A stretch of DNA of 64,000 nt from assembly GCA_041649135.1 (NCBI GenBank), contig JBAZNQ010000001.1, forward strand, positions 361,983 through 425,982, read 5' to 3'. Positions 1-64,000 of this stretch are shown here, piece by piece. Under the pieces are notes generated by a model. That model was not told the DNA's origin. It made no database searches and worked only from the letters and a program-made list of their open reading frames with translations. Numbering within the stretch: the stretch's first letter is position 1; each line of letters opens with the position of its first letter. The stretch is from Patescibacteria group bacterium. GTDB taxonomy: Bacteria > Patescibacteriota > Kazan-3B-28. Position numbers and translations under genes: made by a program.

Positions 1-2346
1 TTCACGTATTGTAGAATCCTTATGAACTATTTCCGGCTCACGACCACCCAACAATTGCTTCACTTGTCCGACCACCTCCGGACGCTGTCTAAACAATCGC
101 AACATATCAATCGCTCCCAGTTCTTCCCATCGTTTCCATAATTCAGCATCAAATTCCGTACCAACATTCTGGCGCATCGCTTCCATCGCTTCGGAGTACG
201 TCAGCCCATTCGCTCGATAGGCAGTCTCGGATCGTAATGCAGTATATTTGTAAGCAATCGAAACAATTCTTCCGATATCCGACGGCTTCCCATCGGGTTG
301 AGTCGCTACACCATATCCATCTTCTCCGTTAGCCCACAAATTAGCTTCTAGCGCCCCAATGTCAGCCCCCTTAAAATGTTCTCTCCCATCACCTGTCAAA
401 AATCCATCCAGCACCGCTCGGCCTTTTTTGGGCAGGGTTGTAATCTCTTTATAGTCAGTTACCCCCAATACACCCTGTCGACCAATTATTTCGGCATCCA
501 TTTTTGTTATCCCTAGGTCACAAAACATCGCCGCCAACGCCACTTGTCGTAAAAACTCTACCCGCTCTGCTTCATCCGTGATCCCTTGGTGATCCAACTC
601 TCTTTGGGCCAGCATCAGCGCATAACGAATAATATTTTCGGTTCTGTCTTGCCCGCCGATCGTCTCTGCTTTGCCACCGCAAGCTTCATACCGCGCGTCA
701 ACGCTTTTCAATAGCAAGAACAATGCGTCAACATATAGATCACGCCCTTTGGCAGTATGAGTTTCTAATTCTTGATTTTCACGCCTCAACTCTTCCAGTC
801 TCTCCCCTAAGTTGAGTCTGTCGCTCTCTACCATCAATCGCAGTAAATCCTGTGGGTCAAAAATTTTCCGACCCCGTCCTTGCTGCGGCAAAAGTAATTC
901 TCTTAAATGTTTCTTATTTGCCGCCAATGATGTCTGATTTCGTTCTGCTGAATATTCAAAATCTTGAGCAAATTTTTCATGAATATCCCGTTCTTTCGTC
1001 TCCATATGAAAATATGATTCTGCAGTCAATTTACGACTTTCATACAGATCGACTAGATACGCCACCACGAGCGGGTCGAATTCACTCCCAGCTTGCTGTT
1101 CCAACATCGCCACTACTTTCGCCATCGTCCAACCATTCTTGTACGGCCGGAAATCAAGCAGAGCGTCAACCACATCTGCAGCTTGTAATGCTCTGGCAAT
1201 TGGTGAAATCTCTGCCCCCTTCAGACCCCACGGTTCACGATCGCCACGTTTCTTACCGGCATCAAATTTATGTCCGTGCCCATAACCCTTGCCATCAGGG
1301 TTTTCGTGATGAAATGTCCCCTTGGTGATCCATGGACAATACTTGTCCAAGACCAGTAACAATTCATAGCCGCCACTAGCATGTTTGGTCATCGCCAAGA
1401 ATTCAGCATCGGTCAAAGCCCCGTCTTTATCCAAAATATCTTTTGGCAAGAGGATCTTGCCAACATCATGCAAATAGCCAGCCTGCACCAACCCTTGTAG
1501 ATACTCCGACGAAAATGGCCACATCGTGGTCGCCAACTCATGTGCCAATAACGTCAAACGGGTCGAGTGCCGACCGGTCCAATGGCTAGTGCCGTCGATC
1601 ACTTCCCTAATCGTCTCGACTGTTTTATCAAAAACTCCCGAGAAAACTCGACTCTGTTCCCGCAATTCAACATTTTTTTGGATCCCTTCTACTAGGCTAT
1701 AGATCTGCTCAATTTTTGCTTCTGCTTCCGGCGTCATGGCTACTTCTTGGGACGTCAATTTCCAGCCCACAAAATCCGCTACATATCTAAATTTCTCTTC
1801 TGGCGTAGTCGGTTGTTCTTCAAATACTTTCCCGCTCTCAACTCGAATACGAGTTGCCGTCAACCTCCGTTCATCTTCCGCCTCAATCCCAGCCACCAAC
1901 GAAGCTTCTGCATGCGCATCATCAGCCAAAATCTTTTCGGCGAACTTTCTGATCTGCAAAATCAGCCTGTCCACAGCTTCTCGATCTCCGACCGGAATCT
2001 CCTGCATCTGATGCGTTAGCTCTTCCTGAAGCTCGGGCGACAACCCTCTCAACCCCGCCAACATTAACTCTTGCATCAGTTGTTCCCGCTTTGGGTCAGG
2101 CACATCACCAACTGGCTCTATTTCGTCCAATCTAATCTCCGCCGCTGTCTTCTCCGAAGCATCCACCACAGCTTCCAAAGCGGCTGTATCTCCACCATCA
2201 TCAAGCACAACCGCTGCGTTCAACTCGCCCTCTGATAATTCATCAGCTGGTTTCTCAACATCTGGCACACCACCACCTCCCCGACCATGTTTGGGTGGTT
2301 CGGGTGGTATTTCCCCCTTACCTGATTTTCTCTGTTTAATCCCCAT
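1..2346 (-). CDS. HD-GYP-type metal-dependent phosphohydrolase, partial (3' end runs off the window)
   Basis: Minus-strand ORF with ATG at 2346 and no stop before position 1. Translation contains HDVGK and HHENPDGKGYGHG (HD...HHExxDGxGY) motifs typical of HD-GYP c-di-GMP phosphodiesterases. Confidence 0.6.
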   Translation of the reverse strand, partial: MGIKQRKSGKGEIPPEPPKHGRGGGGVPDVEKPADELSEGELNAAVVLDDGGDTAALEAVVDASEKTAAEIRLDEIEPVGDVPDPKREQLMQELMLAGLRGLSPELQEELTHQMQEIPVGDREAVDRLILQIRKFAEKILADDAHAEASLVAGIEAEDERRLTATRIRVESGKVFEEQPTTPEEKFRYVADFVGWKLTSQEVAMTPEAEAKIEQIYSLVEGIQKNVELREQSRVFSGVFDKTVETIREVIDGTSHWTGRHSTRLTLLAHELATTMWPFSSEYLQGLVQAGYLHDVGKILLPKDILDKDGALTDAEFLAMTKHASGGYELLLVLDKYCPWITKGTFHHENPDGKGYGHGHKFDAGKKRGDREPWGLKGAEISPIARALQAADVVDALLDFRPYKNGWTMAKVVAMLEQQAGSEFDPLVVAYLVDLYESRKLTAESYFHMETKERDIHEKFAQDFEYSAERNQTSLAANKKHLRELLLPQQGRGRKIFDPQDLLRLMVESDRLNLGERLEELRRENQELETHTAKGRDLYVDALFLLLKSVDARYEACGGKAETIGGQDRTENIIRYALMLAQRELDHQGITDEAERVEFLRQVALAAMFCDLGITKMDAEIIGRQGVLGVTDYKEITTLPKKGRAVLDGFLTGDGREHFKGADIGALEANLWANGEDGYGVATQPDGKPSDIGRIVSIAYKYTALRSETAYRANGLTYSEAMEAMRQNVGTEFDAELWKRWEELGAIDMLRLFRQRPEVVGQVKQLLGGREPEIVHKDSTIRE

Positions 2347-2498
2347 AACTTTTGATTATCCCTGATCTGTTGAAATCCCCCCAATCCCCTCTCTCATCAT
2401 TCCTTATAGCCTCCATTTTGTCTCTAATCTCTAATCTCTAACCCCAAAAACCCGCTTCCAGAGCGGCTAAATCATACCACAAACCTGAAATTTGTCAA

Positions 2499-2530
2499 AT
2501 GAAGAGCCCCGAGTTGCCTCGGGGCTCTTT
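2499..2530. terminator. GC-rich hairpin (gagccccgag/ctcggggctc) followed by a T-run
   Basis: Perfect 10-bp inverted repeat plus TTTTT, lying between a gene start and a gene end. Confidence 0.5.
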
Positions 2531-2560
2531 TTCTCTGATTAGACCAGCAGTTTTTTCTGC

Positions 2561-3451
2561 CTACTCTGCCGGATCATACTGCTCATGCCCCGAACCTTGC
2601 AGCGGATCGTGCGACAATAGCAGACTGTTCAGCCGCCCTAAGTCGAATATTTGCCCGGGCTGCACAAAGCCAGGGAACCCGTGCTGTTCCACCCTCCCAA
2701 CATACTGCCCGAAGTTGGAGTTGTAATGAACTAGCCACATCTTGGCTCGGATCGGATCAGGCAAGCCCTCAAGCTGATCAAGACGGGCATGCACTCCGCT
2801 CGCCTCTGTCTCGCCGTACGTCTCACAGTCATGAATAATGACGTCAGCCCACTCATATCTGGACATCATCAAGTCCGGAGTGAACCGAGTGTCGCCACTA
2901 TACATGAACCTGACATACCGTTCTCCATCGGGCACGCCCAGGGTTGCCACCAACTGCAAACCATACGACGGTTGCCAACTGGTGCCATTCATAAAGTGCC
3001 GAGTAGGAAACAGCATCATATCAAGATTTGGGCCCAACCGCACCCACTCCTCCAACCGAACCTCGATCGGTTCGAAGAAGGTTTCCAGACTAGCCTCCTG
3101 TCCTTCCAGTGTCTGCAGCCCAGGAGCTAGTGCCATCCACAGTAGCTCCCTGAAATTCCCCGCCGGCAGATACAATTTCAGCCGGGGTTTCAAGCTAAAG
3201 TAGTTCAACAACGCCAAGCCGGCCAAGCCGCCGACATGGTCTGGATGCAAGTGAGTGATCACTATCCAAGTGATCTCTCTCCGCCTACCTTTTAGCCGGT
3301 TGATGATGTCCATCCCGCCACCGCAGTCAACCAATAGACGACCAAGCGTGCCATCAAGCTCCGGCCAGCTGACCAGCAGACAGGTCTGCCCAAGTCCTGG
3401 AGGCGCCAGCATACTGCCGGTGCCAATAAACTCTACTCTCGGGGCGTCCAT
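2561..3451 (-). CDS. Metallo-beta-lactamase-fold hydrolase
   Basis: THLHPDHVGG (HxHxDH) motif. Confidence 0.7.
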   Translation of the reverse strand: MDAPRVEFIGTGSMLAPPGLGQTCLLVSWPELDGTLGRLLVDCGGGMDIINRLKGRRREITWIVITHLHPDHVGGLAGLALLNYFSLKPRLKLYLPAGNFRELLWMALAPGLQTLEGQEASLETFFEPIEVRLEEWVRLGPNLDMMLFPTRHFMNGTSWQPSYGLQLVATLGVPDGERYVRFMYSGDTRFTPDLMMSRYEWADVIIHDCETYGETEASGVHARLDQLEGLPDPIRAKMWLVHYNSNFGQYVGRVEQHGFPGFVQPGQIFDLGRLNSLLLSHDPLQGSGHEQYDPAE

Positions 3452-3639
3452 AACACACCTCCTTTAGATGTTGGATGTGCAACTGCCCCGAGGGGGCAGA
3501 AGGGGTTCTGGATAACCCAGAACTAATCAGAGTCAAAGTGCATAAGTAAACCCGAGCCAGCGTACTCTAGCCCAATTCTCCTGTCAACCCCGTAGAGAAT
3601 TTCGAAATATCCCGACCTAAAACAAATTTTGATATTTCT

Positions 3640-3722
3640 CATCTCTGTCATTGCGATGGCTCAAGCCCGCGGCAATCTTGGGTAGAGATTGCTTCGTCGA
3701 TGACGCTCCTCGCAATGACAGG
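3640..3722. repeat. MITE-like hairpin unit (gtcattgcga...cctcgcaatgac)
   Basis: Inverted repeat with GTCAT/ATGAC ends. Same family as 61615-61700 and 43790-43860. Confidence 0.5.
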
Positions 3723-3725
3723 TAG

Positions 3726-3838
3726 CTAACTAACCATCTCTCATCTCTCATCTCTCATCTCTCATCTCTCATCTCTCATCTCTCATCTCTCATCTCTCAT
3801 CTCTCATCTCTCATCTCTCATCTCTCATCTCTCATCTC
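3726..3838. repeat. Heptanucleotide tandem array (CTCTCAT)x~16
   Basis: Perfect 7-bp tandem repeat read directly from the sequence. It abuts the stop codon of the minus-strand ABC transporter gene. Confidence 0.95.
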
Positions 3839-5625
3839 TATTCCTCCAACATCGCCCCCTGCAAAGTGAACAATCGGCGATAATAGCCACTTTTCTTCAT
3901 CAGTTCTTCGTGAGTTCCCTGCTCGGTGATTTTTCCACCCTCTAACACAATTACCCGATTAGCTCTTTTTACCGTCGACAACCGATGAGCAATAATGATT
4001 GTCGTTTTGCCCTCGATCAATTTCCAGAGTGCTCCTTGGATCATTACCTCATTTTCTGAATCTAATGCACTAGTTGCTTCATCTAAAATCAAAATCGGAG
4101 CATCTTTCAACAACGCTCTCGCGATCGCTAATCGTTGTTTTTCTCCCCCCGATAATCTTACTCCGCGTTCACCGATCTTGGTCTTAAATTTATTTGGTAA
4201 CGACATCACAAACTTATATAAATTGGCTGCCTTGGTCGCATCAATAATGCTAGCCAAACTCGCCCGAGGACTACCGTATTTCAAGTTATATTGCAAAGTA
4301 TTATTTAACGCCGCCACTTCCTGCATCACCGTCCCGATATTCTGTCGCAATGAATTCTGTGTTACCCGACTGATGTCCTGACCATCAATTAGTACCCTGC
4401 CTTTGTCCGGATCATATAGTCGCAGCAGTAGCTTTGTTAGTGTTGATTTACCTACTCCCGATGGCCCGACGATCGCCACCACTTCGTGAGGAGTAATGGC
4501 CAAATTAAAGTTTTTGAATACCACTCGCTCACCCTTTTGCCGCTTGCTACTACGATACGTAAAATGAACTTTTTCGAACTTAATTGCCCCATCCTTAACT
4601 TTTAACGGTTTAGCATCCGTAGCATCATCTACTGTCGGTTTGATATCCCAAATTCTAAATAATCTCCCAATTGACACAAACCCTACCTGCAATTGATCGT
4701 AGATTTGGGTTAGCCAGCCTAACGGCCCAAACACTCGATCTAGATAGGACATAAATAGAATCAAATCACCAACCGACAGTTTCCTTTGCAACACCAAATA
4801 GCCACCATAGCCATACACCCATAGATGCGCCGACGTTGTCACCATATCTCTCACAATCCCAATCCCCCGAACTACCCGCTCCTGTCGTTTCCGAATTTCC
4901 AAACCACGGTCATATACCGAGCCCATCCTTTTAGCCTCATAATCCTGTCGACTAAATTCTTTTATCAACTGATAGTGGAACAAATTCTCCATAAAAATCT
5001 TTCCGCTCCGCTCCATCGTATTCCGATATCTTTTCTCCCAAAAACGTTTTATCTTAGCTCGCCAAATCGACAGTCCAATATAAATCGGTGCAGCGATCAT
5101 TAACCCCAACGACATTTTAAAATCGAACTTCATCAGCACAACCAACGCAACCACAAACGTAAATATGATTGGCAATATTTCAACTATCAAGTTGCGAGTA
5201 ATTCCAAACATTTCGTTTACCCCAGCACTAATCCGCTCCCGTAGTGCCCCCGGCGATGTTTTATCAAAAAAAGACACCGATAATGTTTGAAGCTTCTCAA
5301 ATGATTTTAGAGAAAAAAAATAAAAAGACTGTGAGCCAGCTATTGTCTGCATATAAGACTCTAGCGCGCTCATTAACTCATTCACAAACCACACCACCGC
5401 GAACATTCCCACTAACCACATCAACACCGCCACCGGTTCAGTCGGCTGAATTATCCGGTCAAACACCGCACTCAATTTCTGGGTAGTTAAGAAATTAACT
5501 ACCTCTCGATAAATCCACGGAGCCACCAACGACAACCCAGCCCCCGCCAATGCTAGCGCCGTGATTAACAACAAAGCCGGATACATCGGCTTCATTTCTA
5601 TTAATAATCGTTTAAGTCCCTTCAC
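3838..5625 (-). CDS. ABC exporter, fused permease and ATPase (MsbA/ABCB-like)
   Basis: N-terminal TM domain; Walker A GPSGVGKST; ABC signature LSGGEKQRLAIARA; Walker B ILILDEAT. Confidence 0.85.
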   Translation of the reverse strand: MKGLKRLLIEMKPMYPALLLITALALAGAGLSLVAPWIYREVVNFLTTQKLSAVFDRIIQPTEPVAVLMWLVGMFAVVWFVNELMSALESYMQTIAGSQSFYFFSLKSFEKLQTLSVSFFDKTSPGALRERISAGVNEMFGITRNLIVEILPIIFTFVVALVVLMKFDFKMSLGLMIAAPIYIGLSIWRAKIKRFWEKRYRNTMERSGKIFMENLFHYQLIKEFSRQDYEAKRMGSVYDRGLEIRKRQERVVRGIGIVRDMVTTSAHLWVYGYGGYLVLQRKLSVGDLILFMSYLDRVFGPLGWLTQIYDQLQVGFVSIGRLFRIWDIKPTVDDATDAKPLKVKDGAIKFEKVHFTYRSSKRQKGERVVFKNFNLAITPHEVVAIVGPSGVGKSTLTKLLLRLYDPDKGRVLIDGQDISRVTQNSLRQNIGTVMQEVAALNNTLQYNLKYGSPRASLASIIDATKAANLYKFVMSLPNKFKTKIGERGVRLSGGEKQRLAIARALLKDAPILILDEATSALDSENEVMIQGALWKLIEGKTTIIIAHRLSTVKRANRVIVLEGGKITEQGTHEELMKKSGYYRRLFTLQGAMLEE

Positions 5626-5836
5626 GCTTAAATTCTACCTTCTTACACTCCCTGCGCAATTCTAGTTTTTATTTGCAGTTATGTTACGATTTAGATACTG
5701 GCGTCGTGGGGAACGCCGGTTTTTAAAATACAAAAGCGGGCGATTTGGCTTTTCAGCCTCCTCTCACCCGCTTTATCGAATAAATTCTTGCACCAGACTA
5801 AACAACCGTTCAGTCCAGTGCAGAAAAAGTACAACA

Positions 5837-6412
5837 TTACCGACACTCCACCAACCAAACTTGGTTAGGCCAAACCGAGATCATGCCCTCCAATGATAAC
5901 GCTGCATCAGTATCGTATGCGATCAGGTAGCGACCCGAAGGCCAATCCGAGGCCACAAACCACGCAACTTCCTTGTCGTCCACCTTGATATCACCCGAGT
6001 ATCGCAATGCTTCGGTGGACCAGCCGGATTCTGTATTATCAATCGCTCTCACTCGTAGTGCCCGTTTGCCAAACACTTGTGCCAGTTGACCGGCTGGGTA
6101 AAAATAAAACTCAAACGAGCCGGTGGCACTATAGGCTTCGGCACCATACTTCCGCCATGTAGCATCCGTGGTGGCTGATATATCGAGGTACATCTCGCTC
6201 TTGCCTTCGAACACCTTAGATATAGCCACTACTGGCAACGGACTTCCCCAGTCTTGATCGATGTACGCCCCGATCTTGTCAGGACCGCTAAGAGATGAGA
6301 CTGGCTGATTATCTGCTGTCACCACCAAGGCCGGCTTGTGGATATTCATCCACCAATAAGCTCCAAGGAGGATGATCAGCAACACCACGAAAACCAAGAA
6401 TTTCTTGGCCAC
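5837..6412 (-). CDS. Hypothetical membrane-anchored protein
   Basis: N-terminal hydrophobic helix; no recognisable motif. Confidence 0.4.
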   Translation of the reverse strand: MAKKFLVFVVLLIILLGAYWWMNIHKPALVVTADNQPVSSLSGPDKIGAYIDQDWGSPLPVVAISKVFEGKSEMYLDISATTDATWRKYGAEAYSATGSFEFYFYPAGQLAQVFGKRALRVRAIDNTESGWSTEALRYSGDIKVDDKEVAWFVASDWPSGRYLIAYDTDAALSLEGMISVWPNQVWLVECR

Positions 6413-6546
6413 CGCACACCTCCATCAAGACTACAAGATGCCTCCACCTTATCAGAACTCTTCCATCAGTCAACCCCATCCTCATTCATGTCGTTGCGGA
6501 AGTTCCGAGACACCGAGGGACGACCAAACAGTTTCCTAAACCGTGA

Positions 6547-6645
6547 TTCACCATTCACCATTCACCATTCACTATTCACTATTCACTATTCACTATTCAC
6601 TATTCACTATTCACTATTCACTATTCACTATTCACTATTCACTAT
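6547..6645. repeat. Heptanucleotide tandem array (CACCATT)3(CACTATT)~11
   Basis: Read directly from the sequence. It abuts and overlaps the stop codon of minus-strand tgt. Confidence 0.95.
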
Positions 6646-7718
6646 CTCATGTACTCTCCAATGTATTCCCCCAGCCGCCCTTGGATGATCGCTTCACGCG
6701 CACCTCTGACTAATTCGTAATTATGATGCCAGTTGTGCACCATCAGCCCGCGAATCGCTTCGCGGTCTTTGGCTTTAAACTTTCGACGCAATTCCGCTCG
6801 GGAAATCCCTGACCGACAGGTCGGACACTGACAGCTCTCATCCAACACCCGCTCATCATTCTCAAATTGAGCGTTTTTGATGTCGTAATGTTTGCCGCCA
6901 CGCATCCACACCCGTCCGTGCCGACCTTCCCGCGTTGCCGCAATTCCATCAAAAGTATCCATGCCTTCACGAATTGTCATTAAGACATCAATCGGCTTAC
7001 AAATCCCCAACATATGTCTTGGTTTATTTTCCGGTAGTCGTCTGATGCAAAACTTCACCATCTTCACCATCGCCCTTCTTGGTTCATCCCATGCCAACCC
7101 GCCAATCGCTACTGCTGGAATTCCATTGCGCAATTGTCGAGTGGCGTCCCACAGACTAATCGTTCTTGCCAATTTATTTAATCCGCCCTGTACAATGTAA
7201 TACAATTTATCATCCACAATTCCGCGGGATTGTTTGTGCCAGACCATTGTCATAATCGCCGACCAAATAAATTGAAACGGATTTTTTGCCATCGTATAAA
7301 CTGTATTGTCAAGCGGCATTATCAAATCTACTCCCGCTTTATTTGCCCATTTCACCACTTCTCGAGGGGTAATGAAAGTTTTCTTACCGTTTAAATCAAA
7401 TCCAATCCCTGCAAAACTCTGCCGTAAATGTTTCCCTAGGCTTACCATCTGAAACCCACCCGAATCAGACATTACCGGACCTTGCCATTCAATTCCATCT
7501 CGCACATCACTTTTCCCTGCTTCTCGCATCCAAAATGTATTTCGAAGCAAAATCACATCTTTGGTCGAAGTGATCTCTTCGGGCTTAAATCCCCACTTCT
7601 CAAGAGCTGTTGTGAAATTCAAAGTCACACACGGTGTCTCAATCTCTCCATGCTCTGTCCGCAAAACCCCAGCCCTCGCCTGACCATCTTTGGCCGTTAT
7701 GTCAAATGACAATCCCAC
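6642..7718 (-). CDS. tgt: Queuine tRNA-ribosyltransferase
   Basis: DSGGFQ motif and C-terminal Zn site CQCPTC...H. Confidence 0.85.
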   Translation of the reverse strand: MGLSFDITAKDGQARAGVLRTEHGEIETPCVTLNFTTALEKWGFKPEEITSTKDVILLRNTFWMREAGKSDVRDGIEWQGPVMSDSGGFQMVSLGKHLRQSFAGIGFDLNGKKTFITPREVVKWANKAGVDLIMPLDNTVYTMAKNPFQFIWSAIMTMVWHKQSRGIVDDKLYYIVQGGLNKLARTISLWDATRQLRNGIPAVAIGGLAWDEPRRAMVKMVKFCIRRLPENKPRHMLGICKPIDVLMTIREGMDTFDGIAATREGRHGRVWMRGGKHYDIKNAQFENDERVLDESCQCPTCRSGISRAELRRKFKAKDREAIRGLMVHNWHHNYELVRGAREAIIQGRLGEYIGEYMR

Positions 7719-7792
7719 TTCGCTTCACCTCCTCTTAATCAAATTAGAACAAGGGCAGACTACCAAAAAATCCCCTCCCTGCCTACCCCCAA

Positions 7793-7832
7793 CTGTATTA
7801 CCTATTTGTACGATCGTACAAATAGGTAATAC
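7793..7832. promoter_or_regulatory. 38-bp perfect palindrome (gtattacctatttgtacgatcgtacaaataggtaatac), upstream of tgt
   Basis: Perfect dyad symmetry centred on CGATCG. A near-identical second copy lies at 50248-50288. Confidence 0.6.
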
Positions 7833-7844
7833 ACATCCCAAAAA

Positions 7845-7872
7845 GAAAACCGCCCTTTCAGGCGGCCTTCTT
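7845..7872 (-). terminator. Intrinsic terminator after rplL (ggccgcctgaaagggcggtttt + T-run on the minus strand)
   Basis: Hairpin followed by a T-rich tract on the minus strand. Confidence 0.6.
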
Positions 7873-7901
7873 GATATTACTTAATCACTAGATACTGAAT
7901 A

Positions 7902-8423
7902 CTATTGAAGTTCAACCTTTGCCCCGGCTTCTTCAAGTTTCTTCTTGATCTCTTCAGCATCAGCCTTCTTCACGTTTTCTTTCACCATCTTTGGAGCTGC
8001 TTCCACCAAATCTTTGGCTTCCTTCAATCCAAGTTCTGTGACTTCGCGAACAGCCTTAATCACGTTAATCTTGTTAGCACCGGCACTAACTAAGTTAACA
8101 TTATATTCCGTCTTTTCTTCAGCTGCAGGACCAGCGGCGGCACCACCAGCGGCGGCAACGGCAACTGGAGCAGCAGAAACACCAAACTTGTCTTCCAACA
8201 CTTTGACCAGTTCAGCCAATTCGAGCACGGTCATTTCGCTGACCATATCCAAAACTTTCTTGGCGTTACCGGACAACTTGCTCGCATCGACCTTCTTTTC
8301 CTCTTTGGCTGGTTCAGCCTTCACTTCTTCCACTTTTGGCTCCTCTACAGCAGCCGCCTCAACGGTCGCTTCCGCAACTTCTGGGGTCTGCTCTTCTGGA
8401 GTCGTATTTTGTTCGTCTGCCAT
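7902..8423 (-). CDS. rplL: Ribosomal protein L7/L12 with ~45-aa acidic N-terminal extension
   Basis: C-terminal domain ...[24 protein letters not shown]... matches L7/L12. Strong RBS (aaggag) before the ATG at 8423 supports the extended start. Confidence 0.85.
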
Positions 8424-8478
8424 ATATTCTCCTTAATTATTATTTACTAATTTCTATTACACTTCACTCACTCTTCAA

Positions 8479-9003
8479 CTATTTACTCGCTACCGCCTTT
8501 ATCACGTTATAAAACGACTGTAAATTGTAATTTATTCCGTACACGAAGTTTGCAATTGGTGCGTTCATACTTCCCACAACTCTGCCCATCAACTCTTCGT
8601 AAGATGGCAACATGGCCAATTGCATGATCATATTGGCTGGCACAATTTTCCCATCAATAATTCCTAAAGCAATGTGTACTCTGTCATCACTTTTTTTGGC
8701 AAACTCATACGCTAATTTTGAAACACTCACTTCATCAGCGTTACCCCAAACCAATCCGTAACTTTTACCAGTTTTATTTAAACTCAAGTCACCGTCGATG
8801 TCCGCCTGTTTGGCCGCGATCTGCACCAAAGTTGGCTTAACCACGGTATATTTCAAACCCTTAGCTCGCGCGGCTTTGCGAAAACTATCCAAATCCACCA
8901 TCGTGAGCTTATTGAAGTCAGTCACTACACTATTAGTGCTTTGCTTCAAAGCCTGTGTCAGCTCTTCAATAACTCCCGCTTTTTGTACCTTTGTCTTTGG
9001 CAT
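8479..9003 (-). CDS. rplJ: Ribosomal protein L10
   Basis: L10-like sequence immediately upstream of rplL. Confidence 0.8.
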   Translation of the reverse strand: MPKTKVQKAGVIEELTQALKQSTNSVVTDFNKLTMVDLDSFRKAARAKGLKYTVVKPTLVQIAAKQADIDGDLSLNKTGKSYGLVWGNADEVSVSKLAYEFAKKSDDRVHIALGIIDGKIVPANMIMQLAMLPSYEELMGRVVGSMNAPIANFVYGINYNLQSFYNVIKAVASK

Positions 9004-9351
9004 AAAAATTGATTTATAGTTTTATGGATTAATGGATAAATAGTCTATTGGTCTATAAGTCTACGTGTCTATTCGTCTACTCACAAAAACTCGTCTCCTT
9101 GTAGAGACGAATAATCTTCCCTCTAGATGCTAAATACTAGCCCCTAGATACTGATTACTCCTTTTCGGCAGGTCTTACCTCCTTGCCACTAGATGCTAGA
9201 TACTAGCCCCTAGCCGCTAATTCGTGCCCGCTGTCTCTAAAGGACAGGGGTATCTTACAAAACTCTATTCGAACCGTCAAGCCCTTTCGTATAATAGCCA
9301 CAGGGGGCAAATTTAATCGTCCCTTAACATTCCTGTACTGGGAGGCACGCA

Positions 9352-10155
9352 ATGATCAGAATCGCCAAGCCCGAGGTATTTTTAGTCGGTCAAACCGTCA
9401 TCAATGTCCCAGGCCTTACTGCCTATCTAGCCAAGACTGGCAATCTTGAGTTTCTCGAAACCATCGCCGAAGCCAGAGCCGAAGGGCTAGGAGATATGGA
9501 GGTTCTTTCCAGTTTCTTCGCCAAGCTCTGTTACCGATCGTTAACCTCCGGTAAGAACGACAACGTCAGCAAGATGCGGTCTATCAGAGACAACATCATC
9601 GGTACCATCGAATCTGGTCACGGCTCTGTCTTCGAACATGCCGTACTCAACTTTGTGCTTAGCGATGTCTCGCGAGTACTAACACACGAGCTCGTTCGTC
9701 ATCGAGTTAGTGTTGCCTACTCGCAAGAATCTGGCCGTTACTGCCGATTGAGTCCAACCAACACCGGCATCTACATACCGCCAGAGATTGCTGGCAACCC
9801 CGAAGCAGAAGTTCTTTTCGTGAATGCTGCCGAGCAAGCACTAGTCACCGTTGCGCAACTCTATGATGCCTTTGGCATTGATGAGTTCAATTTCCATACC
9901 AAGAAACAACTGACTTCAGCAATTCGGCGCATTGCTCCGACCGGCATTGCTAACGAGATTGGATTCTCCGTCAACCTGCGCGCCGTGCGACACATCATTA
10001 CGATGCGCACCAATCGCGGAGCCGAACGGGAAATCCGACTTGTTTTCGGTCAACTGGCCAACATCGTGAAAGACATCTGTCCGCTCCTCTTCCACGGTGG
10101 CGAGTGCGTTGATGTCGACGGACTGCCAGAGTGGACATTCCCCAAGCACCTTTAG
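9352..10155 (+). CDS. thyX: FAD-dependent thymidylate synthase ThyX
   Basis: ThyX signature RHRx7S (LVRHRVSVAYSQESGRY). RBS ggagg before the ATG. Confidence 0.8.
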   Translation: MIRIAKPEVFLVGQTVINVPGLTAYLAKTGNLEFLETIAEARAEGLGDMEVLSSFFAKLCYRSLTSGKNDNVSKMRSIRDNIIGTIESGHGSVFEHAVLNFVLSDVSRVLTHELVRHRVSVAYSQESGRYCRLSPTNTGIYIPPEIAGNPEAEVLFVNAAEQALVTVAQLYDAFGIDEFNFHTKKQLTSAIRRIAPTGIANEIGFSVNLRAVRHIITMRTNRGAEREIRLVFGQLANIVKDICPLLFHGGECVDVDGLPEWTFPKHL

Positions 10156-10170
10156 CCGTCAAACATCAAA

Positions 10171-10200
10171 TAAGCCCCGACCAAATGGTCGGGGCTTTTC
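10171..10200 (+). terminator. Intrinsic terminator after thyX (gccccgaccaaatggtcggggc + TTTT)
   Basis: Hairpin plus T-run. Confidence 0.7.
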
Positions 10201-10250
10201 TCGTAGAACGTTCGACGTCTGAAGAACGTTTGACGTTCCCAATGAGCAAC

Positions 10251-10862
10251 CTACTCCGCCTTCGGTAGAATCTCTTCCACCGCTTTGCGAATTCGTTGAT
10301 GCACCTCCTCTGGCGAACCAGTTGCGTCAATCTCGACCGCTTCTGGAAATTCATCAACCAGTTTGGTGTACTCCAGTTGCAGCCGATCCTGGAATGACAA
10401 GTTCTTGTCGTGCTCGTCGAGTGCGTCTCGTCCGGCTTCCATTCTGGTCCGTGCCGATTCGGTATCGAGATTCAGCCACAGCATTAAGTCCGGCACTGGA
10501 AACTTGCTGTTGGCTTGACGCAGTTGCTCGACATCCGCACCACCCGCCGCACCATAGGCATACGTTGAGTAGTAATATCTGTCACAGACCACTACTACTC
10601 CGGGTTGTCCCAAATGCTCTACCAGCTCGGGCAGATGTTCAGCCCGATCCTGGGTATAGAGCATCTGGAAATCGGTCGCCGGCAACATCGGTTCTTGCTT
10701 GTCTAACATCCGCCGAATCCGCCGACCATATTCGCTATCGGTTGGTTCACGCGTCTGCCAAACATCAAAACCGTGGCTCTTCAGCTGCTCCACTAACAGA
10801 GATACTTGCGTACCTTTGCCCACTCCATCGGGACCTTCTATGACAATAAACACTGATAACAC
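10251..10862 (-). CDS. tmk: Thymidylate kinase
   Basis: P-loop IVIEGPDGVGKGTQ; DRYYYSTYAYG (Tmk DRY-type motif). Confidence 0.8.
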   Translation of the reverse strand: MLSVFIVIEGPDGVGKGTQVSLLVEQLKSHGFDVWQTREPTDSEYGRRIRRMLDKQEPMLPATDFQMLYTQDRAEHLPELVEHLGQPGVVVVCDRYYYSTYAYGAAGGADVEQLRQANSKFPVPDLMLWLNLDTESARTRMEAGRDALDEHDKNLSFQDRLQLEYTKLVDEFPEAVEIDATGSPEEVHQRIRKAVEEILPKAE

Positions 10863-10889
10863 CTCCCATTTTTATTCCACCTTCAAGGT

Positions 10890-10962
10890 TCTAGCCTGTC
10901 GACCCGAACCCCCCACGCGTCTTAGCTTTCACATTACCGACTTCTCTAAAGTCAGCCCCCTA
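10890..10962 (-). repeat. In-frame duplicate of the dut 3' end (encodes GADFREVGNVKAKTRGGFGSTG*) directly behind the dcd-like TAG stop
   Basis: Near-identical nucleotide copy of 12168-12240. Codon-by-codon reading shows it is in the dcd frame after the TAG. Confidence 0.8.
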
Positions 10963-12117
10963 GTCTGACCATGAAGCAAAAAACTTCGCCAGTTTAATCG
11001 TCGACTGGTTGCCGTAATTACTACCCTTCCCCGCTACTCCGTACACCATTTTTGGTTCAGCATTTAAATGTTCAAACTTAAATCTTGCAATTAGTTGACC
11101 ATGTGACAACCGTACTGGTACAGCTGCTTTGTTGCGCACCTCACATACTGCCGTGTTGCCACCCACTTCACCGTGCACACCATACCCAAAACCGCGATCA
11201 AAAAACCCAGCATAGTGACTTCTAAGTTCTCCATGAACGTCTGCGAAAGAAACCATCTCTGCACACACTCCGACTGGTATTCGCACTTTCTCGATCGTTG
11301 TCAACAACGCAAACTCATCTGGTTCTAACCACAACCCCCCATGGTCATCAAGCTGTTTCACCCTGAAATAAGTTCTCGGTTCAATAGTACCCTTATCGGT
11401 TAGTGATATTGGCTTACGAGTTCCAGTAACAACCAAATTACTCGGATCACTTTTTAAATCAACCCTTACCATTAAGTGATCATCATCGATCACTGGTTCA
11501 AGTCCAGGATTTTCGATCAAGCCATATTGACCATGCAACTCGCGCAATGTTTGATTATCAAAAAATTTGCGCTCGCCCCGAAATATCCGCAGTTGCGTCA
11601 ATGATACTCCGCTCTGCAATTTGACATAAAAACTTTGCGGCACCAAAATTGCGAACAATTTGCCTTTATATCCGCGTGGCACAACATTAAACTGTGTCCC
11701 ACCTTCTACTAACACAATACAGTGCAAGTCAATTCTTCCTGCCGACGATTTGGGGTTAATATACCCCCATTCATCCGGCTGAAAATCCAGCCTCACCCCC
11801 AATTCAACCAAATAAGTTCCACTTGTAAGCGTCCGATTACGTGCGCACTCTTCTTCCGAATATGAATTATAGCCGTACTCTTCTATAAACGCCTGCGAAT
11901 TAAACCCGTCTTTCAAATCTGGTATCCCTGCCACCTCCCACATCCTGTTCCCCGTCCGTAAATCCAAAGAACACGGTTGGATATCGCTCGACTCAACCAT
12001 GCCCGTAATCCGACCTTGCTCCAGTAGTTCACGCAACTGCCAATCTACCAACACCGCTCCTTGCTGCGTTACGAGTGGTTCTTGTAAACCAATACCAACC
12101 AGTTGGGTTGATTCCAT
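10960..12117 (-). CDS. dCTP deaminase-like protein with tandem dUTPase/Dcd fold (long Dcd family)
   Basis: CSLDLRTG-type motif in the first half and a dUTPase-like motif in the second half; ~385 aa. Confidence 0.5.
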   Translation of the reverse strand: MESTQLVGIGLQEPLVTQQGAVLVDWQLRELLEQGRITGMVESSDIQPCSLDLRTGNRMWEVAGIPDLKDGFNSQAFIEEYGYNSYSEEECARNRTLTSGTYLVELGVRLDFQPDEWGYINPKSSAGRIDLHCIVLVEGGTQFNVVPRGYKGKLFAILVPQSFYVKLQSGVSLTQLRIFRGERKFFDNQTLRELHGQYGLIENPGLEPVIDDDHLMVRVDLKSDPSNLVVTGTRKPISLTDKGTIEPRTYFRVKQLDDHGGLWLEPDEFALLTTIEKVRIPVGVCAEMVSFADVHGELRSHYAGFFDRGFGYGVHGEVGGNTAVCEVRNKAAVPVRLSHGQLIARFKFEHLNAEPKMVYGVAGKGSNYGNQSTIKLAKFFASWSD

Positions 12118-12167
12118 AAAGCCCTCCCTCCCCCATTTAAAACCTGCTTTATTCTACCACACCGCAC

Positions 12168-12608
12168 TTATCCAGTACTGCCGAACCCCCCACGCGTCTT
12201 AGCTCTTACATTACCGACTTCTCTAAAGTCCGCTCTCCCTATCCTAACAAATGTTCCTTGAGCAAATCTTTCGCCCTTTTCAATGGTCAAAATCTGATCA
12301 CCCGTATTTAATACCTGCACCAGCACCTCGTCTTCGGCTCCGCAATAATCACTATCAATAATTCCCACCCCATGCGGCATCACTAATCCCATTTTTTTCT
12401 TCGGTGTCCCAGACCTCAAAGTCACCATTAAATAAAATCCTTTAGGTGTCTCCACAATTAAATTGGAGGGGACTCGCACCAGCTCTTTCGGCTGGATTTT
12501 GATATCCTCCCGAGCATAAATATCAAACGCTGCCGCACCACTTGTCTGGTACTCCGGCATCGGCAAACTCGAATCTACTCGTTTGATATTCACTCTCATA
12601 CCGGTCAT
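12168..12608 (-). CDS. dut: dUTP diphosphatase
   Basis: dUTPase motifs AGFD, RSG, GIIDSDYCGAED, RGGFGSTG. The start is probably MTGMRV at 12608, which has an RBS gggaggg. The ORF track extends a further 46 aa upstream; that extension is not supported. Confidence 0.8.
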   Translation of the reverse strand: MTGMRVNIKRVDSSLPMPEYQTSGAAAFDIYAREDIKIQPKELVRVPSNLIVETPKGFYLMVTLRSGTPKKKMGLVMPHGVGIIDSDYCGAEDEVLVQVLNTGDQILTIEKGERFAQGTFVRIGRADFREVGNVRAKTRGGFGSTG

Positions 12609-12654
12609 TATATCACCCTCCCTAGTCCCGATTGGCCATTGGAGCGAGGTCGTA

Positions 12655-12870
12655 TTGAATTGAGATAAATTGCCGTCGCGGGGGCATGTCTGACGAGAAC
12701 TTTGTTCGAGGAGTTTGCCCTTTAAGCGGTAAGACAATTTATCCAATGAACAGACCGAGCGAACACGGCCACGGCTTTGGTTACTTTCGCCAAGACGAAA
12801 GTAACGCCGGATCGAACGCCGGCGCAGCGTTCGCTAAACCAAACAGCCGGCTTTCGCCGGCTGCCTAAGA
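12655..12870. repeat. Repeat family B copy 1 (~220 nt, internal hairpins, terminator-like 3' stem-loop)
   Basis: The ~70-nt core (ggccacggctttggttactttcgccaagacgaaagtaacgccggatcgaacgccggcgcagcgttcg) is identical to 54050-54120. The flanks are ~70% identical. The terminal hairpins differ in sequence but both form. Confidence 0.8.
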
Positions 12871-12946
12871 ACAGAAACAAAAAATAATTTAAACCGACTG
12901 TAAATCAACCCTCACCCTTCCGTCATTGGGCATTGGATATTGGACA

Positions 12947-13765
12947 TTAAATTGACGATAAGTCAATTTTGATCCCCGGGCCCATCGTCGTCGCCATACT
13001 CATCCGTTTGATGTAAGCACCCTTCGATGTCGCTGGCTTAGCCGCTTGGATCGCACTAACGATCGCTTTGAAGTTTGTCATCAAGTCCTCCGACTTAAAT
13101 GAAACTTTGCCGAATCCAAGATGAATGATCGCATCTTTATCGAGCCGGAATTCTACTTTTCCTTTTTTGAATTCTTCAACCGCTTTGGCTGGATCAGCCG
13201 TTACAGTTCCCGACTTGGGATTTGGCATCAAGCCTTTTGTCCCTAGTGTCTGACCAAGTTTACCAACTTGTGCCATTACCGACGGAGTAGCAATTACTAA
13301 GTCAAAATCCAACCAACCGTCTTGAATTTTTTTGATCATTTCTTCCAATCCAACATGATCAGCTCCCGCCGCTTTGGCTTTTTTGGCTTCCGCTTCCTCG
13401 GCCAAAACTAAAATCTTGCGGGTTTTGCCGGTACCAGCTGGCATTGAAACTGTTCCGCGAATATTTTGCTCCGGCTTTTTTGGGTCCAACCCCATTTGGA
13501 TATGTAATTCCACCGTCGCATCAAATTTACTTGGGGACGTTTCCTGTGCCAGTTGGATCGCTTCAGTCGCCGAATACATTTTGTTCTTATCTACCTTCGG
13601 CAAAACAGCCAGATATTTTTTACCTCGCCCAAACTTCCGCACTTTTGACTTTGGTTGCTTGGCAACCACTCCGACCTTAGCGTCGGAGCTACTCTGCTTT
13701 TTCACCGCCTTCTTAGCGGTCACCTTCTTTTTCTGCTGTTCAGCAGAACCCTTTGGGTCTTCCAT
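12947..13765 (-). CDS. rplA: Ribosomal protein L1 with Lys-rich N-terminal extension
   Basis: L1 core (GTVSMPAGTGK...GLMPNPKSGTVT...). Start MEDPKG at 13765 has an RBS aggag. There is a ~45-aa K-rich extension. Confidence 0.85.
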   Translation of the reverse strand: MEDPKGSAEQQKKKVTAKKAVKKQSSSDAKVGVVAKQPKSKVRKFGRGKKYLAVLPKVDKNKMYSATEAIQLAQETSPSKFDATVELHIQMGLDPKKPEQNIRGTVSMPAGTGKTRKILVLAEEAEAKKAKAAGADHVGLEEMIKKIQDGWLDFDLVIATPSVMAQVGKLGQTLGTKGLMPNPKSGTVTADPAKAVEEFKKGKVEFRLDKDAIIHLGFGKVSFKSEDLMTNFKAIVSAIQAAKPATSKGAYIKRMSMATTMGPGIKIDLSSI

Positions 13766-13920
13766 AATTTTTACTCCTGCGTGGTTCAAACGCATTGCCG
13801 ACTAGCAACACTCCCACCTCAAAGTTATATATTGTGTCTAATTTTTACTGAAAGGAAAGAGAGCAGTAAGCTTGCCCCGACTTGTCGGGGTGGGCTTTGC
13901 CCATGAGCGTCGAGAGGAAA

Positions 13921-14358
13921 CTACTCGTGTCCTCTCGAGAGAGAATCTCTCTTGATCCAATTCCAATGGAACCACCAGAGCAACCAACCAATTACAACTG
14001 CTGGAATACTCTCGGTCGCTCTCCGACGAAATTCATTATCCTGTTGAATTGTAAACTGTTCTTTTTGCTGTTCTAGCGTCAAAGCCGTTACGGATTTATC
14101 AGACCCTTCTATGTCAGATGACATCCGATTGTAATCATATTGCACAAACTGCTGTGGCCAGACATACCGATTCATCGTTGCACCAATTCCGTTCACAACT
14201 CCGAAGATAAAAAAGAACAGACCCACTAACGCGAATAAATATAAATAAATTGTCCGAATCAAACCGTGTGCGTTTGCCATCCTATTACCCCCTGTGCTTA
14301 TGGCTGATATAGCAAAAATAACTATTAGTAGGAGAAAACCTCCCGCGGCTAGTATCAT
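13921..14358 (-). CDS. Hypothetical integral membrane protein (sits between rplK and rplA)
   Basis: Multiple hydrophobic segments; no motif. Confidence 0.4.
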   Translation of the reverse strand: MILAAGGFLLLIVIFAISAISTGGNRMANAHGLIRTIYLYLFALVGLFFFIFGVVNGIGATMNRYVWPQQFVQYDYNRMSSDIEGSDKSVTALTLEQQKEQFTIQQDNEFRRRATESIPAVVIGWLLWWFHWNWIKRDSLSRGHE

Positions 14359-14499
14359 ATTTTCAACCCCAGATCCTCGTCATTCTGGCAACTCTGCCGA
14401 AGAGCAGAGGCAACCAAAATCTTAAAAATTAATTGGCGAATTGACGAATTAAATTTCAACCCTCGTCCTTTCCTCTCCTCCATCCTTTGGTTAGATTGG

Positions 14500-14530
14500 T
14501 GCAGATTGGAAAAATTGGAATATTAAATCG
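14500..14530 (-). terminator. Palindromic hairpin atcgcagactagtctgcgat + TTTT after rplK
   Basis: Perfect palindrome flanked by A and T runs; bidirectional. Confidence 0.6.
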
Positions 14531-14534
14531 CAGA

Positions 14535-14960
14535 CTAGTCTGCGATTTTTACTCCCATATTCCGAGCCGTCCCAGCAATAATTTTCATCGCCGCTTCTAC
14601 GTCTAATGCGTTCATGTCTGGCATCTTCTTTTCAGCGATTTCCCGTAACTGGGCACGAGTAAGCGTCCCAACAGTCTCTTTGTTCGAAACTTTAGCACCC
14701 TTGTCGATCCCCAACGCCTTCTTGATAAATTCCGACGCTGGCGGTTGCTTCAAGATAAACTCAAACGACCGATCTTCGTAGATCGTAATCAGGGCTGGGA
14801 TCACATTCCCCATCAGGGATTTAGTCGCTTCATTATACTGATTACAAAAATCCATGATCGCAATGCCATGTGGCCCTAAAGCTGTACCCACCGGAGGGGC
14901 GGGGTTCGCTTTACCAGCTTCAAGCTGAAGCTTCACAACTGCTTTTACCTTCTTTGCCAT
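14535..14960 (-). CDS. rplK: Ribosomal protein L11
   Basis: L11 N-terminus [32 protein letters not shown]. Confidence 0.9.
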
Positions 14961-15134
14961 ACCTCGAGATTATTCCTTATCTGGAGCAATCTGTCAATCA
15001 AACCATTTGCCTACAACCTCAACCAAGACCATGAGCCAGAAAAATTCCTGTTTCTTATAATCAAGAACCATTGTGGCCAGTGAAGTAGAGCGAAGCTCAC
15101 TTCACGGCCATGAAGCGTGCTTTGCACTGCTTCA

Positions 15135-15210
15135 TGGAGCCGACTGTCGGATTCGGACCGACGACCTTTCGCTTACAAAGCGATTGCTCTACCAGCTGAG
15201 CTAAGTCGGC
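15135..15210 (-). tRNA. tRNA-Thr (anticodon TGT)
   Basis: Hand-folded cloverleaf; T-loop GGTCCGAATCC; anticodon loop TTTGTAA; CCA end. Confidence 0.7.
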
Positions 15211-15213
15211 CTC

Positions 15214-15299
15214 TGGTGCCGGGACTAGGATTCGAACCTAGGAAGGCGTGAGCCAACTGATTTACAGTCAGTCCCGTTTGACCGCTTCGGTATCCCGGC
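15214..15299 (-). tRNA. tRNA-Tyr (anticodon GTA), class II
   Basis: Long variable arm; anticodon loop CTGTAAA; T-loop GGTTCGAATCC; CCA end. Confidence 0.7.
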
Positions 15300-15531
15300 A
15301 TGCTATATAATTTTTCAATTGCTTCTTTAAATATTGTCTACCGGAGCCACCTTTCAAAAATTTCTCTCGCCCAACTGCATCCATTTTATGTTGGTAACCC
15401 TCAAAATAAATTAATCTCCATCCCCAATGATTATTCAGCTGATGTTCCTGTAGTCTTCTCCTTAGATCAGAAGTGTATCCAATATACCAAGAGTAACTGT
15501 ACTGATTTTCCAACACATAGACAACAAACAT
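15268..15531 (-). CDS. GIY-YIG nuclease-domain small protein
   Basis: YVLENQ...YIGYTSDLRRRLQEH (GIY-YIG motif). Its 3' end overlaps the 5' end of tRNA-Tyr by ~30 nt. Confidence 0.6.
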   Translation of the reverse strand: MFVVYVLENQYSYSWYIGYTSDLRRRLQEHQLNNHWGWRLIYFEGYQHKMDAVGREKFLKGGSGRQYLKKQLKNYIACRDTEAVKRD

Positions 15532-15642
15532 GATTTTTACATGGCCGCGCAAAGGGCATTCGCCCCGCCCGGCTCACACAAAACACCTATATTTCAATAT
15601 TTCTCGTGGCTGCGCCACGCGATGAGCGCAGCGAATTTTGCG

Positions 15643-15718
15643 TGGAGCCGTTGACCGGGATTGAACCGGTGACCCCCTCCTTACCATGGAGGTGCTCTAC
15701 CAGCTGAGCTACAACGGC
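15643..15718 (-). tRNA. tRNA-Thr (anticodon GGT)
   Basis: Hand-folded cloverleaf; anticodon loop ATGGTAA; T-loop GGTTCAATCC; CCA end. Confidence 0.7.
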
Positions 15719-15788
15719 AAACTCGTGTCTAGTGTCTAGAGATCAGCATCTAAAATTCCCATAGATACTAAATACTAGCCACTAGATA

Positions 15789-16367
15789 CTACTTAAGTTT
15801 CTCTTCCGCTTGTTTTAAAAGTTCTTGTGTCTGCTCATTCCTCGGATCCAAGATGATGGCCTTCTCATAAGCATCTGCCGCTTTCCGATATTTCTTAGTC
15901 ATAAAATAGGCCAACCCAAGATTTACTAACCGTGACGGAATTTTATCATTAATAGCGATCGACTTCTCATACGCATCGATTGCTCCATCGTAACTTTCCA
16001 TCTCGTAATACAGCAACCCAAGATTGTTGTAAAAAGTATCATTTTCCGGCTCCAGCTTCAACGCCTGCTTCAACGCCGACCTCGCATCCTTAAAGTTCTT
16101 TGATTGTAGATAGATCAGTCCCAACTTGTTGTACAATCCAGCATCATCCGGCTCCTTCCCCAAGATTTTCAAATACAGATTTTCAGCCTTCTTCAGCTCA
16201 CCTTTTTCAAAATGCTCATCCGCCAGCTCCCGTGGGGTTTTTTCTTTATCCTTCTCATCTACCACTCCATCAGCGTTTTTGTCAGCTGGAGTCAGATCCA
16301 CCGGCAACTTGCGAAGAACCATGATCAGAGCCAAGACAGTCGCCAAAAACACAATAACTTCCCACAT
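15789..16367 (-). CDS. TPR-repeat protein with N-terminal TM helix
   Basis: Several TPR-like 34-aa repeats (YNKLGLIYLQ..., YNNLGLLYYE..., LVNLGLAYFM...). Confidence 0.7.
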   Translation of the reverse strand: MWEVIVFLATVLALIMVLRKLPVDLTPADKNADGVVDEKDKEKTPRELADEHFEKGELKKAENLYLKILGKEPDDAGLYNKLGLIYLQSKNFKDARSALKQALKLEPENDTFYNNLGLLYYEMESYDGAIDAYEKSIAINDKIPSRLVNLGLAYFMTKKYRKAADAYEKAIILDPRNEQTQELLKQAEEKLK

Positions 16368-16473
16368 AAAATCAGGCCCTCCTTTAACCAGCCTAGTATA
16401 CAGGAATCAGCTTACAGAACAAGTAATAGCCGCCTTGTGTACGCAAGGCGGCTCGGCAATGAAATCGATGGAT

Positions 16474-17037
16474 TTAGTAGAGGCATGACTGCAGACCGTC
16501 GTTGCTCGGCAGATTCCAGTAATTCTGCCATGCCACATTCATTTCTGAATGTGAGTACGGCTTCATGCACCGGAATAAACGAACGATCAGTTTTTCACTT
16601 GATGCGCTGGACTCCGACAACAAACTTGGCTCCACACAATCCCAGTGCAACATAAACAGCATTTTTGCCTCGGCACCCTGCAATAGACCGCGCGCCGGCA
16701 AGTCTTGCGCCAAACGGTCAGCTTGCGGATTGGTGTAGAACCAGTACGCCACACCCTCAAGAAGTCCGATAGTTGTCTGCACCACGATCAGATGCATCTT
16801 GTTGATGTCAGCCAGCACCCGCTGGAATTCTACTTTAGTCAGCTTGCGCTTTTCGGTGTAACGAACACCGATGCCGTACACCTCGCTGTGCACCTTGCCC
16901 ATCTCGACAGTATCGCTGTACAGCCTCTTCAACCATTCGATTTCCTGCTCGTACTGCTTGGGCGTACACCCAAGTTCCTTCAGTTCTGTTGGCGGAGACT
17001 CATCCGTCTCTCTATCGTTCAACATGGTATCGCCCAT
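16474..17037 (-). CDS. Hypothetical protein
   Basis: ORF only. It shares a ~70-nt upstream repeat with the gene at 20269-20811. Confidence 0.35.
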   Translation of the reverse strand: MGDTMLNDRETDESPPTELKELGCTPKQYEQEIEWLKRLYSDTVEMGKVHSEVYGIGVRYTEKRKLTKVEFQRVLADINKMHLIVVQTTIGLLEGVAYWFYTNPQADRLAQDLPARGLLQGAEAKMLFMLHWDCVEPSLLSESSASSEKLIVRLFRCMKPYSHSEMNVAWQNYWNLPSNDGLQSCLY

Positions 17038-17230
17038 ACCTGCCTCGCAATAACAAGGGACACATCCAACGCCCCCTGTGGATTTACCGCCCCCACCATA
17101 CCGACAACCCCTCTCCCAGTCAACTAAGACCCCGTTGGGGTAAATCTAGCCAATTTATCCAATTTATTCCAATCTAACCAAAAAGATATTGGCGAAGATT
17201 GTTTAGATTGTCGAGATTGGTGATATTTAT

Positions 17231-18136
17231 CTACAGCGCCAGCAACAATGTATCGATCGCTCCTTTCAAATTCACATTATCCCGAATCTGCTTTACTGCT
17301 ATCTGCATCCGTTCTAGTCCTTTGACCGCTTTTTCATTCGGCAACATTTCCCTCCAAACCATCATCCCAGCCCGAATAAACTCCACCGCTTCATCGCGAT
17401 CTTTCAATTTTTCCGACCAACCAAATTTTGTTTCAACATCAGCCGTCTGCACTTTTTGCCAGAATGTCATCATTTCCTTATAGTCCACCCACCAAATCGA
17501 CATTTCTTCCCAATCTTTTACTTGCCCAGCACTCCCACCCGAAGCCGCAATTTGTTCGTCAGTAGCCTGTGGCACAATTTTTTTAATTTCTGCATCTGTC
17601 AGCGGACCGAATCTCACTACTTGTGCTCGTGACACGATCGTTGGCAACAACGCCTCTTCATTCGGCACGATCAAAATGATCACCGTGTCATCTCTCGGCT
17701 CTTCCAAAGTTTTCAACAACGCATTTTGAGCCGCATCATTTAAATTTTGGGCATCATCAATAATTGCCACTTTATATTTCGATACCATTGGCGACATCAT
17801 CAACCGTCGTGTCAGTTCCCGCATTGCCCCAATCCATTCCCTGGTCTTTTCTTTACTGACCTCATCTAAAATCTGCGAATACCAAAACGTATCCGGATGA
17901 TTTTGTGTTGCTGGTGGCTGGTGGCTAGTGGCTAGTGGCTGACTATGCAAATATTGTGCCAACGCTTTCGCCGCCGTCCTTCTTCCCACACCCTTCGGCC
18001 CAGCAAATATCAACGCTTGCGGCAAATTTCCCGACTCCAAAGTCGCCAACAACCATTTCTTGGCTGTTGCCTGTCCCTCCAAATCAGAAAACACCTCCTT
18101 CACTTCCATAATCCGATTATACCAGCCCATACCCAC
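17231..18136 (-). CDS. holB: DNA polymerase III delta-prime subunit
   Basis: AAA+-like GPKGVGRRTAA; LLKTLEEP; IVSRAQVVRF sensor motif. Contains an intragenic (GGCTAGT)-type heptamer repeat at ~17905-17940. The true start may be the ATG at 18109. Confidence 0.6.
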   Translation of the reverse strand: MGMGWYNRIMEVKEVFSDLEGQATAKKWLLATLESGNLPQALIFAGPKGVGRRTAAKALAQYLHSQPLATSHQPPATQNHPDTFWYSQILDEVSKEKTREWIGAMRELTRRLMMSPMVSKYKVAIIDDAQNLNDAAQNALLKTLEEPRDDTVIILIVPNEEALLPTIVSRAQVVRFGPLTDAEIKKIVPQATDEQIAASGGSAGQVKDWEEMSIWWVDYKEMMTFWQKVQTADVETKFGWSEKLKDRDEAVEFIRAGMMVWREMLPNEKAVKGLERMQIAVKQIRDNVNLKGAIDTLLLAL

Positions 18137-18149
18137 TTACCCCCTTCCC

Positions 18150-18420
18150 CCTCGAATCAAACTCGTTATCGCAAAGCAAAATCCGGCTAGTTTAGCGCGA
18201 GCCCTGAACCCCGACTACCCGAGAATATCAACCAGTCGGGGTGAATCGGCTCAAACATAAGCCAGACAGCCAAGATTTTGCTATTGCGATAGAGTTTGGT
18301 AAGCGGAGGTGAGTTTTTCTGTCAGTTTTTGCTCATTCAAAAACTGACCGCCCAGCGCGCGGGGGCGTAGACCGCGCATAAAAGAAGACCGCCCTTTCGG
18401 GCGGTTCTTGAAAACAAAGT
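18150..18420. ncRNA. Repeat family A copy 1: candidate structured RNA/element (~250 nt), with a minus-strand terminator hairpin at 18385-18415
   Basis: Three copies (with 18975-19250 and 43560-43785) showing compensatory substitutions in at least four helices. Confidence 0.5.
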
Positions 18421-18423
18421 TGC

Positions 18424-18903
18424 CTAAACCGCTTTCGGCTTCTTGTACTTGTAATCCCCAAACGCCAACAAAGGCATGAAGATAAATGACAAAAACACCA
18501 ACCCAACAGTAAACGCCACGTCTTGCCCAAACACTCTCGCCAATTCTCTGCACATCCAAATAGCAATGACGATATTCACAAACGGCACGAACAGCAAAAG
18601 CAACCACCACCACGGCTTACCGATCATCTCCAACGCAACATAAATATTGTAAAAGGGAATAATTGCCGCCCAGCCGGGTTTATTGGCTTTGGTAAAAATT
18701 ACCCAAGTCGACACCAACATCAACGCACCAATCGCCCAATTCCACCACATGTGTGTCGCCGCTTCAAATCCACCCAACCAACCGCTCATCCAACCACCGC
18801 CCCAACCCAATGCCGTTACTGCACCAGCAGTCGTATCCAAATCATCCAACTTCACATCTTTTAGTTGATTTAACAAATCACCGATCGTCTCCGCATTTTC
18901 CAT
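18424..18903 (-). CDS. Hypothetical 4-TM membrane protein, flanked on both sides by family A repeat copies
   Basis: Hydrophobic segments; Trp-rich. Confidence 0.5.
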   Translation of the reverse strand: MENAETIGDLLNQLKDVKLDDLDTTAGAVTALGWGGGWMSGWLGGFEAATHMWWNWAIGALMLVSTWVIFTKANKPGWAAIIPFYNIYVALEMIGKPWWWLLLLFVPFVNIVIAIWMCRELARVFGQDVAFTVGLVFLSFIFMPLLAFGDYKYKKPKAV

Positions 18904-18974
18904 AAAAATTCTGTTTTAAAAATGATATCTTTCGTATTGTAATCCAGCGCCCCTCCTTCAAGCAAACCCCAGAT

Positions 18975-19250
18975 TCTTTTCCCCCTTGAGTAAAGTTTGT
19001 CCTCGCCAAGCAAAATCCTGCCAGTCTAGCGCGAGCCCTGAACCCCGAGCCCCCGATAATATTGGTATCGGGGTGAATCGGCTCGAATATAAGCCAGACG
19101 ACCGAGATTTTGTTATGGCGACAAAACTTTATGAGCGGGGGTGAGTTTTTCTGTCAGTTTTTGCTCATTCAAAAACTGACCGCCCAGCGCACGGGAGCGT
19201 AGACCGCGCATAAAACAAAACAGCCGCCTTACGGCGGCTGCCTAAAAACA
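18975..19250. ncRNA. Repeat family A copy 2
   Basis: See copy 1. Terminator hairpin cagccgccttacggcggctg lies just after the clpP stop. Confidence 0.5.
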
Positions 19251-19261
19251 TAGAGGATTAA

Positions 19262-19858
19262 TTATTTTACCACCAAAGTCCGATGTTCGATCACTTCATC
19301 AATCAATCCATATTCTTTCGCCTCCGGCGCTTCCATAAAGAAATCCCTGTCGGTATCTTTTTCGATTCTGTCAATTTTCTGTCCGCTATGATGTGCCAAT
19401 AATTCATTCAACTTGCTTTTCCACTTCAGAATTTCTTTAGCGTGAATTTCAATATCACTCGCCTGTCCTGATGCTCCACCTAAAACTTGATGAATCATCA
19501 CCCGAGAATTTGGCAAAGCAAATCTCTTTCCTTTTGCACCACCTGCGAGTAATACCGCTCCCATCGAAGCCGCCATCCCCACACAAATTGTACTGATGTC
19601 CGGTTTGATGTGTTGCATCGTGTCATAAATCGCCATTCCGTCAGAAACTGAACCACCGGGGCTATTGATATATAGCGCAATATCTTTCTTCGTGTCTTCG
19701 CTTTCCAAAAACAATAACTGGGCGATTACTGAATTCGCCAGCTCATCATCAATCGGGCCACCGATAAAAATAATCCGATCCTTTAGAAGCCGCGAGTAAA
19801 TATCATACGCTCGCTCGCCTAACGGACTCTTGTCTATCACCATCGGTATCAAACTCAT
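19262..19858 (-). CDS. clpP: ATP-dependent Clp protease proteolytic subunit
   Basis: Ser/His/Asp catalytic context ([14 protein letters not shown]). Confidence 0.9.
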
Positions 19859-19939
19859 AGCTGTAAAAATTAACTCCTATACCCCACAAGTATAGCAGGT
19901 TAGCGGGTCGGCAGGTAAGCAAGTCAGCTCAACCCCCGC

Positions 19940-20075
19940 CCCCATTTGTCATTCCGGATTTAGTCCGGAATCCATTTTCCCCGTCATCCCGCCATACTCA
20001 AGTGATGGCGGGATCCATTTTCCCCTTGTCATTGCGAGAAGTCCCGAGCCAGTCGAGGGACGACACGGCAATCTA
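19940..20075. repeat. Tandem MITE-like hairpin units (gtcattccgga...tccggaat; gtcatcccgcc...ggcgggat)
   Basis: GTCAT + variable paired stem + CC(ATTTTCCCC) modules. Confidence 0.6.
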
Positions 20076-20268
20076 TCCTTTATCACTCCAAGCGTAACTG
20101 AAGGATCTAGACGACAGTTGCATTTAATAACCACATTCTTGGCCAAATATTGAACGGCCGTTCAATATTCTGTCATATCCCAAATAAAAAAGCCGTCATC
20201 TCGCAGGACAACGGCTAACTTAGCGTGTCATATACGCCCCAATCTCGAGGTCACCATCTGCCAACGAA

Positions 20269-20811
20269 TCACTTCCAGCTGATGGTAAGAGAAGCACCAC
20301 CATGACTCTCTCCCGCACCAGAATGAGTAAAGTCAACCCGAAAACCTTTGCTGCGAAGAAATACGAGCATCATCTCAACCTCTTCTCTCGAATCTTCATT
20401 CACTGGGACACCCCGAAATTGGACATAGTGCTGTCCCCCTGCGGCAGCCCTTTCGATTCCGGGTCTCCAACTGTTCTCAAAGCAATATTCTAATCCCCCA
20501 GATACGCTTGCGATTCGTTCTCGCCTTACACGTTCAGCATCCCTCCCAAGCTCCTCTCTGGTCTTAGTGATGCCTCGTGCATCATCAGCATTGAAACCGG
20601 TCGATGATATCACGCCGCTGCCGGTGCAGTTATCCTCTGGCCAAAACATGCTTCGAAGAATGATAGCGATAACGGCAATAGCAGCAATACCACCAAGTAC
20701 GCCACCAACGACTCGTAATGGTACGGGAACATTATCGTCACCCATTACAGCGCCGGCTACAATCATTAGGGCAATCCCCAACAAGATGACAGCCAACTGG
20801 CGCATAGTCAC
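20269..20811 (-). CDS. Hypothetical membrane-anchored protein
   Basis: N-terminal TM helices. Confidence 0.4.
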   Translation of the reverse strand: MTMRQLAVILLGIALMIVAGAVMGDDNVPVPLRVVGGVLGGIAAIAVIAIILRSMFWPEDNCTGSGVISSTGFNADDARGITKTREELGRDAERVRRERIASVSGGLEYCFENSWRPGIERAAAGGQHYVQFRGVPVNEDSREEVEMMLVFLRSKGFRVDFTHSGAGESHGGASLTISWK

Positions 20812-21224
20812 ACCTCCTTTGGTTTGTTAAGTTACCACTTTCGTTTTACGCCAAAACCCGCTCCCAGTCAATCAAAAACCCCGTCTGGGTAAATCTAGCC
20901 AATTTATCCAATTTATTCCCCGCCCGCCGACGGGCAGGCAATCTAACCAAAGAAATTGTTGAGATTGTCATGGACCCTTCGTAGCTTCAGCGAAGTAGGG
21001 GCGAAGATTGTTTAGATTGTCGCAGACCCTTTGTCTTGTCCACCATAGCTTCTTGACCGTCGTAGCCTTGGCATAGTCAATTGACCAGAATCGTATAATA
21101 AATAACCAGCCCGTCATCCTGAATTTATTTCAGGATCTAGACAAGAACAAAAACATTTCTGTTCCTGTCCCATTGGTTAGATTGGGGAAATTGGTGAGAT
21201 TACTTCGTCGCTAGTTCTGCTAAT

Positions 21225-21437
21225 CTATTGATCGCCTTTTCGTAGCTCTGCCAGTAGCAGAGCGAAGACCACCCCGTAGCCTTGCTCGAAGGGTGGCGTT
21301 CTACCGCGTGGCTATTTCAGCAAGTTTGTCGATGGCTTTTCTCGAACCAAGCATCCGCTTCAACCGTTCTTTCCTCGCAGATTACTCGAAGAGTAATTGG
21401 AGATCCTTCCGAAGCCTTGGCGTAGGAGGACTACCTT
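21225..21437. repeat. Two to three degenerate tandem copies of the tig 3' end (pseudo-fragments)
   Basis: 21318-21378 encodes ...KERLKRMLGSRKAIDKLAEIATR*, compared with the tig C-terminus RERLQRMLGSRKAIDRLVEMVTQ*. A further, more decayed copy lies at ~21240-21300. Confidence 0.7.
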
Positions 21438-22724
21438 TTACTGTGTCACCATCTCAACCAACCTATCAATAGCCTTACGCGAACCGAGCATACGTTGCAG
21501 TCGCTCACGACCATTACTATTTTTCCCATATTCCTTTTCAATATTTTCCCCATCCTGCGGATAGATTTCCTTCAACTTTTTCATTTCCGCTTCCACATCC
21601 TCCTCTGTTGCTTCGATCTTCTCCGCATCGCGAAACGCCTCCAACGCCAATCCGATCCGAACTCTCTGCTCGGCTTGTTCCCGCCATTGGCTCTTCAAAC
21701 CCGCTTCATTGACATTCGCTTTTTTCAAATAGTCCTCAAAACTCATACCGGAATGTTCCGCCTGATGTTTCAAATCATGCACCATACTGTCTAATTCCTG
21801 CTCTATCATTTCCTCCGGCAAATCGATCTTCGCGACCTTCACCAATTCCAATAGCGCATTCTCCCGCACACCCTCTTCCGCTTTCTTAGTCGCTTCCTCT
21901 TCCAAATATTTTTTAATATCCGCCTTCAACACTTCCAGATTTTCCTGCCCCGCATGCTTCTTGGCAAACTCATCATTGATTTCCGGATAATTCACCGCCT
22001 TCACCAAATTCATTTTCACCTTGAACATGGCTTTCTTACCCGCTAAATCTTTATTGTGATAATCGGCTGGGAAAGTTACTTCCACATCTTTCTCTTCGCC
22101 CTTCCCCAGTCCCACTAATCCTTCTTCAAATCCGGGAATAAAAACTTTATCTCCCAAAATCAACGGATGCTTCTTGGAAGCACCGCCTTCAAATGGCTTG
22201 CCGTCTACAAATCCATCAAAATCAATTTCCGCCCAATCACCCATCTGCGCGACCCGTTCCACTTCCTGAAACTCCACCGCTTTCTTTTGCAAACTTTTCA
22301 ACACCCCTTCCACCTGCTCATCCCCTACGCTCTCAACTCTCTTCTCTAGTTTTATCTTCGAATAATCTCCCAACACCACTTCTGGCAATACCGCCACCTC
22401 CGCCGTAAATTCCAGCGGCTCGTTTAAATTCCCTTTTTCCACAGAAATTTTCGGGAATGCGATCGGCCGCAAATTCTCCTGCCGAACGGCAGAAGGATAA
22501 AACTGCTCCACCGCCAGCTCGATCGCTTCGCTAATCACGCGGGCTTCGCCCGCTTTTGCGATCACCACATCCCTCGGCGCCTTCCCCTCCCTAAATCCGT
22601 CTATCTTAATCGTGGTAGAAACTTTTTCTGCCGCCTTATCCAAAACCCCCTGCCACTCCGTCATCTCCAGAGCAATGGCTAATTTAACATGATTCTTCTC
22701 CCCGTTAGATTTAGTGATTTTCAT
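21438..22724 (-). CDS. tig: Trigger factor
   Basis: Trigger-factor domain order and motifs; FKBP-like PPIase region FDGFVDGKPFEGG; classic tig...clpP neighbourhood. Confidence 0.85.
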   Translation of the reverse strand: MKITKSNGEKNHVKLAIALEMTEWQGVLDKAAEKVSTTIKIDGFREGKAPRDVVIAKAGEARVISEAIELAVEQFYPSAVRQENLRPIAFPKISVEKGNLNEPLEFTAEVAVLPEVVLGDYSKIKLEKRVESVGDEQVEGVLKSLQKKAVEFQEVERVAQMGDWAEIDFDGFVDGKPFEGGASKKHPLILGDKVFIPGFEEGLVGLGKGEEKDVEVTFPADYHNKDLAGKKAMFKVKMNLVKAVNYPEINDEFAKKHAGQENLEVLKADIKKYLEEEATKKAEEGVRENALLELVKVAKIDLPEEMIEQELDSMVHDLKHQAEHSGMSFEDYLKKANVNEAGLKSQWREQAEQRVRIGLALEAFRDAEKIEATEEDVEAEMKKLKEIYPQDGENIEKEYGKNSNGRERLQRMLGSRKAIDRLVEMVTQ

Positions 22725-22794
22725 ACCCAGATATATTGAGCTGAAGCCTTTATAAAGTCAATTTTACAGTACCTAGTATGCCATAATAATAGAT

Positions 22795-24126
22795 ATGGAA
22801 CCTAATAGCTTATTTAATCCAGCCACCACCATGCCTGCGCTAGCGGGGAGAGAGATTAACATTGCTCCATTGGGCGCCACCAACATGGCTCGAGAATTCG
22901 ATGGATCATGGGATTTTCGTGGCGCCAAGACCAAATCTTATACGCATGGGCTCCATAGTTACCCCGCTATGTTTATTCCGCAGGTAGCACGACGGCTGGT
23001 TCAATCATACAGTCGACCGGGTGACAAAATTTGCGACATTTTTTGCGGCTCAGGTACTACCCTCGTTGAAAGTATTGTTTTGGGACGCGATGCAATCGGA
23101 ATAGACCTAAACCCGCTCGCCGTTTTTTTAGCAAAAGTAAAAACCACTCCAATTAATCCCTCCCTTCTCACAAAAGCATACTTTCATATCGTCGAAAAGT
23201 ATCATCAGCCCGACATTGTAGGCATTACAATACCAGAATTTCCTAATCTAAATTTCTGGTTTAACGAAACTACCATCGCACAACTGGCCAAGCTCAAATA
23301 TGTCATTCGCAAAACCACATCTGGAGATACAAGAGATTTCTTCATGGCAACTTTCAGTGAGGTAGTTCGTTTAGTATCAAACACCAAGAATGGTGAATTT
23401 AAGCTAGTGCGAATGTCGAGTGAAAAACTACGAGACTGGAATCCAAATGTCCTAAATATGTTCCGCAAGAAAGCCGAGAACAATATTGCGGGTATGTCAG
23501 ATTTTTTTCACGAAGTACCCAGTGATCACCGTGCCACAATCATCATCGGAGACTCTTCTCAAGACAATAAAATACCAAAAAACTCCATAGACTTGATACT
23601 CACCTCTCCGCCATATGGTGATAGCCGGACAACAGTGGCATACGGACAATTCTCAAGATTATCGTCACAGTGGATAGATTTATTCGAAGACCCCTCCGAG
23701 GCATCAAAAGTAGACAATCAACTGCTCGGTGGCAACAAGATTGGTGATTTATCACACAATCTACAATCCGTACACTTAATAGCCGCTTTAGAGACTATCG
23801 CACAACAAGACATCTCTCGAGCCAAAGAAGTATTGAGCTTTTTTATTGGGTTAAACCGATGCGTTGAACAAGCGCACTCCATCTTAAAACCCAACCGCCA
23901 CATGTGTGTTGTAATCGGAAATCGTCTAGTAAAACAAGTCCGCATACCCACAGACATCATTATTGCTGAACTTGGAAACGAAATCGGTTTTACATGCGAG
24001 ACCATTATGGCTCGCAATATCCCCGGAAAAAAGATGCCAATACGGAACTCTCCAACCAATATAGCGGGACAACTGGCAGATACCATGAATCAAGAAAGTA
24101 TCGTCGTTCTTCGTAAACTCAAATAA
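22795..24126 (+). CDS. Type II DNA methyltransferase (N4-cytosine or N6-adenine, SPPY; alpha-like motif order I...IV)
   Basis: Motif I DIFCGSGTT at ~aa 80; motif IV TSPPYGD at ~aa 270. Confidence 0.75.
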   Translation: MEPNSLFNPATTMPALAGREINIAPLGATNMAREFDGSWDFRGAKTKSYTHGLHSYPAMFIPQVARRLVQSYSRPGDKICDIFCGSGTTLVESIVLGRDAIGIDLNPLAVFLAKVKTTPINPSLLTKAYFHIVEKYHQPDIVGITIPEFPNLNFWFNETTIAQLAKLKYVIRKTTSGDTRDFFMATFSEVVRLVSNTKNGEFKLVRMSSEKLRDWNPNVLNMFRKKAENNIAGMSDFFHEVPSDHRATIIIGDSSQDNKIPKNSIDLILTSPPYGDSRTTVAYGQFSRLSSQWIDLFEDPSEASKVDNQLLGGNKIGDLSHNLQSVHLIAALETIAQQDISRAKEVLSFFIGLNRCVEQAHSILKPNRHMCVVIGNRLVKQVRIPTDIIIAELGNEIGFTCETIMARNIPGKKMPIRNSPTNIAGQLADTMNQESIVVLRKLK

Positions 24127-24805
24127 GTTTACGAAATGTGCTAAAAACTTCTTTGAAGTCCTTTAAAGGCAATCTAAACGCTGAGCCATGGTCATGAGGC
24201 CTGCCGTCAGGATACCTCCCCATCCTAATGTCGTATTTCATCTTTGCAATAAATCGGTCAAAGTTACCACCCTTACACAGATATGCCTCTTTGTAGGCAA
24301 ACTGTTCTTTGCCGTTATTGTCTTTCTTGGCTTCTGCCAACACTAAAATAACACCTCGACCTACCTTTTTGATAAAGCTATCTTCCAGTTTTGTCCTATC
24401 ATAAGAAACCACCAGTGACTTATGTTTAAACACAATTAGTTCACTATCTTTCTTGTTATCGACCAACCGATATCCTTGCTTATTGGCAACCCGCGTCACT
24501 GTTTGATGCAACACCTTTTTCCCATCTGTAGGACGAGGATACCCAAACTTATCCAATAATTTAGAATTCAAACCAGTATCCGGCTTACGAGTAAACAAAG
24601 TCACCATCGAACCGGTCTCGCGCCTTTGAGCCTTGAGCTCCATCACGCCAAAATCTGGCAGAGCAATATTGTTTTCCGTTATTCCAAGATAATCCTCAAT
24701 AGTCTTGCCGATCCCCGTATTGTGCAATCGGTTTGACTTTATCCAACCCTTGTTGGAAAGATCTTTTAGTTTTTTCTTTATCTGAACAAAAGTAAACTTT
24801 TTCAT
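24119..24805 (-). CDS. Type II restriction endonuclease, MvaI/BcnI-like (PD-(D/E)XK)
   Basis: ITENNIALPDFGVMELK (D-x-E-x-K) and C-terminal GRPHDHG...RLP match my memory of the BcnI/MvaI family. Convergent with the methylase, overlapping by 8 nt. Confidence 0.6.
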   Translation of the reverse strand: MKKFTFVQIKKKLKDLSNKGWIKSNRLHNTGIGKTIEDYLGITENNIALPDFGVMELKAQRRETGSMVTLFTRKPDTGLNSKLLDKFGYPRPTDGKKVLHQTVTRVANKQGYRLVDNKKDSELIVFKHKSLVVSYDRTKLEDSFIKKVGRGVILVLAEAKKDNNGKEQFAYKEAYLCKGGNFDRFIAKMKYDIRMGRYPDGRPHDHGSAFRLPLKDFKEVFSTFRKLI

Positions 24806-25026
24806 AAATTCTCCATAAAAAAATTAATCGACTTTTTATACATACGCGAAAGTTTGTTGAGTTCGATAATATCCAGCCGTCTCTCTCCCGCCTCCACCTT
24901 CGACACAAACGACTGTGGCTTCCCTAATTTTTGAGCCACCTCTTTTTGCGTTAAACCGGCAGACAATCTTGCCTGCTTTAGTTTCTCCACTAACTTCTGA
25001 TATTCCCCCGAGTAAATTGATTTCAT
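24802..25026 (-). CDS. HTH XRE-family controller (C) protein of the R-M system
   Basis: LTQKEVAQKLGKPQSFVSKVE helix-turn-helix. Its 3' end overlaps the start of the endonuclease gene by 4 nt. Confidence 0.7.
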   Translation of the reverse strand: MKSIYSGEYQKLVEKLKQARLSAGLTQKEVAQKLGKPQSFVSKVEAGERRLDIIELNKLSRMYKKSINFFMENL

Positions 25027-25090
25027 AAATGGGAGCTCAACGCCCCCATGCTATATCCCAAAATCGAATATCCCAAAACAGGATATCTTT

Positions 25091-25834
25091 TTATCCCATA
25101 GTCTCAATATCCTCGTAAACTTTGGTCAATAGATCAGTATAATATGTCACTGCGCTCTTAATAGACGCTAGCTTCAAACGAAGACTAGTTGAAAGATCGC
25201 CTTTCATAAACGTTTTCTGAATATACTCAAAATCTTTTGGACTATAATGCTTGCCATCACCATGCACATAGCTGTTACGTCGCGAATACAACCAATCTGC
25301 ATACCCAATAATACTATTCGGTTGTTCTTTGCTACGCTGAGTCTTGGCAAATATCTTCCCGTCCGCACCCACTCTCGGTTGATTACTCACAGCCTTCCAA
25401 GCCAAACATTTATCTAAAATTTTACACAGTTTCACGGAATGTCTTTGGCGTAGCAGATTGCCACGGGTTAGATCTTTCATTTTATCCACTACTGTCTCGT
25501 AAGAACGGTCCTTCATAAAAATTATTTCGAAGACTTCTTTTTTAGAAATTGGCTCCTCATCCACCAGCCTCAAAATTTCTTCTCTCAAATTGGGATTATT
25601 GATTGACAACCAAAGCAATAACTTGTCCACCAGATAATCAAAACGATCGACCAAATTCACATAAACAAGCTTTTGAAGATGTTTACGGTTCGCTTCAGTC
25701 TTGATTTTGTTCAGCTCAGCAATTGCCGATTGAATATCATTATGGCAAAAATCCAAAAAAACCTCTATGTCATTTAGAGGCTCTATGGTAGCCAAGTTGC
25801 CTACATCAATTTTGTGAAGAGATTTTTCTGACAT
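25091..25834 (-). CDS. HEPN-motif protein (putative RNase toxin / Abi effector)
   Basis: C-terminal RRNSYVHG (R-x4-H HEPN motif). Located in the defence island. Confidence 0.5.
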   Translation of the reverse strand: MSEKSLHKIDVGNLATIEPLNDIEVFLDFCHNDIQSAIAELNKIKTEANRKHLQKLVYVNLVDRFDYLVDKLLLWLSINNPNLREEILRLVDEEPISKKEVFEIIFMKDRSYETVVDKMKDLTRGNLLRQRHSVKLCKILDKCLAWKAVSNQPRVGADGKIFAKTQRSKEQPNSIIGYADWLYSRRNSYVHGDGKHYSPKDFEYIQKTFMKGDLSTSLRLKLASIKSAVTYYTDLLTKVYEDIETMG

Positions 25835-25839
25835 ATCAA

Positions 25840-26034
25840 TCAGGATGAAACGTTTCTCCTAATAAACAGCGAATCAACAAATTTGTCCTTCTCTGAATCC
25901 GACATTGAAGGATCAAGAGACTCCTTTAGAATCCGACGCGCCTCATCAAGAGAGATAAGATCACTTGCCATAAGAGTATTGATAACATTCAGTATCAATT
26001 TGATAGGATCAAATGGTCCTAGTAATACATTCAT
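25840..26034 (-). CDS. 64-aa protein co-transcribed upstream of the HEPN gene (candidate antitoxin or partner)
   Basis: Own TATAAT and RBS aggag; ends 5 nt before the HEPN start. Confidence 0.45.
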   Translation of the reverse strand: MNVLLGPFDPIKLILNVINTLMASDLISLDEARRILKESLDPSMSDSEKDKFVDSLFIRRNVSS

Positions 26035-26229
26035 GGATGCACTCCTAACAGTAAATTATAATCACTTCCCTTTTGCCCAGATTATACCCCCGTCTCAACC
26101 TCCTGTATAATCGGCTCTCTTACCCCCATGTAATACACCAACGCCACCCTCACCCAAAGTGCTATAATGCCTGCGTCCAGATTGTAACTTTCCAGTCAGG
26201 CGCAGGCTAAACCAAAAGGAGTAAGACTT

Positions 26230-26583
26230 ATGTCCACAGGAATGAACGCCTCTGAACCGGTCACCGAAATCTTCGGAAAAACCAACATCGGTGGCTACGC
26301 CATCTGTCCAGCCGCTAATCTGGAAGATGGTCGGCACTTTGAGAAGCTCGCCATCCCCGAATGCGAGTTGGAACGACTAGCCGATAGGCTCCACCTTACT
26401 TCACAGGAGCTCCAAGAACTGCTGACCACCAAGGCTGGCGAGCTCACGCTCAAACAGCTCGTCGCTGTTCTGCATTTCATCCGCACCCTCTGGAGTTCAG
26501 ACGACGGCAAGGTCGTTAACTTCGAGCTCTCCGTCGGTCCTATCGACCCAGAGTTCCTCGGCAACTACGACCCGCCCCAGTAA
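26230..26583 (+). CDS. Hypothetical protein, divergent from the HEPN operon
   Basis: Two TATAAT boxes; RBS aaaggag; terminator at 26600-26640. Confidence 0.5.
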   Translation: MSTGMNASEPVTEIFGKTNIGGYAICPAANLEDGRHFEKLAIPECELERLADRLHLTSQELQELLTTKAGELTLKQLVAVLHFIRTLWSSDDGKVVNFELSVGPIDPEFLGNYDPPQ

Positions 26584-26599
26584 TGCTCCGCATCCAAAA

Positions 26600-26640
26600 A
26601 CGAAACCTCGGTCCGCGCCAACCGAGGTTTTTATTTTTGT
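26600..26640. terminator. Bidirectional terminator (aaacctcggt...accgaggttt + T-run)
   Basis: Inverted repeat flanked by A and T runs. Confidence 0.7.
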
Positions 26641-26657
26641 CCCATCGATCACCCTAC

Positions 26658-27239
26658 CTAAACCAATTCAAAATGAAAATATTCCCCCCTCGAACCCAAT
26701 TTAAATCCATGACTAGCCATTAGGTCAACAAGATATTTTTGCAATTCCCCGCAACGTCTTCCTTCTTCGTCTACGCTCTCATCATAAAAACCCATCAGCA
26801 AAGATTCCGGCCCATCATTTAATTTTCTTAAATAGATTTCTGAATTTGTCTTCTCGTCCCAAATGGCAACATCCACCGCTCTCCCCGTGCTATGCGGTAT
26901 TGTTTTTATATTTAAAAGCCGATCTGTCATTTCTTGACCGTATTTCTCCACTCTTTTTCGATAAACCAAATTATAAATTTCGGACGACCTATAGCCTTCT
27001 TTGATGTATAGCCGCCAACCCCTTTTCTGCAGCTCCTTATCTACCTCTAAAAGTGCTGGAATAATTGCCTCATCAACATAAATCTGGTCATCAATCATCC
27101 CCGCTTCTATGAGTTCCTCCTTGGTCAAATTGTAATCTGCATATCTGTTCCAATAAAAACTGCTCCCCAGCAGCCCATATGCGCGAATCGACACCAAATG
27201 AAGATCTTTCATATCCCCAGTATACCAACCCCCCGCCAC
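26658..27239 (-). CDS. D-Ala-D-Ala dipeptidase / peptidase M15 (VanX-like)
   Basis: SxHxxGxAVD (IPHSTGRAVD) and ExxH (EYFHFE) motifs. Confidence 0.65.
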   Translation of the reverse strand: MAGGWYTGDMKDLHLVSIRAYGLLGSSFYWNRYADYNLTKEELIEAGMIDDQIYVDEAIIPALLEVDKELQKRGWRLYIKEGYRSSEIYNLVYRKRVEKYGQEMTDRLLNIKTIPHSTGRAVDVAIWDEKTNSEIYLRKLNDGPESLLMGFYDESVDEEGRRCGELQKYLVDLMASHGFKLGSRGEYFHFELV

Positions 27240-27613
27240 TCACCTCTTCCCCAACCCAAAACCCCACTCCGAAAGTTAGCCATCTACCGAAGCATTTTCA
27301 ACTAAAAAACGGATTCGCTATTTTTTCTCAACCAAGAGATAGATAGACAGTACGCCGATCGCCGCCGCCAAGCCTATCATCACCCAAGCTAAGTTGGTCT
27401 CTCCGATATAAGCAATCTCATTAACGATAACTCCGACTGCAATAACGAGAGCCAGCCAAATTAAATACTTCATACTTATATTTTATAGATAATTAATATC
27501 CTAGCCAAGTAGAAGCTTCTAAAAAATATCTTCCACTCCAAAATCAGCCCCACCTTTGATTTCCCATACCGAGGGTGTAGAATACTGGTAACTTTCGCTC
27601 AAGGAGGTGATTT

Positions 27614-28216
27614 ATGAGCGGACTGTTCATTGGCATTTCAGTAGACCCAGACCAAGCGGTTGCATGTCTAGACTCCGCTAGACAGATTTGGTCACGCCAT
27701 CCCTATATCCGCTGGTTCTCACCAGAATCATTACACTGCACTTTGGCCGACGTAGAGATTGAAACCAAGCAGTTTCACTGCGTCGCCCGCACAATGATGC
27801 AAGGTGTGATGGAACGAGTTAGTCTGGCATACCAGCAATTCTCAACAACCGTAAACCAATTCGCATGGTTCGGTTCAAAAAAGATACTGGTACTGACTAA
27901 CCCACAGGGCAACACCAACCTCAAATTGGCGCAGCTGTCCCGTACTTTAATTCGACGACTTCGAGGTCAAAGACTTAAAGTCACGCAGGGGCAACCATTC
28001 TGTGCCCACGTCAGTCTGGGCGAGCGGGATATGGCTGAAACCGTTGTGGATATTCACAGCTCCATCTATAACCCGCCCCCCACTCAACAACTTGTTCTTC
28101 GCCTCAACGTGAACAATCTTAGTCTCTACCGAGTCATCGCCCACCGCCAATACGAGATTGTATATACCGTTGAGCTCAAAACGCCCAAACAGGCATGCGA
28201 ACTGGCAATGGGATAG
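27614..28216 (+). CDS. 2H phosphoesterase (LigT/ThpR-like 2'-5' RNA ligase / cyclic phosphodiesterase)
   Basis: Two H-x-T/S-x motifs (LHCTLA and AHVSLG). Confidence 0.65.
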   Translation: MSGLFIGISVDPDQAVACLDSARQIWSRHPYIRWFSPESLHCTLADVEIETKQFHCVARTMMQGVMERVSLAYQQFSTTVNQFAWFGSKKILVLTNPQGNTNLKLAQLSRTLIRRLRGQRLKVTQGQPFCAHVSLGERDMAETVVDIHSSIYNPPPTQQLVLRLNVNNLSLYRVIAHRQYEIVYTVELKTPKQACELAMG

Positions 28217-28227
28217 ATAAGCAAAAG

Positions 28228-28252
28228 CCGAGGCATACGCCTCGGCTTTTAT
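28228..28252. terminator. Hairpin aaagccgaggc...gcctcggcttt
   Basis: Perfect inverted repeat flanked by A and T runs. Confidence 0.65.
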
Positions 28253-28378
28253 ACTTCTCCCTCGTCCCTAGGTGGAGATGGGAGCAGGTCAGCTTGGTTC
28301 TGTCATCCGACAGAACTCGACTTCGTTGACTGACCGTTGAGGGAAGAACACACCTCGTTCTTTCCTCAAGAGCGTTAG

Positions 28379-28578
28379 TTAGACAGCGGCTTCGTCAGAC
28401 TTGACCTCTTCACCAGCCACAGCTGGAGTTTCGGCTTCTTCGACTTCGTCATCAGCCTCGTCAGTTCCGGCCGCATCAGCAGCTGGAGCGTCATCAGTTA
28501 CAACAGCGTCATCGGCTGGGGTAACTGGAGTCTCAACGATCTCTTCATTTTCCAATGGGGCGTTGTTCATGTCAGTCA
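28379..28578 (-). CDS. Small highly acidic protein (~66 aa, D/E/A/T-rich)
   Basis: Start MTDMNN with RBS ggag. The ORF track offers a longer N-terminus, which I reject. Confidence 0.45.
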
Positions 28579-29006
28579 TGATAATTTCTCCACGGATTAA
28601 CCTTGATATATCACGTAATCCCCAATCCTGCTGTCCAGCCGGATTGCGTGCGTTCACCTTACCACCCCCTATCAGATATAGCAACCTTATTCTTTATCAG
28701 GCACACTCACCTCACACCCCAGCTACAACTTCATACTGACTTTGACTAACCTCACACCTCAAGCTAAGATAACCATGGAGATTAGGAAGCCGTCGGTGTT
28801 CGAGTCTCCTGCGAGGACCGTCCATCGGCGGAAAAAATCCCGCGGGGGCAAGCCATGCGGCATCCTATATCCAAGGCGGCTTTCAGCCGCCTTATTTTTT
28901 ATTCACAAGCCCCGCGCTACTCGCGCGGGGCTTCTTCACCTATTTCCTTCACTTCGTAGATCATCCCGAAGCCTTGTGCGGAGGGTGACTTCACTCCTCC
29001 CCAACC

Positions 29007-29807
29007 TTAATTTTGGTCAGTTGGTTTGGATTGAATCGAAACCGGAATATTAAATTTCTTCGCCAATCCCTCCAACGCCCGCAATGCCTCCATCGGCACC
29101 ATAAAGACAACCGTGTTTGATTGGTCAGAACTAATGTCGTTAATGGATTGCAAAGTCCGCAAGTGCAGTGCGCCATCAGCGGAAGACAACGTCCTTGCCG
29201 CCTTCGCCATATTTTCTGACGCCACCACTTCACCCTCGGCTTTAATAATGACTGCTCGTTTCTCGCGCTCGGCTTCGGCCTGCTTACCGATCACCCGCTT
29301 CATTTCTTCCGGCAAAGTAATGTCTTTCAGCTCAACATTATTAACCTTGATTCCCCACGGATCCGTGTCCTTGTCGATCACCATTCGAATTTCTTCCGAT
29401 ACCCGATCTCTTTCTGACAACAATTCGTCCAAATTAACTTTGCCTACGGCATTACGCATCGTCGTTTGCGCCAACTGCGATACCGCGTAATAAAAATTCT
29501 CAACTTCCAACACTGCCTTATCGGCTGCGCTGACTTTGTAATAGATAACAGCATTTACGCTAACCGAAATATTATCTTTAGTAATCGCTTCCTGCGTTGG
29601 CACATCCACCGCTTTCACCCGAATATCAATTTTGCGATATGACTGAAAAATCGGCCACACCAATCGCCAACCCGGCTCCATAATTCCGGAATATCTTCCC
29701 AACGTAAACTTCACCCCTTTTTGATATTGGTTGATCTGTTTAATAGACACTAAAACGATCAACACAACCAGCCACCCCAAATTCCATAAAAAGAATTCCA
29801 TTTTCAA
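29007..29807 (-). CDS. SPFH/band-7 (stomatin/HflC-like) membrane protein
   Basis: N-terminal TM helix plus SPFH-domain-like sequence. Confidence 0.7.
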   Translation of the reverse strand: MKMEFFLWNLGWLVVLIVLVSIKQINQYQKGVKFTLGRYSGIMEPGWRLVWPIFQSYRKIDIRVKAVDVPTQEAITKDNISVSVNAVIYYKVSAADKAVLEVENFYYAVSQLAQTTMRNAVGKVNLDELLSERDRVSEEIRMVIDKDTDPWGIKVNNVELKDITLPEEMKRVIGKQAEAEREKRAVIIKAEGEVVASENMAKAARTLSSADGALHLRTLQSINDISSDQSNTVVFMVPMEALRALEGLAKKFNIPVSIQSKPTDQN

Positions 29808-29838
29808 AATCTCCTCTTTATCTTATATTTCCACGACC

Positions 29839-31134
29839 TTATCTTACGCTTCTTTCGGAAAACTTCTGCTGCGGCTCTTCCCCCTCCATCATCAACAAAT
29901 CTCTCATCAGCTCGCATGCTTCCGGTATCCGACGCAACCTCTCACGAGCATTCGAGACCAGTTGTCTTACATATTCTCTAGTTACACCCCCCTTTAGCAT
30001 TGTTCCTACTTCCGCCAGTACACGCATATCACCGCCCCTGTCTAAACCATAATGTAATCTGACTGCTTGGTATTGGAGATCTGATAAAGTCTTTCTCATG
30101 ATCGCATCCAACCTCCGCCAAATGATCATTTTATCAGATTCGTTAGCTGGATCACCACTCTCCGAATTTGCTATCTGATTGGCTGCCGTCACCGCTCTTC
30201 CCTGTTCCAAAGCAAACGCTGCCGGTCTGTCCAGTTCAAATATTTCTTGCGCGGCTCGGCAAACCTCCTGCCAATCCTCCAAAGTAATTCCTATTTCTTT
30301 TGCAACTTCATCTCCCGCCGGTATCCGTTGTTCCTCACCCATAACTTGTTCCATATATTTTCTTCCGAGACGAAGACGAGCCACCGCATATTCCGGAAGA
30401 CGTACTAACGGCACCTGTTCGATTATCGCTCTTCGCATTGCTTGACTAATCCACCAAGTTGCATAAGTTGACAGTTTGAACCCCCTGCTCAAATCAAATT
30501 TCTCAATCGCCGTCATCAAACCGATAGTTCCTTCCTGAATCAGATCTGCTAGCGGCAACCCGCGACCTTGATATCGTGCCGCAATATTCGCGACTAACCG
30601 CAAATTAGCCTCAACCAACTCATCAGAAGCCGCCCTTTCTCCCCTATGTTCTAACAACCAACGTTCCTCTTCTGGCGTTAACAAATCATGACTCCCAATT
30701 TCATCAAAAATAAATTGTTCTGCCGGATCTCCGACCAACGAGTTTACTGTACGCTTGCTTCTCCGCCTTCCACTATCAACACCACCGTAGGCTTGTTCTA
30801 GTTTAATCTTCGCACAAATCAACCCGACTAGTTCTGGATGTAACAGAACCCGCTCGCCACCATCATCATCATGAACCCAATCTTCATTCTCACCGTTATC
30901 ACTAATCTTTTTCGCCAATCGTTCCAATCTTTCAACTGGAACATCCAGCTCATCAGCCAAGTCGTCAGCAACAACATAATTTCCGACTGGTTCTGCCTTG
31001 TCCAATAACTCACCCACCACACACTCAACCATGGCTGCTGGCTTAACCAACGACAACTCATCCGATACGCTACTCGGATTTCCCACGCCCCCCTCCCACC
31101 CTACTCTTTGGCGTCTGGTCATAATATTGACCAA
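29839..31134 (-). CDS. rpoD: RNA polymerase sigma-70 factor (RpoD-like)
   Basis: Region 2 DLIQEGTIGLMTAIEKFD...YATWWISQA; region 4 HTH. Confidence 0.8.
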   Translation of the reverse strand: MVNIMTRRQRVGWEGGVGNPSSVSDELSLVKPAAMVECVVGELLDKAEPVGNYVVADDLADELDVPVERLERLAKKISDNGENEDWVHDDDGGERVLLHPELVGLICAKIKLEQAYGGVDSGRRRSKRTVNSLVGDPAEQFIFDEIGSHDLLTPEEERWLLEHRGERAASDELVEANLRLVANIAARYQGRGLPLADLIQEGTIGLMTAIEKFDLSRGFKLSTYATWWISQAMRRAIIEQVPLVRLPEYAVARLRLGRKYMEQVMGEEQRIPAGDEVAKEIGITLEDWQEVCRAAQEIFELDRPAAFALEQGRAVTAANQIANSESGDPANESDKMIIWRRLDAIMRKTLSDLQYQAVRLHYGLDRGGDMRVLAEVGTMLKGGVTREYVRQLVSNARERLRRIPEACELMRDLLMMEGEEPQQKFSERSVR

Positions 31135-31207
31135 TTATGATACGTCCAGCCTGATAAATCAAGCTGACAGAAGTTTGTGAACCTCGCTCTCTTTTCTCTA
31201 CCCTGCT

Positions 31208-31564
31208 CTACTGGCTCGGTCCCTGATTCCACGGCGCCTGCTGATCGCTAGCACCTGTACCAGTTGTTTCTAAACCCTGGTCACTCGGACCAGTTCCCCA
31301 CGGCGTCTGATTGGCAGACGCAGATGAACTACCGGTATTATCGGTGTTCTTATTCACAGACTGATCATCTCCCGTTATTACCGGTGTCACTATCGTATTC
31401 GGGTTAGTTACAGTTTCTAGGTCATCGGTCAGCTCATTTACTAAATTGTGCCTCGTCCCATCAGACTGATAGCTAACCACCGCTACCGTCCCACCGACTG
31501 CCAACACTCCCACCACTACCGCGATCAGCCAATGTTCTATGAGCCAAGCTATTAAAATCGGCAT
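31208..31564 (-). CDS. Small membrane-anchored low-complexity protein
   Basis: N-terminal TM helices followed by a T/S/G/D-rich tail. Confidence 0.4.
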   Translation of the reverse strand: MPILIAWLIEHWLIAVVVGVLAVGGTVAVVSYQSDGTRHNLVNELTDDLETVTNPNTIVTPVITGDDQSVNKNTDNTGSSSASANQTPWGTGPSDQGLETTGTGASDQQAPWNQGPSQ

Positions 31565-34114
31565 CTATCCTCCCGCTATCACATTGATACTATCCTCACT
31601 CTGACTGTTGTCATTTTTGATCAACTTCACCGTGACTGTATGTTGCTTGCCATCAAGCTTGGGCGATTTAATGATTTGTTTGAATGGCGCCGAAGTGATT
31701 TGCCCGACTACCGTACTGTCATACACAAATTCAATTCGCTTCACAGCAGCGATATTTTTCACCGATGCACTAACTTCAAAATCCCCCGTTATTTTTGTCC
31801 CATCGATCGGACTAGCAATCGTAATGTCTGGTAGGAGACTGCCGTCCAGCGGTCCGCTATAAGTTTCCGTTGGAACATTATTGTAGCCATGCGCAGTTGC
31901 CCACGTTATCACCGGATTTTCCCAATTCGAGCTACTTGGTCGTTCCGAATGTATCACAGCAAACACTTTATTTTCAGTTAATTCTGCTTGTGCATTCGCT
32001 GGCGCCAATTTACTAGCATCAGCCTTCATCACTTTTTTTACCACGTGCACATCATCGGTATCAGTCGGCACGCTCCAACTTGCAAACACTTCTGATTTAG
32101 TCGTCGGTGTCACTCCATCTACCGGCAATTTGCCGGACAATGCGTCCACCATCACATCTCGAATCCCATCCGGTCTGGCAAAAGCTTTATTCGGTACCCC
32201 AGACAGAGCTGATCGCATATATCGATTCCAAATTGGCGCCGCCACCAATCCCGAAGCTGCCGTCATCGATTCATTGCGATTGTTGCCTGCCCAGACTCCT
32301 GTCACTAAATCCGGTGTGTACCCGATCGTCCAACCGTCTATGTAATCATTAGTCGTTCCGGTCTTAGCCGCAACTGTTCTGCCTGATAATGTCAGCAAAC
32401 CGCCAGTCCCGAATATCCGTGCCCGCGCGCTATCATCCGACAAAATATTATTGATCAAATATGCCACTTGCGGATCCAGCACTTGCTTGGATTTTTCTGG
32501 TTCGTTTTCCTCCAGTACTCGGCCAAATTTATCTTCTACTTTTAATACCGCCATTGTTGGAGTCAGATTTCCACCAGTCGCAAACACACCGTAGGCTCTC
32601 GTTAGATCAAGCAACGTCACTTCACCACCACCCAATGTCAAAGATAAACCATATCGATCTGCTCCGCCGTTTAATGTCGTAATCCCCATGTCATGAGCGG
32701 TATCGATCGTTTGATCCACTCCCGCATACGCCAAAGTTTTTACCGCCGGAATGTTAATCGAATTGGCCAGCGCTTCCCGAATTGAAATCGGTCCCTGAAA
32801 CGTACCATCGTAGTTACGCGGACGATAACCCTGACCAAAATCCGTTGACACATCAGTTAGCATCGTCGCCGGCGCATAATCTTTTTTAAATGCGGTCGCG
32901 TACACGATCGGTTTTATCGCACTACCCGGCTGACGCTCTCGAACTGCCACGTTCACGTTACCTTCCGCTTCCATATCAAAATAATCCTTGCTTCCCACCA
33001 TCGCCAAGATCTCGCCGGTGTTCGGATCCAATGACACCAGCGCCGCATTGCCAGCATTGTATTTCTTCAAATTCGATTCTGCCAAACCAGCAATAATGTC
33101 TTCCGCCGCTTTTTGTTTCTCCACATCCAAAGTAGTTGTGATCCTCAAGCCTCCTTCTTCTAATATCTTTTCGCCATACTTCGCCGCTAGCAGTTCTTTG
33201 ACATACATCACAAAGTGCGGTGCCCGAATACTATCTCGTCTCGGAATAAATTTAATCTCCGCCACTTTGGCCGCATCATATTCACTTTTAGTGATGTAGC
33301 CCTGATTCTGCATCTGCATGAGCACCAAGTCTTTTCTCGCCATCAATAGATCTGGATTCTGACCATACGGCGAATACCGACTCGGTGCCTGTGGCAATGC
33401 CGCTAATACCGCCGCCTCCGGCAAAGTGATATCTTTCGCGTCTTTCCCAAAATAAGTTTGCGCCGCCTGCTGAATACCATATGCCCCGCTTCCGTACGGA
33501 ATTTCGTTGAGGTACAATTCCAAAATTTTATCCTTCGGATAAATCGCTTCGATCTCGAACGCTAAGATCAACTCTTTCGCTTTTCTGGTAATTGTCCGTG
33601 TATCGGACAATATCGCATTCTTTACAAATTGTTGAGTGATCGTCGAACCACCTTGAAAACCTTTACCGGTTAAAGGTTTAATAATTACCCCGCGTAAGAA
33701 ACCTTTAATATCAAATCCGTTATGATGATAGAAATCTTTGTCTTCGATCGCGACTGTCGCCTGCTTGATATCTTCTGGCATATCAGCATACGCGATCGTT
33801 GTCCGATTTTTCCCATTCGAAATGTCATATAACACCGCCCCATCTCGATCAAATACTTTAGTCGAGTCCGTTGCCGCATAAATTACCAATCGAGCCGGAT
33901 TCGGTAAACCGATCGAGAACGCCGCCATTGAGAAACTGAATACAAACAGTACACCGACAAATACCGCCAAAAACAATCGGGATGGTGTATCGACGCCGTA
34001 TCTACCGAGCATGGTAAACACCCGCTTTTTGGTTTTGCGGGCAATAGCTCGCGCCTTCATCTTCCGGCGAAGTTTCTCATACTCGCTCGGTCCAAATGGC
34101 ATTAATTCACTCAT
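31565..34114 (-). CDS. Penicillin-binding protein 1A (bifunctional glycosyltransferase/transpeptidase)
   Basis: GT51 motifs (EDKDFYHHNG, TITQQ) and transpeptidase motifs (SAIKP, SINIP, KTGT). Confidence 0.85.
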   Translation of the reverse strand: MSELMPFGPSEYEKLRRKMKARAIARKTKKRVFTMLGRYGVDTPSRLFLAVFVGVLFVFSFSMAAFSIGLPNPARLVIYAATDSTKVFDRDGAVLYDISNGKNRTTIAYADMPEDIKQATVAIEDKDFYHHNGFDIKGFLRGVIIKPLTGKGFQGGSTITQQFVKNAILSDTRTITRKAKELILAFEIEAIYPKDKILELYLNEIPYGSGAYGIQQAAQTYFGKDAKDITLPEAAVLAALPQAPSRYSPYGQNPDLLMARKDLVLMQMQNQGYITKSEYDAAKVAEIKFIPRRDSIRAPHFVMYVKELLAAKYGEKILEEGGLRITTTLDVEKQKAAEDIIAGLAESNLKKYNAGNAALVSLDPNTGEILAMVGSKDYFDMEAEGNVNVAVRERQPGSAIKPIVYATAFKKDYAPATMLTDVSTDFGQGYRPRNYDGTFQGPISIREALANSINIPAVKTLAYAGVDQTIDTAHDMGITTLNGGADRYGLSLTLGGGEVTLLDLTRAYGVFATGGNLTPTMAVLKVEDKFGRVLEENEPEKSKQVLDPQVAYLINNILSDDSARARIFGTGGLLTLSGRTVAAKTGTTNDYIDGWTIGYTPDLVTGVWAGNNRNESMTAASGLVAAPIWNRYMRSALSGVPNKAFARPDGIRDVMVDALSGKLPVDGVTPTTKSEVFASWSVPTDTDDVHVVKKVMKADASKLAPANAQAELTENKVFAVIHSERPSSSNWENPVITWATAHGYNNVPTETYSGPLDGSLLPDITIASPIDGTKITGDFEVSASVKNIAAVKRIEFVYDSTVVGQITSAPFKQIIKSPKLDGKQHTVTVKLIKNDNSQSEDSINVIAGG

Positions 34115-34253
34115 AGGCAGACTTATAGATTAATGGACAGATGGACTTATAGATCAAAATCTATCGATTAGTCTATTCGTCTACTGGTCTATCTGTCCAG
34201 CCAACTCCTATTATATCACCCCAAGCTAAGAGCCATTCTGATACAATATCAGG

Positions 34254-34712
34254 GTGAACAGACCATCTGGGCAAGTTGAAGTTGTCGCTTCTGGCCTCGT
34301 GATAAATCCCGAAGGTAAGATTTTGCTTGTTCGCTCACCCAAATGGAATAACACTTGGGTCATTCCCGGCGGTCACGTTGATTACCGCGAGAAGTTAACA
34401 GACGCCGCCGTGCGTGAAGTAAAGGAAGAAACCGGATTAGATACCAATGCTCTTTATTGTGTCAGCACAGGGAATCTAGTTGACGATCCGACCTTCCCTC
34501 GCGCCTGTCAATTAGTGTTCTTCCACTTTGTCTGTCAAGCCCACACCTCCGAATGCCAAATCGATAACCGCGAAGCTGTTGAATTCGCTTGGTTTACTCA
34601 AGAGGAAGTATTACAGCAAAATCTTGCAAGCCTAGTAGCACCCACAATCCAAAACTATATTGATGGGGTAAAAATTCCTATCGCCGAAGCTATATTCCAG
34701 CCCCGCGACTGA
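34254..34712 (+). CDS. NUDIX hydrolase
   Basis: Nudix box GGHVDYREKLTDAAVREVKEETGL. Confidence 0.8.
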   Translation: MNRPSGQVEVVASGLVINPEGKILLVRSPKWNNTWVIPGGHVDYREKLTDAAVREVKEETGLDTNALYCVSTGNLVDDPTFPRACQLVFFHFVCQAHTSECQIDNREAVEFAWFTQEEVLQQNLASLVAPTIQNYIDGVKIPIAEAIFQPRD

Positions 34713-34724
34713 TACAATAAAACC

Positions 34725-35924
34725 ATGAAGAAACTCAATCAACCAGAATTAGACGAGTTCTTAAGCCGTAGAGTAGAAAGCATTATCGGTGAGAAAGAAC
34801 TTCGTGCCAAACTGATGTCCGGTAAGAAACTCCGGATCAAATATGGTGTTGATGTTACTGCCCCGTTCTTACATATCGGCCACGCCGTTAACCTTTGGAT
34901 GATGCGCGAGCTCCAAGACTTGGGGCATACAGTCATTTTCCTGATCGGCGGGATGACTACTCGCATCGGCGATCCAACTGGTAAATCAGAGACTCGCAAA
35001 ATCATATCCACCAAAGATATTCAAAAAAATACTAAAGAGTTTATCAAACAAGTCAGCAAAATTCTCCGCACAGACAAATCCGTCTTTGAAATCCGCAACA
35101 ACTACGATTGGTTTGGGAAAATGAAAGCCGAAGAATTTTTGAGCCTACTCTCGCAAGTTACTCATGCCCAACTCATTGAACGAGATATGTTCCAAAAACG
35201 AATTAAGGAGGGCAAGGAAATCCGTATGCACGAGATGCTTTATCCAATTCTCCAAGGCTACGACTCTGTCGTACTTAAATCCGACCTCACTATTGTCGGC
35301 AATGATCAGCTCTTCAACGAAAAGATGGGACGCTTCTTCCAAGAGAAATTCCGCCAAGCCCCGCAAGCCATCATCACGACCAAAATCACCCCTGGACTGG
35401 ATGGAGTACAAAAGCAAAGCAAAAGTCTGGGTAATTACATCGCTATTACTGATATTGCCAAAGATATGTTTGGCAAACTCATGAGCCTGCCGGACAGCTT
35501 GGTCAAATCCTATTTTTATGTCTACACTAGCATTCCCGATTCAGACATTAAAAAAATGTTCAGAACTCTACACCCCCGCGACTTTAAGATGCGCTTGGCT
35601 CACACCATCGTTTCGATGTATCACGGAGTTAAAGCCGCCGACAGAGCCCAATCCGATTTCGTATCTGTTTTCCAAAAACATGATTTGCCAAAAGACCTTC
35701 CTTCGGCAACTCTCTCCAAACCAATGCCGATCATGGAGTTGTTGGCCAAACACAAATTAGCCAGCTCCAATTCCGACGCTCGCCGACTGATCCAACAAGG
35801 TGGTGTAAAGTTAGACGACCAAACTATCACCGACATCAATTTTTCTGTTATGCCACCCAAACGCGTTGGCAAAACCTCTCTAGTTCTCCAAGTCGGCAAA
35901 CGCCGCTTCCTGAAATTGAAATAA
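34725..35924 (+). CDS. tyrS: Tyrosyl-tRNA synthetase
   Basis: HIGH motif (FLHIGH); KMSKS-like KQSKS; C-terminal S4 domain. Confidence 0.8.
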   Translation: MKKLNQPELDEFLSRRVESIIGEKELRAKLMSGKKLRIKYGVDVTAPFLHIGHAVNLWMMRELQDLGHTVIFLIGGMTTRIGDPTGKSETRKIISTKDIQKNTKEFIKQVSKILRTDKSVFEIRNNYDWFGKMKAEEFLSLLSQVTHAQLIERDMFQKRIKEGKEIRMHEMLYPILQGYDSVVLKSDLTIVGNDQLFNEKMGRFFQEKFRQAPQAIITTKITPGLDGVQKQSKSLGNYIAITDIAKDMFGKLMSLPDSLVKSYFYVYTSIPDSDIKKMFRTLHPRDFKMRLAHTIVSMYHGVKAADRAQSDFVSVFQKHDLPKDLPSATLSKPMPIMELLAKHKLASSNSDARRLIQQGGVKLDDQTITDINFSVMPPKRVGKTSLVLQVGKRRFLKLK

Positions 35925-35954
35925 CCCCCATCCATCATTCTCTAGCTTAACCAG

Positions 35955-36075
35955 AGAATCCCCGCCCTTATTTTCGTCATTCCCGCGCAGGCGGGAATCC
36001 AGAAAAGAACAAGAAAAAATATTTTTGTTTCTGTCTAGATTCCGGATCAAGTCCGGAATGACAGGAAAAAGAAGA
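35955..36075. repeat. MITE-like element (gtcattcccgcgcaggcgggaatcc ... attccggatcaagtccggaatgac)
   Basis: Two terminal hairpins flank an A/T-rich, roughly palindromic core. Same family as 40195-40288 and 62795-62925. Confidence 0.7.
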
Positions 36076-36551
36076 CCGCCCTTTCGGGCGACCTTCTCCA
36101 AAACCAAAACATCAAAATCTAATCCACTACCATCAAAATTTTCGCTAACCAAACCGATTCATCCTCTGTGTTATTACAAACAAACTTATATATCCCCAAG
36201 CGAGCCTTGCGAGATAAATTATTAAAAGCCAAGTAAGCTTTGGAAAATACTCCGTACATTTTGTGCTACGTTGTTAGTATTGCCAGTTTGTCTGGTCCGG
36301 TAAACGGCTGACCGCTTCCGAAGCCGACTGTTTGGATGAGTCTCCCTCCGAAACTCCATCCCAGTAAAGTCAATAACTTTTGTATTTTTCATTCTGGGTG
36401 CACATTTCTTAATATGACACCCCCCAATCCATTTGATTCTATTATACCGCAAAATCACCTCCCAGTCAAGATTTTTCCGCTCCCAGACCTGATAATTCCC
36501 ACTTTTCCTCCTATGGACACCCACAGAAACTAGATTCCCGCCTTCGCGGGA

Positions 36552-38801
36552 ATGACAGCTTGGGGTCTAGATGACAAAATAAAAGCGCTTACAAAGCGCC
36601 ACCGCAACTATTCACTTATCACTTTTAACTTTTCACTTCCCCTTATGCTCTCCCCTGCCAGCAAACTCGACTCCCTCCCCCACATCGGGCCCGCTCTCGC
36701 TTCCCAATTAGCTGTCTTGGGTATTTTGACTGTTGAGGACTTGATCTATTATTTCCCTCGGGCATGGGAAGATTTAAGCCAACTAGCTGAAGTCGCCCAT
36801 CTCATCCCAGACGGTCAGCGTCGGACTGTTAAAGCCACCCTAATTAATCTCAAAACTTTCCGCTCCCCCTACAAACGAATGACCCTCACCCAAGGAATCG
36901 CCCGTGATGCTAGCGGAGAACTGCCGGTAATTTGGTTCAACCAGCCATTTTTACGCAACACTCTCAAAACCGACACCGAATATTTTCTTACCGGCAAAGT
37001 TGAAAACCGTTCCGGCAAATTATCTTTGGTTGCTCCCGATTTTGAACGCGTCAGCGATGTCCCGATCCATAGTCTGCGAATTGTACCGGTCTACCCAGAA
37101 ACTGGTCGGCTAACCACTAAAGTCTTTCGCCGACTATGCGCCAATCTCGCTCCCATCATTCATCAAATCGAAGATTACTTACCAGATACTATTCTGGCGC
37201 AATATCATTTGTTACCACTTTCCGAAGCTCTGCTCCATCTTCATTTTCCCGCTTCATTAGAGTATCTTCAGCGGGCCAAAGACCGACTAGCTTTTGACGA
37301 GCTCCTGCTTACCCAACTCGCCGTCCAGGGCGTAAAACAATTTTTGAAATCATCTGACGCTCTGCCCATTCCCCAAGACATCGATTTCATCAAATCAATT
37401 TTAGCCAAACTCCCTTACCAATTAACCATTGGTCAGAAAAAAGCCCTCTGGGAAATTGTTCAGGATTTGAGCGACACCAAGCCGACCAATCGCCTACTCG
37501 AAGGCGATGTCGGTTCTGGCAAAACTATCGTGATCGCGATTGCGATGATGTTAGCCGCGAAATATCATTTCCAATCCGCTCTCATGGCTCCGACTGAAGT
37601 CTTGGCTTATCAACATTATCATTCCCTTGAACCACTACTGACCCAATTTGGGATTACCTGCCGTCTGTTCACCCAAAGCTTCAAACTAGGACCAGAATCA
37701 GCCGATGTTACCATCGGAACTCACACTTTAATTCAAGACGCAACCAAATTTGATAATCTCAATCTCGTCATCATTGATGAGCAACATCGCTTTGGCGTCA
37801 AACAACGAGAAAAACTAAAACACAAATCCGCCGACGATCAAGATAGTCAGGTGGGCAAGGGACCTGCCCGCCACACTGCGTCTAATGAAAATGCGGCTGG
37901 GCCTGCCCGCCCCACTGCGTCGTTAGGAAATGAGGCTGGGTCTACCCGCCACATTGCATCTAAAGACGCTGTGGGCTGGGTTCCGCATTTCCTCTCTCTG
38001 ACCGCCACTCCCATCCCCCGTTCTCTCGCCCTAACCTTGTTTGGTGATTTAGATTTATCAGTCATTACCATGCGTCCAGTTGGTCGCCTACCTATCAAAA
38101 CCTCCGTCATTACCAACCAGCAACGCGGACAGGTTTATAAATTGATTCAGCAGGAGATTGATGCCAATCGGCAAGCTTTTGTTATCACTCCTCTGATTGC
38201 TGATTCAGATCGACTGGCTGTGAAATCCGCCGAAAAAGAATTTAAGAATATTCAATCGCTCTTCCCGCACGCTCGCGTCGGGCTCTTACACGGTCGGCTA
38301 ACTACTGACAAGAAACAAGCTGTGATGGATGATTTTAAAAATCAACGTTTAGATATTTTAGTTGCGACTACCGTCATCGAGGTTGGTGTCGATATTCCCA
38401 ATGCCACCGTCATGTTAATTGAAGGAGCGGAAAGATTTGGTCTGGCCCAACTTCATCAGCTCCGTGGTCGAGTTGGTCGTGGACAAGCGCAATCATATTG
38501 TTTCGTTACCCCAACCGACACCAATGATGAAATTACAAAACGTCTCCAAATTTTCGCCAACAACGTCGATGGTTTTAAGTTAGCCGAGATGGATCTACAA
38601 ATGCGCGGTCCGGGGAGTCTTTTTGGCAAAGTTCAATCCGGCTTTGTTCGCTATCGTCTGGCCGACTGGACCGATGCCAAAGCGATCAAAATCGCCCAAG
38701 ATGCCGCCTTAGAAATTTTGAGCCAAAGTCCTGACCTCTCCAAATATCCAGAGCTAAAGAAAAAAGTTAATATTGAAAGTGTCATTGCTCATTCCGAGTA
38801 A
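36552..38801 (+). CDS. recG: ATP-dependent DNA helicase RecG
   Basis: GSGKT, DEQH, TATPIPR and the RecG wedge region. Contains an in-frame 3 x 33-nt tandem repeat at ~37855-37965. The start may be a downstream Met. Confidence 0.8.
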   Translation: MTAWGLDDKIKALTKRHRNYSLITFNFSLPLMLSPASKLDSLPHIGPALASQLAVLGILTVEDLIYYFPRAWEDLSQLAEVAHLIPDGQRRTVKATLINLKTFRSPYKRMTLTQGIARDASGELPVIWFNQPFLRNTLKTDTEYFLTGKVENRSGKLSLVAPDFERVSDVPIHSLRIVPVYPETGRLTTKVFRRLCANLAPIIHQIEDYLPDTILAQYHLLPLSEALLHLHFPASLEYLQRAKDRLAFDELLLTQLAVQGVKQFLKSSDALPIPQDIDFIKSILAKLPYQLTIGQKKALWEIVQDLSDTKPTNRLLEGDVGSGKTIVIAIAMMLAAKYHFQSALMAPTEVLAYQHYHSLEPLLTQFGITCRLFTQSFKLGPESADVTIGTHTLIQDATKFDNLNLVIIDEQHRFGVKQREKLKHKSADDQDSQVGKGPARHTASNENAAGPARPTASLGNEAGSTRHIASKDAVGWVPHFLSLTATPIPRSLALTLFGDLDLSVITMRPVGRLPIKTSVITNQQRGQVYKLIQQEIDANRQAFVITPLIADSDRLAVKSAEKEFKNIQSLFPHARVGLLHGRLTTDKKQAVMDDFKNQRLDILVATTVIEVGVDIPNATVMLIEGAERFGLAQLHQLRGRVGRGQAQSYCFVTPTDTNDEITKRLQIFANNVDGFKLAEMDLQMRGPGSLFGKVQSGFVRYRLADWTDAKAIKIAQDAALEILSQSPDLSKYPELKKKVNIESVIAHSE

Positions 38802-38822
38802 TGACAAATCATCAAATCGCAG

Positions 38823-38945
38823 TCTCCCTTTTGTCATTCCGAGCCCTTCAGTTCTTCAGGACAGGCTCCGCGAGGAATCTAGTTCCGGTTTACCGGAACG
38901 CCTATCGGCTAGATCCTTCGATTCGCTTCGCTCACTCGGGATGAC
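38823..38945. repeat. Long imperfect hairpin (tgtcattccgag...ctcgggatgacaa), MITE-like
   Basis: Terminal 13-bp inverted repeats with GTCAT ends. Confidence 0.55.
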
Positions 38946-39001
38946 AATACTTTGGTTAGATTGGTCTAGATTGGTGAGATTGGTCAGATTAATATATAGC
39001 T

Positions 39002-39532
39002 ATGCGTGTTCGCATCACTGGTGGACAATTTGGTAGCCGATTCATTAAAACTCTGCCTTCCTTGAGACCAACTTCCGATTTAGTTCGCAAAGCTTTGTTC
39101 GATATCCTAGGTGAGCAAATTCAAGAGGCTAATTTTTTGGAGCTATTTGCTGGTTGTGGCGCCGTTGGTATCGAAGCCTTGAGCCGTGGTGCTAAAACCG
39201 TCTTGATGGTCGAGAAAAACCGTCAGCACTACCAGCTCATTAAAGACAACCTTACCGATTTGAAATCCGACCTCACCACTAACGCCACCGTTCGCCAAAT
39301 GGACGTCAAAGATTTTCTTACCGCCAACCAATACCAATACGATTTAGTTTTTGCTGATCCGTGGTATGACAATGAACCCGACATCACCGACTGGGACAAT
39401 CTGCTTGCCCCCAACGGAATTTTGATTTTAGAACACAGCTCATTAAAACCAGCTCCTGAAAATCCCAAACTACAAAACATTAATCATAAACGTTATGGAG
39501 ACACCGCTCTCACCTTTTACCTTCACGCCTAA
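39002..39532 (+). CDS. rsmD: 16S rRNA (guanine-N2)-methyltransferase RsmD-like
   Basis: Class I methylase fold (ELFAGCGAVGIEA); ADPWY (DPPY-like) motif. Confidence 0.65.
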   Translation: MRVRITGGQFGSRFIKTLPSLRPTSDLVRKALFDILGEQIQEANFLELFAGCGAVGIEALSRGAKTVLMVEKNRQHYQLIKDNLTDLKSDLTTNATVRQMDVKDFLTANQYQYDLVFADPWYDNEPDITDWDNLLAPNGILILEHSSLKPAPENPKLQNINHKRYGDTALTFYLHA

Positions 39533-40178
39533 GCCAGATTGGTTTGAACAATACAAATACTATCTGCTGGCAATCTTGCTGATCATCATGACCGGCGGTT
39601 TATATTTAATTCTCACTCCACCAAAAGCTAGTTTGGCTAGTGATGCCGATACCGTACTGGTTGCTTCTGACGAATCTGCAACATCAACTATTGCTGGTGA
39701 TCAGATCGTGATTGATATTTCCGGCGGTGTTATCAAGACCGGCGTTTATTGGTTGGCTACCGGCAGTATCATTGAAGACGCCATTAGTTCTGCTGGCGGC
39801 TTCAGCCGATCAGCCGATCTGGATGCGGTCGGGAAAAATATTAATCGGGCCCAAGAACTCACCAATCATGGCAAAGTTTACATTCCCAAAATCGGCGATA
39901 CCAACATTGTCTACACCAACCCTTCTGCTGGCTCCTCCACTAGTTCATCGCAGACCCCCCAAAGCCTTGGCGACGGGGAAACCACGAGTCTGATTAACAT
40001 CAACACCGCCGATAATGCCGAACTCGATTTGCTCCCCGGCATCGGCGAGATCCTCTCCCAGCGCATCATTGACTACCGACTCCAAAATGGTAACTTTACC
40101 AGTATTGACGACCTCAAAAAAATTGCCGGTATTAACGACAGTCGTTTCGAGCAACTCAAAGATCTAGTAACAATCTAA
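39495..40178 (+). CDS. comEA: ComEA-like competence protein (SLBB + helix-hairpin-helix)
   Basis: C-terminal INTADNAELDLLPGIGEILSQRIIDYR (HhH) motif. Confidence 0.65.
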   Translation: METPLSPFTFTPKPDWFEQYKYYLLAILLIIMTGGLYLILTPPKASLASDADTVLVASDESATSTIAGDQIVIDISGGVIKTGVYWLATGSIIEDAISSAGGFSRSADLDAVGKNINRAQELTNHGKVYIPKIGDTNIVYTNPSAGSSTSSSQTPQSLGDGETTSLININTADNAELDLLPGIGEILSQRIIDYRLQNGNFTSIDDLKKIAGINDSRFEQLKDLVTI

Positions 40179-40194
40179 CAAGACTCTATCTCGT

Positions 40195-40288
40195 CGTGTC
40201 ATTCCCGCGTAGGCGGGAATCCAGACAGAAAAAGAAAAATTGTTTTTTGTTTTTTCTAGATTCCCGCCTACGCGGGAATGACAACTTG
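40195..40288. repeat. MITE-like element (gtcattcccgcgtaggcgggaatcc ... attcccgcctacgcgggaatgac)
   Basis: Nested hairpins and an A/T-rich palindromic core. Confidence 0.7.
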
Positions 40289-40289
40289 T

Positions 40290-40373
40290 GGGCGTGTGGC
40301 GAAATGGTATACGCACTAGCTTTAGGAGCTAGCGGGGCAACCCATGAAGGTTCAAGTCCTTTCACGCCCACCA
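40290..40373 (+). tRNA. tRNA-Leu (anticodon TAG), class II
   Basis: Acceptor GGGCGTG/CACGCCC; anticodon loop TTTAGGA; long variable arm; CCA end. Followed by a terminator at 40383-40412. Confidence 0.7.
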
Positions 40374-40559
40374 AAACAAAGCGAAGCCTTGAGGCTTTGT
40401 TTTGTTTTTATGAGTACAAAAAGGACGAGAAGCAATGTCCGCCAAAATGAAATCTATATCGCAAGAGGCTGATGACCTATTTGCGATGAGACTGAACGCG
40501 AGGAGATTCAACCCACCAGTTTTTATACTCGCTTGACACGAATTTTGTATTCCTATAAC

Positions 40560-40785
40560 CTAAAAACCGAGGAGCGTTTCATCGCACCTCACCTAATGTC
40601 CCTTACTGATACCGAGAGGGATGGAGATGCCGCCACTTTCAACAGGGCAACTATGGTAAGGTTTTCCTTCCCTTGCTCTCCACCCATAAGGGTCATAGAC
40701 ACCATCTGGGTGTCCGACATCTACCTGACCCTCGGTCACAAAGTTGGCGGACCCGCGACGCACCAGTCGCGGGTCTTTTTCTTGG
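40560..40785 (+). ncRNA. Candidate small RNA (sigma-70-like promoter TTGACA-15-TATAAC; strong terminator gacccgcgacgcaccagtcgcgggtc + TTTTT)
   Basis: No credible ORF. Promoter-like and terminator elements bracket ~220 nt. Confidence 0.3.
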
Positions 40786-40911
40786 TCTTGAATTTGAAAA
40801 TCAAGCGGTTTTTGGGTATAATGAGACCGTTTTTAATTGGAACACGCTCGTTAATAAATTGGGGTCGAAAACGTTATCATCTCGTCATATATTCCTAAGG
40901 CAAAAATTACA

Positions 40912-41610
40912 ATGACATCAGACAATTTGCTTACTACTTGGGGGCAAGCAGTCTTAAATCCTTTGCAGGATATTTGGACTCGCTTTGTTATCTTCTTGCC
41001 CAGCTTGGTAGGTGCGATTATCATCCTACTGGTGGGTTGGATTGTGGCGGCCGGTCTTGATCGGATCGTTACTCAAATCCTCAAGCAATTGAAGATTGAC
41101 TCTGCTCTCAATAAGGTTGGTGCCAAGACTTTCTTTGAAAAGGCTGGCGTTGACCTGCAGTTCTCCGAATTAATCGGAAACTTAGTAAGATGGACCGTCT
41201 TGTTGATTGCCTTCTTGGCTACGGCCGATGTTTTGGGTCTTTCCAAAGTGACTGATTTCTTAAACAGCATTTTGGTTTACTTGCCAAACATCTTCGTGGC
41301 TGTTGGTATCCTGCTGATTGGTATTCTGGCCGCTCACTTCTTCGCGGGCATTGTCCGCGGTACTGTGGGTGCCGCTAGAGTACATACAGCGAGACTGCTT
41401 GGTTCAGTTACCAAGTGGGTCATTTACTTCTTTACCATCGCCGTTGCTTTGCAACAGCTTGGTATCGCCGCTATCTTGATTGACCGTTTCCTTACCGCCC
41501 TCTTCTTTATGTTGGCGTTGGCTGGAGGCTTAGCCTTTGGTCTGGGTGGTCAAAAACAAGCCAGCGACATGTTGGACGATTTCCGCAGGGACATTGGCCA
41601 CAAGAAATAA
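40912..41610 (+). CDS. Hypothetical polytopic membrane protein
   Basis: Promoter TTGAAA-17-TATAAT at ~40796-40824; four or more TM helices. Confidence 0.5.
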   Translation: MTSDNLLTTWGQAVLNPLQDIWTRFVIFLPSLVGAIIILLVGWIVAAGLDRIVTQILKQLKIDSALNKVGAKTFFEKAGVDLQFSELIGNLVRWTVLLIAFLATADVLGLSKVTDFLNSILVYLPNIFVAVGILLIGILAAHFFAGIVRGTVGAARVHTARLLGSVTKWVIYFFTIAVALQQLGIAAILIDRFLTALFFMLALAGGLAFGLGGQKQASDMLDDFRRDIGHKK

Positions 41611-41624
41611 ATTGTGTTCTAACA

Positions 41625-41660
41625 CAAATTTAAAATCCCCCGACTCGGTTGGGGGATTTT
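41625..41660. terminator. Bidirectional terminator aaaatcccccgactcggttgggggatttt
   Basis: Perfect hairpin with A and T runs on both sides. Confidence 0.7.
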
Positions 41661-41748
41661 AAATTACCCACATGAACTGTCATTCTGGTAAGCCCAGCCC
41701 CTAAGGAGTCCCGACGTATCCAGAATGACAACTGCTAAGGAAGAGTTC

Positions 41749-41795
41749 TATTGGCTATTGGCTATTGGCTATTGGCTATTGGCTAGTGGCTAAAC
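41749..41795. repeat. Heptanucleotide tandem array (TGGCTAT)x~6
   Basis: Read directly from the sequence. It abuts the htrA stop codon. Confidence 0.9.
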
Positions 41796-41798
41796 TCT

Positions 41799-42935
41799 CT
41801 ACAGCTTATCCAACGTTGCCGTTACTGTTTTCGTTACACCTTGCCGCAACAACTTGATTGTCACTTTATCCCCCGGCTTGTATTTCTGTAAAATAGTCGA
41901 CAAGTCGTTGGTCTCCGTTACTGCCTCACCATTAATCGACACAATAATATCGTCTTCCTTAATCCCCGCCACGCTGGCCGGACTGCCGGAAGCCACCGCC
42001 GATTCGCCGGATGGACCGCTAGCGATTAAAGCACCCTGTGTCGCTGACAAATTATTGGCTGATGCTAAATCGGCATCAATCGGAATATATCTTACCCCCA
42101 ACCGTGGTCGGACAATCTCGCCTCCCGCTGCAACTGCTGAAATCTGACTCTTCACACTATTGATTGGAATTGCGAACCCGACCGACTGTGCCTGTGTATC
42201 CACCGCCGTGTTAATCCCGATCACCTGCCCCGATAGATTCACTAACGGACCACCGGAATTACCGGGATTAATCGCCGCGTCAGTCTGAATTAAGTTATCC
42301 AATTTTTCACTACCGCTCGCATCGCCAGCCGTGATACTTCGGTTCAAACCACTAATGATTCCCGTGGTCACCGTATTTTGATACTGACCCAACGCATTAC
42401 CAATCGCGATCACTTTTTGCCCCAACGCCAATTTAGCTGAATCACCAAATGTTACCACCGGCAAATTGCTAGCCGAAATTTTCATCAACGCCAAATCAGC
42501 CGATGGATCTCTGGCCACTACTGTTGCTGAATACTCTTTGCCTGCATTAGTGGTTATTGAATAAGTGGCGGTTTCACTACTAACCACATGTTTGTTGGTT
42601 ACGATCAAACCATCACTCCTGACAATAAACCCAGACCCGCCCCCGGTTTGCTGATACGTTCCACCAAAGATACTCCGAACCGTTTGCGTACTAGTTACTG
42701 CCACTACTGACGGCAAAACTTTCTGAACTGCCGCCTCGGTACTATCCTCACCACTTGTTAATGTCGTTCCAGTACCGTTGAGATTACTTACATCGGTACT
42801 TGTCATCACCGTACCATCAGTATTCTTAATAATTTTATAATCACCCAGCCACAACCAGCCAGATAGTGTAATAACCCCGCCCACTGCACCGGATACCACC
42901 AACATACCAATTTGTTTCCAATTTATTTGCTTCAT
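41799..42935 (-). CDS. htrA: HtrA/DegP-family serine protease with PDZ domain
   Basis: GNSGGPLVN catalytic-Ser motif; His/Asp context; C-terminal PDZ. Confidence 0.85.
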   Translation of the reverse strand: MKQINWKQIGMLVVSGAVGGVITLSGWLWLGDYKIIKNTDGTVMTSTDVSNLNGTGTTLTSGEDSTEAAVQKVLPSVVAVTSTQTVRSIFGGTYQQTGGGSGFIVRSDGLIVTNKHVVSSETATYSITTNAGKEYSATVVARDPSADLALMKISASNLPVVTFGDSAKLALGQKVIAIGNALGQYQNTVTTGIISGLNRSITAGDASGSEKLDNLIQTDAAINPGNSGGPLVNLSGQVIGINTAVDTQAQSVGFAIPINSVKSQISAVAAGGEIVRPRLGVRYIPIDADLASANNLSATQGALIASGPSGESAVASGSPASVAGIKEDDIIVSINGEAVTETNDLSTILQKYKPGDKVTIKLLRQGVTKTVTATLDKL

Positions 42936-43061
42936 AAATATCCCCTACAAATTAACTTATTAAGTGTATCCCTCCCTAGATACTAGATACTAACATATCA
43001 TTCTACCAACCTGAAAAATAACTGAAACTCCCACGACCATCATGAGTGATAGAATATAGCC

Positions 43062-43481
43062 ATGATAAATCATCAGCGCTGGTCAGTCGAATCTGCTCAA
43101 GCTGCTGCCGTCAACGGTACTTTGCAAGAGTGGCTAATAGCCTACCTCCGCAATGAAGGTAACAACGAGAAGCTTGCTCGTGTCATTGAAGAGCAGACAA
43201 ATGTCATCACTATCCAGCCTCCTAGACTGATCTCATTACAGCGAATGAAAATCATGGTCGGACCACCAAATAGTGGTCGCAAATGGACTGATTCAAAATG
43301 GGAAGTTAATATCAAGAAATTTGTGCACCTTATTCAGACAGGCTGGAATCCGCCACCAATCATTTTAACCGACTACTGGGGCACACCCAACGCTATTACT
43401 GACGGTAACCACCGCTATGAAGCATTGAAACGACTAGGATATAAAAAGTATTGGGCTATTCAACTAAAGAACAAGCGGTAA
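43062..43481 (+). CDS. ParB-like nuclease-domain protein
   Basis: DGNHRYEA (ParB/Srx DGxHR motif). Confidence 0.55.
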   Translation: MINHQRWSVESAQAAAVNGTLQEWLIAYLRNEGNNEKLARVIEEQTNVITIQPPRLISLQRMKIMVGPPNSGRKWTDSKWEVNIKKFVHLIQTGWNPPPIILTDYWGTPNAITDGNHRYEALKRLGYKKYWAIQLKNKR

Positions 43482-43559
43482 TATTCCTTACGCCAGTATC
43501 TTCTCCGCCATCGGAAGCTTGGAATGTGTCTTAACTCCCCTTCGAGCAAATCTCGTCAT

Positions 43560-43785
43560 CGGAAAATAAAATCAAGCCAAATCTGGCGCAAGCCTTGAGT
43601 CCTGATAACCCGTTTAATATTTACGTCAGGACGAATCGGCTTGGATATAAGCCAGATGACTGGATTTTATTATTGCGATAGAGATTCGTGAGCAGGGGTG
43701 AGTTTTCCTGTTCGCTTTTGCTCACTCAAAAGCGAACCGCCCAGCGCGCGGTGGCGTAGACCGCGCATAAAATTAATAAGATTCT
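43560..43785. ncRNA. Repeat family A copy 3
   Basis: See 18150-18420. This is the most divergent copy and the source of the covariation evidence. Confidence 0.5.
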
Positions 43786-43872
43786 GGATAATCCAGAATG
43801 ACGGAAAAACCAAGAAATAAGATTGCTTCGTCGCAAACTCCTCGCAATGACAAAGAGAAAGAAAAAACAAAG

Positions 43873-44661
43873 CTACTGCAAGACTACCAACCAATCCACC
43901 AAAAACACCGCCACCAAAGTCAGCACCACCAACCCGATATACTCCACCGCTACCCGCACCGTTAACGTGCCCTTAAGATAGTGAACGATGAAATCGACAA
44001 ATAAGTAAAACAACATCGCCACCAAAAACGTTTTCAAAAACACTCCCCGATGCCAGAAACTGGTTATCCAAGTTACTTGCTGTAACACCAATAACATAAT
44101 AATGGTGTACAACCATTTCCTTCGACTTTCGATGCGTTCTCTCCAAAATCGCAGATTAACCGCCAAAATCACTTCCAAAGAAATCGCCACCAACAGGAAC
44201 ACCAATTGCCAACTATATAGATCGCTAGCCATCAGCATGCTGGCAGTCAGGAAGAAGAACGCCAACAAGTCAATAAAATCAAGTAGCGAGAAAAATCTGA
44301 TCGGCCAATTTCCTTCCTGCAAATAGCTCTCGTACAAGATCAACAAACCCAACACTACCGCCGTAATCACTATCGCCGAAACTTGAAACGCCGTACTGCT
44401 TAGCAGATTAAATACCACAAACCCCACGCCAGCCGCGACTATCCAAACCACTTCGGTTAACAGCCACAACCAGTTTCGCCATTCCCGATCAAAACTACTA
44501 ATCCACCACACCCCCAAAGTCAGGACCACCAAAGTCGCTACCACCCACGCTATTAAATACTGTGGCGAATAGAACAAACACTGCAACAGCCCGTACACAA
44601 GGAGTGTGGTGATAAGAACCTTGCGGTTATTCCACAACCATGTCCGGGCTGTTTCTAACAT
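43873..44661 (-). CDS. Hypothetical polytopic membrane protein
   Basis: Seven or more hydrophobic helices. Confidence 0.5.
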   Translation of the reverse strand: MLETARTWLWNNRKVLITTLLVYGLLQCLFYSPQYLIAWVVATLVVLTLGVWWISSFDREWRNWLWLLTEVVWIVAAGVGFVVFNLLSSTAFQVSAIVITAVVLGLLILYESYLQEGNWPIRFFSLLDFIDLLAFFFLTASMLMASDLYSWQLVFLLVAISLEVILAVNLRFWRERIESRRKWLYTIIMLLVLQQVTWITSFWHRGVFLKTFLVAMLFYLFVDFIVHYLKGTLTVRVAVEYIGLVVLTLVAVFLVDWLVVLQ

Positions 44662-44668
44662 AAGTTAA

Positions 44669-46072
44669 TTATTGGGTTGGATAATCTGCCCCCAATATTA
44701 CTCTGGCTTCCGTACCAGCTGGTAGCGTAACTGTTTCAGTTGAAACCGTTGCTCCCAAGCTATTTGCTAGCGCTTGCAACGATGCCGACAAACTGGCATC
44801 ACCGTAAACCATCGTTTTGGCAATTCCCTTCGTCGAATTATTCGCTACCTTGGTAATGGTATGACCAGCTGTTCTTAGCTTCTCGGCCGCCTTTCCAGCC
44901 AGACCGGTTACGCTCGTACCATTTAGAACTTCAACCTTTAACGGTGTCGCCTCAACTTCAGGTTCCGTTTGATCTGATGGTGATTTAGCCAGAGTCTCCG
45001 ATACGAATGTCTCGATCTTGCCGTAATCATCACCAACTGGACGCAAGACATACGCTCCGGCATCATTCTTGCCGCCATACAGCAGACCAGACGCTTCATC
45101 CATCACTTTATTAGTGATCATCGTTGGATCAAAGTCGGCCAACAATTTCATTACTCGGATCAGCTCATCTTTGCTTAAGTTGGTCATCAAATGATCTTTG
45201 ATGATATCGTTAATTTCCAACATTTTGGTTGGTGCTGTTAGCAAGTTCAGATCACTTGCCTTAGCCCGAATCGCCATTAACAAATCTTGCTGCCTTCTGG
45301 CCCTATCAAAGTCCGATGTACTATGACGCGACCGAGCATACTTGAGCGCCATCTCACCATCCATGGTGTAACTGCCAGCCTTCACTTCGAACAATTGGAC
45401 ACCATCGCCACTATCCGCCGGATAACTCGAATCTACCAAGTCTTTCTTAACTTCTATTTTTACTCCGCCCAGTTCATCAACCAGTTGTTTAAAACCAGCA
45501 AAATCGATCTGCAGATAATACGGGATCGCCAAACCAGTCAAATCTTCAACCGTCTTAGTCAACGTGCCCGGCCCATCGCTATTTTGCGACCGACCAGTTT
45601 CGTAAACTGCGTTAATCTTCATCGTTCCCAATCCCGATGCAGTTACCTGCAAATCTCGTGGGATCGAAAACATGGTCAGATATTTATCGTTGGTGTTGTA
45701 GCTGGCCAGCATTAACGTATCAGTCAAATTCGGACCATCGTGAGTCGGGTCACCCGGGATCCCCATCATCAAAATATTCACCCTACCGTCAGTCTCACCA
45801 ATCAGTTTGGTAGTTTTAATATTAAACAAAGTTGCCAACCAATTATTGTCAGCCAACTGCAAACCGGTTATCGCCGCTCTGGCACCAAACCAACCCACCG
45901 TCAGTAGTACGACCACAATCCCAACCACCAACCATCCCTTACCTCCCCCCCGACGAGTACGGGTGGAACGACGCGGCCTTGGTGTTGGCTCGGTATCGTC
46001 AGCGGATGACACTTTCTTTGCTACTCGGACGCTGACCTCACGAGCTGGCAAATCTTCTTTTCTTCTGACCAT
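44669..46072 (-). CDS. LytR-CpsA-Psr (LCP) family protein
   Basis: LCP core motifs (DTLMLAS, FSIPRDL) and C-terminal LytR_C-like region. Confidence 0.7.
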   Translation of the reverse strand: MVRRKEDLPAREVSVRVAKKVSSADDTEPTPRPRRSTRTRRGGGKGWLVVGIVVVLLTVGWFGARAAITGLQLADNNWLATLFNIKTTKLIGETDGRVNILMMGIPGDPTHDGPNLTDTLMLASYNTNDKYLTMFSIPRDLQVTASGLGTMKINAVYETGRSQNSDGPGTLTKTVEDLTGLAIPYYLQIDFAGFKQLVDELGGVKIEVKKDLVDSSYPADSGDGVQLFEVKAGSYTMDGEMALKYARSRHSTSDFDRARRQQDLLMAIRAKASDLNLLTAPTKMLEINDIIKDHLMTNLSKDELIRVMKLLADFDPTMITNKVMDEASGLLYGGKNDAGAYVLRPVGDDYGKIETFVSETLAKSPSDQTEPEVEATPLKVEVLNGTSVTGLAGKAAEKLRTAGHTITKVANNSTKGIAKTMVYGDASLSASLQALANSLGATVSTETVTLPAGTEARVILGADYPTQ

Positions 46073-46178
46073 ATGGCGTATTAGTTAACCTAATTTATTG
46101 CTCACAAAAGCATACCCAATATATCACAAAACCCCTTACCCAAAAATTGGCAATTCTCCGCTCTTATCCTTACAATGA

Positions 46179-47177
46179 GTGGAGATGAAATCTCCTCGGA
46201 CTCTTTATCGTACTCCCGGCCGGATAATTGTCTTCGCTACTATCGGAGCTGTTTTGCTCATTTTGATCGGTACTGGGATCGCTCTGAACCAAGCCGGCTT
46301 TACGCTGGCTGCTTTCGCCGGCTATGTTAGCGAGACTGTCAGCCGACTGGCGGGCGCGAATCTTATTGTTAAAGTCGACCGCACCACGTTACCAGCCGAT
46401 GGCAAAGCTACCACCACCATTTACGTTACAGCCAACCACGAATTCCCCATCACCGCCAAAGTAACTTCTGGTGGTGGAGAAGTTGTTGCCGCTGCTAATT
46501 CATCAACTGATTTTGTCTACACCACCAGCACTACTGTCGGTACTGTTGTCATCAATATTACCTCTGGCAGTTTAAGCGAAGACTTGGAATTAACTCTTGT
46601 CGACCCCATTGTCCCAGCTAATCCCACTATCATTGCGCCAAACGACGGCAGCACCACCAACAATCCCAAACCAGAGATCGTCGGGACTGGTCCGATCAAC
46701 ACCAAAATCTTGATCACTACCAATGGCTCGCTCAATACCACTCTTCAAACTGACGACAAAGGCAACTTCCGTGGCTCCCTAGACAAGCCATTATATAGTG
46801 GCAAGCACACCTTAAGCACCGTTGCCCAAACCGAACTTGGTGTCATCAGCCAAGTCAGTAATCTCGTTACTATCACGGTCGAAACCGATCCCGTCAAACT
46901 CGATACCACCCACATTCGCACCACCCCAACCAAAATTTTGGCCAGCGATAGCTTCGGCCTGTTTGTTCCAGTCTCGCTCAACACTTCTCGGGTAGTCGCC
47001 GAACTACAAGGGCAAAGCTTTGAACTACAAAATCTACACAAAACTAGTATCTTTACCGGCACTCTGCCTGCCCCAGATCAATCCGGTCTCTATACCGGCA
47101 ATTTAATTCTCTATGATTTAGCCAATAGCGGTACTCGATTTGACCGCTCCTTTACTATTGTTGTGATCTCCTCATAG
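46179..47177 (+). CDS. Membrane-anchored T/S-rich Ig-like repeat surface protein
   Basis: N-terminal TM helix; beta-rich T/S/V repeats. Confidence 0.45.
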   Translation: MEMKSPRTLYRTPGRIIVFATIGAVLLILIGTGIALNQAGFTLAAFAGYVSETVSRLAGANLIVKVDRTTLPADGKATTTIYVTANHEFPITAKVTSGGGEVVAAANSSTDFVYTTSTTVGTVVINITSGSLSEDLELTLVDPIVPANPTIIAPNDGSTTNNPKPEIVGTGPINTKILITTNGSLNTTLQTDDKGNFRGSLDKPLYSGKHTLSTVAQTELGVISQVSNLVTITVETDPVKLDTTHIRTTPTKILASDSFGLFVPVSLNTSRVVAELQGQSFELQNLHKTSIFTGTLPAPDQSGLYTGNLILYDLANSGTRFDRSFTIVVISS

Positions 47178-47565
47178 ATTGATCCCGTTAGAAATTTACC
47201 GGACACATCCTGAAACCCAACTCAAGTTAGCACAAGCGCCATTCGCAAAATGATCATTCAAATCACATTTATGGCCTCATCGGATTTCTAACGGGATTGA
47301 CAAATCACCTATTCTGTGATTAATTACAAGAGGTCACCAAGCTTGCGCAAGGTAGCTGTTTTTAATTGAAATAGCAAGTTAATGAACATCGCGCCAGTTA
47401 ATCCTAGCTGGCTCATATCATTAAACGGACCGACCTATTAGTAAGCCAAATAAATCCCGCCCGACCAAACTCTCTGATCGACTCAAAAGTCGGCGGGCAC
47501 AACCAGTCATCAACCAACCACCGGCCATCCACCCGGAGGTTTCGTCTGCCCAACCCAAACATTCT

Positions 47566-48642
47566 TTGCGTAATCTTGGCTTCGGCTCAATGAGAAAATT
47601 TAGTGTTCCAAAAGTCTCTCTCCGCCACGCCAGACGTTCTCTCCAAAGCTTCAGCAGCCATTGGGCAATTATTGTATTGGCGATCGGTGTAGTTTTAGTG
47701 GGCGCTTGGCCACGAGCTCAAGTCAGCGCTAGTGATGTTAGTCATCGTAGCCGAACCGTCGCCCAGCTAGCTTCAGCCGAATACTTTAACGAAAATGTTG
47801 CTTACGACGAAGTTATCACTACGGTTGGTGATAATAACGACTATTTATTCAAAACTGGTGCTACTGAAACTATCATCACTCGCAACACCCGTACTGAAAC
47901 TATTTTTTATGATACCAAATCGGGTGAATCAGTCGCTTCAGTCGCTCGTGATTTTGGCTTAAGCCCCGATACTGTTCGTTATGTTAACAAACTTTCCAGT
48001 AATGCCCTGAAGGTTGGACAAAAACTGAAGATTCCACCAATTGATGGTATTTACGTTACCGTTCAGAAAAATGATACCTTAAGCGGTATCGCCAAAAAAT
48101 ACAAAACCGCTCTAGCCGATATCCGCAAATACAACAATTTGCCAGAAGGCGAACCGATCTTCTCCGGACAAGAAATTTTGGTTCCCGGTGTCGTCGCCCC
48201 CAAAACCACCACATCCGGTAGTGGCAGCAGTATTACTTCAAGCACCGGTGCGTTAGCCACCGCTCTACCGGGTGGCGGACAATTTATCTGGCCCACCGAA
48301 AGTCCCACTCACTTTATCTCGCAGGGATACAAAAATTATCACCGTGCCGTTGACCTCAACCGTCTCAATGGCTGGGGTATCTATGCTTCTGCCGCCGGTG
48401 TAGTCAGAACCTACTCTACTCGCTATGGTTACGGCAACTACATCGATATTAACCATGGTAATGGTTACGTTACCCGTTATGGCCACTTGAGCCAATTTAA
48501 AGTCAAAACCGGCGACTACGTTCAGCAAGGTCAGTTGATCGGTATCATGGGTTCTACTGGCCGGTCCACCGGCCCTCACCTTCACTTTGAAATCCGCAAA
48601 AACGACGCTCCCCAAAATCCATTGAACTACTTGCCCCGTTAG
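47566..48642 (+). CDS. LysM-domain M23 metallopeptidase
   Basis: Two LysM motifs; M23 motifs HRAVDL and GPHLHFE. Confidence 0.8.
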   Translation: MRNLGFGSMRKFSVPKVSLRHARRSLQSFSSHWAIIVLAIGVVLVGAWPRAQVSASDVSHRSRTVAQLASAEYFNENVAYDEVITTVGDNNDYLFKTGATETIITRNTRTETIFYDTKSGESVASVARDFGLSPDTVRYVNKLSSNALKVGQKLKIPPIDGIYVTVQKNDTLSGIAKKYKTALADIRKYNNLPEGEPIFSGQEILVPGVVAPKTTTSGSGSSITSSTGALATALPGGGQFIWPTESPTHFISQGYKNYHRAVDLNRLNGWGIYASAAGVVRTYSTRYGYGNYIDINHGNGYVTRYGHLSQFKVKTGDYVQQGQLIGIMGSTGRSTGPHLHFEIRKNDAPQNPLNYLPR

Positions 48643-48844
48643 AAGAGGGCTTAGCCATAGTTTCTAATCGGGACCTCCCGAGATAGTTAAGCAATCTAAT
48701 CAATCTCACCCCTACTTCGCTGAAGCTACGAAGGGTCTACGACAATCTTCACCGATCTGACCAATCTTTTGGTTAGATTGGAACAAATTGGATAGATTAT
48801 TTTGTCGATGGCAATCGACAAGAATATGTCGCACAATATAAACA

Positions 48845-49765
48845 ATGAGCAATAATTTCAAAGACTACATTCAGGATTTTCTCGACCACCTTGAGGTTGA
48901 AAAAAACCGTAGCCCCAAAACCCTAGAGAACTATCAACATTACCTAGACCGGTTTAATACTTTCGCCAAAGAATCTGGGCAACCATCGCTCTCGCCTGCT
49001 AACATCACTCTGCCATTAGTCCGTAAATATCGTTTGTATCTAAATCGTGTTACTGACAGCAAAGGCGAACCATTAAAACTTTCCACCCAAAATTATCACA
49101 TCATTGCCCTGCGGGCTTTTCTGAAATTCTTGGCCAAACAGGATATCAAAACTTTGTCCGCCGAAAAGATCGAACTCGGCAAGACTCCTCAACGCACGGT
49201 CGATTTTCTAGAAATTGACGAAGTTGAAAGATTGTTTGAAGCCGTCCCCAAAAACGACAAGCTCATCAGTCTGCGAGACGAGGCCATTCTCCAAACCTTA
49301 TTCTCCACCGGCTTACGCGTTTCCGAACTTTGCAGTTTAAGCCGCGATAAAATTAACCTCGATCGCGGTGAATTTATGGTTCGTGGAAAAGGCAACAAAC
49401 CCCGCATCGTCTTTCTCTCACCCGATGCCAAAGCCGCCATCTCGCTTTATCTCAAAAAACGTCCCGACAACAACGAATTTGTTTTCATTTCTCACGGCAT
49501 TAATTCAAATGCCGAAAGCTTAACTCCCCGTTCAGTCCAGCGAATTATTCAAAAATATGCCATCAAAGCTGGCCTAGTAAAAAAAGTCACACCCCATACC
49601 TTACGCCATTCCTACGCTACTGACTTATTAATTAACGGCGCCGATATCCGCTCCGTCCAAGCCCTGCTCGGTCATTCCTCCATCACCACCACGCAGGTCT
49701 ACACCCACATCACCAACCGCCAACTCGGCGAGGTGCACAAGGCATTTCACGGGAGAAGAAAATAA
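48845..49765 (+). CDS. Tyrosine recombinase XerC/XerD
   Basis: R...HxxR...Y catalytic motifs (HTLRHSYAT, LLGHSSITTTQVYTH). Confidence 0.8.
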   Translation: MSNNFKDYIQDFLDHLEVEKNRSPKTLENYQHYLDRFNTFAKESGQPSLSPANITLPLVRKYRLYLNRVTDSKGEPLKLSTQNYHIIALRAFLKFLAKQDIKTLSAEKIELGKTPQRTVDFLEIDEVERLFEAVPKNDKLISLRDEAILQTLFSTGLRVSELCSLSRDKINLDRGEFMVRGKGNKPRIVFLSPDAKAAISLYLKKRPDNNEFVFISHGINSNAESLTPRSVQRIIQKYAIKAGLVKKVTPHTLRHSYATDLLINGADIRSVQALLGHSSITTTQVYTHITNRQLGEVHKAFHGRRK

Positions 49766-49833
49766 CACATACGCAACATACACCACGCCCCAGGGTCAAA
49801 GCCACATGCGTTCCACTTGTCACGCCGGAGATG

Positions 49834-50139
49834 CTAGCTGATCCGTTCTGTCCCGTCACCTGAAAAATCTTCGGAAACGTCCATCCCGTACAGTTCGCGC
49901 AGCTCACCATACACCCTATTCAGATCATTGCTATCACCCATCCTCCTAATCGCCGCCTTTCGGCCAATATGGTTTACAGAGATCGGTCTGTCAAATCCGC
50001 CAGAGCAATCTTGCATCCCGGGTTCCGCAAACTGAAAAGTACCCGACTCGAAACGTTCCCGATCAACCACCTCTTGCCGGTCTTCCTCGATGACTGCATC
50101 CTTAGGACGCTGCCTCTCGTAGTCCTCAAATAATCCCAT
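49834..50139 (-). CDS. Hypothetical protein
   Basis: ORF only; the 38-bp palindrome lies ~110 nt upstream. Confidence 0.35.
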   Translation of the reverse strand: MGLFEDYERQRPKDAVIEEDRQEVVDRERFESGTFQFAEPGMQDCSGGFDRPISVNHIGRKAAIRRMGDSNDLNRVYGELRELYGMDVSEDFSGDGTERIS

Positions 50140-50247
50140 TATGCCTAAGTTTAATACCTATAACATCGTTGCGAGCGTATCAAAAAATGCGCCCCCAGTC
50201 AAGCTTTTTGACGCCCCTAGATTATAGCCCGCCGCAAACAATAGCCT

Positions 50248-50288
50248 GTATTACGTATATGTACGATCGTACATATTCGTAATACAAA
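50248..50288. promoter_or_regulatory. Second copy of the long palindrome (ttacgtatatgtacgatcgtacatattcgtaa)
   Basis: Shares the TGTACGATCGTACA core and GTATTAC...GTAATAC arms with 7793-7832. Confidence 0.6.
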
Positions 50289-50349
50289 CATATTAAACAA
50301 AACAAATAAAAAAGGGCGTACGTTTTCACACACGCCCGAACCCCGATGT

Positions 50350-50880
50350 TCACGCACCCAGAGCAAGTTCCAACGAACTTGCCTCGGCATGCCCGCGCAA
50401 TTCCGTATCTTTTTGGGAGCATAACTCTCCCAACTTTCCGCAAAATTCGCACAGGCACTCCAGATTCCCAGACGCCCAATTGCCACCGATGACAGCCGCA
50501 AAAGTGGCAATCAGTTTCCCGTAGTGGGCATCACTCGGTATACGAGCTACCGCTTCCGCCACTTCTGCTGCCGTTGGATGTGAAGCAAGCAATCGTTTTC
50601 CTTCATCTTCCGTTAGTAGACCCATCGCTCGATTCACTACTGGGAATATGGCCAGCATCTCGCCCAGCTCACCAAGCGGGCCCGACCATTCGCCCCCCGA
50701 AAAAATTCGCATCGCCCCACGAGCCCGTCTCGCCTGCTTCTCCACCTCCCGCAAACGGGAGATGTCTGTCTGGCACAATATTCCTCCTTTTGCCAGATCC
50801 TCCAGCACAGGCACAAGCTGCTTACAGCATATGGCCAAACACAGCCAGTCACTAGCGATCATCTGCTTCTCCTTCGACAA
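50350..50880 (-). CDS. Hypothetical Cys-rich protein
   Basis: ORF only. Confidence 0.35.
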   Translation of the reverse strand: MSKEKQMIASDWLCLAICCKQLVPVLEDLAKGGILCQTDISRLREVEKQARRARGAMRIFSGGEWSGPLGELGEMLAIFPVVNRAMGLLTEDEGKRLLASHPTAAEVAEAVARIPSDAHYGKLIATFAAVIGGNWASGNLECLCEFCGKLGELCSQKDTELRGHAEASSLELALGA

Positions 50881-50932
50881 GGTTCAAATGAGCTCATTCT
50901 AAGCCCAACTGGCTCTAAGTCAAATTCTCACA

Positions 50933-51703
50933 CTAGCTTAATTGCCCCAGCACAGAAAGCGACTTTATCCGCCGATCGGTCGTATATTCTACAAACTCCG
51001 ACATCAGTCGAGACACTTCCTCGGCTATTTCACTGCCTACCTTCACTTTCCCAATCGCATCTAACGGATACCTTTGCAGCAATCGCAATAATTTAATCCC
51101 ATCACAGGATATTTCCGGTGCAAAATCGTCTTGATTTTTCCCGTCGCAGAATACGCCACCCAACCGATAACTAAAATGTAGCTGGTTGTCTTCGCTTAGC
51201 TCCCGCCCCGACACCACACACCGATACAGCTCCGGCGCAAATCCCAATCCTGTTAAAAGCTTTATTTCAAAATAAGTCTTTAAAATATTTAATGGCAAAA
51301 TATTATCCTCAATCGCCGACAAGCCTTCTCGCAACAAACTAAATACTTCCGGCACATCCCCCGAGGGGGTTCCGTCGGAAATGGTTTCTTCGATCAACTT
51401 ATCCACTAGCTCACAAAAGTAAAACATCAGTCCCGTTTCTTGTAATGTCGGTTCACTCGCGACTCGCGACTCGCGACTTGCGACTGCCCCGACCACAATG
51501 TCCAAATTCCTTCCCTCTGCTAGTTCTAATTGATTGTCCGCAAACATATCTAACCAACCAGCCAGCTTTGCTCTAGGTCTCCGCACCCCCTTTGCCACCA
51601 CTCGCATTTTCCCCCTATCGGAAGTTAGGATCGTTAAAATCCGGTCGGCCTCACCGAAATTCACTTTCCTGATTACGATCCCCCGAGTTCTTGTTGTGGG
51701 CAT
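50933..51703 (-). CDS. recO: DNA repair protein RecO
   Basis: N-terminal OB-fold (GIVIRKVNFGEADRILTILT). Contains a (CGACTCG)x4 heptamer repeat at 51455-51490. Confidence 0.65.
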   Translation of the reverse strand: MPTTRTRGIVIRKVNFGEADRILTILTSDRGKMRVVAKGVRRPRAKLAGWLDMFADNQLELAEGRNLDIVVGAVASRESRVASEPTLQETGLMFYFCELVDKLIEETISDGTPSGDVPEVFSLLREGLSAIEDNILPLNILKTYFEIKLLTGLGFAPELYRCVVSGRELSEDNQLHFSYRLGGVFCDGKNQDDFAPEISCDGIKLLRLLQRYPLDAIGKVKVGSEIAEEVSRLMSEFVEYTTDRRIKSLSVLGQLS

Positions 51704-51731
51704 AATCCAATCGTAACAAAAAAGGCGGGTT

Positions 51732-52289
51732 CTAACCCGCCTCTACTCCACGGCCCAACAGGTGCTTCAAAATGTTGTACGAAGTCATGGCTCCGTTAAT
51801 CGCCCGATGCGGATAAGGTTCCGGCCGGATCCCGAGCAGAATGGCAATATCACTCAGACCAAGCTTCTCGGGGCATCGGTCGCGCAACCCAGACCAAGCA
51901 AGAGTCCACTCATCAATCCGATGATAGTCCATCGGGTCCTCAATGCCGGTTTTGCGAAATGCCTCAGCAATAAAAGCATAGTCAAATGTTGGATTGTGAG
52001 CAGCAAATATGGCGCCCCTCACCAGTTCAGCATACTGCTCCATTGCCTCTCGCAGTGAAACCGCATCCCGCCAGTCGTGCGCATTGTAGCCGTTTATTCT
52101 CTCTGCTTCTTCAGTGATGCGCTCTGGATATTCTGGCCGAACTTTGATGGACAAGGTACTCACGATCTCTAAACCGGGTTGAGCGATCACGACCAGACCA
52201 ATCTCGATGATCTCATGGGAAGCAACATCTATCCCAGTCGTCTCGACATCAGTAATAGCAATGTTCCTCTCGCAGATCCCCATTGCCAA
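51732..52289 (-). CDS. DEDDh 3'-5' exonuclease (DnaQ/epsilon-like)
   Basis: ITDVETTG (Exo I motif); FAAHNPTFD (Exo II motif). Confidence 0.7.
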   Translation of the reverse strand: MAMGICERNIAITDVETTGIDVASHEIIEIGLVVIAQPGLEIVSTLSIKVRPEYPERITEEAERINGYNAHDWRDAVSLREAMEQYAELVRGAIFAAHNPTFDYAFIAEAFRKTGIEDPMDYHRIDEWTLAWSGLRDRCPEKLGLSDIAILLGIRPEPYPHRAINGAMTSYNILKHLLGRGVEAG

Positions 52290-52373
52290 TACCTCCTTCA
52301 GTAAAATCTACTAGACACCCCATGCTACCACAACCCAACTTCCCCCATCAATCAGACTCTGCTACTATGAGCT

Positions 52374-52970
52374 GTGGAAATCGAGTCAAAAATCTATACC
52401 CGAACAGGCGATTCTGGCACTACTGGCCTGTATAAAGGCCCGTCTACCCGCAATGCTACTCAAAGTGTTGTAGGCGGCGGGCAGGTTAGCAAATCCTCTC
52501 TCCGCGTTGCCACCTATGGCATGGTGGACGAGCTGAATGCCACTGTATCCGCGGCGAAAGCTTTTAGTAATCATGAAGATATCAAAAAACTGCTCGGACG
52601 AATTCAGCACAAATTAATGAACATCGCCTCGATTTTGGCGTCCGAACAAAGCAACCCCCCCAAAGAAACTTTACCGATACTTTCCGAATTAGATGTTATC
52701 GGGCTCGAACGTTGTATCGATTACTTTACTCATGAACTTCCGCCGATCAGTAATTTTATTATCGCAGGGCTTAACCAAGCCGGCGCAATGTTGGATGTCG
52801 CCAGAACTGTTTGCCGCCGTACTGAACGACAAATCGTTTTATTATCCGACACCGAATCAGTTCCTCCTGTTATCCAAAAGTTTCTCAATCGTCTGTCCGA
52901 CCTATTATTTGTCCTTGAACGCTACGAACACCACCAAAGCGGATTTGGTGATGTGATGTGGGAGAAGTAA
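52374..52970 (+). CDS. ATP:cob(I)alamin adenosyltransferase, PduO-type
   Basis: KIYTRTGDSGTT hallmark. Confidence 0.7.
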   Translation: MEIESKIYTRTGDSGTTGLYKGPSTRNATQSVVGGGQVSKSSLRVATYGMVDELNATVSAAKAFSNHEDIKKLLGRIQHKLMNIASILASEQSNPPKETLPILSELDVIGLERCIDYFTHELPPISNFIIAGLNQAGAMLDVARTVCRRTERQIVLLSDTESVPPVIQKFLNRLSDLLFVLERYEHHQSGFGDVMWEK

Positions 52971-53046
52971 TCTCTACCTCCAACCAAAAGCACAAACCAT
53001 CTTGGTGATTGATGATTGGTGATTGGATATTACGGCAAAGCCGTTC

Positions 53047-53123
53047 TGGTGGGCGTGCCTGGATTCGAACCAGGGACCTCTGTCTTATCAGGACAGCGCT
53101 CTAACCAACTGAGCTACACGCCC
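53047..53123 (-). tRNA. tRNA-Ile (anticodon GAT)
   Basis: Anticodon loop CTGATAA; T-loop GGTTCGAATCC; CCA end. Confidence 0.75.
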
Positions 53124-53208
53124 GTTCGTCCAAGCGACAATAGGACACGACTAGATTAGCAAAAAATCCGCTTCCAATCAATCCGATTTTTCGAGGTATA
53201 ATTCAGAT

Positions 53209-53430
53209 ATGAGATGGTGGCTATTCTTTATTTTTGTCGGCATTGGTCTACCGTGGACGATCTATTATAAAAAACTTGCCGAATTAGTTGGCTACAAAAT
53301 TGCTTGGGCAGAAAAATACCTCGGCGGCGGTGGCACCTATACTGCTTACTTTATCTTTGGTATAGTCTTTATCATCCTAGGTTTTCTCATTGGTTTTGGG
53401 ATAATCGACCTAGGTTGGTTCGGAATGTAA
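53209..53430 (+). CDS. Small two-TM membrane protein
   Basis: ORF with hydrophobic helices. Confidence 0.35.
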   Translation: MRWWLFFIFVGIGLPWTIYYKKLAELVGYKIAWAEKYLGGGGTYTAYFIFGIVFIILGFLIGFGIIDLGWFGM

Positions 53431-53437
53431 TTGACAA

Positions 53438-53513
53438 GGGCCCGTAGTTCATCTGGTAGAACGCCACATTTGCAATGTGGAGGTAAGCGGTTCGAGTCCG
53501 CTCGGGTCCACCA
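53438..53513 (+). tRNA. tRNA-Ala (anticodon TGC)
   Basis: G3:U70 identity pair; anticodon loop TTTGCAA; T-loop GGTTCGAGTCC; CCA end. Confidence 0.75.
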
Positions 53514-53573
53514 AAAACAAATAAAAAAATAAGCCTTTTGTTAACGCAGTGGCTTTTAACTGCGGAGACCTCG

Positions 53574-53843
53574 TCAACTCGTAGCCTCATTCAAGACTTG
53601 GTGCGAACACCGCTCTTGTCTTATTCGTTCATGTTCAGAACGCCAATAGTGGCTGTAAGGCAACAGAGCCATGGCAACAAACAACGCACCGCTCAACCAA
53701 CCTGTTGTCGCATCGCCAGTATGAATGAATGTGATAAGCCCAACGACACAACCCCACCATGCTAGTGCCACCAAGTGTTGCACGATTGCCAACCACAAGG
53801 GGACGAGTACGAGAGACATGCGCATGCTACACCTCCGAATCAA
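53574..53843 (-). CDS. Small membrane protein
   Basis: ORF with hydrophobic helices. Confidence 0.35.
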   Translation of the reverse strand: MIRRCSMRMSLVLVPLWLAIVQHLVALAWWGCVVGLITFIHTGDATTGWLSGALFVAMALLPYSHYWRSEHERIRQERCSHQVLNEATS

Positions 53844-53944
53844 GGTACCCCTACCCTACTATAAAATCCGCTCCCAAGCAATACTTCTCCTCTTTGAGCC
53901 AATTGTGCCTTGTTTTAATCCGGCCCTTCAACGGAGGGGCGTTC

Positions 53945-54165
53945 TGAATTGAGCTAAATTGGCGCAGGCGTAGGCATGTCTGACGAGGTGGCAACCGAGA
54001 AGTTTGCCGATAGCGAAGAAAGCCAATTTAGCCAATGAATAGACCCGTAGTTGCGGGCCACGGCTTTGGTTACTTTCGCCAAGACGAAAGTAACGCCGGA
54101 TCGAACGCCGGCGCAGCGTTCGAAACTACAAACACCGCCTTTCAGCGGTGCTCATATTTTCTAAC
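53945..54165. repeat. Repeat family B copy 2 (directly downstream of the 16S 3' end)
   Basis: See 12655-12870. Confidence 0.8.
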
Positions 54166-54414
54166 CAGAAAGTACCCAGAGAGCTTTCACGTTTAAACCA
54201 CAAGTTGTCGTCTAAACGTGCGACCGTGTTCTATAGAAGATAGAACTGCAACCAAGCTTTCACTTGGTCAGTAATCTCCCTAGAAAGGAGGTATTCCATC
54301 CCCACCTTCCGGTAGGGATACCTTGTTACGACTTCACCCCGATCATGAGCTCCACCTTAGGCCTCTTGCGAAGATTTCGGATGTTTCTCACTTTCTTGGT
54401 GTGACGGGCGGTGA

Positions 54415-55199
54415 TTGCGATTAGGTAGTTTCTATCGCTCCCCACTGGACGTGCGTGTCTAGCGCATCCAGCGAGTCTCTATGTCGTATTAATCCGATTC
54501 TAGCTATCCCTGTAGCGGTTAGATGTTCTTTCCGCTCTATCATTTCTGCAACTTCACAAAACTTTTCGAATTGTAATTTTTTCTTGGCTTGAAGCGGGTA
54601 ACTTCGGAAGAAAGGAATAATCTTATTCCTGATATCCGAGAAGTTGCTCACTTTGTACTTCACGTGTGGTTGCCATTTATCGAACTTTTCGTATTCCAAG
54701 CGATAAATGTTGCCACAACCAAGTGTTGCTTTAATTTTCTCCAAGATAGCTTCATCATCTTCCCGAAGTTCAATCTCGAAAATCAATCGAACTTCCGGTA
54801 AACGACTGCCGTTTTTATTGACTGTGATGCAAAAACATCCTTCTCCGTCAACAAATCCGACAATATAGTTTGGATCTAACATAGAGTTCACCCCTTCATC
54901 TGCTCTTATTATAGAACAAACTACTACGGGCTCAGCTGACTTCCTTTTGACCATAACAACTACACTCGTCAAAAGGATCTCCCTGGGTCACACATTGGGC
55001 TATTTCTGACATTCCTACGCGAGCTCTTCTATGGTTTCTTCTCTTGCGTACACGGCAAGATCGAAACGCTCTTAAATGCGTAAGACTACCATTTGCATAT
55101 TGGCTCCTTCAGGCTTTTCCTTACGGAAGAAGCCCTAGCCTTAGCTATAAAGTCGGATTCTCACCGACTAGTCCAATGCGCTGCCAGGCGCATTTATTT
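54415..55199 (-). other. Intervening sequence (intron-like, probably group I) in 16S at ...CUUGUACA|CACCGCCCGUC
   Basis: The flanking exon sequence reconstitutes the universal CTTGTACACACCGCCCGTCACACC when 54415-55199 is removed. The insert carries a LAGLIDADG ORF. Confidence 0.75.
54421..54972 (-). CDS. LAGLIDADG homing endonuclease (single-motif)
   Basis: NYIVGFVDGEGCF motif. The real start is probably the Met at ~54882. Confidence 0.75.
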   Translation of the reverse strand: MTSVVVMVKRKSAEPVVVCSIIRADEGVNSMLDPNYIVGFVDGEGCFCITVNKNGSRLPEVRLIFEIELREDDEAILEKIKATLGCGNIYRLEYEKFDKWQPHVKYKVSNFSDIRNKIIPFFRSYPLQAKKKLQFEKFCEVAEMIERKEHLTATGIARIGLIRHRDSLDALDTHVQWGAIETT

Positions 55200-55624
55200 T
55201 GTACAAGACCCGAGAACGTATTCACCGCAACATGGCTGATTTGCGGTTACTAGCGATTCCGGCTTCATGGGGTCGAGTTGCAGACCCCAATCCGAACTGG
55301 GGGTAGTTTTGCTGGGTTTGGCTCCACCTTACGGCTTAGCGTCCCATTGTGACCTACCCATTGTAGCACGTGTGTCGCCCAAGATATAAAGGCCACGCTG
55401 ATTTGACGTCATCCCCACCTTCCTCCGTGTTAACCACGGCAGTCTCGCCAGACACTTGTAACTGGCAATAGGGGTTGCGCTCGTTATCCGACTTAACGGT
55501 ACATTTCACAACACGAGCTGACGACAACCGTGCAGCACCTGTCTCTGCTGTCTTGCGAGGGGCTCTATTTCTAGTGCCTTTCAGCAGGATGTCAAATCTT
55601 GGTGAGGTGCCCGGCTTACCATCC

Positions 55625-55679
<55 letters not shown>

Positions 55680-55780
55680 TAGTCTTGCGACCGTACTCCC
55701 CAGGCGGGATACTTAACGCGTTAGCTTCGTCACTGGGGGGGTCGAAGCCACCAATGACTAGTATCCATCGTTTAGGGCGT

Positions 55781-55814
<34 letters not shown>

Positions 55815-56202
55815 ACGCTTTCGTCCATGAGTGTCAGGGCCGGCCCAGTTGTCTGCCTTCGCCTTTGGTGTTCCTTATCGTATCAACGGATATTACCCCT
55901 ACTCGATAAGTTCCGACAACCTCTACCGGCCTCAAGACCAACAGTTTCCAACACCTTCCCTCGGTTGAGCCGAGATATTTAACGTTGGACTTGTTGATCC
56001 ACCTGCGGACCCTTTACGCCCAGTGAATCCGAATAACGCTTGGCGCCTACGTATTACCGCTGCTGCTGGCACGTAGTTAGCAGCGCCTTATTCGCTTAGT
56101 ACCGTCATAATCTTCCTAAGCAAAAGAAGTTTACAAACCGAAGTCCGTCTTCCTTCACGCGGCATTGCTCCATCAGGCTTTCGCCCATTGTGGAAAATCC
56201 CT

Positions 56203-56247
<45 letters not shown>

Positions 56248-56772
56248 CTGGGGGGTCACCCTCTCAAGCCCCCTACCGATCAGTGCCTTGGTAGGCCTTT
56301 ACCCCACCAACAAGCTAATCGGACGCAGGTCTCTCTTCGAGCGATAAATCTTTCCTCTTACGAGAATATCCAGAATTATCCTGCCTTTCGGCAGGTTATG
56401 CTGAACTCGAAGGTAAGTCCCCACGTGTTACTCAGCCGTTCGCCATGGTACCCTTGCGGGCCATTCAACTTGCATGTGTTAGGCATGCCGCCAGCGTTAA
56501 TCCTGAGCTAGGATCAAACTCTCAAAAAAGTATATTTTTATTCCACTTCTGGAATTTAAAGTTTTGAATTCACGAAGCTCTCTAAGTACTCTCTAGTTGG
56601 AAAAGTACGACTAGTTGAGAGTCGCGCTATCCACCAGAGGCCAAATAAAACCAAGATTCCGGTTACCGGAATCCGCAAGGTTTACAGTTCGACCTGACTG
56701 GAAAAGATTAATACAACTCTAGTGGGTATTTTAATCCCCACCACCACCCCTGTCAACACTCTAATTTCAAAG

Positions 56773-56800
56773 GCGGCGTTCAGCTGAACGCCGCCTTATA
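56773..56800. terminator. Hairpin aaggcggcgttcagctgaacgccgcctt
   Basis: Perfect inverted repeat. Confidence 0.6.
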
Positions 56801-56813
56801 ACCTGTTCAAGGT

Positions 56814-58040
56814 TCATACACCAACCTGATCTCCTCCCTCCAGAGCCGAGTTCGTCCACGGCCCACCGTGACCAATCGACTGTCTGGCTCCACAAGCACA
56901 GCAATTCCAAGTCACCCGATGACTGCTAACTCTCAACAGCTCATTGCAGTATTCGCACCGCTTATTCGGGTGAACACCGAAGTTTTCCACTACGGTCCCG
57001 CACCCCTTGCGTATACATTGGTGACCTTCTGCCGTCTTCCGTGTTTTCCATCCACAAGCTGGACAATAATAGACCACCGCTTCTTCGGCATTAACTGACA
57101 CCAAGCCGCCATCACTAACGTAAGCGGCAGTCTGCAGATTTCCGAACGCACTCCCCGTCCTCTTCTGCCACCATGTCAGAAAGACCAGTGCCATCAGTGC
57201 CGTCAAGCCAACCATCACCAAAATCATCCAGAAGGCTGGCCCCCAACGCAATGCGATCGTCTGTGTTGCCATTATTGCAGTTCCGAGATCATTGAGCGAA
57301 CGATCAAAATCTGCCATAGCCGCAGACCACGCATCGGTCGCAACTGGTTGTGGTGTATCTTGCGACATCCGCCCGAACATCACCGCACTAGGCGTCAATC
57401 CCGCCATCAGCCACAACTGGACTACAAGGTACACCCCGACTGGGATTGCCATACCAGCAATATTGCGTCGATCGTGCAACCACCAGCCGACTAAACCGAA
57501 TCCAGCCGCCATGGCCAAATAGACCAACACCCACCATCCGCTGATGTTCAAAGAGTCTGTCCCAGCATCGCTGGTAAAAACGAGTCCGTTGGCAACCGTT
57601 GGTGCAACATACACCATCACGTTCATCAGACCCGTGACGGTAAATGAATTGATGTTGGAGCCCAACACCATCCCGATGCAAGTTGCAACACTAGCGAACA
57701 CGAGTGGCACTAGCGCCAACACCCACAACATCCCACTTCGAAATGGTCGACTAAAAATCGCCGACCACCACGATTCGTTCCCTTCCATCACACTACCTCC
57801 ATACGACGTTTCAGAATCAGAATACTCCTCCGCCCGTGTCTGACTATCATCAATCACAGGCCGCTGAACAACTGGCGGTAGTGATGCTATCACAACATCA
57901 CTACCCGCCGCAGTAATCATCGAAGTTTCTTTTTGGTCACGATGCTGACCGCAATCGCTCGTAGCGGTTTTTGTGGGTGTCTTGGTGGATGGAGATGTGG
58001 GTGGAAGTGTGAATGTCCAGCTATAGGCATTCTCATCCAA
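56814..58040 (-). CDS. Membrane protein with C-terminal Cys-rich zinc-ribbon domain
   Basis: Multiple TM helices; CPACG...C..C...CEYC...CCACG. Confidence 0.5.
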   Translation of the reverse strand: MDENAYSWTFTLPPTSPSTKTPTKTATSDCGQHRDQKETSMITAAGSDVVIASLPPVVQRPVIDDSQTRAEEYSDSETSYGGSVMEGNESWWSAIFSRPFRSGMLWVLALVPLVFASVATCIGMVLGSNINSFTVTGLMNVMVYVAPTVANGLVFTSDAGTDSLNISGWWVLVYLAMAAGFGLVGWWLHDRRNIAGMAIPVGVYLVVQLWLMAGLTPSAVMFGRMSQDTPQPVATDAWSAAMADFDRSLNDLGTAIMATQTIALRWGPAFWMILVMVGLTALMALVFLTWWQKRTGSAFGNLQTAAYVSDGGLVSVNAEEAVVYYCPACGWKTRKTAEGHQCIRKGCGTVVENFGVHPNKRCEYCNELLRVSSHRVTWNCCACGARQSIGHGGPWTNSALEGGDQVGV

Positions 58041-58076
58041 CGGTTCAGCTCCACCATCTGATTTATACCACGATGG

Positions 58077-58514
58077 TCAAAACCAGATAATCAACCACAT
58101 ACCGCCAACCGAGGCTACCACAGGGAACAGGACACTCACTAAGATGAACAGCCCCGATTCTTCCCAGACAAGACGAAACGTCCATGGTTGCCCACCCCAG
58201 TTCTGCCCTAACACCCACAGCCACGCAACGGCCAGCCAGGCCAACATCGGCACTGTCAATGCCACACTCTTGCGACGATCGCCCGTTAATAGTTCAACTA
58301 ACATACAACCGCCCGCCATAAATACCACACCGACAACGCTCGAAACATCATACAAACTCTGCACATCACCGATCGTCGCTCTGAATGCGTCAATACAAGC
58401 CGACGCGATAGCACCTAGCAAAAACGGTACCATCGCCCATAACCACAGCTTCTTATCGCAAAATGGCCGGACGAAGATTGTTGACCACCACGATTCGTAT
58501 TGTTCCTCCATCAC
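58077..58514 (-). CDS. Membrane protein, N-terminal paralog of 56814-58040
   Basis: Shared ESWWS(A/T)IF(S/V)RPF motif. Confidence 0.45.
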   Translation of the reverse strand: MMEEQYESWWSTIFVRPFCDKKLWLWAMVPFLLGAIASACIDAFRATIGDVQSLYDVSSVVGVVFMAGGCMLVELLTGDRRKSVALTVPMLAWLAVAWLWVLGQNWGGQPWTFRLVWEESGLFILVSVLFPVVASVGGMWLIIWF

Positions 58515-58627
58515 GTCACCCCTACGGTTTTTTCACACTACGAAGCCGCACCATACTGGTGTATTTTCAAAGTACACGAATAAACCAGCCATTATATGCC
58601 AGTTTATTTTCAAATTACAAGAATTTT

Positions 58628-60349
58628 TTAGACAGTAACTTTCGATACCACCGTCTTATCTACCGCCGATGGATCAAATACTGTCTTTCGTTCTTTATCC
58701 GTCACATGGAAACCAAGATATTTCCCCAACATTAATCTTGTTTCCGCATCAATTGCCGGAATCGAACCAAAGATAATACCGGAAATCGGCACCAACACCC
58801 ATTGCAAAATCATTTCCAGCGCCCGCATCTTGCCATACTTCTTTGGTCGAGCCGGAATTAGTTTTAAGGAAATCATCGTCGAAATCACCACCCCGATCCA
58901 AGTAATACTTAATAGATCTCGCGCCAATACTGGCAGATGATACGCCAAAATACTGCTCCTAAAATCAATATTCATTAAAATCGGCAACCATCCACCCAGC
59001 GCAATCAAAAGTGATGAACTCGCCCACGACACATGCCCCTCCAACATCCTGAACGGATGGATGATCCGCTGATACCAGGTCATTTGATTCCGAGTGGTAA
59101 AAAACTTCTCCACCGCATACGGAAAATGTTCAATCCCCCATGCCCATCGCCGCTTCTGAATATATTGTGCCTTCAATGTCTCCCAGTAAGTTTTGCCTAA
59201 CACCGCATCCATCGACACCGGTGTAAAAATCGGAATCACTTTATGATTCCCATTGTAATGATAATACGCCCGATAAAACTGTTTGGAATCTTCCGACACC
59301 ACACTTCTGTCCCAAAAATCAATATCCACCAACGTTTTCAAACTCATCGCTTGCGATGAGAAATTCACCAGCCGATACGGCCGAGTTGATTCGATCATCT
59401 GCCAGTAAGACGAACCAAACGCCACCAATCGGTTGATTGCTGGTACATCCCAAATATTGTTATTAAACAACGGGATCGGCTGATAACTTCTAAATGTCCG
59501 CTCCGGCGTCAAAATGTAATTGTAAGTCACGTTGGCAAAATATTGCCGAGAGGCCAACGTATCGGCATCAAAACACGACACCACTACGTTGTCGTAAGCG
59601 ATACCATGTTCATCTGTATATTTCTGTAACACTTTTCCCGCCTGATAAACATTCGCACCTTTAGCTTTCATTTCACCCACTATCCCGTCCGGATGAACCG
59701 ATACGAGAATATCCATAAACGCGCCGGCAAACTTTTCCTGAATTCTTCGTGCCACTTCCTGCGCCGGCTCACCCGCTCTTCCCTCTAGCGCCAACACGAT
59801 CAGAATCTTATTTTTGGGATAATTACTTTCAAAACACGACCGAACCGACGCCTCCACTACTTCGTAACTCTCCTTATAAACCGCAAAAATTACCGCATGC
59901 ACCACCTCTTTCCAATGCTTCTGTGCCGCCGGTAATACCCGAATTTTTTCTACCTGTTCCCACTCGTCCCGCAGTTTGCGAGCTTCAAACCATTTTGCCA
60001 AATAAAACTGCCGAAACAGCCGATTAGCAAAGGCTTCCAGATTTTCGGTTTCGTGCAATCTCGCCAACCAGTCAATCTTCATCGCCCTTTGCATATGCAT
60101 ATAGCCGAATACCAAATGTCCACCCATCACCAATGCTTTCACCAACCAATAAACATCAAACAGAATAATAAAATAGGCTACCCCAACCGGCCAGACAAAA
60201 GACATCACAAATGGCATTAATAAAATGGACCACGTCGTGGCCCCCGGCAAAATCTCCCAAAATCTTCTAGCAGCTCTAGTCATTGACAAAAAGTTAACAG
60301 TTAACAGTGAATAGTAATGGTGTCGCAAACGACGATTAAGATATATCAA
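58628..60349 (-). CDS. Processive family-2 glycosyltransferase (cellulose/chitin/hyaluronan-synthase-like)
   Basis: DxD (CFDADT); Q-R-R-R-W (QKRRWAWG) motif; multiple TM helices. Confidence 0.7.
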   Translation of the reverse strand: MIYLNRRLRHHYYSLLTVNFLSMTRAARRFWEILPGATTWSILLMPFVMSFVWPVGVAYFIILFDVYWLVKALVMGGHLVFGYMHMQRAMKIDWLARLHETENLEAFANRLFRQFYLAKWFEARKLRDEWEQVEKIRVLPAAQKHWKEVVHAVIFAVYKESYEVVEASVRSCFESNYPKNKILIVLALEGRAGEPAQEVARRIQEKFAGAFMDILVSVHPDGIVGEMKAKGANVYQAGKVLQKYTDEHGIAYDNVVVSCFDADTLASRQYFANVTYNYILTPERTFRSYQPIPLFNNNIWDVPAINRLVAFGSSYWQMIESTRPYRLVNFSSQAMSLKTLVDIDFWDRSVVSEDSKQFYRAYYHYNGNHKVIPIFTPVSMDAVLGKTYWETLKAQYIQKRRWAWGIEHFPYAVEKFFTTRNQMTWYQRIIHPFRMLEGHVSWASSSLLIALGGWLPILMNIDFRSSILAYHLPVLARDLLSITWIGVVISTMISLKLIPARPKKYGKMRALEMILQWVLVPISGIIFGSIPAIDAETRLMLGKYLGFHVTDKERKTVFDPSAVDKTVVSKVTV

Positions 60350-60398
60350 ACAATCTTCCTCAATTGTTCACTATTAACTCTTAACTATTCACCGCCCC

Positions 60399-60791
60399 CT
60401 AAAGTCCCGTCACAAACGATACCAAATATAATGTCACCGCCAGCAATAATATCTGAATAAAGATATTTGAACCGATCAACATCCAGCTGGCAAAAATATC
60501 TTTCTTATACATCCGAAACGCTAATATTGTATTCAATACTAACCAACCCGTGTTGCTCAACGGCCAAATATAATCGCTAACGAAACTAAACGGCCCTAAA
60601 TTAAACGGAATCGGGATGGTTAATGCGATCGGATACGGCGCGATCATAAAATGCCACATTACCCAAAAAACCACATGCAAAATCACCGCGATCCAAACAA
60701 ACACAAATAAGCTTTCTTCCCGCCGCTTAAACCGGCTCCATTGTAACCATGGCACCGTATCACCACCCAAATTTAGAAACTGAATCTTCAT
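60399..60791 (-). CDS. Hypothetical membrane protein
   Basis: ORF with hydrophobic helices. Confidence 0.4.
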   Translation of the reverse strand: MKIQFLNLGGDTVPWLQWSRFKRREESLFVFVWIAVILHVVFWVMWHFMIAPYPIALTIPIPFNLGPFSFVSDYIWPLSNTGWLVLNTILAFRMYKKDIFASWMLIGSNIFIQILLLAVTLYLVSFVTGL

Positions 60792-60907
60792 AGGTTAGAC
60801 AAATAGACTAATGGACACATAGACTTATCGACACGCAGATACATAAACATATAGACTCACTAACCTACCTATCTATTAGTCTACTAGTCTATCCGTCTAT
60901 TAGTCTG

Positions 60908-61420
60908 CTAGTCCTTCTGTCCCCAACCAGAAATCATCATCAGAATCAACGGCAATACCAATAACCAAGCCTGATAGTCCACCAGCTGTTTCGCTAGCTT
61001 TGAGCTGGCATAAATTTGGTCCAATTGGTCTTGCGGGACAAACCCCAGCAAAGCCGAGGCGATCACTGCCGCCGTCAATAGCCCATAAGCTATCAGTACC
61101 AGATAGGACATAAATCCAATACCGACAGAATCTGGATGGATCAGTACGCCACCCCTCAAAGCGATTATCAGCATTACTGCCGCAAATAAGGCAATTTGCA
61201 CCGTCAGGACTGAAACATTACCACTGACGAACTGTTCATTTAAAACACTTCCACCCTGCTTTGTCAAGACTTGGTAAAGCGCCTCGCCCCAGCGATCTGC
61301 CACTATCATCCCAGCGTAGGCTGCTAATAACGTTACTACTACTTTCTCCCGCAACATCAAAGAGTAGACGACACTCGCGCCCCCAAATACCAACAGAACT
61401 AAATCCCAACTCGGTACCAT
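60908..61420 (-). CDS. Hypothetical membrane protein
   Basis: ORF with hydrophobic helices. Confidence 0.4.
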   Translation of the reverse strand: MVPSWDLVLLVFGGASVVYSLMLREKVVVTLLAAYAGMIVADRWGEALYQVLTKQGGSVLNEQFVSGNVSVLTVQIALFAAVMLIIALRGGVLIHPDSVGIGFMSYLVLIAYGLLTAAVIASALLGFVPQDQLDQIYASSKLAKQLVDYQAWLLVLPLILMMISGWGQKD

Positions 61421-61614
61421 AATAAAAACCTAGTTTCATCATAACAAACCAGCCAAGAAAAGTTAATTTATTCTCCCCCTCCGCCACTGGAACATATGGG
61501 TCCAATCTCACCAATCTTCACAAATCTAAGCAATCTAAACAAAAAAAAGACTCTATACCCTCCCAAGGCGGGTAGACAAACCAAAATGCCTGAAAAACCA
61601 GAAAAAGTAAAGAC

Positions 61615-61700
61615 AGCCTTCTCTAGTCATTGCGAGGAATGTAATGACGAAGCAATCTTTATAACAGATTGCCGCGCGACGCTCGCAATGACAAAAAAGA
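61615..61700. repeat. MITE-like hairpin (gtcattgcgagg...ctcgcaatgac)
   Basis: Inverted repeats with GTCAT/ATGAC ends. Confidence 0.6.
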
Positions 61701-61703
61701 CGA

Positions 61704-62801
61704 TTAATCTCTAAATTCTTTATCCAAATCCTGCAACAGCCGCCGTTGTTTAATCGTCAATCTCTCCGGCACATCAATATCAATCTGTAAATATAAACTG
61801 CCGTTCGCCCCACCACTCTGACGCACACCATGATCTTTCACCCGCAAAATCTCACCCGCTCTAGTACTAGGCGGAACTTTGATATTGATCTCACCAAATA
61901 ACGTTTTGAATTTCACGCTTCCACCTAAAACCGCCGTCGTAAACGGAATTGTCATTGTTTTATACAAATCCATCCCCGACCGACGATATTCGCGATTTGG
62001 TCGAATTCGTACGGACATAAATAAGTCACCGGTTTTACCACCACGCAATCCGGCATTACCTTCCTCGCGTACTCGAATAGTCTGACCCTCATCAATCCCA
62101 GCGGGAATTTTAATTTTCACTTCTTTTTGCTGACGCATTCGACCAGACCCGCGACAATTCCGACATTCTTTTTCTGGTACTTCACCTATACCACGACAAG
62201 TTGGACAAGTCTGGCTCTGACGAACCGCTCCGAAAACTGTTTGGCGTGCGACCTCAATTCGCCCCGCACCGCCACACTTACTACAACTGGCCTGTTTTTT
62301 AGTTGTCGAACCAGTCCCATCACAAGTCTTACACGCAAGTTCTTTATTGATCAAAATGGTTTTTTCTCCGCCAAAGATAGCCTCTTCAAAACTTAATTCC
62401 ATCACCACTTCAATATCCTCACCCCGCAAGATATCCTCCTTGTTGCGTTTGCGACCACCCCGCGGACTCCCACCAAAAAATGTTTCAAAAATATCTTCAA
62501 ATCCGGTTCCGCCAAAATTACTAAAATCAAAACCACCAAAACCAGCGCCACTTTGCGGGCCAGCCCCATTCCCGAAAGTTTGACCATATTGGTCATATTG
62601 CCGGCGTTTATCTTCATCCGCCAACACCTGATATGCTTCGTTTATTTCTTTGAATTTCTTTTCCGCTTCTGCCCCTTTCGCTTTGTCCGGATGATATCTT
62701 AAAGCCAGCTTCCGATAAGCCCTCTTTATCTCCTCCGTCGAAGCACCTTTCGGCACTCCCAAAATATTGTAATAGTCTTTACCCATACTCTTTGAAGTCA
62801 T
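61704..62801 (-). CDS. dnaJ: Chaperone DnaJ
   Basis: J-domain with HPD; G/F-rich region; 4 x CxxCxGxG zinc finger. Confidence 0.9.
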
Positions 62802-62925
62802 CCCCGCCTCCGAGCGGGGATCCAGACAAAAACAGAAAAACTTTTTATTTTACTTTCCTTGGCCGCGTCCTGCAGACTTGTCCGCAGGCAGGCTGGATTC
62901 TCCGATCAAGCCGGAGAATGACTCA
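62795..62925. repeat. MITE-like element (gtcatccccgcctccgagcggggatcc ... attctccgatcaagccggagaatgac)
   Basis: Same architecture as 35955-36075 and 40195-40288. Confidence 0.65.
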
Positions 62926-62994
62926 CCAGAGAAACACCACCAGCTACCCCAATTGGTGAGATTGGTGAGATTGTTCAGATTGGATAGATTATTT

Positions 62995-63720
62995 TCAGCT
63001 CGCCGGCACCTGTACTTTGCCGTCATAAGCATCAATCGATAATTGCAACAAATCACCCGACGAATCAGTCGCCCGATAAGTAATAAACCAGTTCAAATAC
63101 TGACCCACTGGTTTGCCTAGGATCACTGATACCTCAAACTTTGGATGCTGTGTCCGGAAAGCCGCACCGCCATTGGTCTCCGCCAATTTCAACGCATCAA
63201 CATACGACAGCTTCCAGAATTGATACGGCACCGGGATCAAACTGAACGGCAATTCCATATCAGTTTGTGGCATCAAAAATCTCTTAATCCCCTCGCCGTT
63301 ATGCGGCACATTCACCATATAGTAGTACTTGGTATCAGTTGGCGAAACGAAAATGTAATAGTTGGTGACAAGACCCGATGAATCCGACAACGAATTCACA
63401 AACTTCATTGATACCAACTGCAGTATTACATCACTCTTCAGTTCCTTGATTGATGCCGTAGCTTTAGTTAGCTCTTGCTGTAACAGCGGTCGAGTCGCAT
63501 CCGGATCTGGCAGATCACCACTTTGACTCGTCTGATCGCCAGTTGTTTGATTGGTAATGTTGGCGATAGAGTTATTCACCGCTTCATTATTAGTGATCTC
63601 GTTATTAGTATCATCCGTAGATCCTCGTCGACAACTCGCCGCCGACAAAGACACCATTACCATGGCGCCAACGGTTAACAATACCAGAATGCTAGCGTAT
63701 TTTTTCATTAATTTCCCCAA
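62995..63720 (-). CDS. Putative lipoprotein
   Basis: Signal peptide with lipobox-like LSAASC. Confidence 0.5.
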   Translation of the reverse strand: MGKLMKKYASILVLLTVGAMVMVSLSAASCRRGSTDDTNNEITNNEAVNNSIANITNQTTGDQTSQSGDLPDPDATRPLLQQELTKATASIKELKSDVILQLVSMKFVNSLSDSSGLVTNYYIFVSPTDTKYYYMVNVPHNGEGIKRFLMPQTDMELPFSLIPVPYQFWKLSYVDALKLAETNGGAAFRTQHPKFEVSVILGKPVGQYLNWFITYRATDSSGDLLQLSIDAYDGKVQVPAS

Positions 63721-64000
63721 ACGATGCTACAACACTAGCATATTATTTCTTAAGCATTTAGACCAGCCCCACAAAATATCAACGTGCTTCCTCGATGCCT
63801 CGGAAAGACAAATTTTACTTTTGTGTCCCCGAGGAACCGAGGGGCTACCATAACTGTTCACTATTCACCATTCACTTTTAACTATTCTCTCCCTCGTCCT
63901 TCTTCTCATCCATCGGCTCTTGCGTAAAATCTGCTTCCTTCGCTCCGCCTTCTCCTGATTGGTTAGATTGGTCAGATTGTTGAGATTGGTTAGATTGCCC

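What the first reader, a model, noticed from the sequence alone, without database searches (positions are those of the whole stretch)
35955..36075. MITE-like nested-hairpin element family with conserved GTCAT...ATGAC ends and covarying stems
About ten instances share 5'-GTCAT(T/C)CC-stem...stem-GG(A)ATGAC-3'. The stem sequences differ but always pair (attccgga/tccggaat, atcccgcc/ggcgggat, attcccgc/gcgggaat, atccccgc/gcggggat, attctgg/ccagaat, cattgcgag/ctcgcaatg). Complete elements are two such hairpins flanking a roughly palindromic A/T core (ccagacagaaaaagaaaaa...tttttgttttttctag); these lie at 35955-36075, 40195-40288 and 62795-62925. Solo or partial units occur at 3640-3722, 19940-20075, 21108-21140, 36515-36560, 38823-38945, 41683-41740, 43790-43860 and 61615-61700. 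One element sits immediately 5' of tRNA-Leu. Several produce spurious ORFs in the six-frame track.
Basis: seen in the sequence. Interest (0 to 1): 0.5.

Follow-up and report, generated by a model that had tools for sequence, protein, structure and literature searches.

The report
CGTC-tagged REP hairpin repeats in CPR
The repeats are real, but they are a known kind of small hairpin repeat (the "CGTC-tagged REP" or NTS/dRS3 family of Neisseria, Wolbachia and others), here found expanded in the spacers between genes of a tiny-genome Patescibacteria (CPR) bacterium.

Summary
The window, from a Patescibacteria/CPR genome, carries about 21 oriented hairpin units. Each has a 5' (C/T/A)GTC tag, a stem that starts with AT, a loop, and a 3' C(C/T)A tail. 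A GTCAT tag followed by a perfect stem of 7 bp or more occurs 14 times, against 0.3 in shuffles. All units lie between genes. They occur singly, in tandem, or as inverted pairs around an A/T-rich palindromic spacer.

The family is already known. It matches the CGTC-tagged REPs of Di Nocera 2013, which include Neisseria dRS3. It also matches the NTS / "Ssn-related motif" of Chenal 2025: window 35975-36002 fits the 28-nt NTS consensus perfectly. Inverted pairs have REPIN/NIME architecture. They are not classical MITEs: I saw no target-site duplication and no parent IS.

The units come and go between relatives. Two syntenic genomes with about 70% identical RecG have none. Two near-identical metagenome contigs (L088, L089) differ at three spacer sites.

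The likely partner is an Ssn-type GIY-YIG single-strand DNA nuclease. I found such genes flanked by these units in other CPR contigs, but none in this window. The window's one small GIY-YIG gene belongs to a different, tRNA-linked subgroup.

Verdict: new member of a known kind, modest interest.

The parts
35973..36065 (.). Inverted pair of unlike units. Left unit 35973-36004 (+) has stem ATTCCCGC, and 35975-36002 is a perfect match to the 28-nt NTS consensus. Right unit 36033-36065 (-) has stem ATTCCGGA. An A/T-rich palindromic spacer lies between them. The pair sits between convergent genes (TyrRS and a 100-aa ORF).
   Evidence: exact NTS; two terminal hairpins, z = -5.1; 43.1 and 38.2 bits; TyrRS
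36528..36559 (-). Solo unit, TGTCATTCCCGCGAAGGCGGGAATCTAG. It lies inside a ~130-bp insertion that separates RecG from the divergent 100-aa ORF; in relatives the two gene starts overlap. The ATG of its ATGAC tag creates a spurious 31-codon N-terminal extension of the RecG ORF.
   Evidence: 41.5 bits; the ENA gene call gives RecG 718 aa, not 749
38830..38948 (.). Degenerate inverted pair (units 38830-38884 + and 38907-38948 -) with long loops and an inner hairpin (TTCCGGTTTACCGGAA). It lies in a ~200-bp spacer between RecG and the next gene. In L002 and L003 the RecG stop overlaps the next start (ATGA).
   Evidence: (20.3 and 15.3 bits)
40195..40285 (.). Near-perfect inverted pair of like units (stem ATTCCCGC on both), with spacer CCAGACAGAAAAAGAAAAATTGTTTTTTGTTTTTTCTAG. 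It ends 7 nt before tRNA-Leu. The site is empty (3-4 nt spacer) in L002, L003 and L089, and is filled by a different pair in L088.
   Evidence: (-39.8 kcal/mol, z = -13.5); sub-threshold match to Rfam WsnRNA46 (54.3 bits, cut-off 65.3)
62794..62925 (.). Inverted pair of unlike units (ATCCCCGC at 62794-62827 +; ATTCTCCG at 62891-62925 -), with an extended spacer that holds an extra hairpin. It lies upstream of dnaJ. The ATGAC tag extends the dnaJ ORF by 5 codons.
   Evidence: 32.7 and 31.5 bits; DnaJ
19945..20078 (+). Tandem array of three units in the same orientation, with different hairpins: ATTCCGGA; ATCCCGCC(AT) with a long loop; and a class-B ATTGCGAG unit. They are joined by the repeated linker CCATTTTCCCC.
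   Evidence: (42.1 and 29.3 bits)
21110..21142 (+). Solo unit CGTCATCCTGAATTTATTTCAGGATCTAG, followed by half of the A/T-rich spacer (ACAAGAACAAAAACATTTCTGTTCCTGTC). The same stem type forms the array next to an Ssn-type gene in CPR locus L023.
   Evidence: (36.9 bits)
41678..41730 (.). Single long-loop hairpin carrying a tag on both strands (TGTCATTCTGG...CCAGAATGACA). It lies between convergent genes, next to a (CTATTGG)x6 microsatellite. It is absent from L002.
   Evidence: (z = -3.3)
43775..43854 (-). Two units in tandem on the minus strand: class A (43775-43805, stem ATTCTGGA) and class B (43816-43854, GTCATTGCGAG...GACGAAGCAATC). They lie at the edge of a ~0.9-kb lineage-specific insertion that carries a 139-aa ORF.
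   Evidence: (29.1 bits)
3644..3722 (.). Class-B inverted pair (GTCATTGCGA...GGCAATC / GATTGC...CTCGCAATGAC). It folds as one long imperfect hairpin and abuts a (CATCTCT)x15 microsatellite.
   Evidence: (z = -3.9); Logan contig L087 ends here
61623..61695 (.). Class-B inverted pair that folds as one long hairpin. It lies between unidirectional genes.
   Evidence: (z = -4.6)
14376..14426 (+). Weak, degenerate unit: CGTCATTCTGG...CCAAAATC with an inner hairpin.
   Evidence: (12.2 bits, E = 0.9); low confidence
15268..15531 (-). The only GIY-YIG gene in the window: a small single-domain ORF of about 80-87 aa, between tRNA-Thr and tRNA-Tyr. It is a weak candidate partner nuclease. It is not flanked by units, and it belongs to a tRNA-linked CPR subgroup, not clearly to the Ssn group.
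   Evidence: (PF01541, E = 3e-9)

Best explanation
The elements belong to the CGTC-tagged REP family, which includes Neisseria dRS3 / NTS and the 'Ssn-related motifs'.

Shown:
- Each unit is a short DNA hairpin with an unpaired 5' (C/T/A)GTC tag, a stem of about 8 bp that begins with AT, and a 3' C(C/T)A tail.
- Units occur singly, in tandem, or as inverted pairs around a structured A/T-rich spacer (REPIN/NIME architecture).
- In this Patescibacteria lineage they have multiplied in the spacers between genes, and they are gained, lost or replaced quickly.
[quoted passage not shown] The stem needs only to pair.

Inferred:
- The units act as single-stranded DNA hairpins recognised by a small GIY-YIG nuclease of the Ssn type. 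This follows from the experiments on Neisseria and Wolbachia in PMC11893778.
- The partner enzyme is encoded elsewhere in this genome. Spread or turnover goes through cutting and rejoining or recombination of single-stranded hairpin DNA, without target-site duplication.
For: Identity of the units:
- Window 35975-36002 matches CGTCATTCCCGCGMAVGCGGGAATCYRG exactly. The published SRM pattern gives 5 hits against 0.16 expected (consensus from PMC11893778).
- Tag, 8-bp stem starting with AT, loops of about 4-5 nt in most class-A units (longer in some), CCA/CTA tail and pair organisation fit the CGTC-REP definition (PMC3733652; alignments).
- The same units and pair architecture occur in N. gonorrhoeae (31 and 24 places), Legionella adelaidensis, Azospirillum, Photobacterium and others.
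- Rfam WsnRNA46, a Wolbachia element of the same build, is the best sub-threshold match (54.3 bits, E = 1e-9).

Enrichment and structure.

Turnover:
- L002 and L003 (RecG about 70% identical, collinear over about 20 kb) have no units. They have empty or overlapping spacers where the window has elements.
- L088 and L089 (91-99.7% identical to each other) differ at three spacer sites.
- Logan contigs break at the units.

Partner enzyme in CPR:
- Ssn-type genes that are 44-57% identical to the Azospirillum and Photobacterium Ssn-type proteins, or to the CPR L023 copy, occur in CPR loci.
- In L023 the gene is followed directly by an array of at least 7 units.
- In L133, L134 and L139 the gene is flanked on both sides by pairs of units.
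Against: - No Ssn-type gene was found in the roughly 78 kb of this genome that I could read.
- The window's own GIY-YIG is only 34-36% identical to Ssn-type proteins. It lacks their GFTxxY insert and KKWxRxWK C-terminus, and it is not flanked by units.
- Even in Neisseria, Ssn is shown to cut, not to transpose. The way the units are copied is unproven. Bertels and Rainey attribute the same Neisseria sequence to a RAYT transposase.
- At least seven stem variants coexist here. That would need either a tolerant enzyme or several enzymes.
- The covariation count is biased by how the units were chosen.
Confidence: 0.72

Rival explanations
1. The inverted pairs are REPINs copied by a REP-associated tyrosine transposase (RAYT, IS200/IS605-like) encoded elsewhere in the genome. 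This is what Bertels and Rainey propose for the identical Neisseria sequence ATTCCCGCGCAGGCGGGAATC.
For: The inverted-pair architecture with a short spacer and a long hairpin fits a REPIN. The Neisseria REPIN master sequence equals the class-A unit, and is tied to a Group-2 RAYT. Two Y1-transposase-like ORFs exist among 2.26 Mb of CPR loci, in L070 and L095.
Against: No HUH/Y1 motif ORF is in the window. The covariance model found no units anywhere in loci L070 and L095, which carry the two CPR Y1 candidates. Di Nocera 2013 found that CGTC-tagged REPs, unlike GTAG-tagged ones, are never next to tyrosine transposase genes. Ssn-type genes, not RAYTs, are the genes flanked by units in CPR loci.
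Confidence: 0.13
2. Classical MITEs: deletion derivatives of an insertion sequence, moved by its DDE transposase through the GTCAT...ATGAC terminal inverted repeats, with target-site duplications.
For: The inverted pairs look superficially like terminal inverted repeats. Their size (85-130 bp) and intergenic position fit.
Against: No target-site duplication appears at any filled/empty comparison. Units occur singly, in tandem, and as pairs with unlike ends that cannot pair with each other. No IS is in the window. The same 28-nt unit is shared across phyla, independent of any IS.
Confidence: 0.03
3. The hairpins are mainly functional RNA or transcription elements (terminators, mRNA stabilisers, or small RNAs such as Wolbachia WsnRNA46, Francisella FtrB or Coxiella CbSR3), kept by selection at each site and not as mobile DNA.
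For: All copies are intergenic, many after gene ends or between convergent genes. There are sub-threshold Rfam matches to sRNA families built on similar elements. Di Nocera 2013 argues that many REPs are transcribed.
Against: Units occur in both orientations, and also between divergent gene starts (36528-36559). They are absent from orthologous spacers of close relatives, which manage with spacers of 0-4 nt. There are no G-T pairs in the stems (biased sample). The tag and tail are conserved on one strand, as expected for a DNA-binding enzyme. A secondary role in RNA is not excluded, and is compatible with the main explanation.
Confidence: 0.1

Closest known systems
CGTC-tagged REPs (families CGTC-1 to CGTC-4; Di Nocera, De Gregorio and Rocco 2013, PMC3733652); CGTC-1 of Neisseria = dRS3
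   Same: Unpaired CGTC/TGTC tag, 8-9 bp stem beginning with AT, loops of 4-5 nt in the simplest units, CCA-like tail. Units are mostly organised as pairs, with like or unlike partners and structured spacers. They are intergenic, and several stem variants coexist in one genome.
   Different: The host phylum differs: the 2013 survey lists Proteobacteria, Chlorobi, Bacteroidetes, Spirochaetes and Thermotogae, not CPR. Many units here have long loops with nested hairpins. A second class (ATTGCGAG...GAAGCAAT) has only a weak stem of its own and folds mainly as a pair.
Neisseria Transformation Sequence (NTS) / Ssn-related motif with the SsnA GIY-YIG single-strand DNA nuclease (Chenal et al. 2025, PMC11893778)
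   Same: One perfect and three near-perfect matches to the 28-nt NTS, and five SRM-pattern hits. The conserved positions here are those reported there as mattering for SsnA cutting and binding. Ssn-type genes flanked by such units exist in other CPR contigs.
   Different: No Ssn-type gene was seen in the accessible part of this genome. A role in natural transformation is untested here. Stem diversity within one genome is larger than the NTS consensus allows.
REPIN-RAYT systems and Neisseria intergenic mosaic elements (NIMEs)
   Same: Two inverted hairpin units around a short spacer that fold into one long hairpin (40197-40283). Mosaic arrays mix different units (19945-20078). The Neisseria REPIN master sequence is identical to the class-A unit.
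   Different: No RAYT was found. The tag is CGTC, not the GTAG cut by RAYTs.
Rfam RF02625 WsnRNA46 (Wolbachia small RNA 46)
   Same: Same build: TGTCAT...GGATCCAGAAAA - A/T-rich centre - CTGGAT...GGATGACA. It is the best Rfam match to 40178-40303.
   Different: The score of 54.3 bits is below the curated cut-off of 65.3, so this is not a member. No evidence of transcription here.

Membership tests
CGTC-tagged REP (Di Nocera 2013) | Unpaired 5' tag CGTC (variants TGTC, CCTC) | tested here: met
   All aligned units start with C/T/A + GTC. GTC is invariant in 19 of 19 class-A and 10 of 10 class-B or degenerate units.
CGTC-tagged REP (Di Nocera 2013) | Stem of 8-9 bp with complementary A-T and T-A in the first two positions; loop of 4-5 nt | tested here: met
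   Class A has an 8-bp stem, and AT/AT is invariant. The loop is about 4-5 nt in most class-A units and longer, with nested hairpins, in the rest. Class-B units have only a 5-bp stem of their own (ATTGC/GCAAT), so the feature is met for class A only.
CGTC-tagged REP (Di Nocera 2013) | Short unpaired 3' tail, mostly CCA | tested here: met
   Tails are CCA (6), CTA (4) and CTT (1) among the 11 window class-A units. The C after the stem is at least 90% conserved.
CGTC-tagged REP (Di Nocera 2013) | Many dispersed intergenic copies, mostly as pairs | tested here: met
   About 21 units in 64 kb, all intergenic: 6 inverted pairs, 2 tandem arrays and 4 single units, one of them low-confidence. About 5 more lie in the next 6.3 kb. 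The genome-wide count is not available.
NTS / Ssn-related motif (Chenal 2025) | Match to CGTCATTCCCGCGMAVGCGGGAATCYRG, or to the degenerate SRM pattern, above chance | tested here: met
   1 exact NTS match. 5 SRM hits against 0.16 in shuffles (maximum 2).
NTS / Ssn-related motif (Chenal 2025) | The genome encodes a cd10448 (Ssn) single-domain GIY-YIG protein, usually flanked by the motif | tested here: inconclusive
   About 78 kb of the genome was read, and it holds no Ssn-type gene. The window's GIY-YIG (PF01541) is 34-36% identical to Ssn-type proteins, lacks their signature segments and has no flanking units. No CDD tool was available. Ssn-type genes flanked by units are present in CPR loci L023 and L133/L134/L139.
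NTS / Ssn-related motif (Chenal 2025) | Strand-specific binding and cutting of the single-stranded motif by the Ssn protein | not testable with these tools
   This is a biochemical assay. Only the match between the conserved positions and the published mutational map can be cited.
REPIN-RAYT | Two REP units in inverted orientation, within about 130 bp, able to form one hairpin | tested here: met
   40197-40283, 3646-3720 and 61625-61693 each fold as a single long hairpin.
REPIN-RAYT | A cognate RAYT gene flanked by the same REP units | tested here: not met
   No HUH/Y1 ORF is in the window. This is limited to the window. Published surveys found no RAYT next to CGTC-tagged REPs.
MITE | Target-site duplication flanking each copy, and an autonomous IS with the same terminal inverted repeats | tested here: not met
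   No direct duplication appears at filled versus empty sites in window/L002/L003 or L088/L089. No IS is in the window.
Rfam RF02625 WsnRNA46 | Score at or above the curated gathering cut-off (65.3 bits) | tested here: not met
   54.3 bits at 40178-40303. No Rfam family reaches its cut-off on any unit.

The most novel reading that the evidence does not exclude
In CPR/Patescibacteria, which depend on DNA taken up through competence machinery, an Ssn-type GIY-YIG nuclease and its hairpin units may form a self-propagating 'GIY-YIG REPtron'. Units-ssn-units cassettes like those in L133/L139 would seed hundreds of units. The same system would cut incoming single-stranded DNA at those units, as SsnA does in Neisseria. 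Near-identical 28-nt units in CPR, Neisseria, Photobacterium and Legionella would then reflect transfer of the cassette between phyla. This would make GIY-YIG the long-missing mobilising enzyme of the CGTC-tagged REPs.
Probability: 0.15. Interest if true: 0.7.

Novelty: new member of a known kind. Interest (0 to 1): 0.33.

Why it matters
CPR bacteria have very small, streamlined genomes, and are not usually thought of as hosts of expanding repeat families. Here, spacers that are 0-4 nt long in relatives are 100-200 bp long and filled with these units. Close relatives differ in which spacers are occupied. So the units are a fast-moving source of genome variation in this lineage, and a practical cause of assembly breaks and false ORF starts (RecG, DnaJ).

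Finding Ssn-type genes bracketed by the units in CPR contigs extends the Ssn/NTS pairing to a phylum not named in the main text of either survey paper read here. It offers small, simple test cases for a still open question: what copies CGTC-tagged REPs?

For annotation, the result is mundane. The units should be masked as a known repeat type.

Tried and rejected
- Cyanobacterial small dispersed repeats. This was my first guess, from the heptamer microsatellites. I dropped it once RecG relatives placed the window in Patescibacteria.
- Rfam at curated thresholds: no family matches on any unit. At relaxed thresholds there are only sub-threshold sRNA and miRNA-hairpin matches.
- RAYT/Y1 transposase motif scan: none in the window. 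There are two in 2.26 Mb of CPR loci, and the model found no units in those two loci.
- Target-site duplications: none. The CTAGAT...CTAGAT around 36530-36557 is the unit's tail plus a tag-tail remnant without a hairpin, not a duplication.
- The window's GIY-YIG as the Ssn partner. It has no flanking units, and its nearest relatives sit beside tRNA-Ser or tRNA-Tyr genes instead. I left this as inconclusive.
- The 100-aa ORF 36222-36524, which is bracketed by units. It is conserved in relatives that lack units and has no domain hit, so it is not the partner.
- The 139-aa ORF 43062-43481, next to units. It is unique to this genome among 167 loci, with no Pfam hit and a DGNHR motif only. Not pursued.
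- Supplementary tables of the Ssn paper, to check for CPR genomes: not held.
- Exact-protein look-ups for two window ORFs found nothing.
- The 'Microcystis phage MaAM05' match: the record carries proS and lepA and looks like bacterial DNA, so it is not evidence for phage carriage.

Full report
**What is there**

The window has about 46% G+C and a GC skew that is negative throughout, mostly between -0.1 and -0.3. Its RecG gene (36552/36645-38801) finds relatives only among Patescibacteria/CPR genomes. The best are 70-71% identical and the rest about 40%.

The basic unit is one oriented hairpin, not a GTCAT...ATGAC element. It has:
- a 5' tag H-GTC;
- a stem of about 8 bp that always begins with AT;
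- a loop;
- the complementary arm ending in AT;
- a tail C(C/T)A(G) (alignments).

I count about 21 units.
- Thirteen or fourteen are 'class A', with perfect 8-bp stems of at least seven kinds: ATTCCCGC, ATTCCGGA, ATCCCGCC, ATCCCCGC, ATCCTGAA, ATTCTGGA and ATTCTCCG.
- Six are 'class B' (GTCATTGCGAG...GACGAAGCAATC). Their own stem is only ATTGC/GCAAT.
- One is a double-tagged long-loop hairpin at 41678-41730.

Their arrangement is as follows.
- Six inverted pairs: 3644-3722, 35973-36065, 38830-38948, 40195-40285, 61623-61695 and 62794-62925.
- Two tandem arrays: 19945-20078 and 43775-43854.
- Four single units: 14376-14426 (low confidence), 21110-21142, 36528-36559 and 41678-41730.

All units lie between genes.

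**More than chance**

- GTCATYCC occurs 15 times against 4.6 expected.
- ATTCC-N8-16-GGAAT occurs 6 times against 1.0 expected.
- GTCAT followed in register by a perfect stem of 7 bp or more occurs 14 times against 0.3 in 200 dinucleotide shuffles. Control pentamers give 0-2, and 12 of the 14 are followed by C.

On 19 aligned units (11 from the window and 8 from other CPR loci), five of the eight stem positions change on both sides. 98.7% of cells pair, and there is no G-T pair. This count is inflated, because I chose units by their perfect stems. The unbiased statement is the enrichment.

As single-stranded DNA, 40197-40283 folds into one 87-nt hairpin (-39.8 kcal/mol, z = -13.5). The pair of unlike units at 35975-36063 folds into two terminal hairpins. 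The class-B pairs fold as long imperfect hairpins.

**What it is**

A text search for the sequence itself led to three papers.

- Chenal et al. 2025 (PMC11893778) define the Neisseria Transformation Sequence, CGTCATTCCCGCGMAVGCGGGAATCYRG. It extends the old dRS3 repeat (ATTCCC-N8-GGGAAT). They also define a degenerate 'Ssn-related motif' (SRM). They show that SsnA, a 94-aa single-domain GIY-YIG protein (cd10448), binds and cuts it only as single-stranded DNA and only on one strand. ssn genes are typically bracketed by the motif.
- Di Nocera et al. 2013 (PMC3733652) had classed the same sequences as 'CGTC-tagged REPs'. Their features are a CGTC/TGTC tag, 8-9 bp stems starting with AT, loops of 4-5 nt, a CCA tail, pairs of like and unlike units, and structured spacers. 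They noted that the family has no dedicated transposase.
- Bertels and Rainey (bioRxiv 10.1101/2021.07.10.451892) treat ATTCCCGCGCAGGCGGGAATC as the Neisseria REPIN master sequence, linked to a Group-2 RAYT.

The window fits these descriptions. 35975-36002 matches the NTS consensus exactly. The published SRM pattern gives 5 hits against 0.16 in shuffles.

BLAST of the 40190-40290 pair against annotated collections finds:
- N. gonorrhoeae chromosomes, filed as plasmids, with 31 and 24 places;
- a Legionella adelaidensis replicon with the same 87-bp pair architecture;
- Azospirillum, Photobacterium, Cupriavidus and Sphingobium.

The best Rfam match, below its cut-off, is WsnRNA46. This is a Wolbachia 'small RNA' built on the same kind of pair (54.3 bits against a cut-off of 65.3).

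The positions that never vary here are the GTC tag, the AT...AT at the base of the stem and the C after the stem. [quoted passage not shown] Stem mutations matter only through pairing. That explains the 'covarying stems' without invoking an RNA.

**Insertion polymorphism**

L002 and L003 are collinear with window positions 31.8-51.7 kb at 66-80% nucleotide identity. They contain no unit by pattern or by covariance model.

Where the window has elements, these relatives have almost no spacer:
- The RecG stop overlaps the next start (ATGA).
- Four nucleotides separate the ComEA-like gene from tRNA-Leu.
- The RecG start overlaps the start region of the divergent gene.

The metagenome scan added L088 and L089. 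Their RecG is 69% identical to the window's, and they are 91-99.7% identical to each other. Each carries about ten units. They differ from each other at three spacer sites:
- The site before tRNA-Leu is filled in L088 (and in the window, by a different pair) and empty (3 nt) in L089.
- The spacer after RecG holds a compact pair of unlike units only in L089.
- A third spacer holds a pair only in L089, with flanks 99.7% identical.

None of these comparisons shows a target-site duplication. Several look like replacement of the whole spacer, not a clean insertion.

Independent assemblies confirm both the context and the repetitiveness. ENA contig k141_2225525 (420 kb) carries the same genes and units. 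Short-read Logan contigs stop exactly at units. About five further units lie in the 6.3 kb to the right of the window, and none in the 7.4 kb to the left.

Across 160 other Patescibacteria RecG neighbourhoods (2.2 Mb), the model finds units in only 15 loci. So the family is widespread in CPR but patchy, and it is expanded in this lineage.

**The partner enzyme**

The window has no RAYT-like ORF. It has one small GIY-YIG gene, at 15268-15531 on the minus strand (PF01541, E = 3e-9), between tRNA-Thr and tRNA-Tyr.

A tblastn search of plasmids with this protein picked up Ssn-type proteins. They show the defining arrangement:
- Azospirillum lipoferum WP_014249537 lies between two NTS pairs inside the suf operon.
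- A Photobacterium homologue is followed by seven NTS pairs.

The window protein is only 34-36% identical to these. It lacks their GFTxxY segment and their KKWxRxWK C-terminus, and it has no units nearby. Its nearest relatives in CPR loci sit beside tRNA-Ser genes. I therefore do not file it as an Ssn. Its membership is inconclusive.

True Ssn-type genes do occur in CPR:
- L023 58-360 is 44-51% identical to the proteobacterial ones. It is followed at once by an array of at least seven GTCATCCTGAA... units, the stem type of window unit 21112.
- L133, L134 and L139 carry a gene 57% identical to the L023 copy. It is bracketed on both sides by the same ~95-bp group of units.

This makes an Ssn-type nuclease, encoded outside the part of the genome I could read, the most likely partner. 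That step is inference.

**How it most likely works**

Shown: the family identity, the hairpin structure, the intergenic expansion, the rapid gain, loss or replacement, and the Ssn-unit linkage in CPR contigs.

Inferred from published work: the units act as single-stranded DNA hairpins, exposed during replication, repair or DNA uptake, and are recognised by the tag, the stem and the tail.

Unknown: how new copies arise. Candidates are GIY-YIG cutting plus repair or recombination, a RAYT, or recombination between units.

Rivals:
- A RAYT-driven REPIN model cannot be excluded without the full genome (0.13).
- A classical MITE model fails on target-site duplications, single units and pairs of unlike units (0.03).
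- A purely RNA or terminator role does not explain the one-strand tag, the use of both orientations, or the absence from relatives. A secondary RNA role is still possible (0.1).

**Novelty and verdict**

What I could not find in the papers read is their presence in Patescibacteria. The 2013 survey lists five other phyla. 'Patescibacteria' does not occur in the main text of the 2025 paper. A literature search gave nothing specific.

I therefore rate the finding as a new member of a known kind, of modest interest. The open question it touches is what copies these repeats, and whether the Ssn system acts on incoming DNA in CPR. The decisive step is a scan of the complete ERZ27247363 bin for the copy number and for Ssn-type or RAYT genes.

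Noticed in passing
window 3735-3839, 6546-6645, 41748-41792, 38952-38990, 62952-62983, 63957-63997: Heptamer and nonamer microsatellites lie in intergenic spacers, often directly beside the hairpin units: (CATCTCT)x15, (ATTCACT)x14, (CTATTGG)x6, and GATTGGT-like repeats. The GATTGG-type stretch upstream of the gene after RecG is shared with L088.
   Followed up: partly
window 7794-7833 and 50247-50286: Two 40-bp (near-)perfect palindromes with nearly the same sequence (TGTATTACCTATTTGTACGA|TCGTACAAATAGGTAATACA), in two distant intergenic spacers. They are unrelated to the GTCAT units and could be operator sites.
   Followed up: no
window 53047-56529: Unusual rRNA locus. The 16S gene (55148-56529, minus strand) spans only 1382 nt against the full 1533-position model. 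A ~2-kb spacer before tRNA-Ile holds a group II intron D1-D4 match (54891-54974) and a 183-aa ORF. tRNA-Ala lies on the opposite strand. The ENA 420-kb contig ends inside the 16S gene.
   Followed up: no
window 15268-15531; L017 8867-9130; L043 6990-7259; L051 8900-9750; L076 8100-8750: Small GIY-YIG genes in CPR sit directly 5' of class II tRNA genes (Tyr, Ser) and read into them. In L051 and L076 they come with partial tRNA-Ser-like copies, not called by ARAGORN, that contain a GTCATCCGAC...GTCGGATGAC hairpin where the T-loop would be. In L051 the block is duplicated in tandem. The L076 copy has an in-frame TGA where the motif's glycine would be.
   Followed up: partly
window 36499-36665: The ~130-bp insertion at the RecG start is flanked by two diverged copies of a ~40-bp segment (CCACTTTTCCTCCTATGG...AAACTAGA and CACTTCCCCTTATGCTC...AAACTCGA). 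In relatives this segment occurs once, and there it holds the overlapping starts of RecG and the divergent gene.
   Followed up: partly
window 37820-37980: An in-frame tandem repeat of 39 bp (x2.6; GPARHTASNENAA-like) is inserted within RecG. It is absent from all relatives (gap).
   Followed up: partly
window 42973-43873: A ~0.9-kb lineage-specific insertion, compared with L002 and L088, carries a 139-aa ORF (43062-43481). The ORF has a DGNHR motif, no Pfam hit and no homologue in 167 loci. It is next to two units.
   Followed up: partly
L168 (MW495066.1 204338-210447) and NZ_CP119140.1 / NZ_CP119142.1: The record 'Microcystis phage MaAM05' carries proS, lepA and 12 NTS-type places, and looks like bacterial DNA. 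Two PLSDB 'plasmids' of 2.17 Mb are N. gonorrhoeae chromosomes.
   Followed up: partly
L023 366-755; L060 7196-7245; L169 2098-2146: 5' half-units (tag plus left arm, e.g. GTCATCCTGAATTCATT or GTCATTCCCAA) sit a few nucleotides upstream of complete units. They may be footprints of how units are copied or broken.
   Followed up: no
L088 13365-13433; L169 2990-3052: A second small module (GCGT(C/T)AGCCCTCCATAGCTC...AGCGAAGGA(T/C)GGGAT) is nested in the loop of units, both in this genome and in the L088 lineage. This suggests a repeat within a repeat.
   Followed up: no
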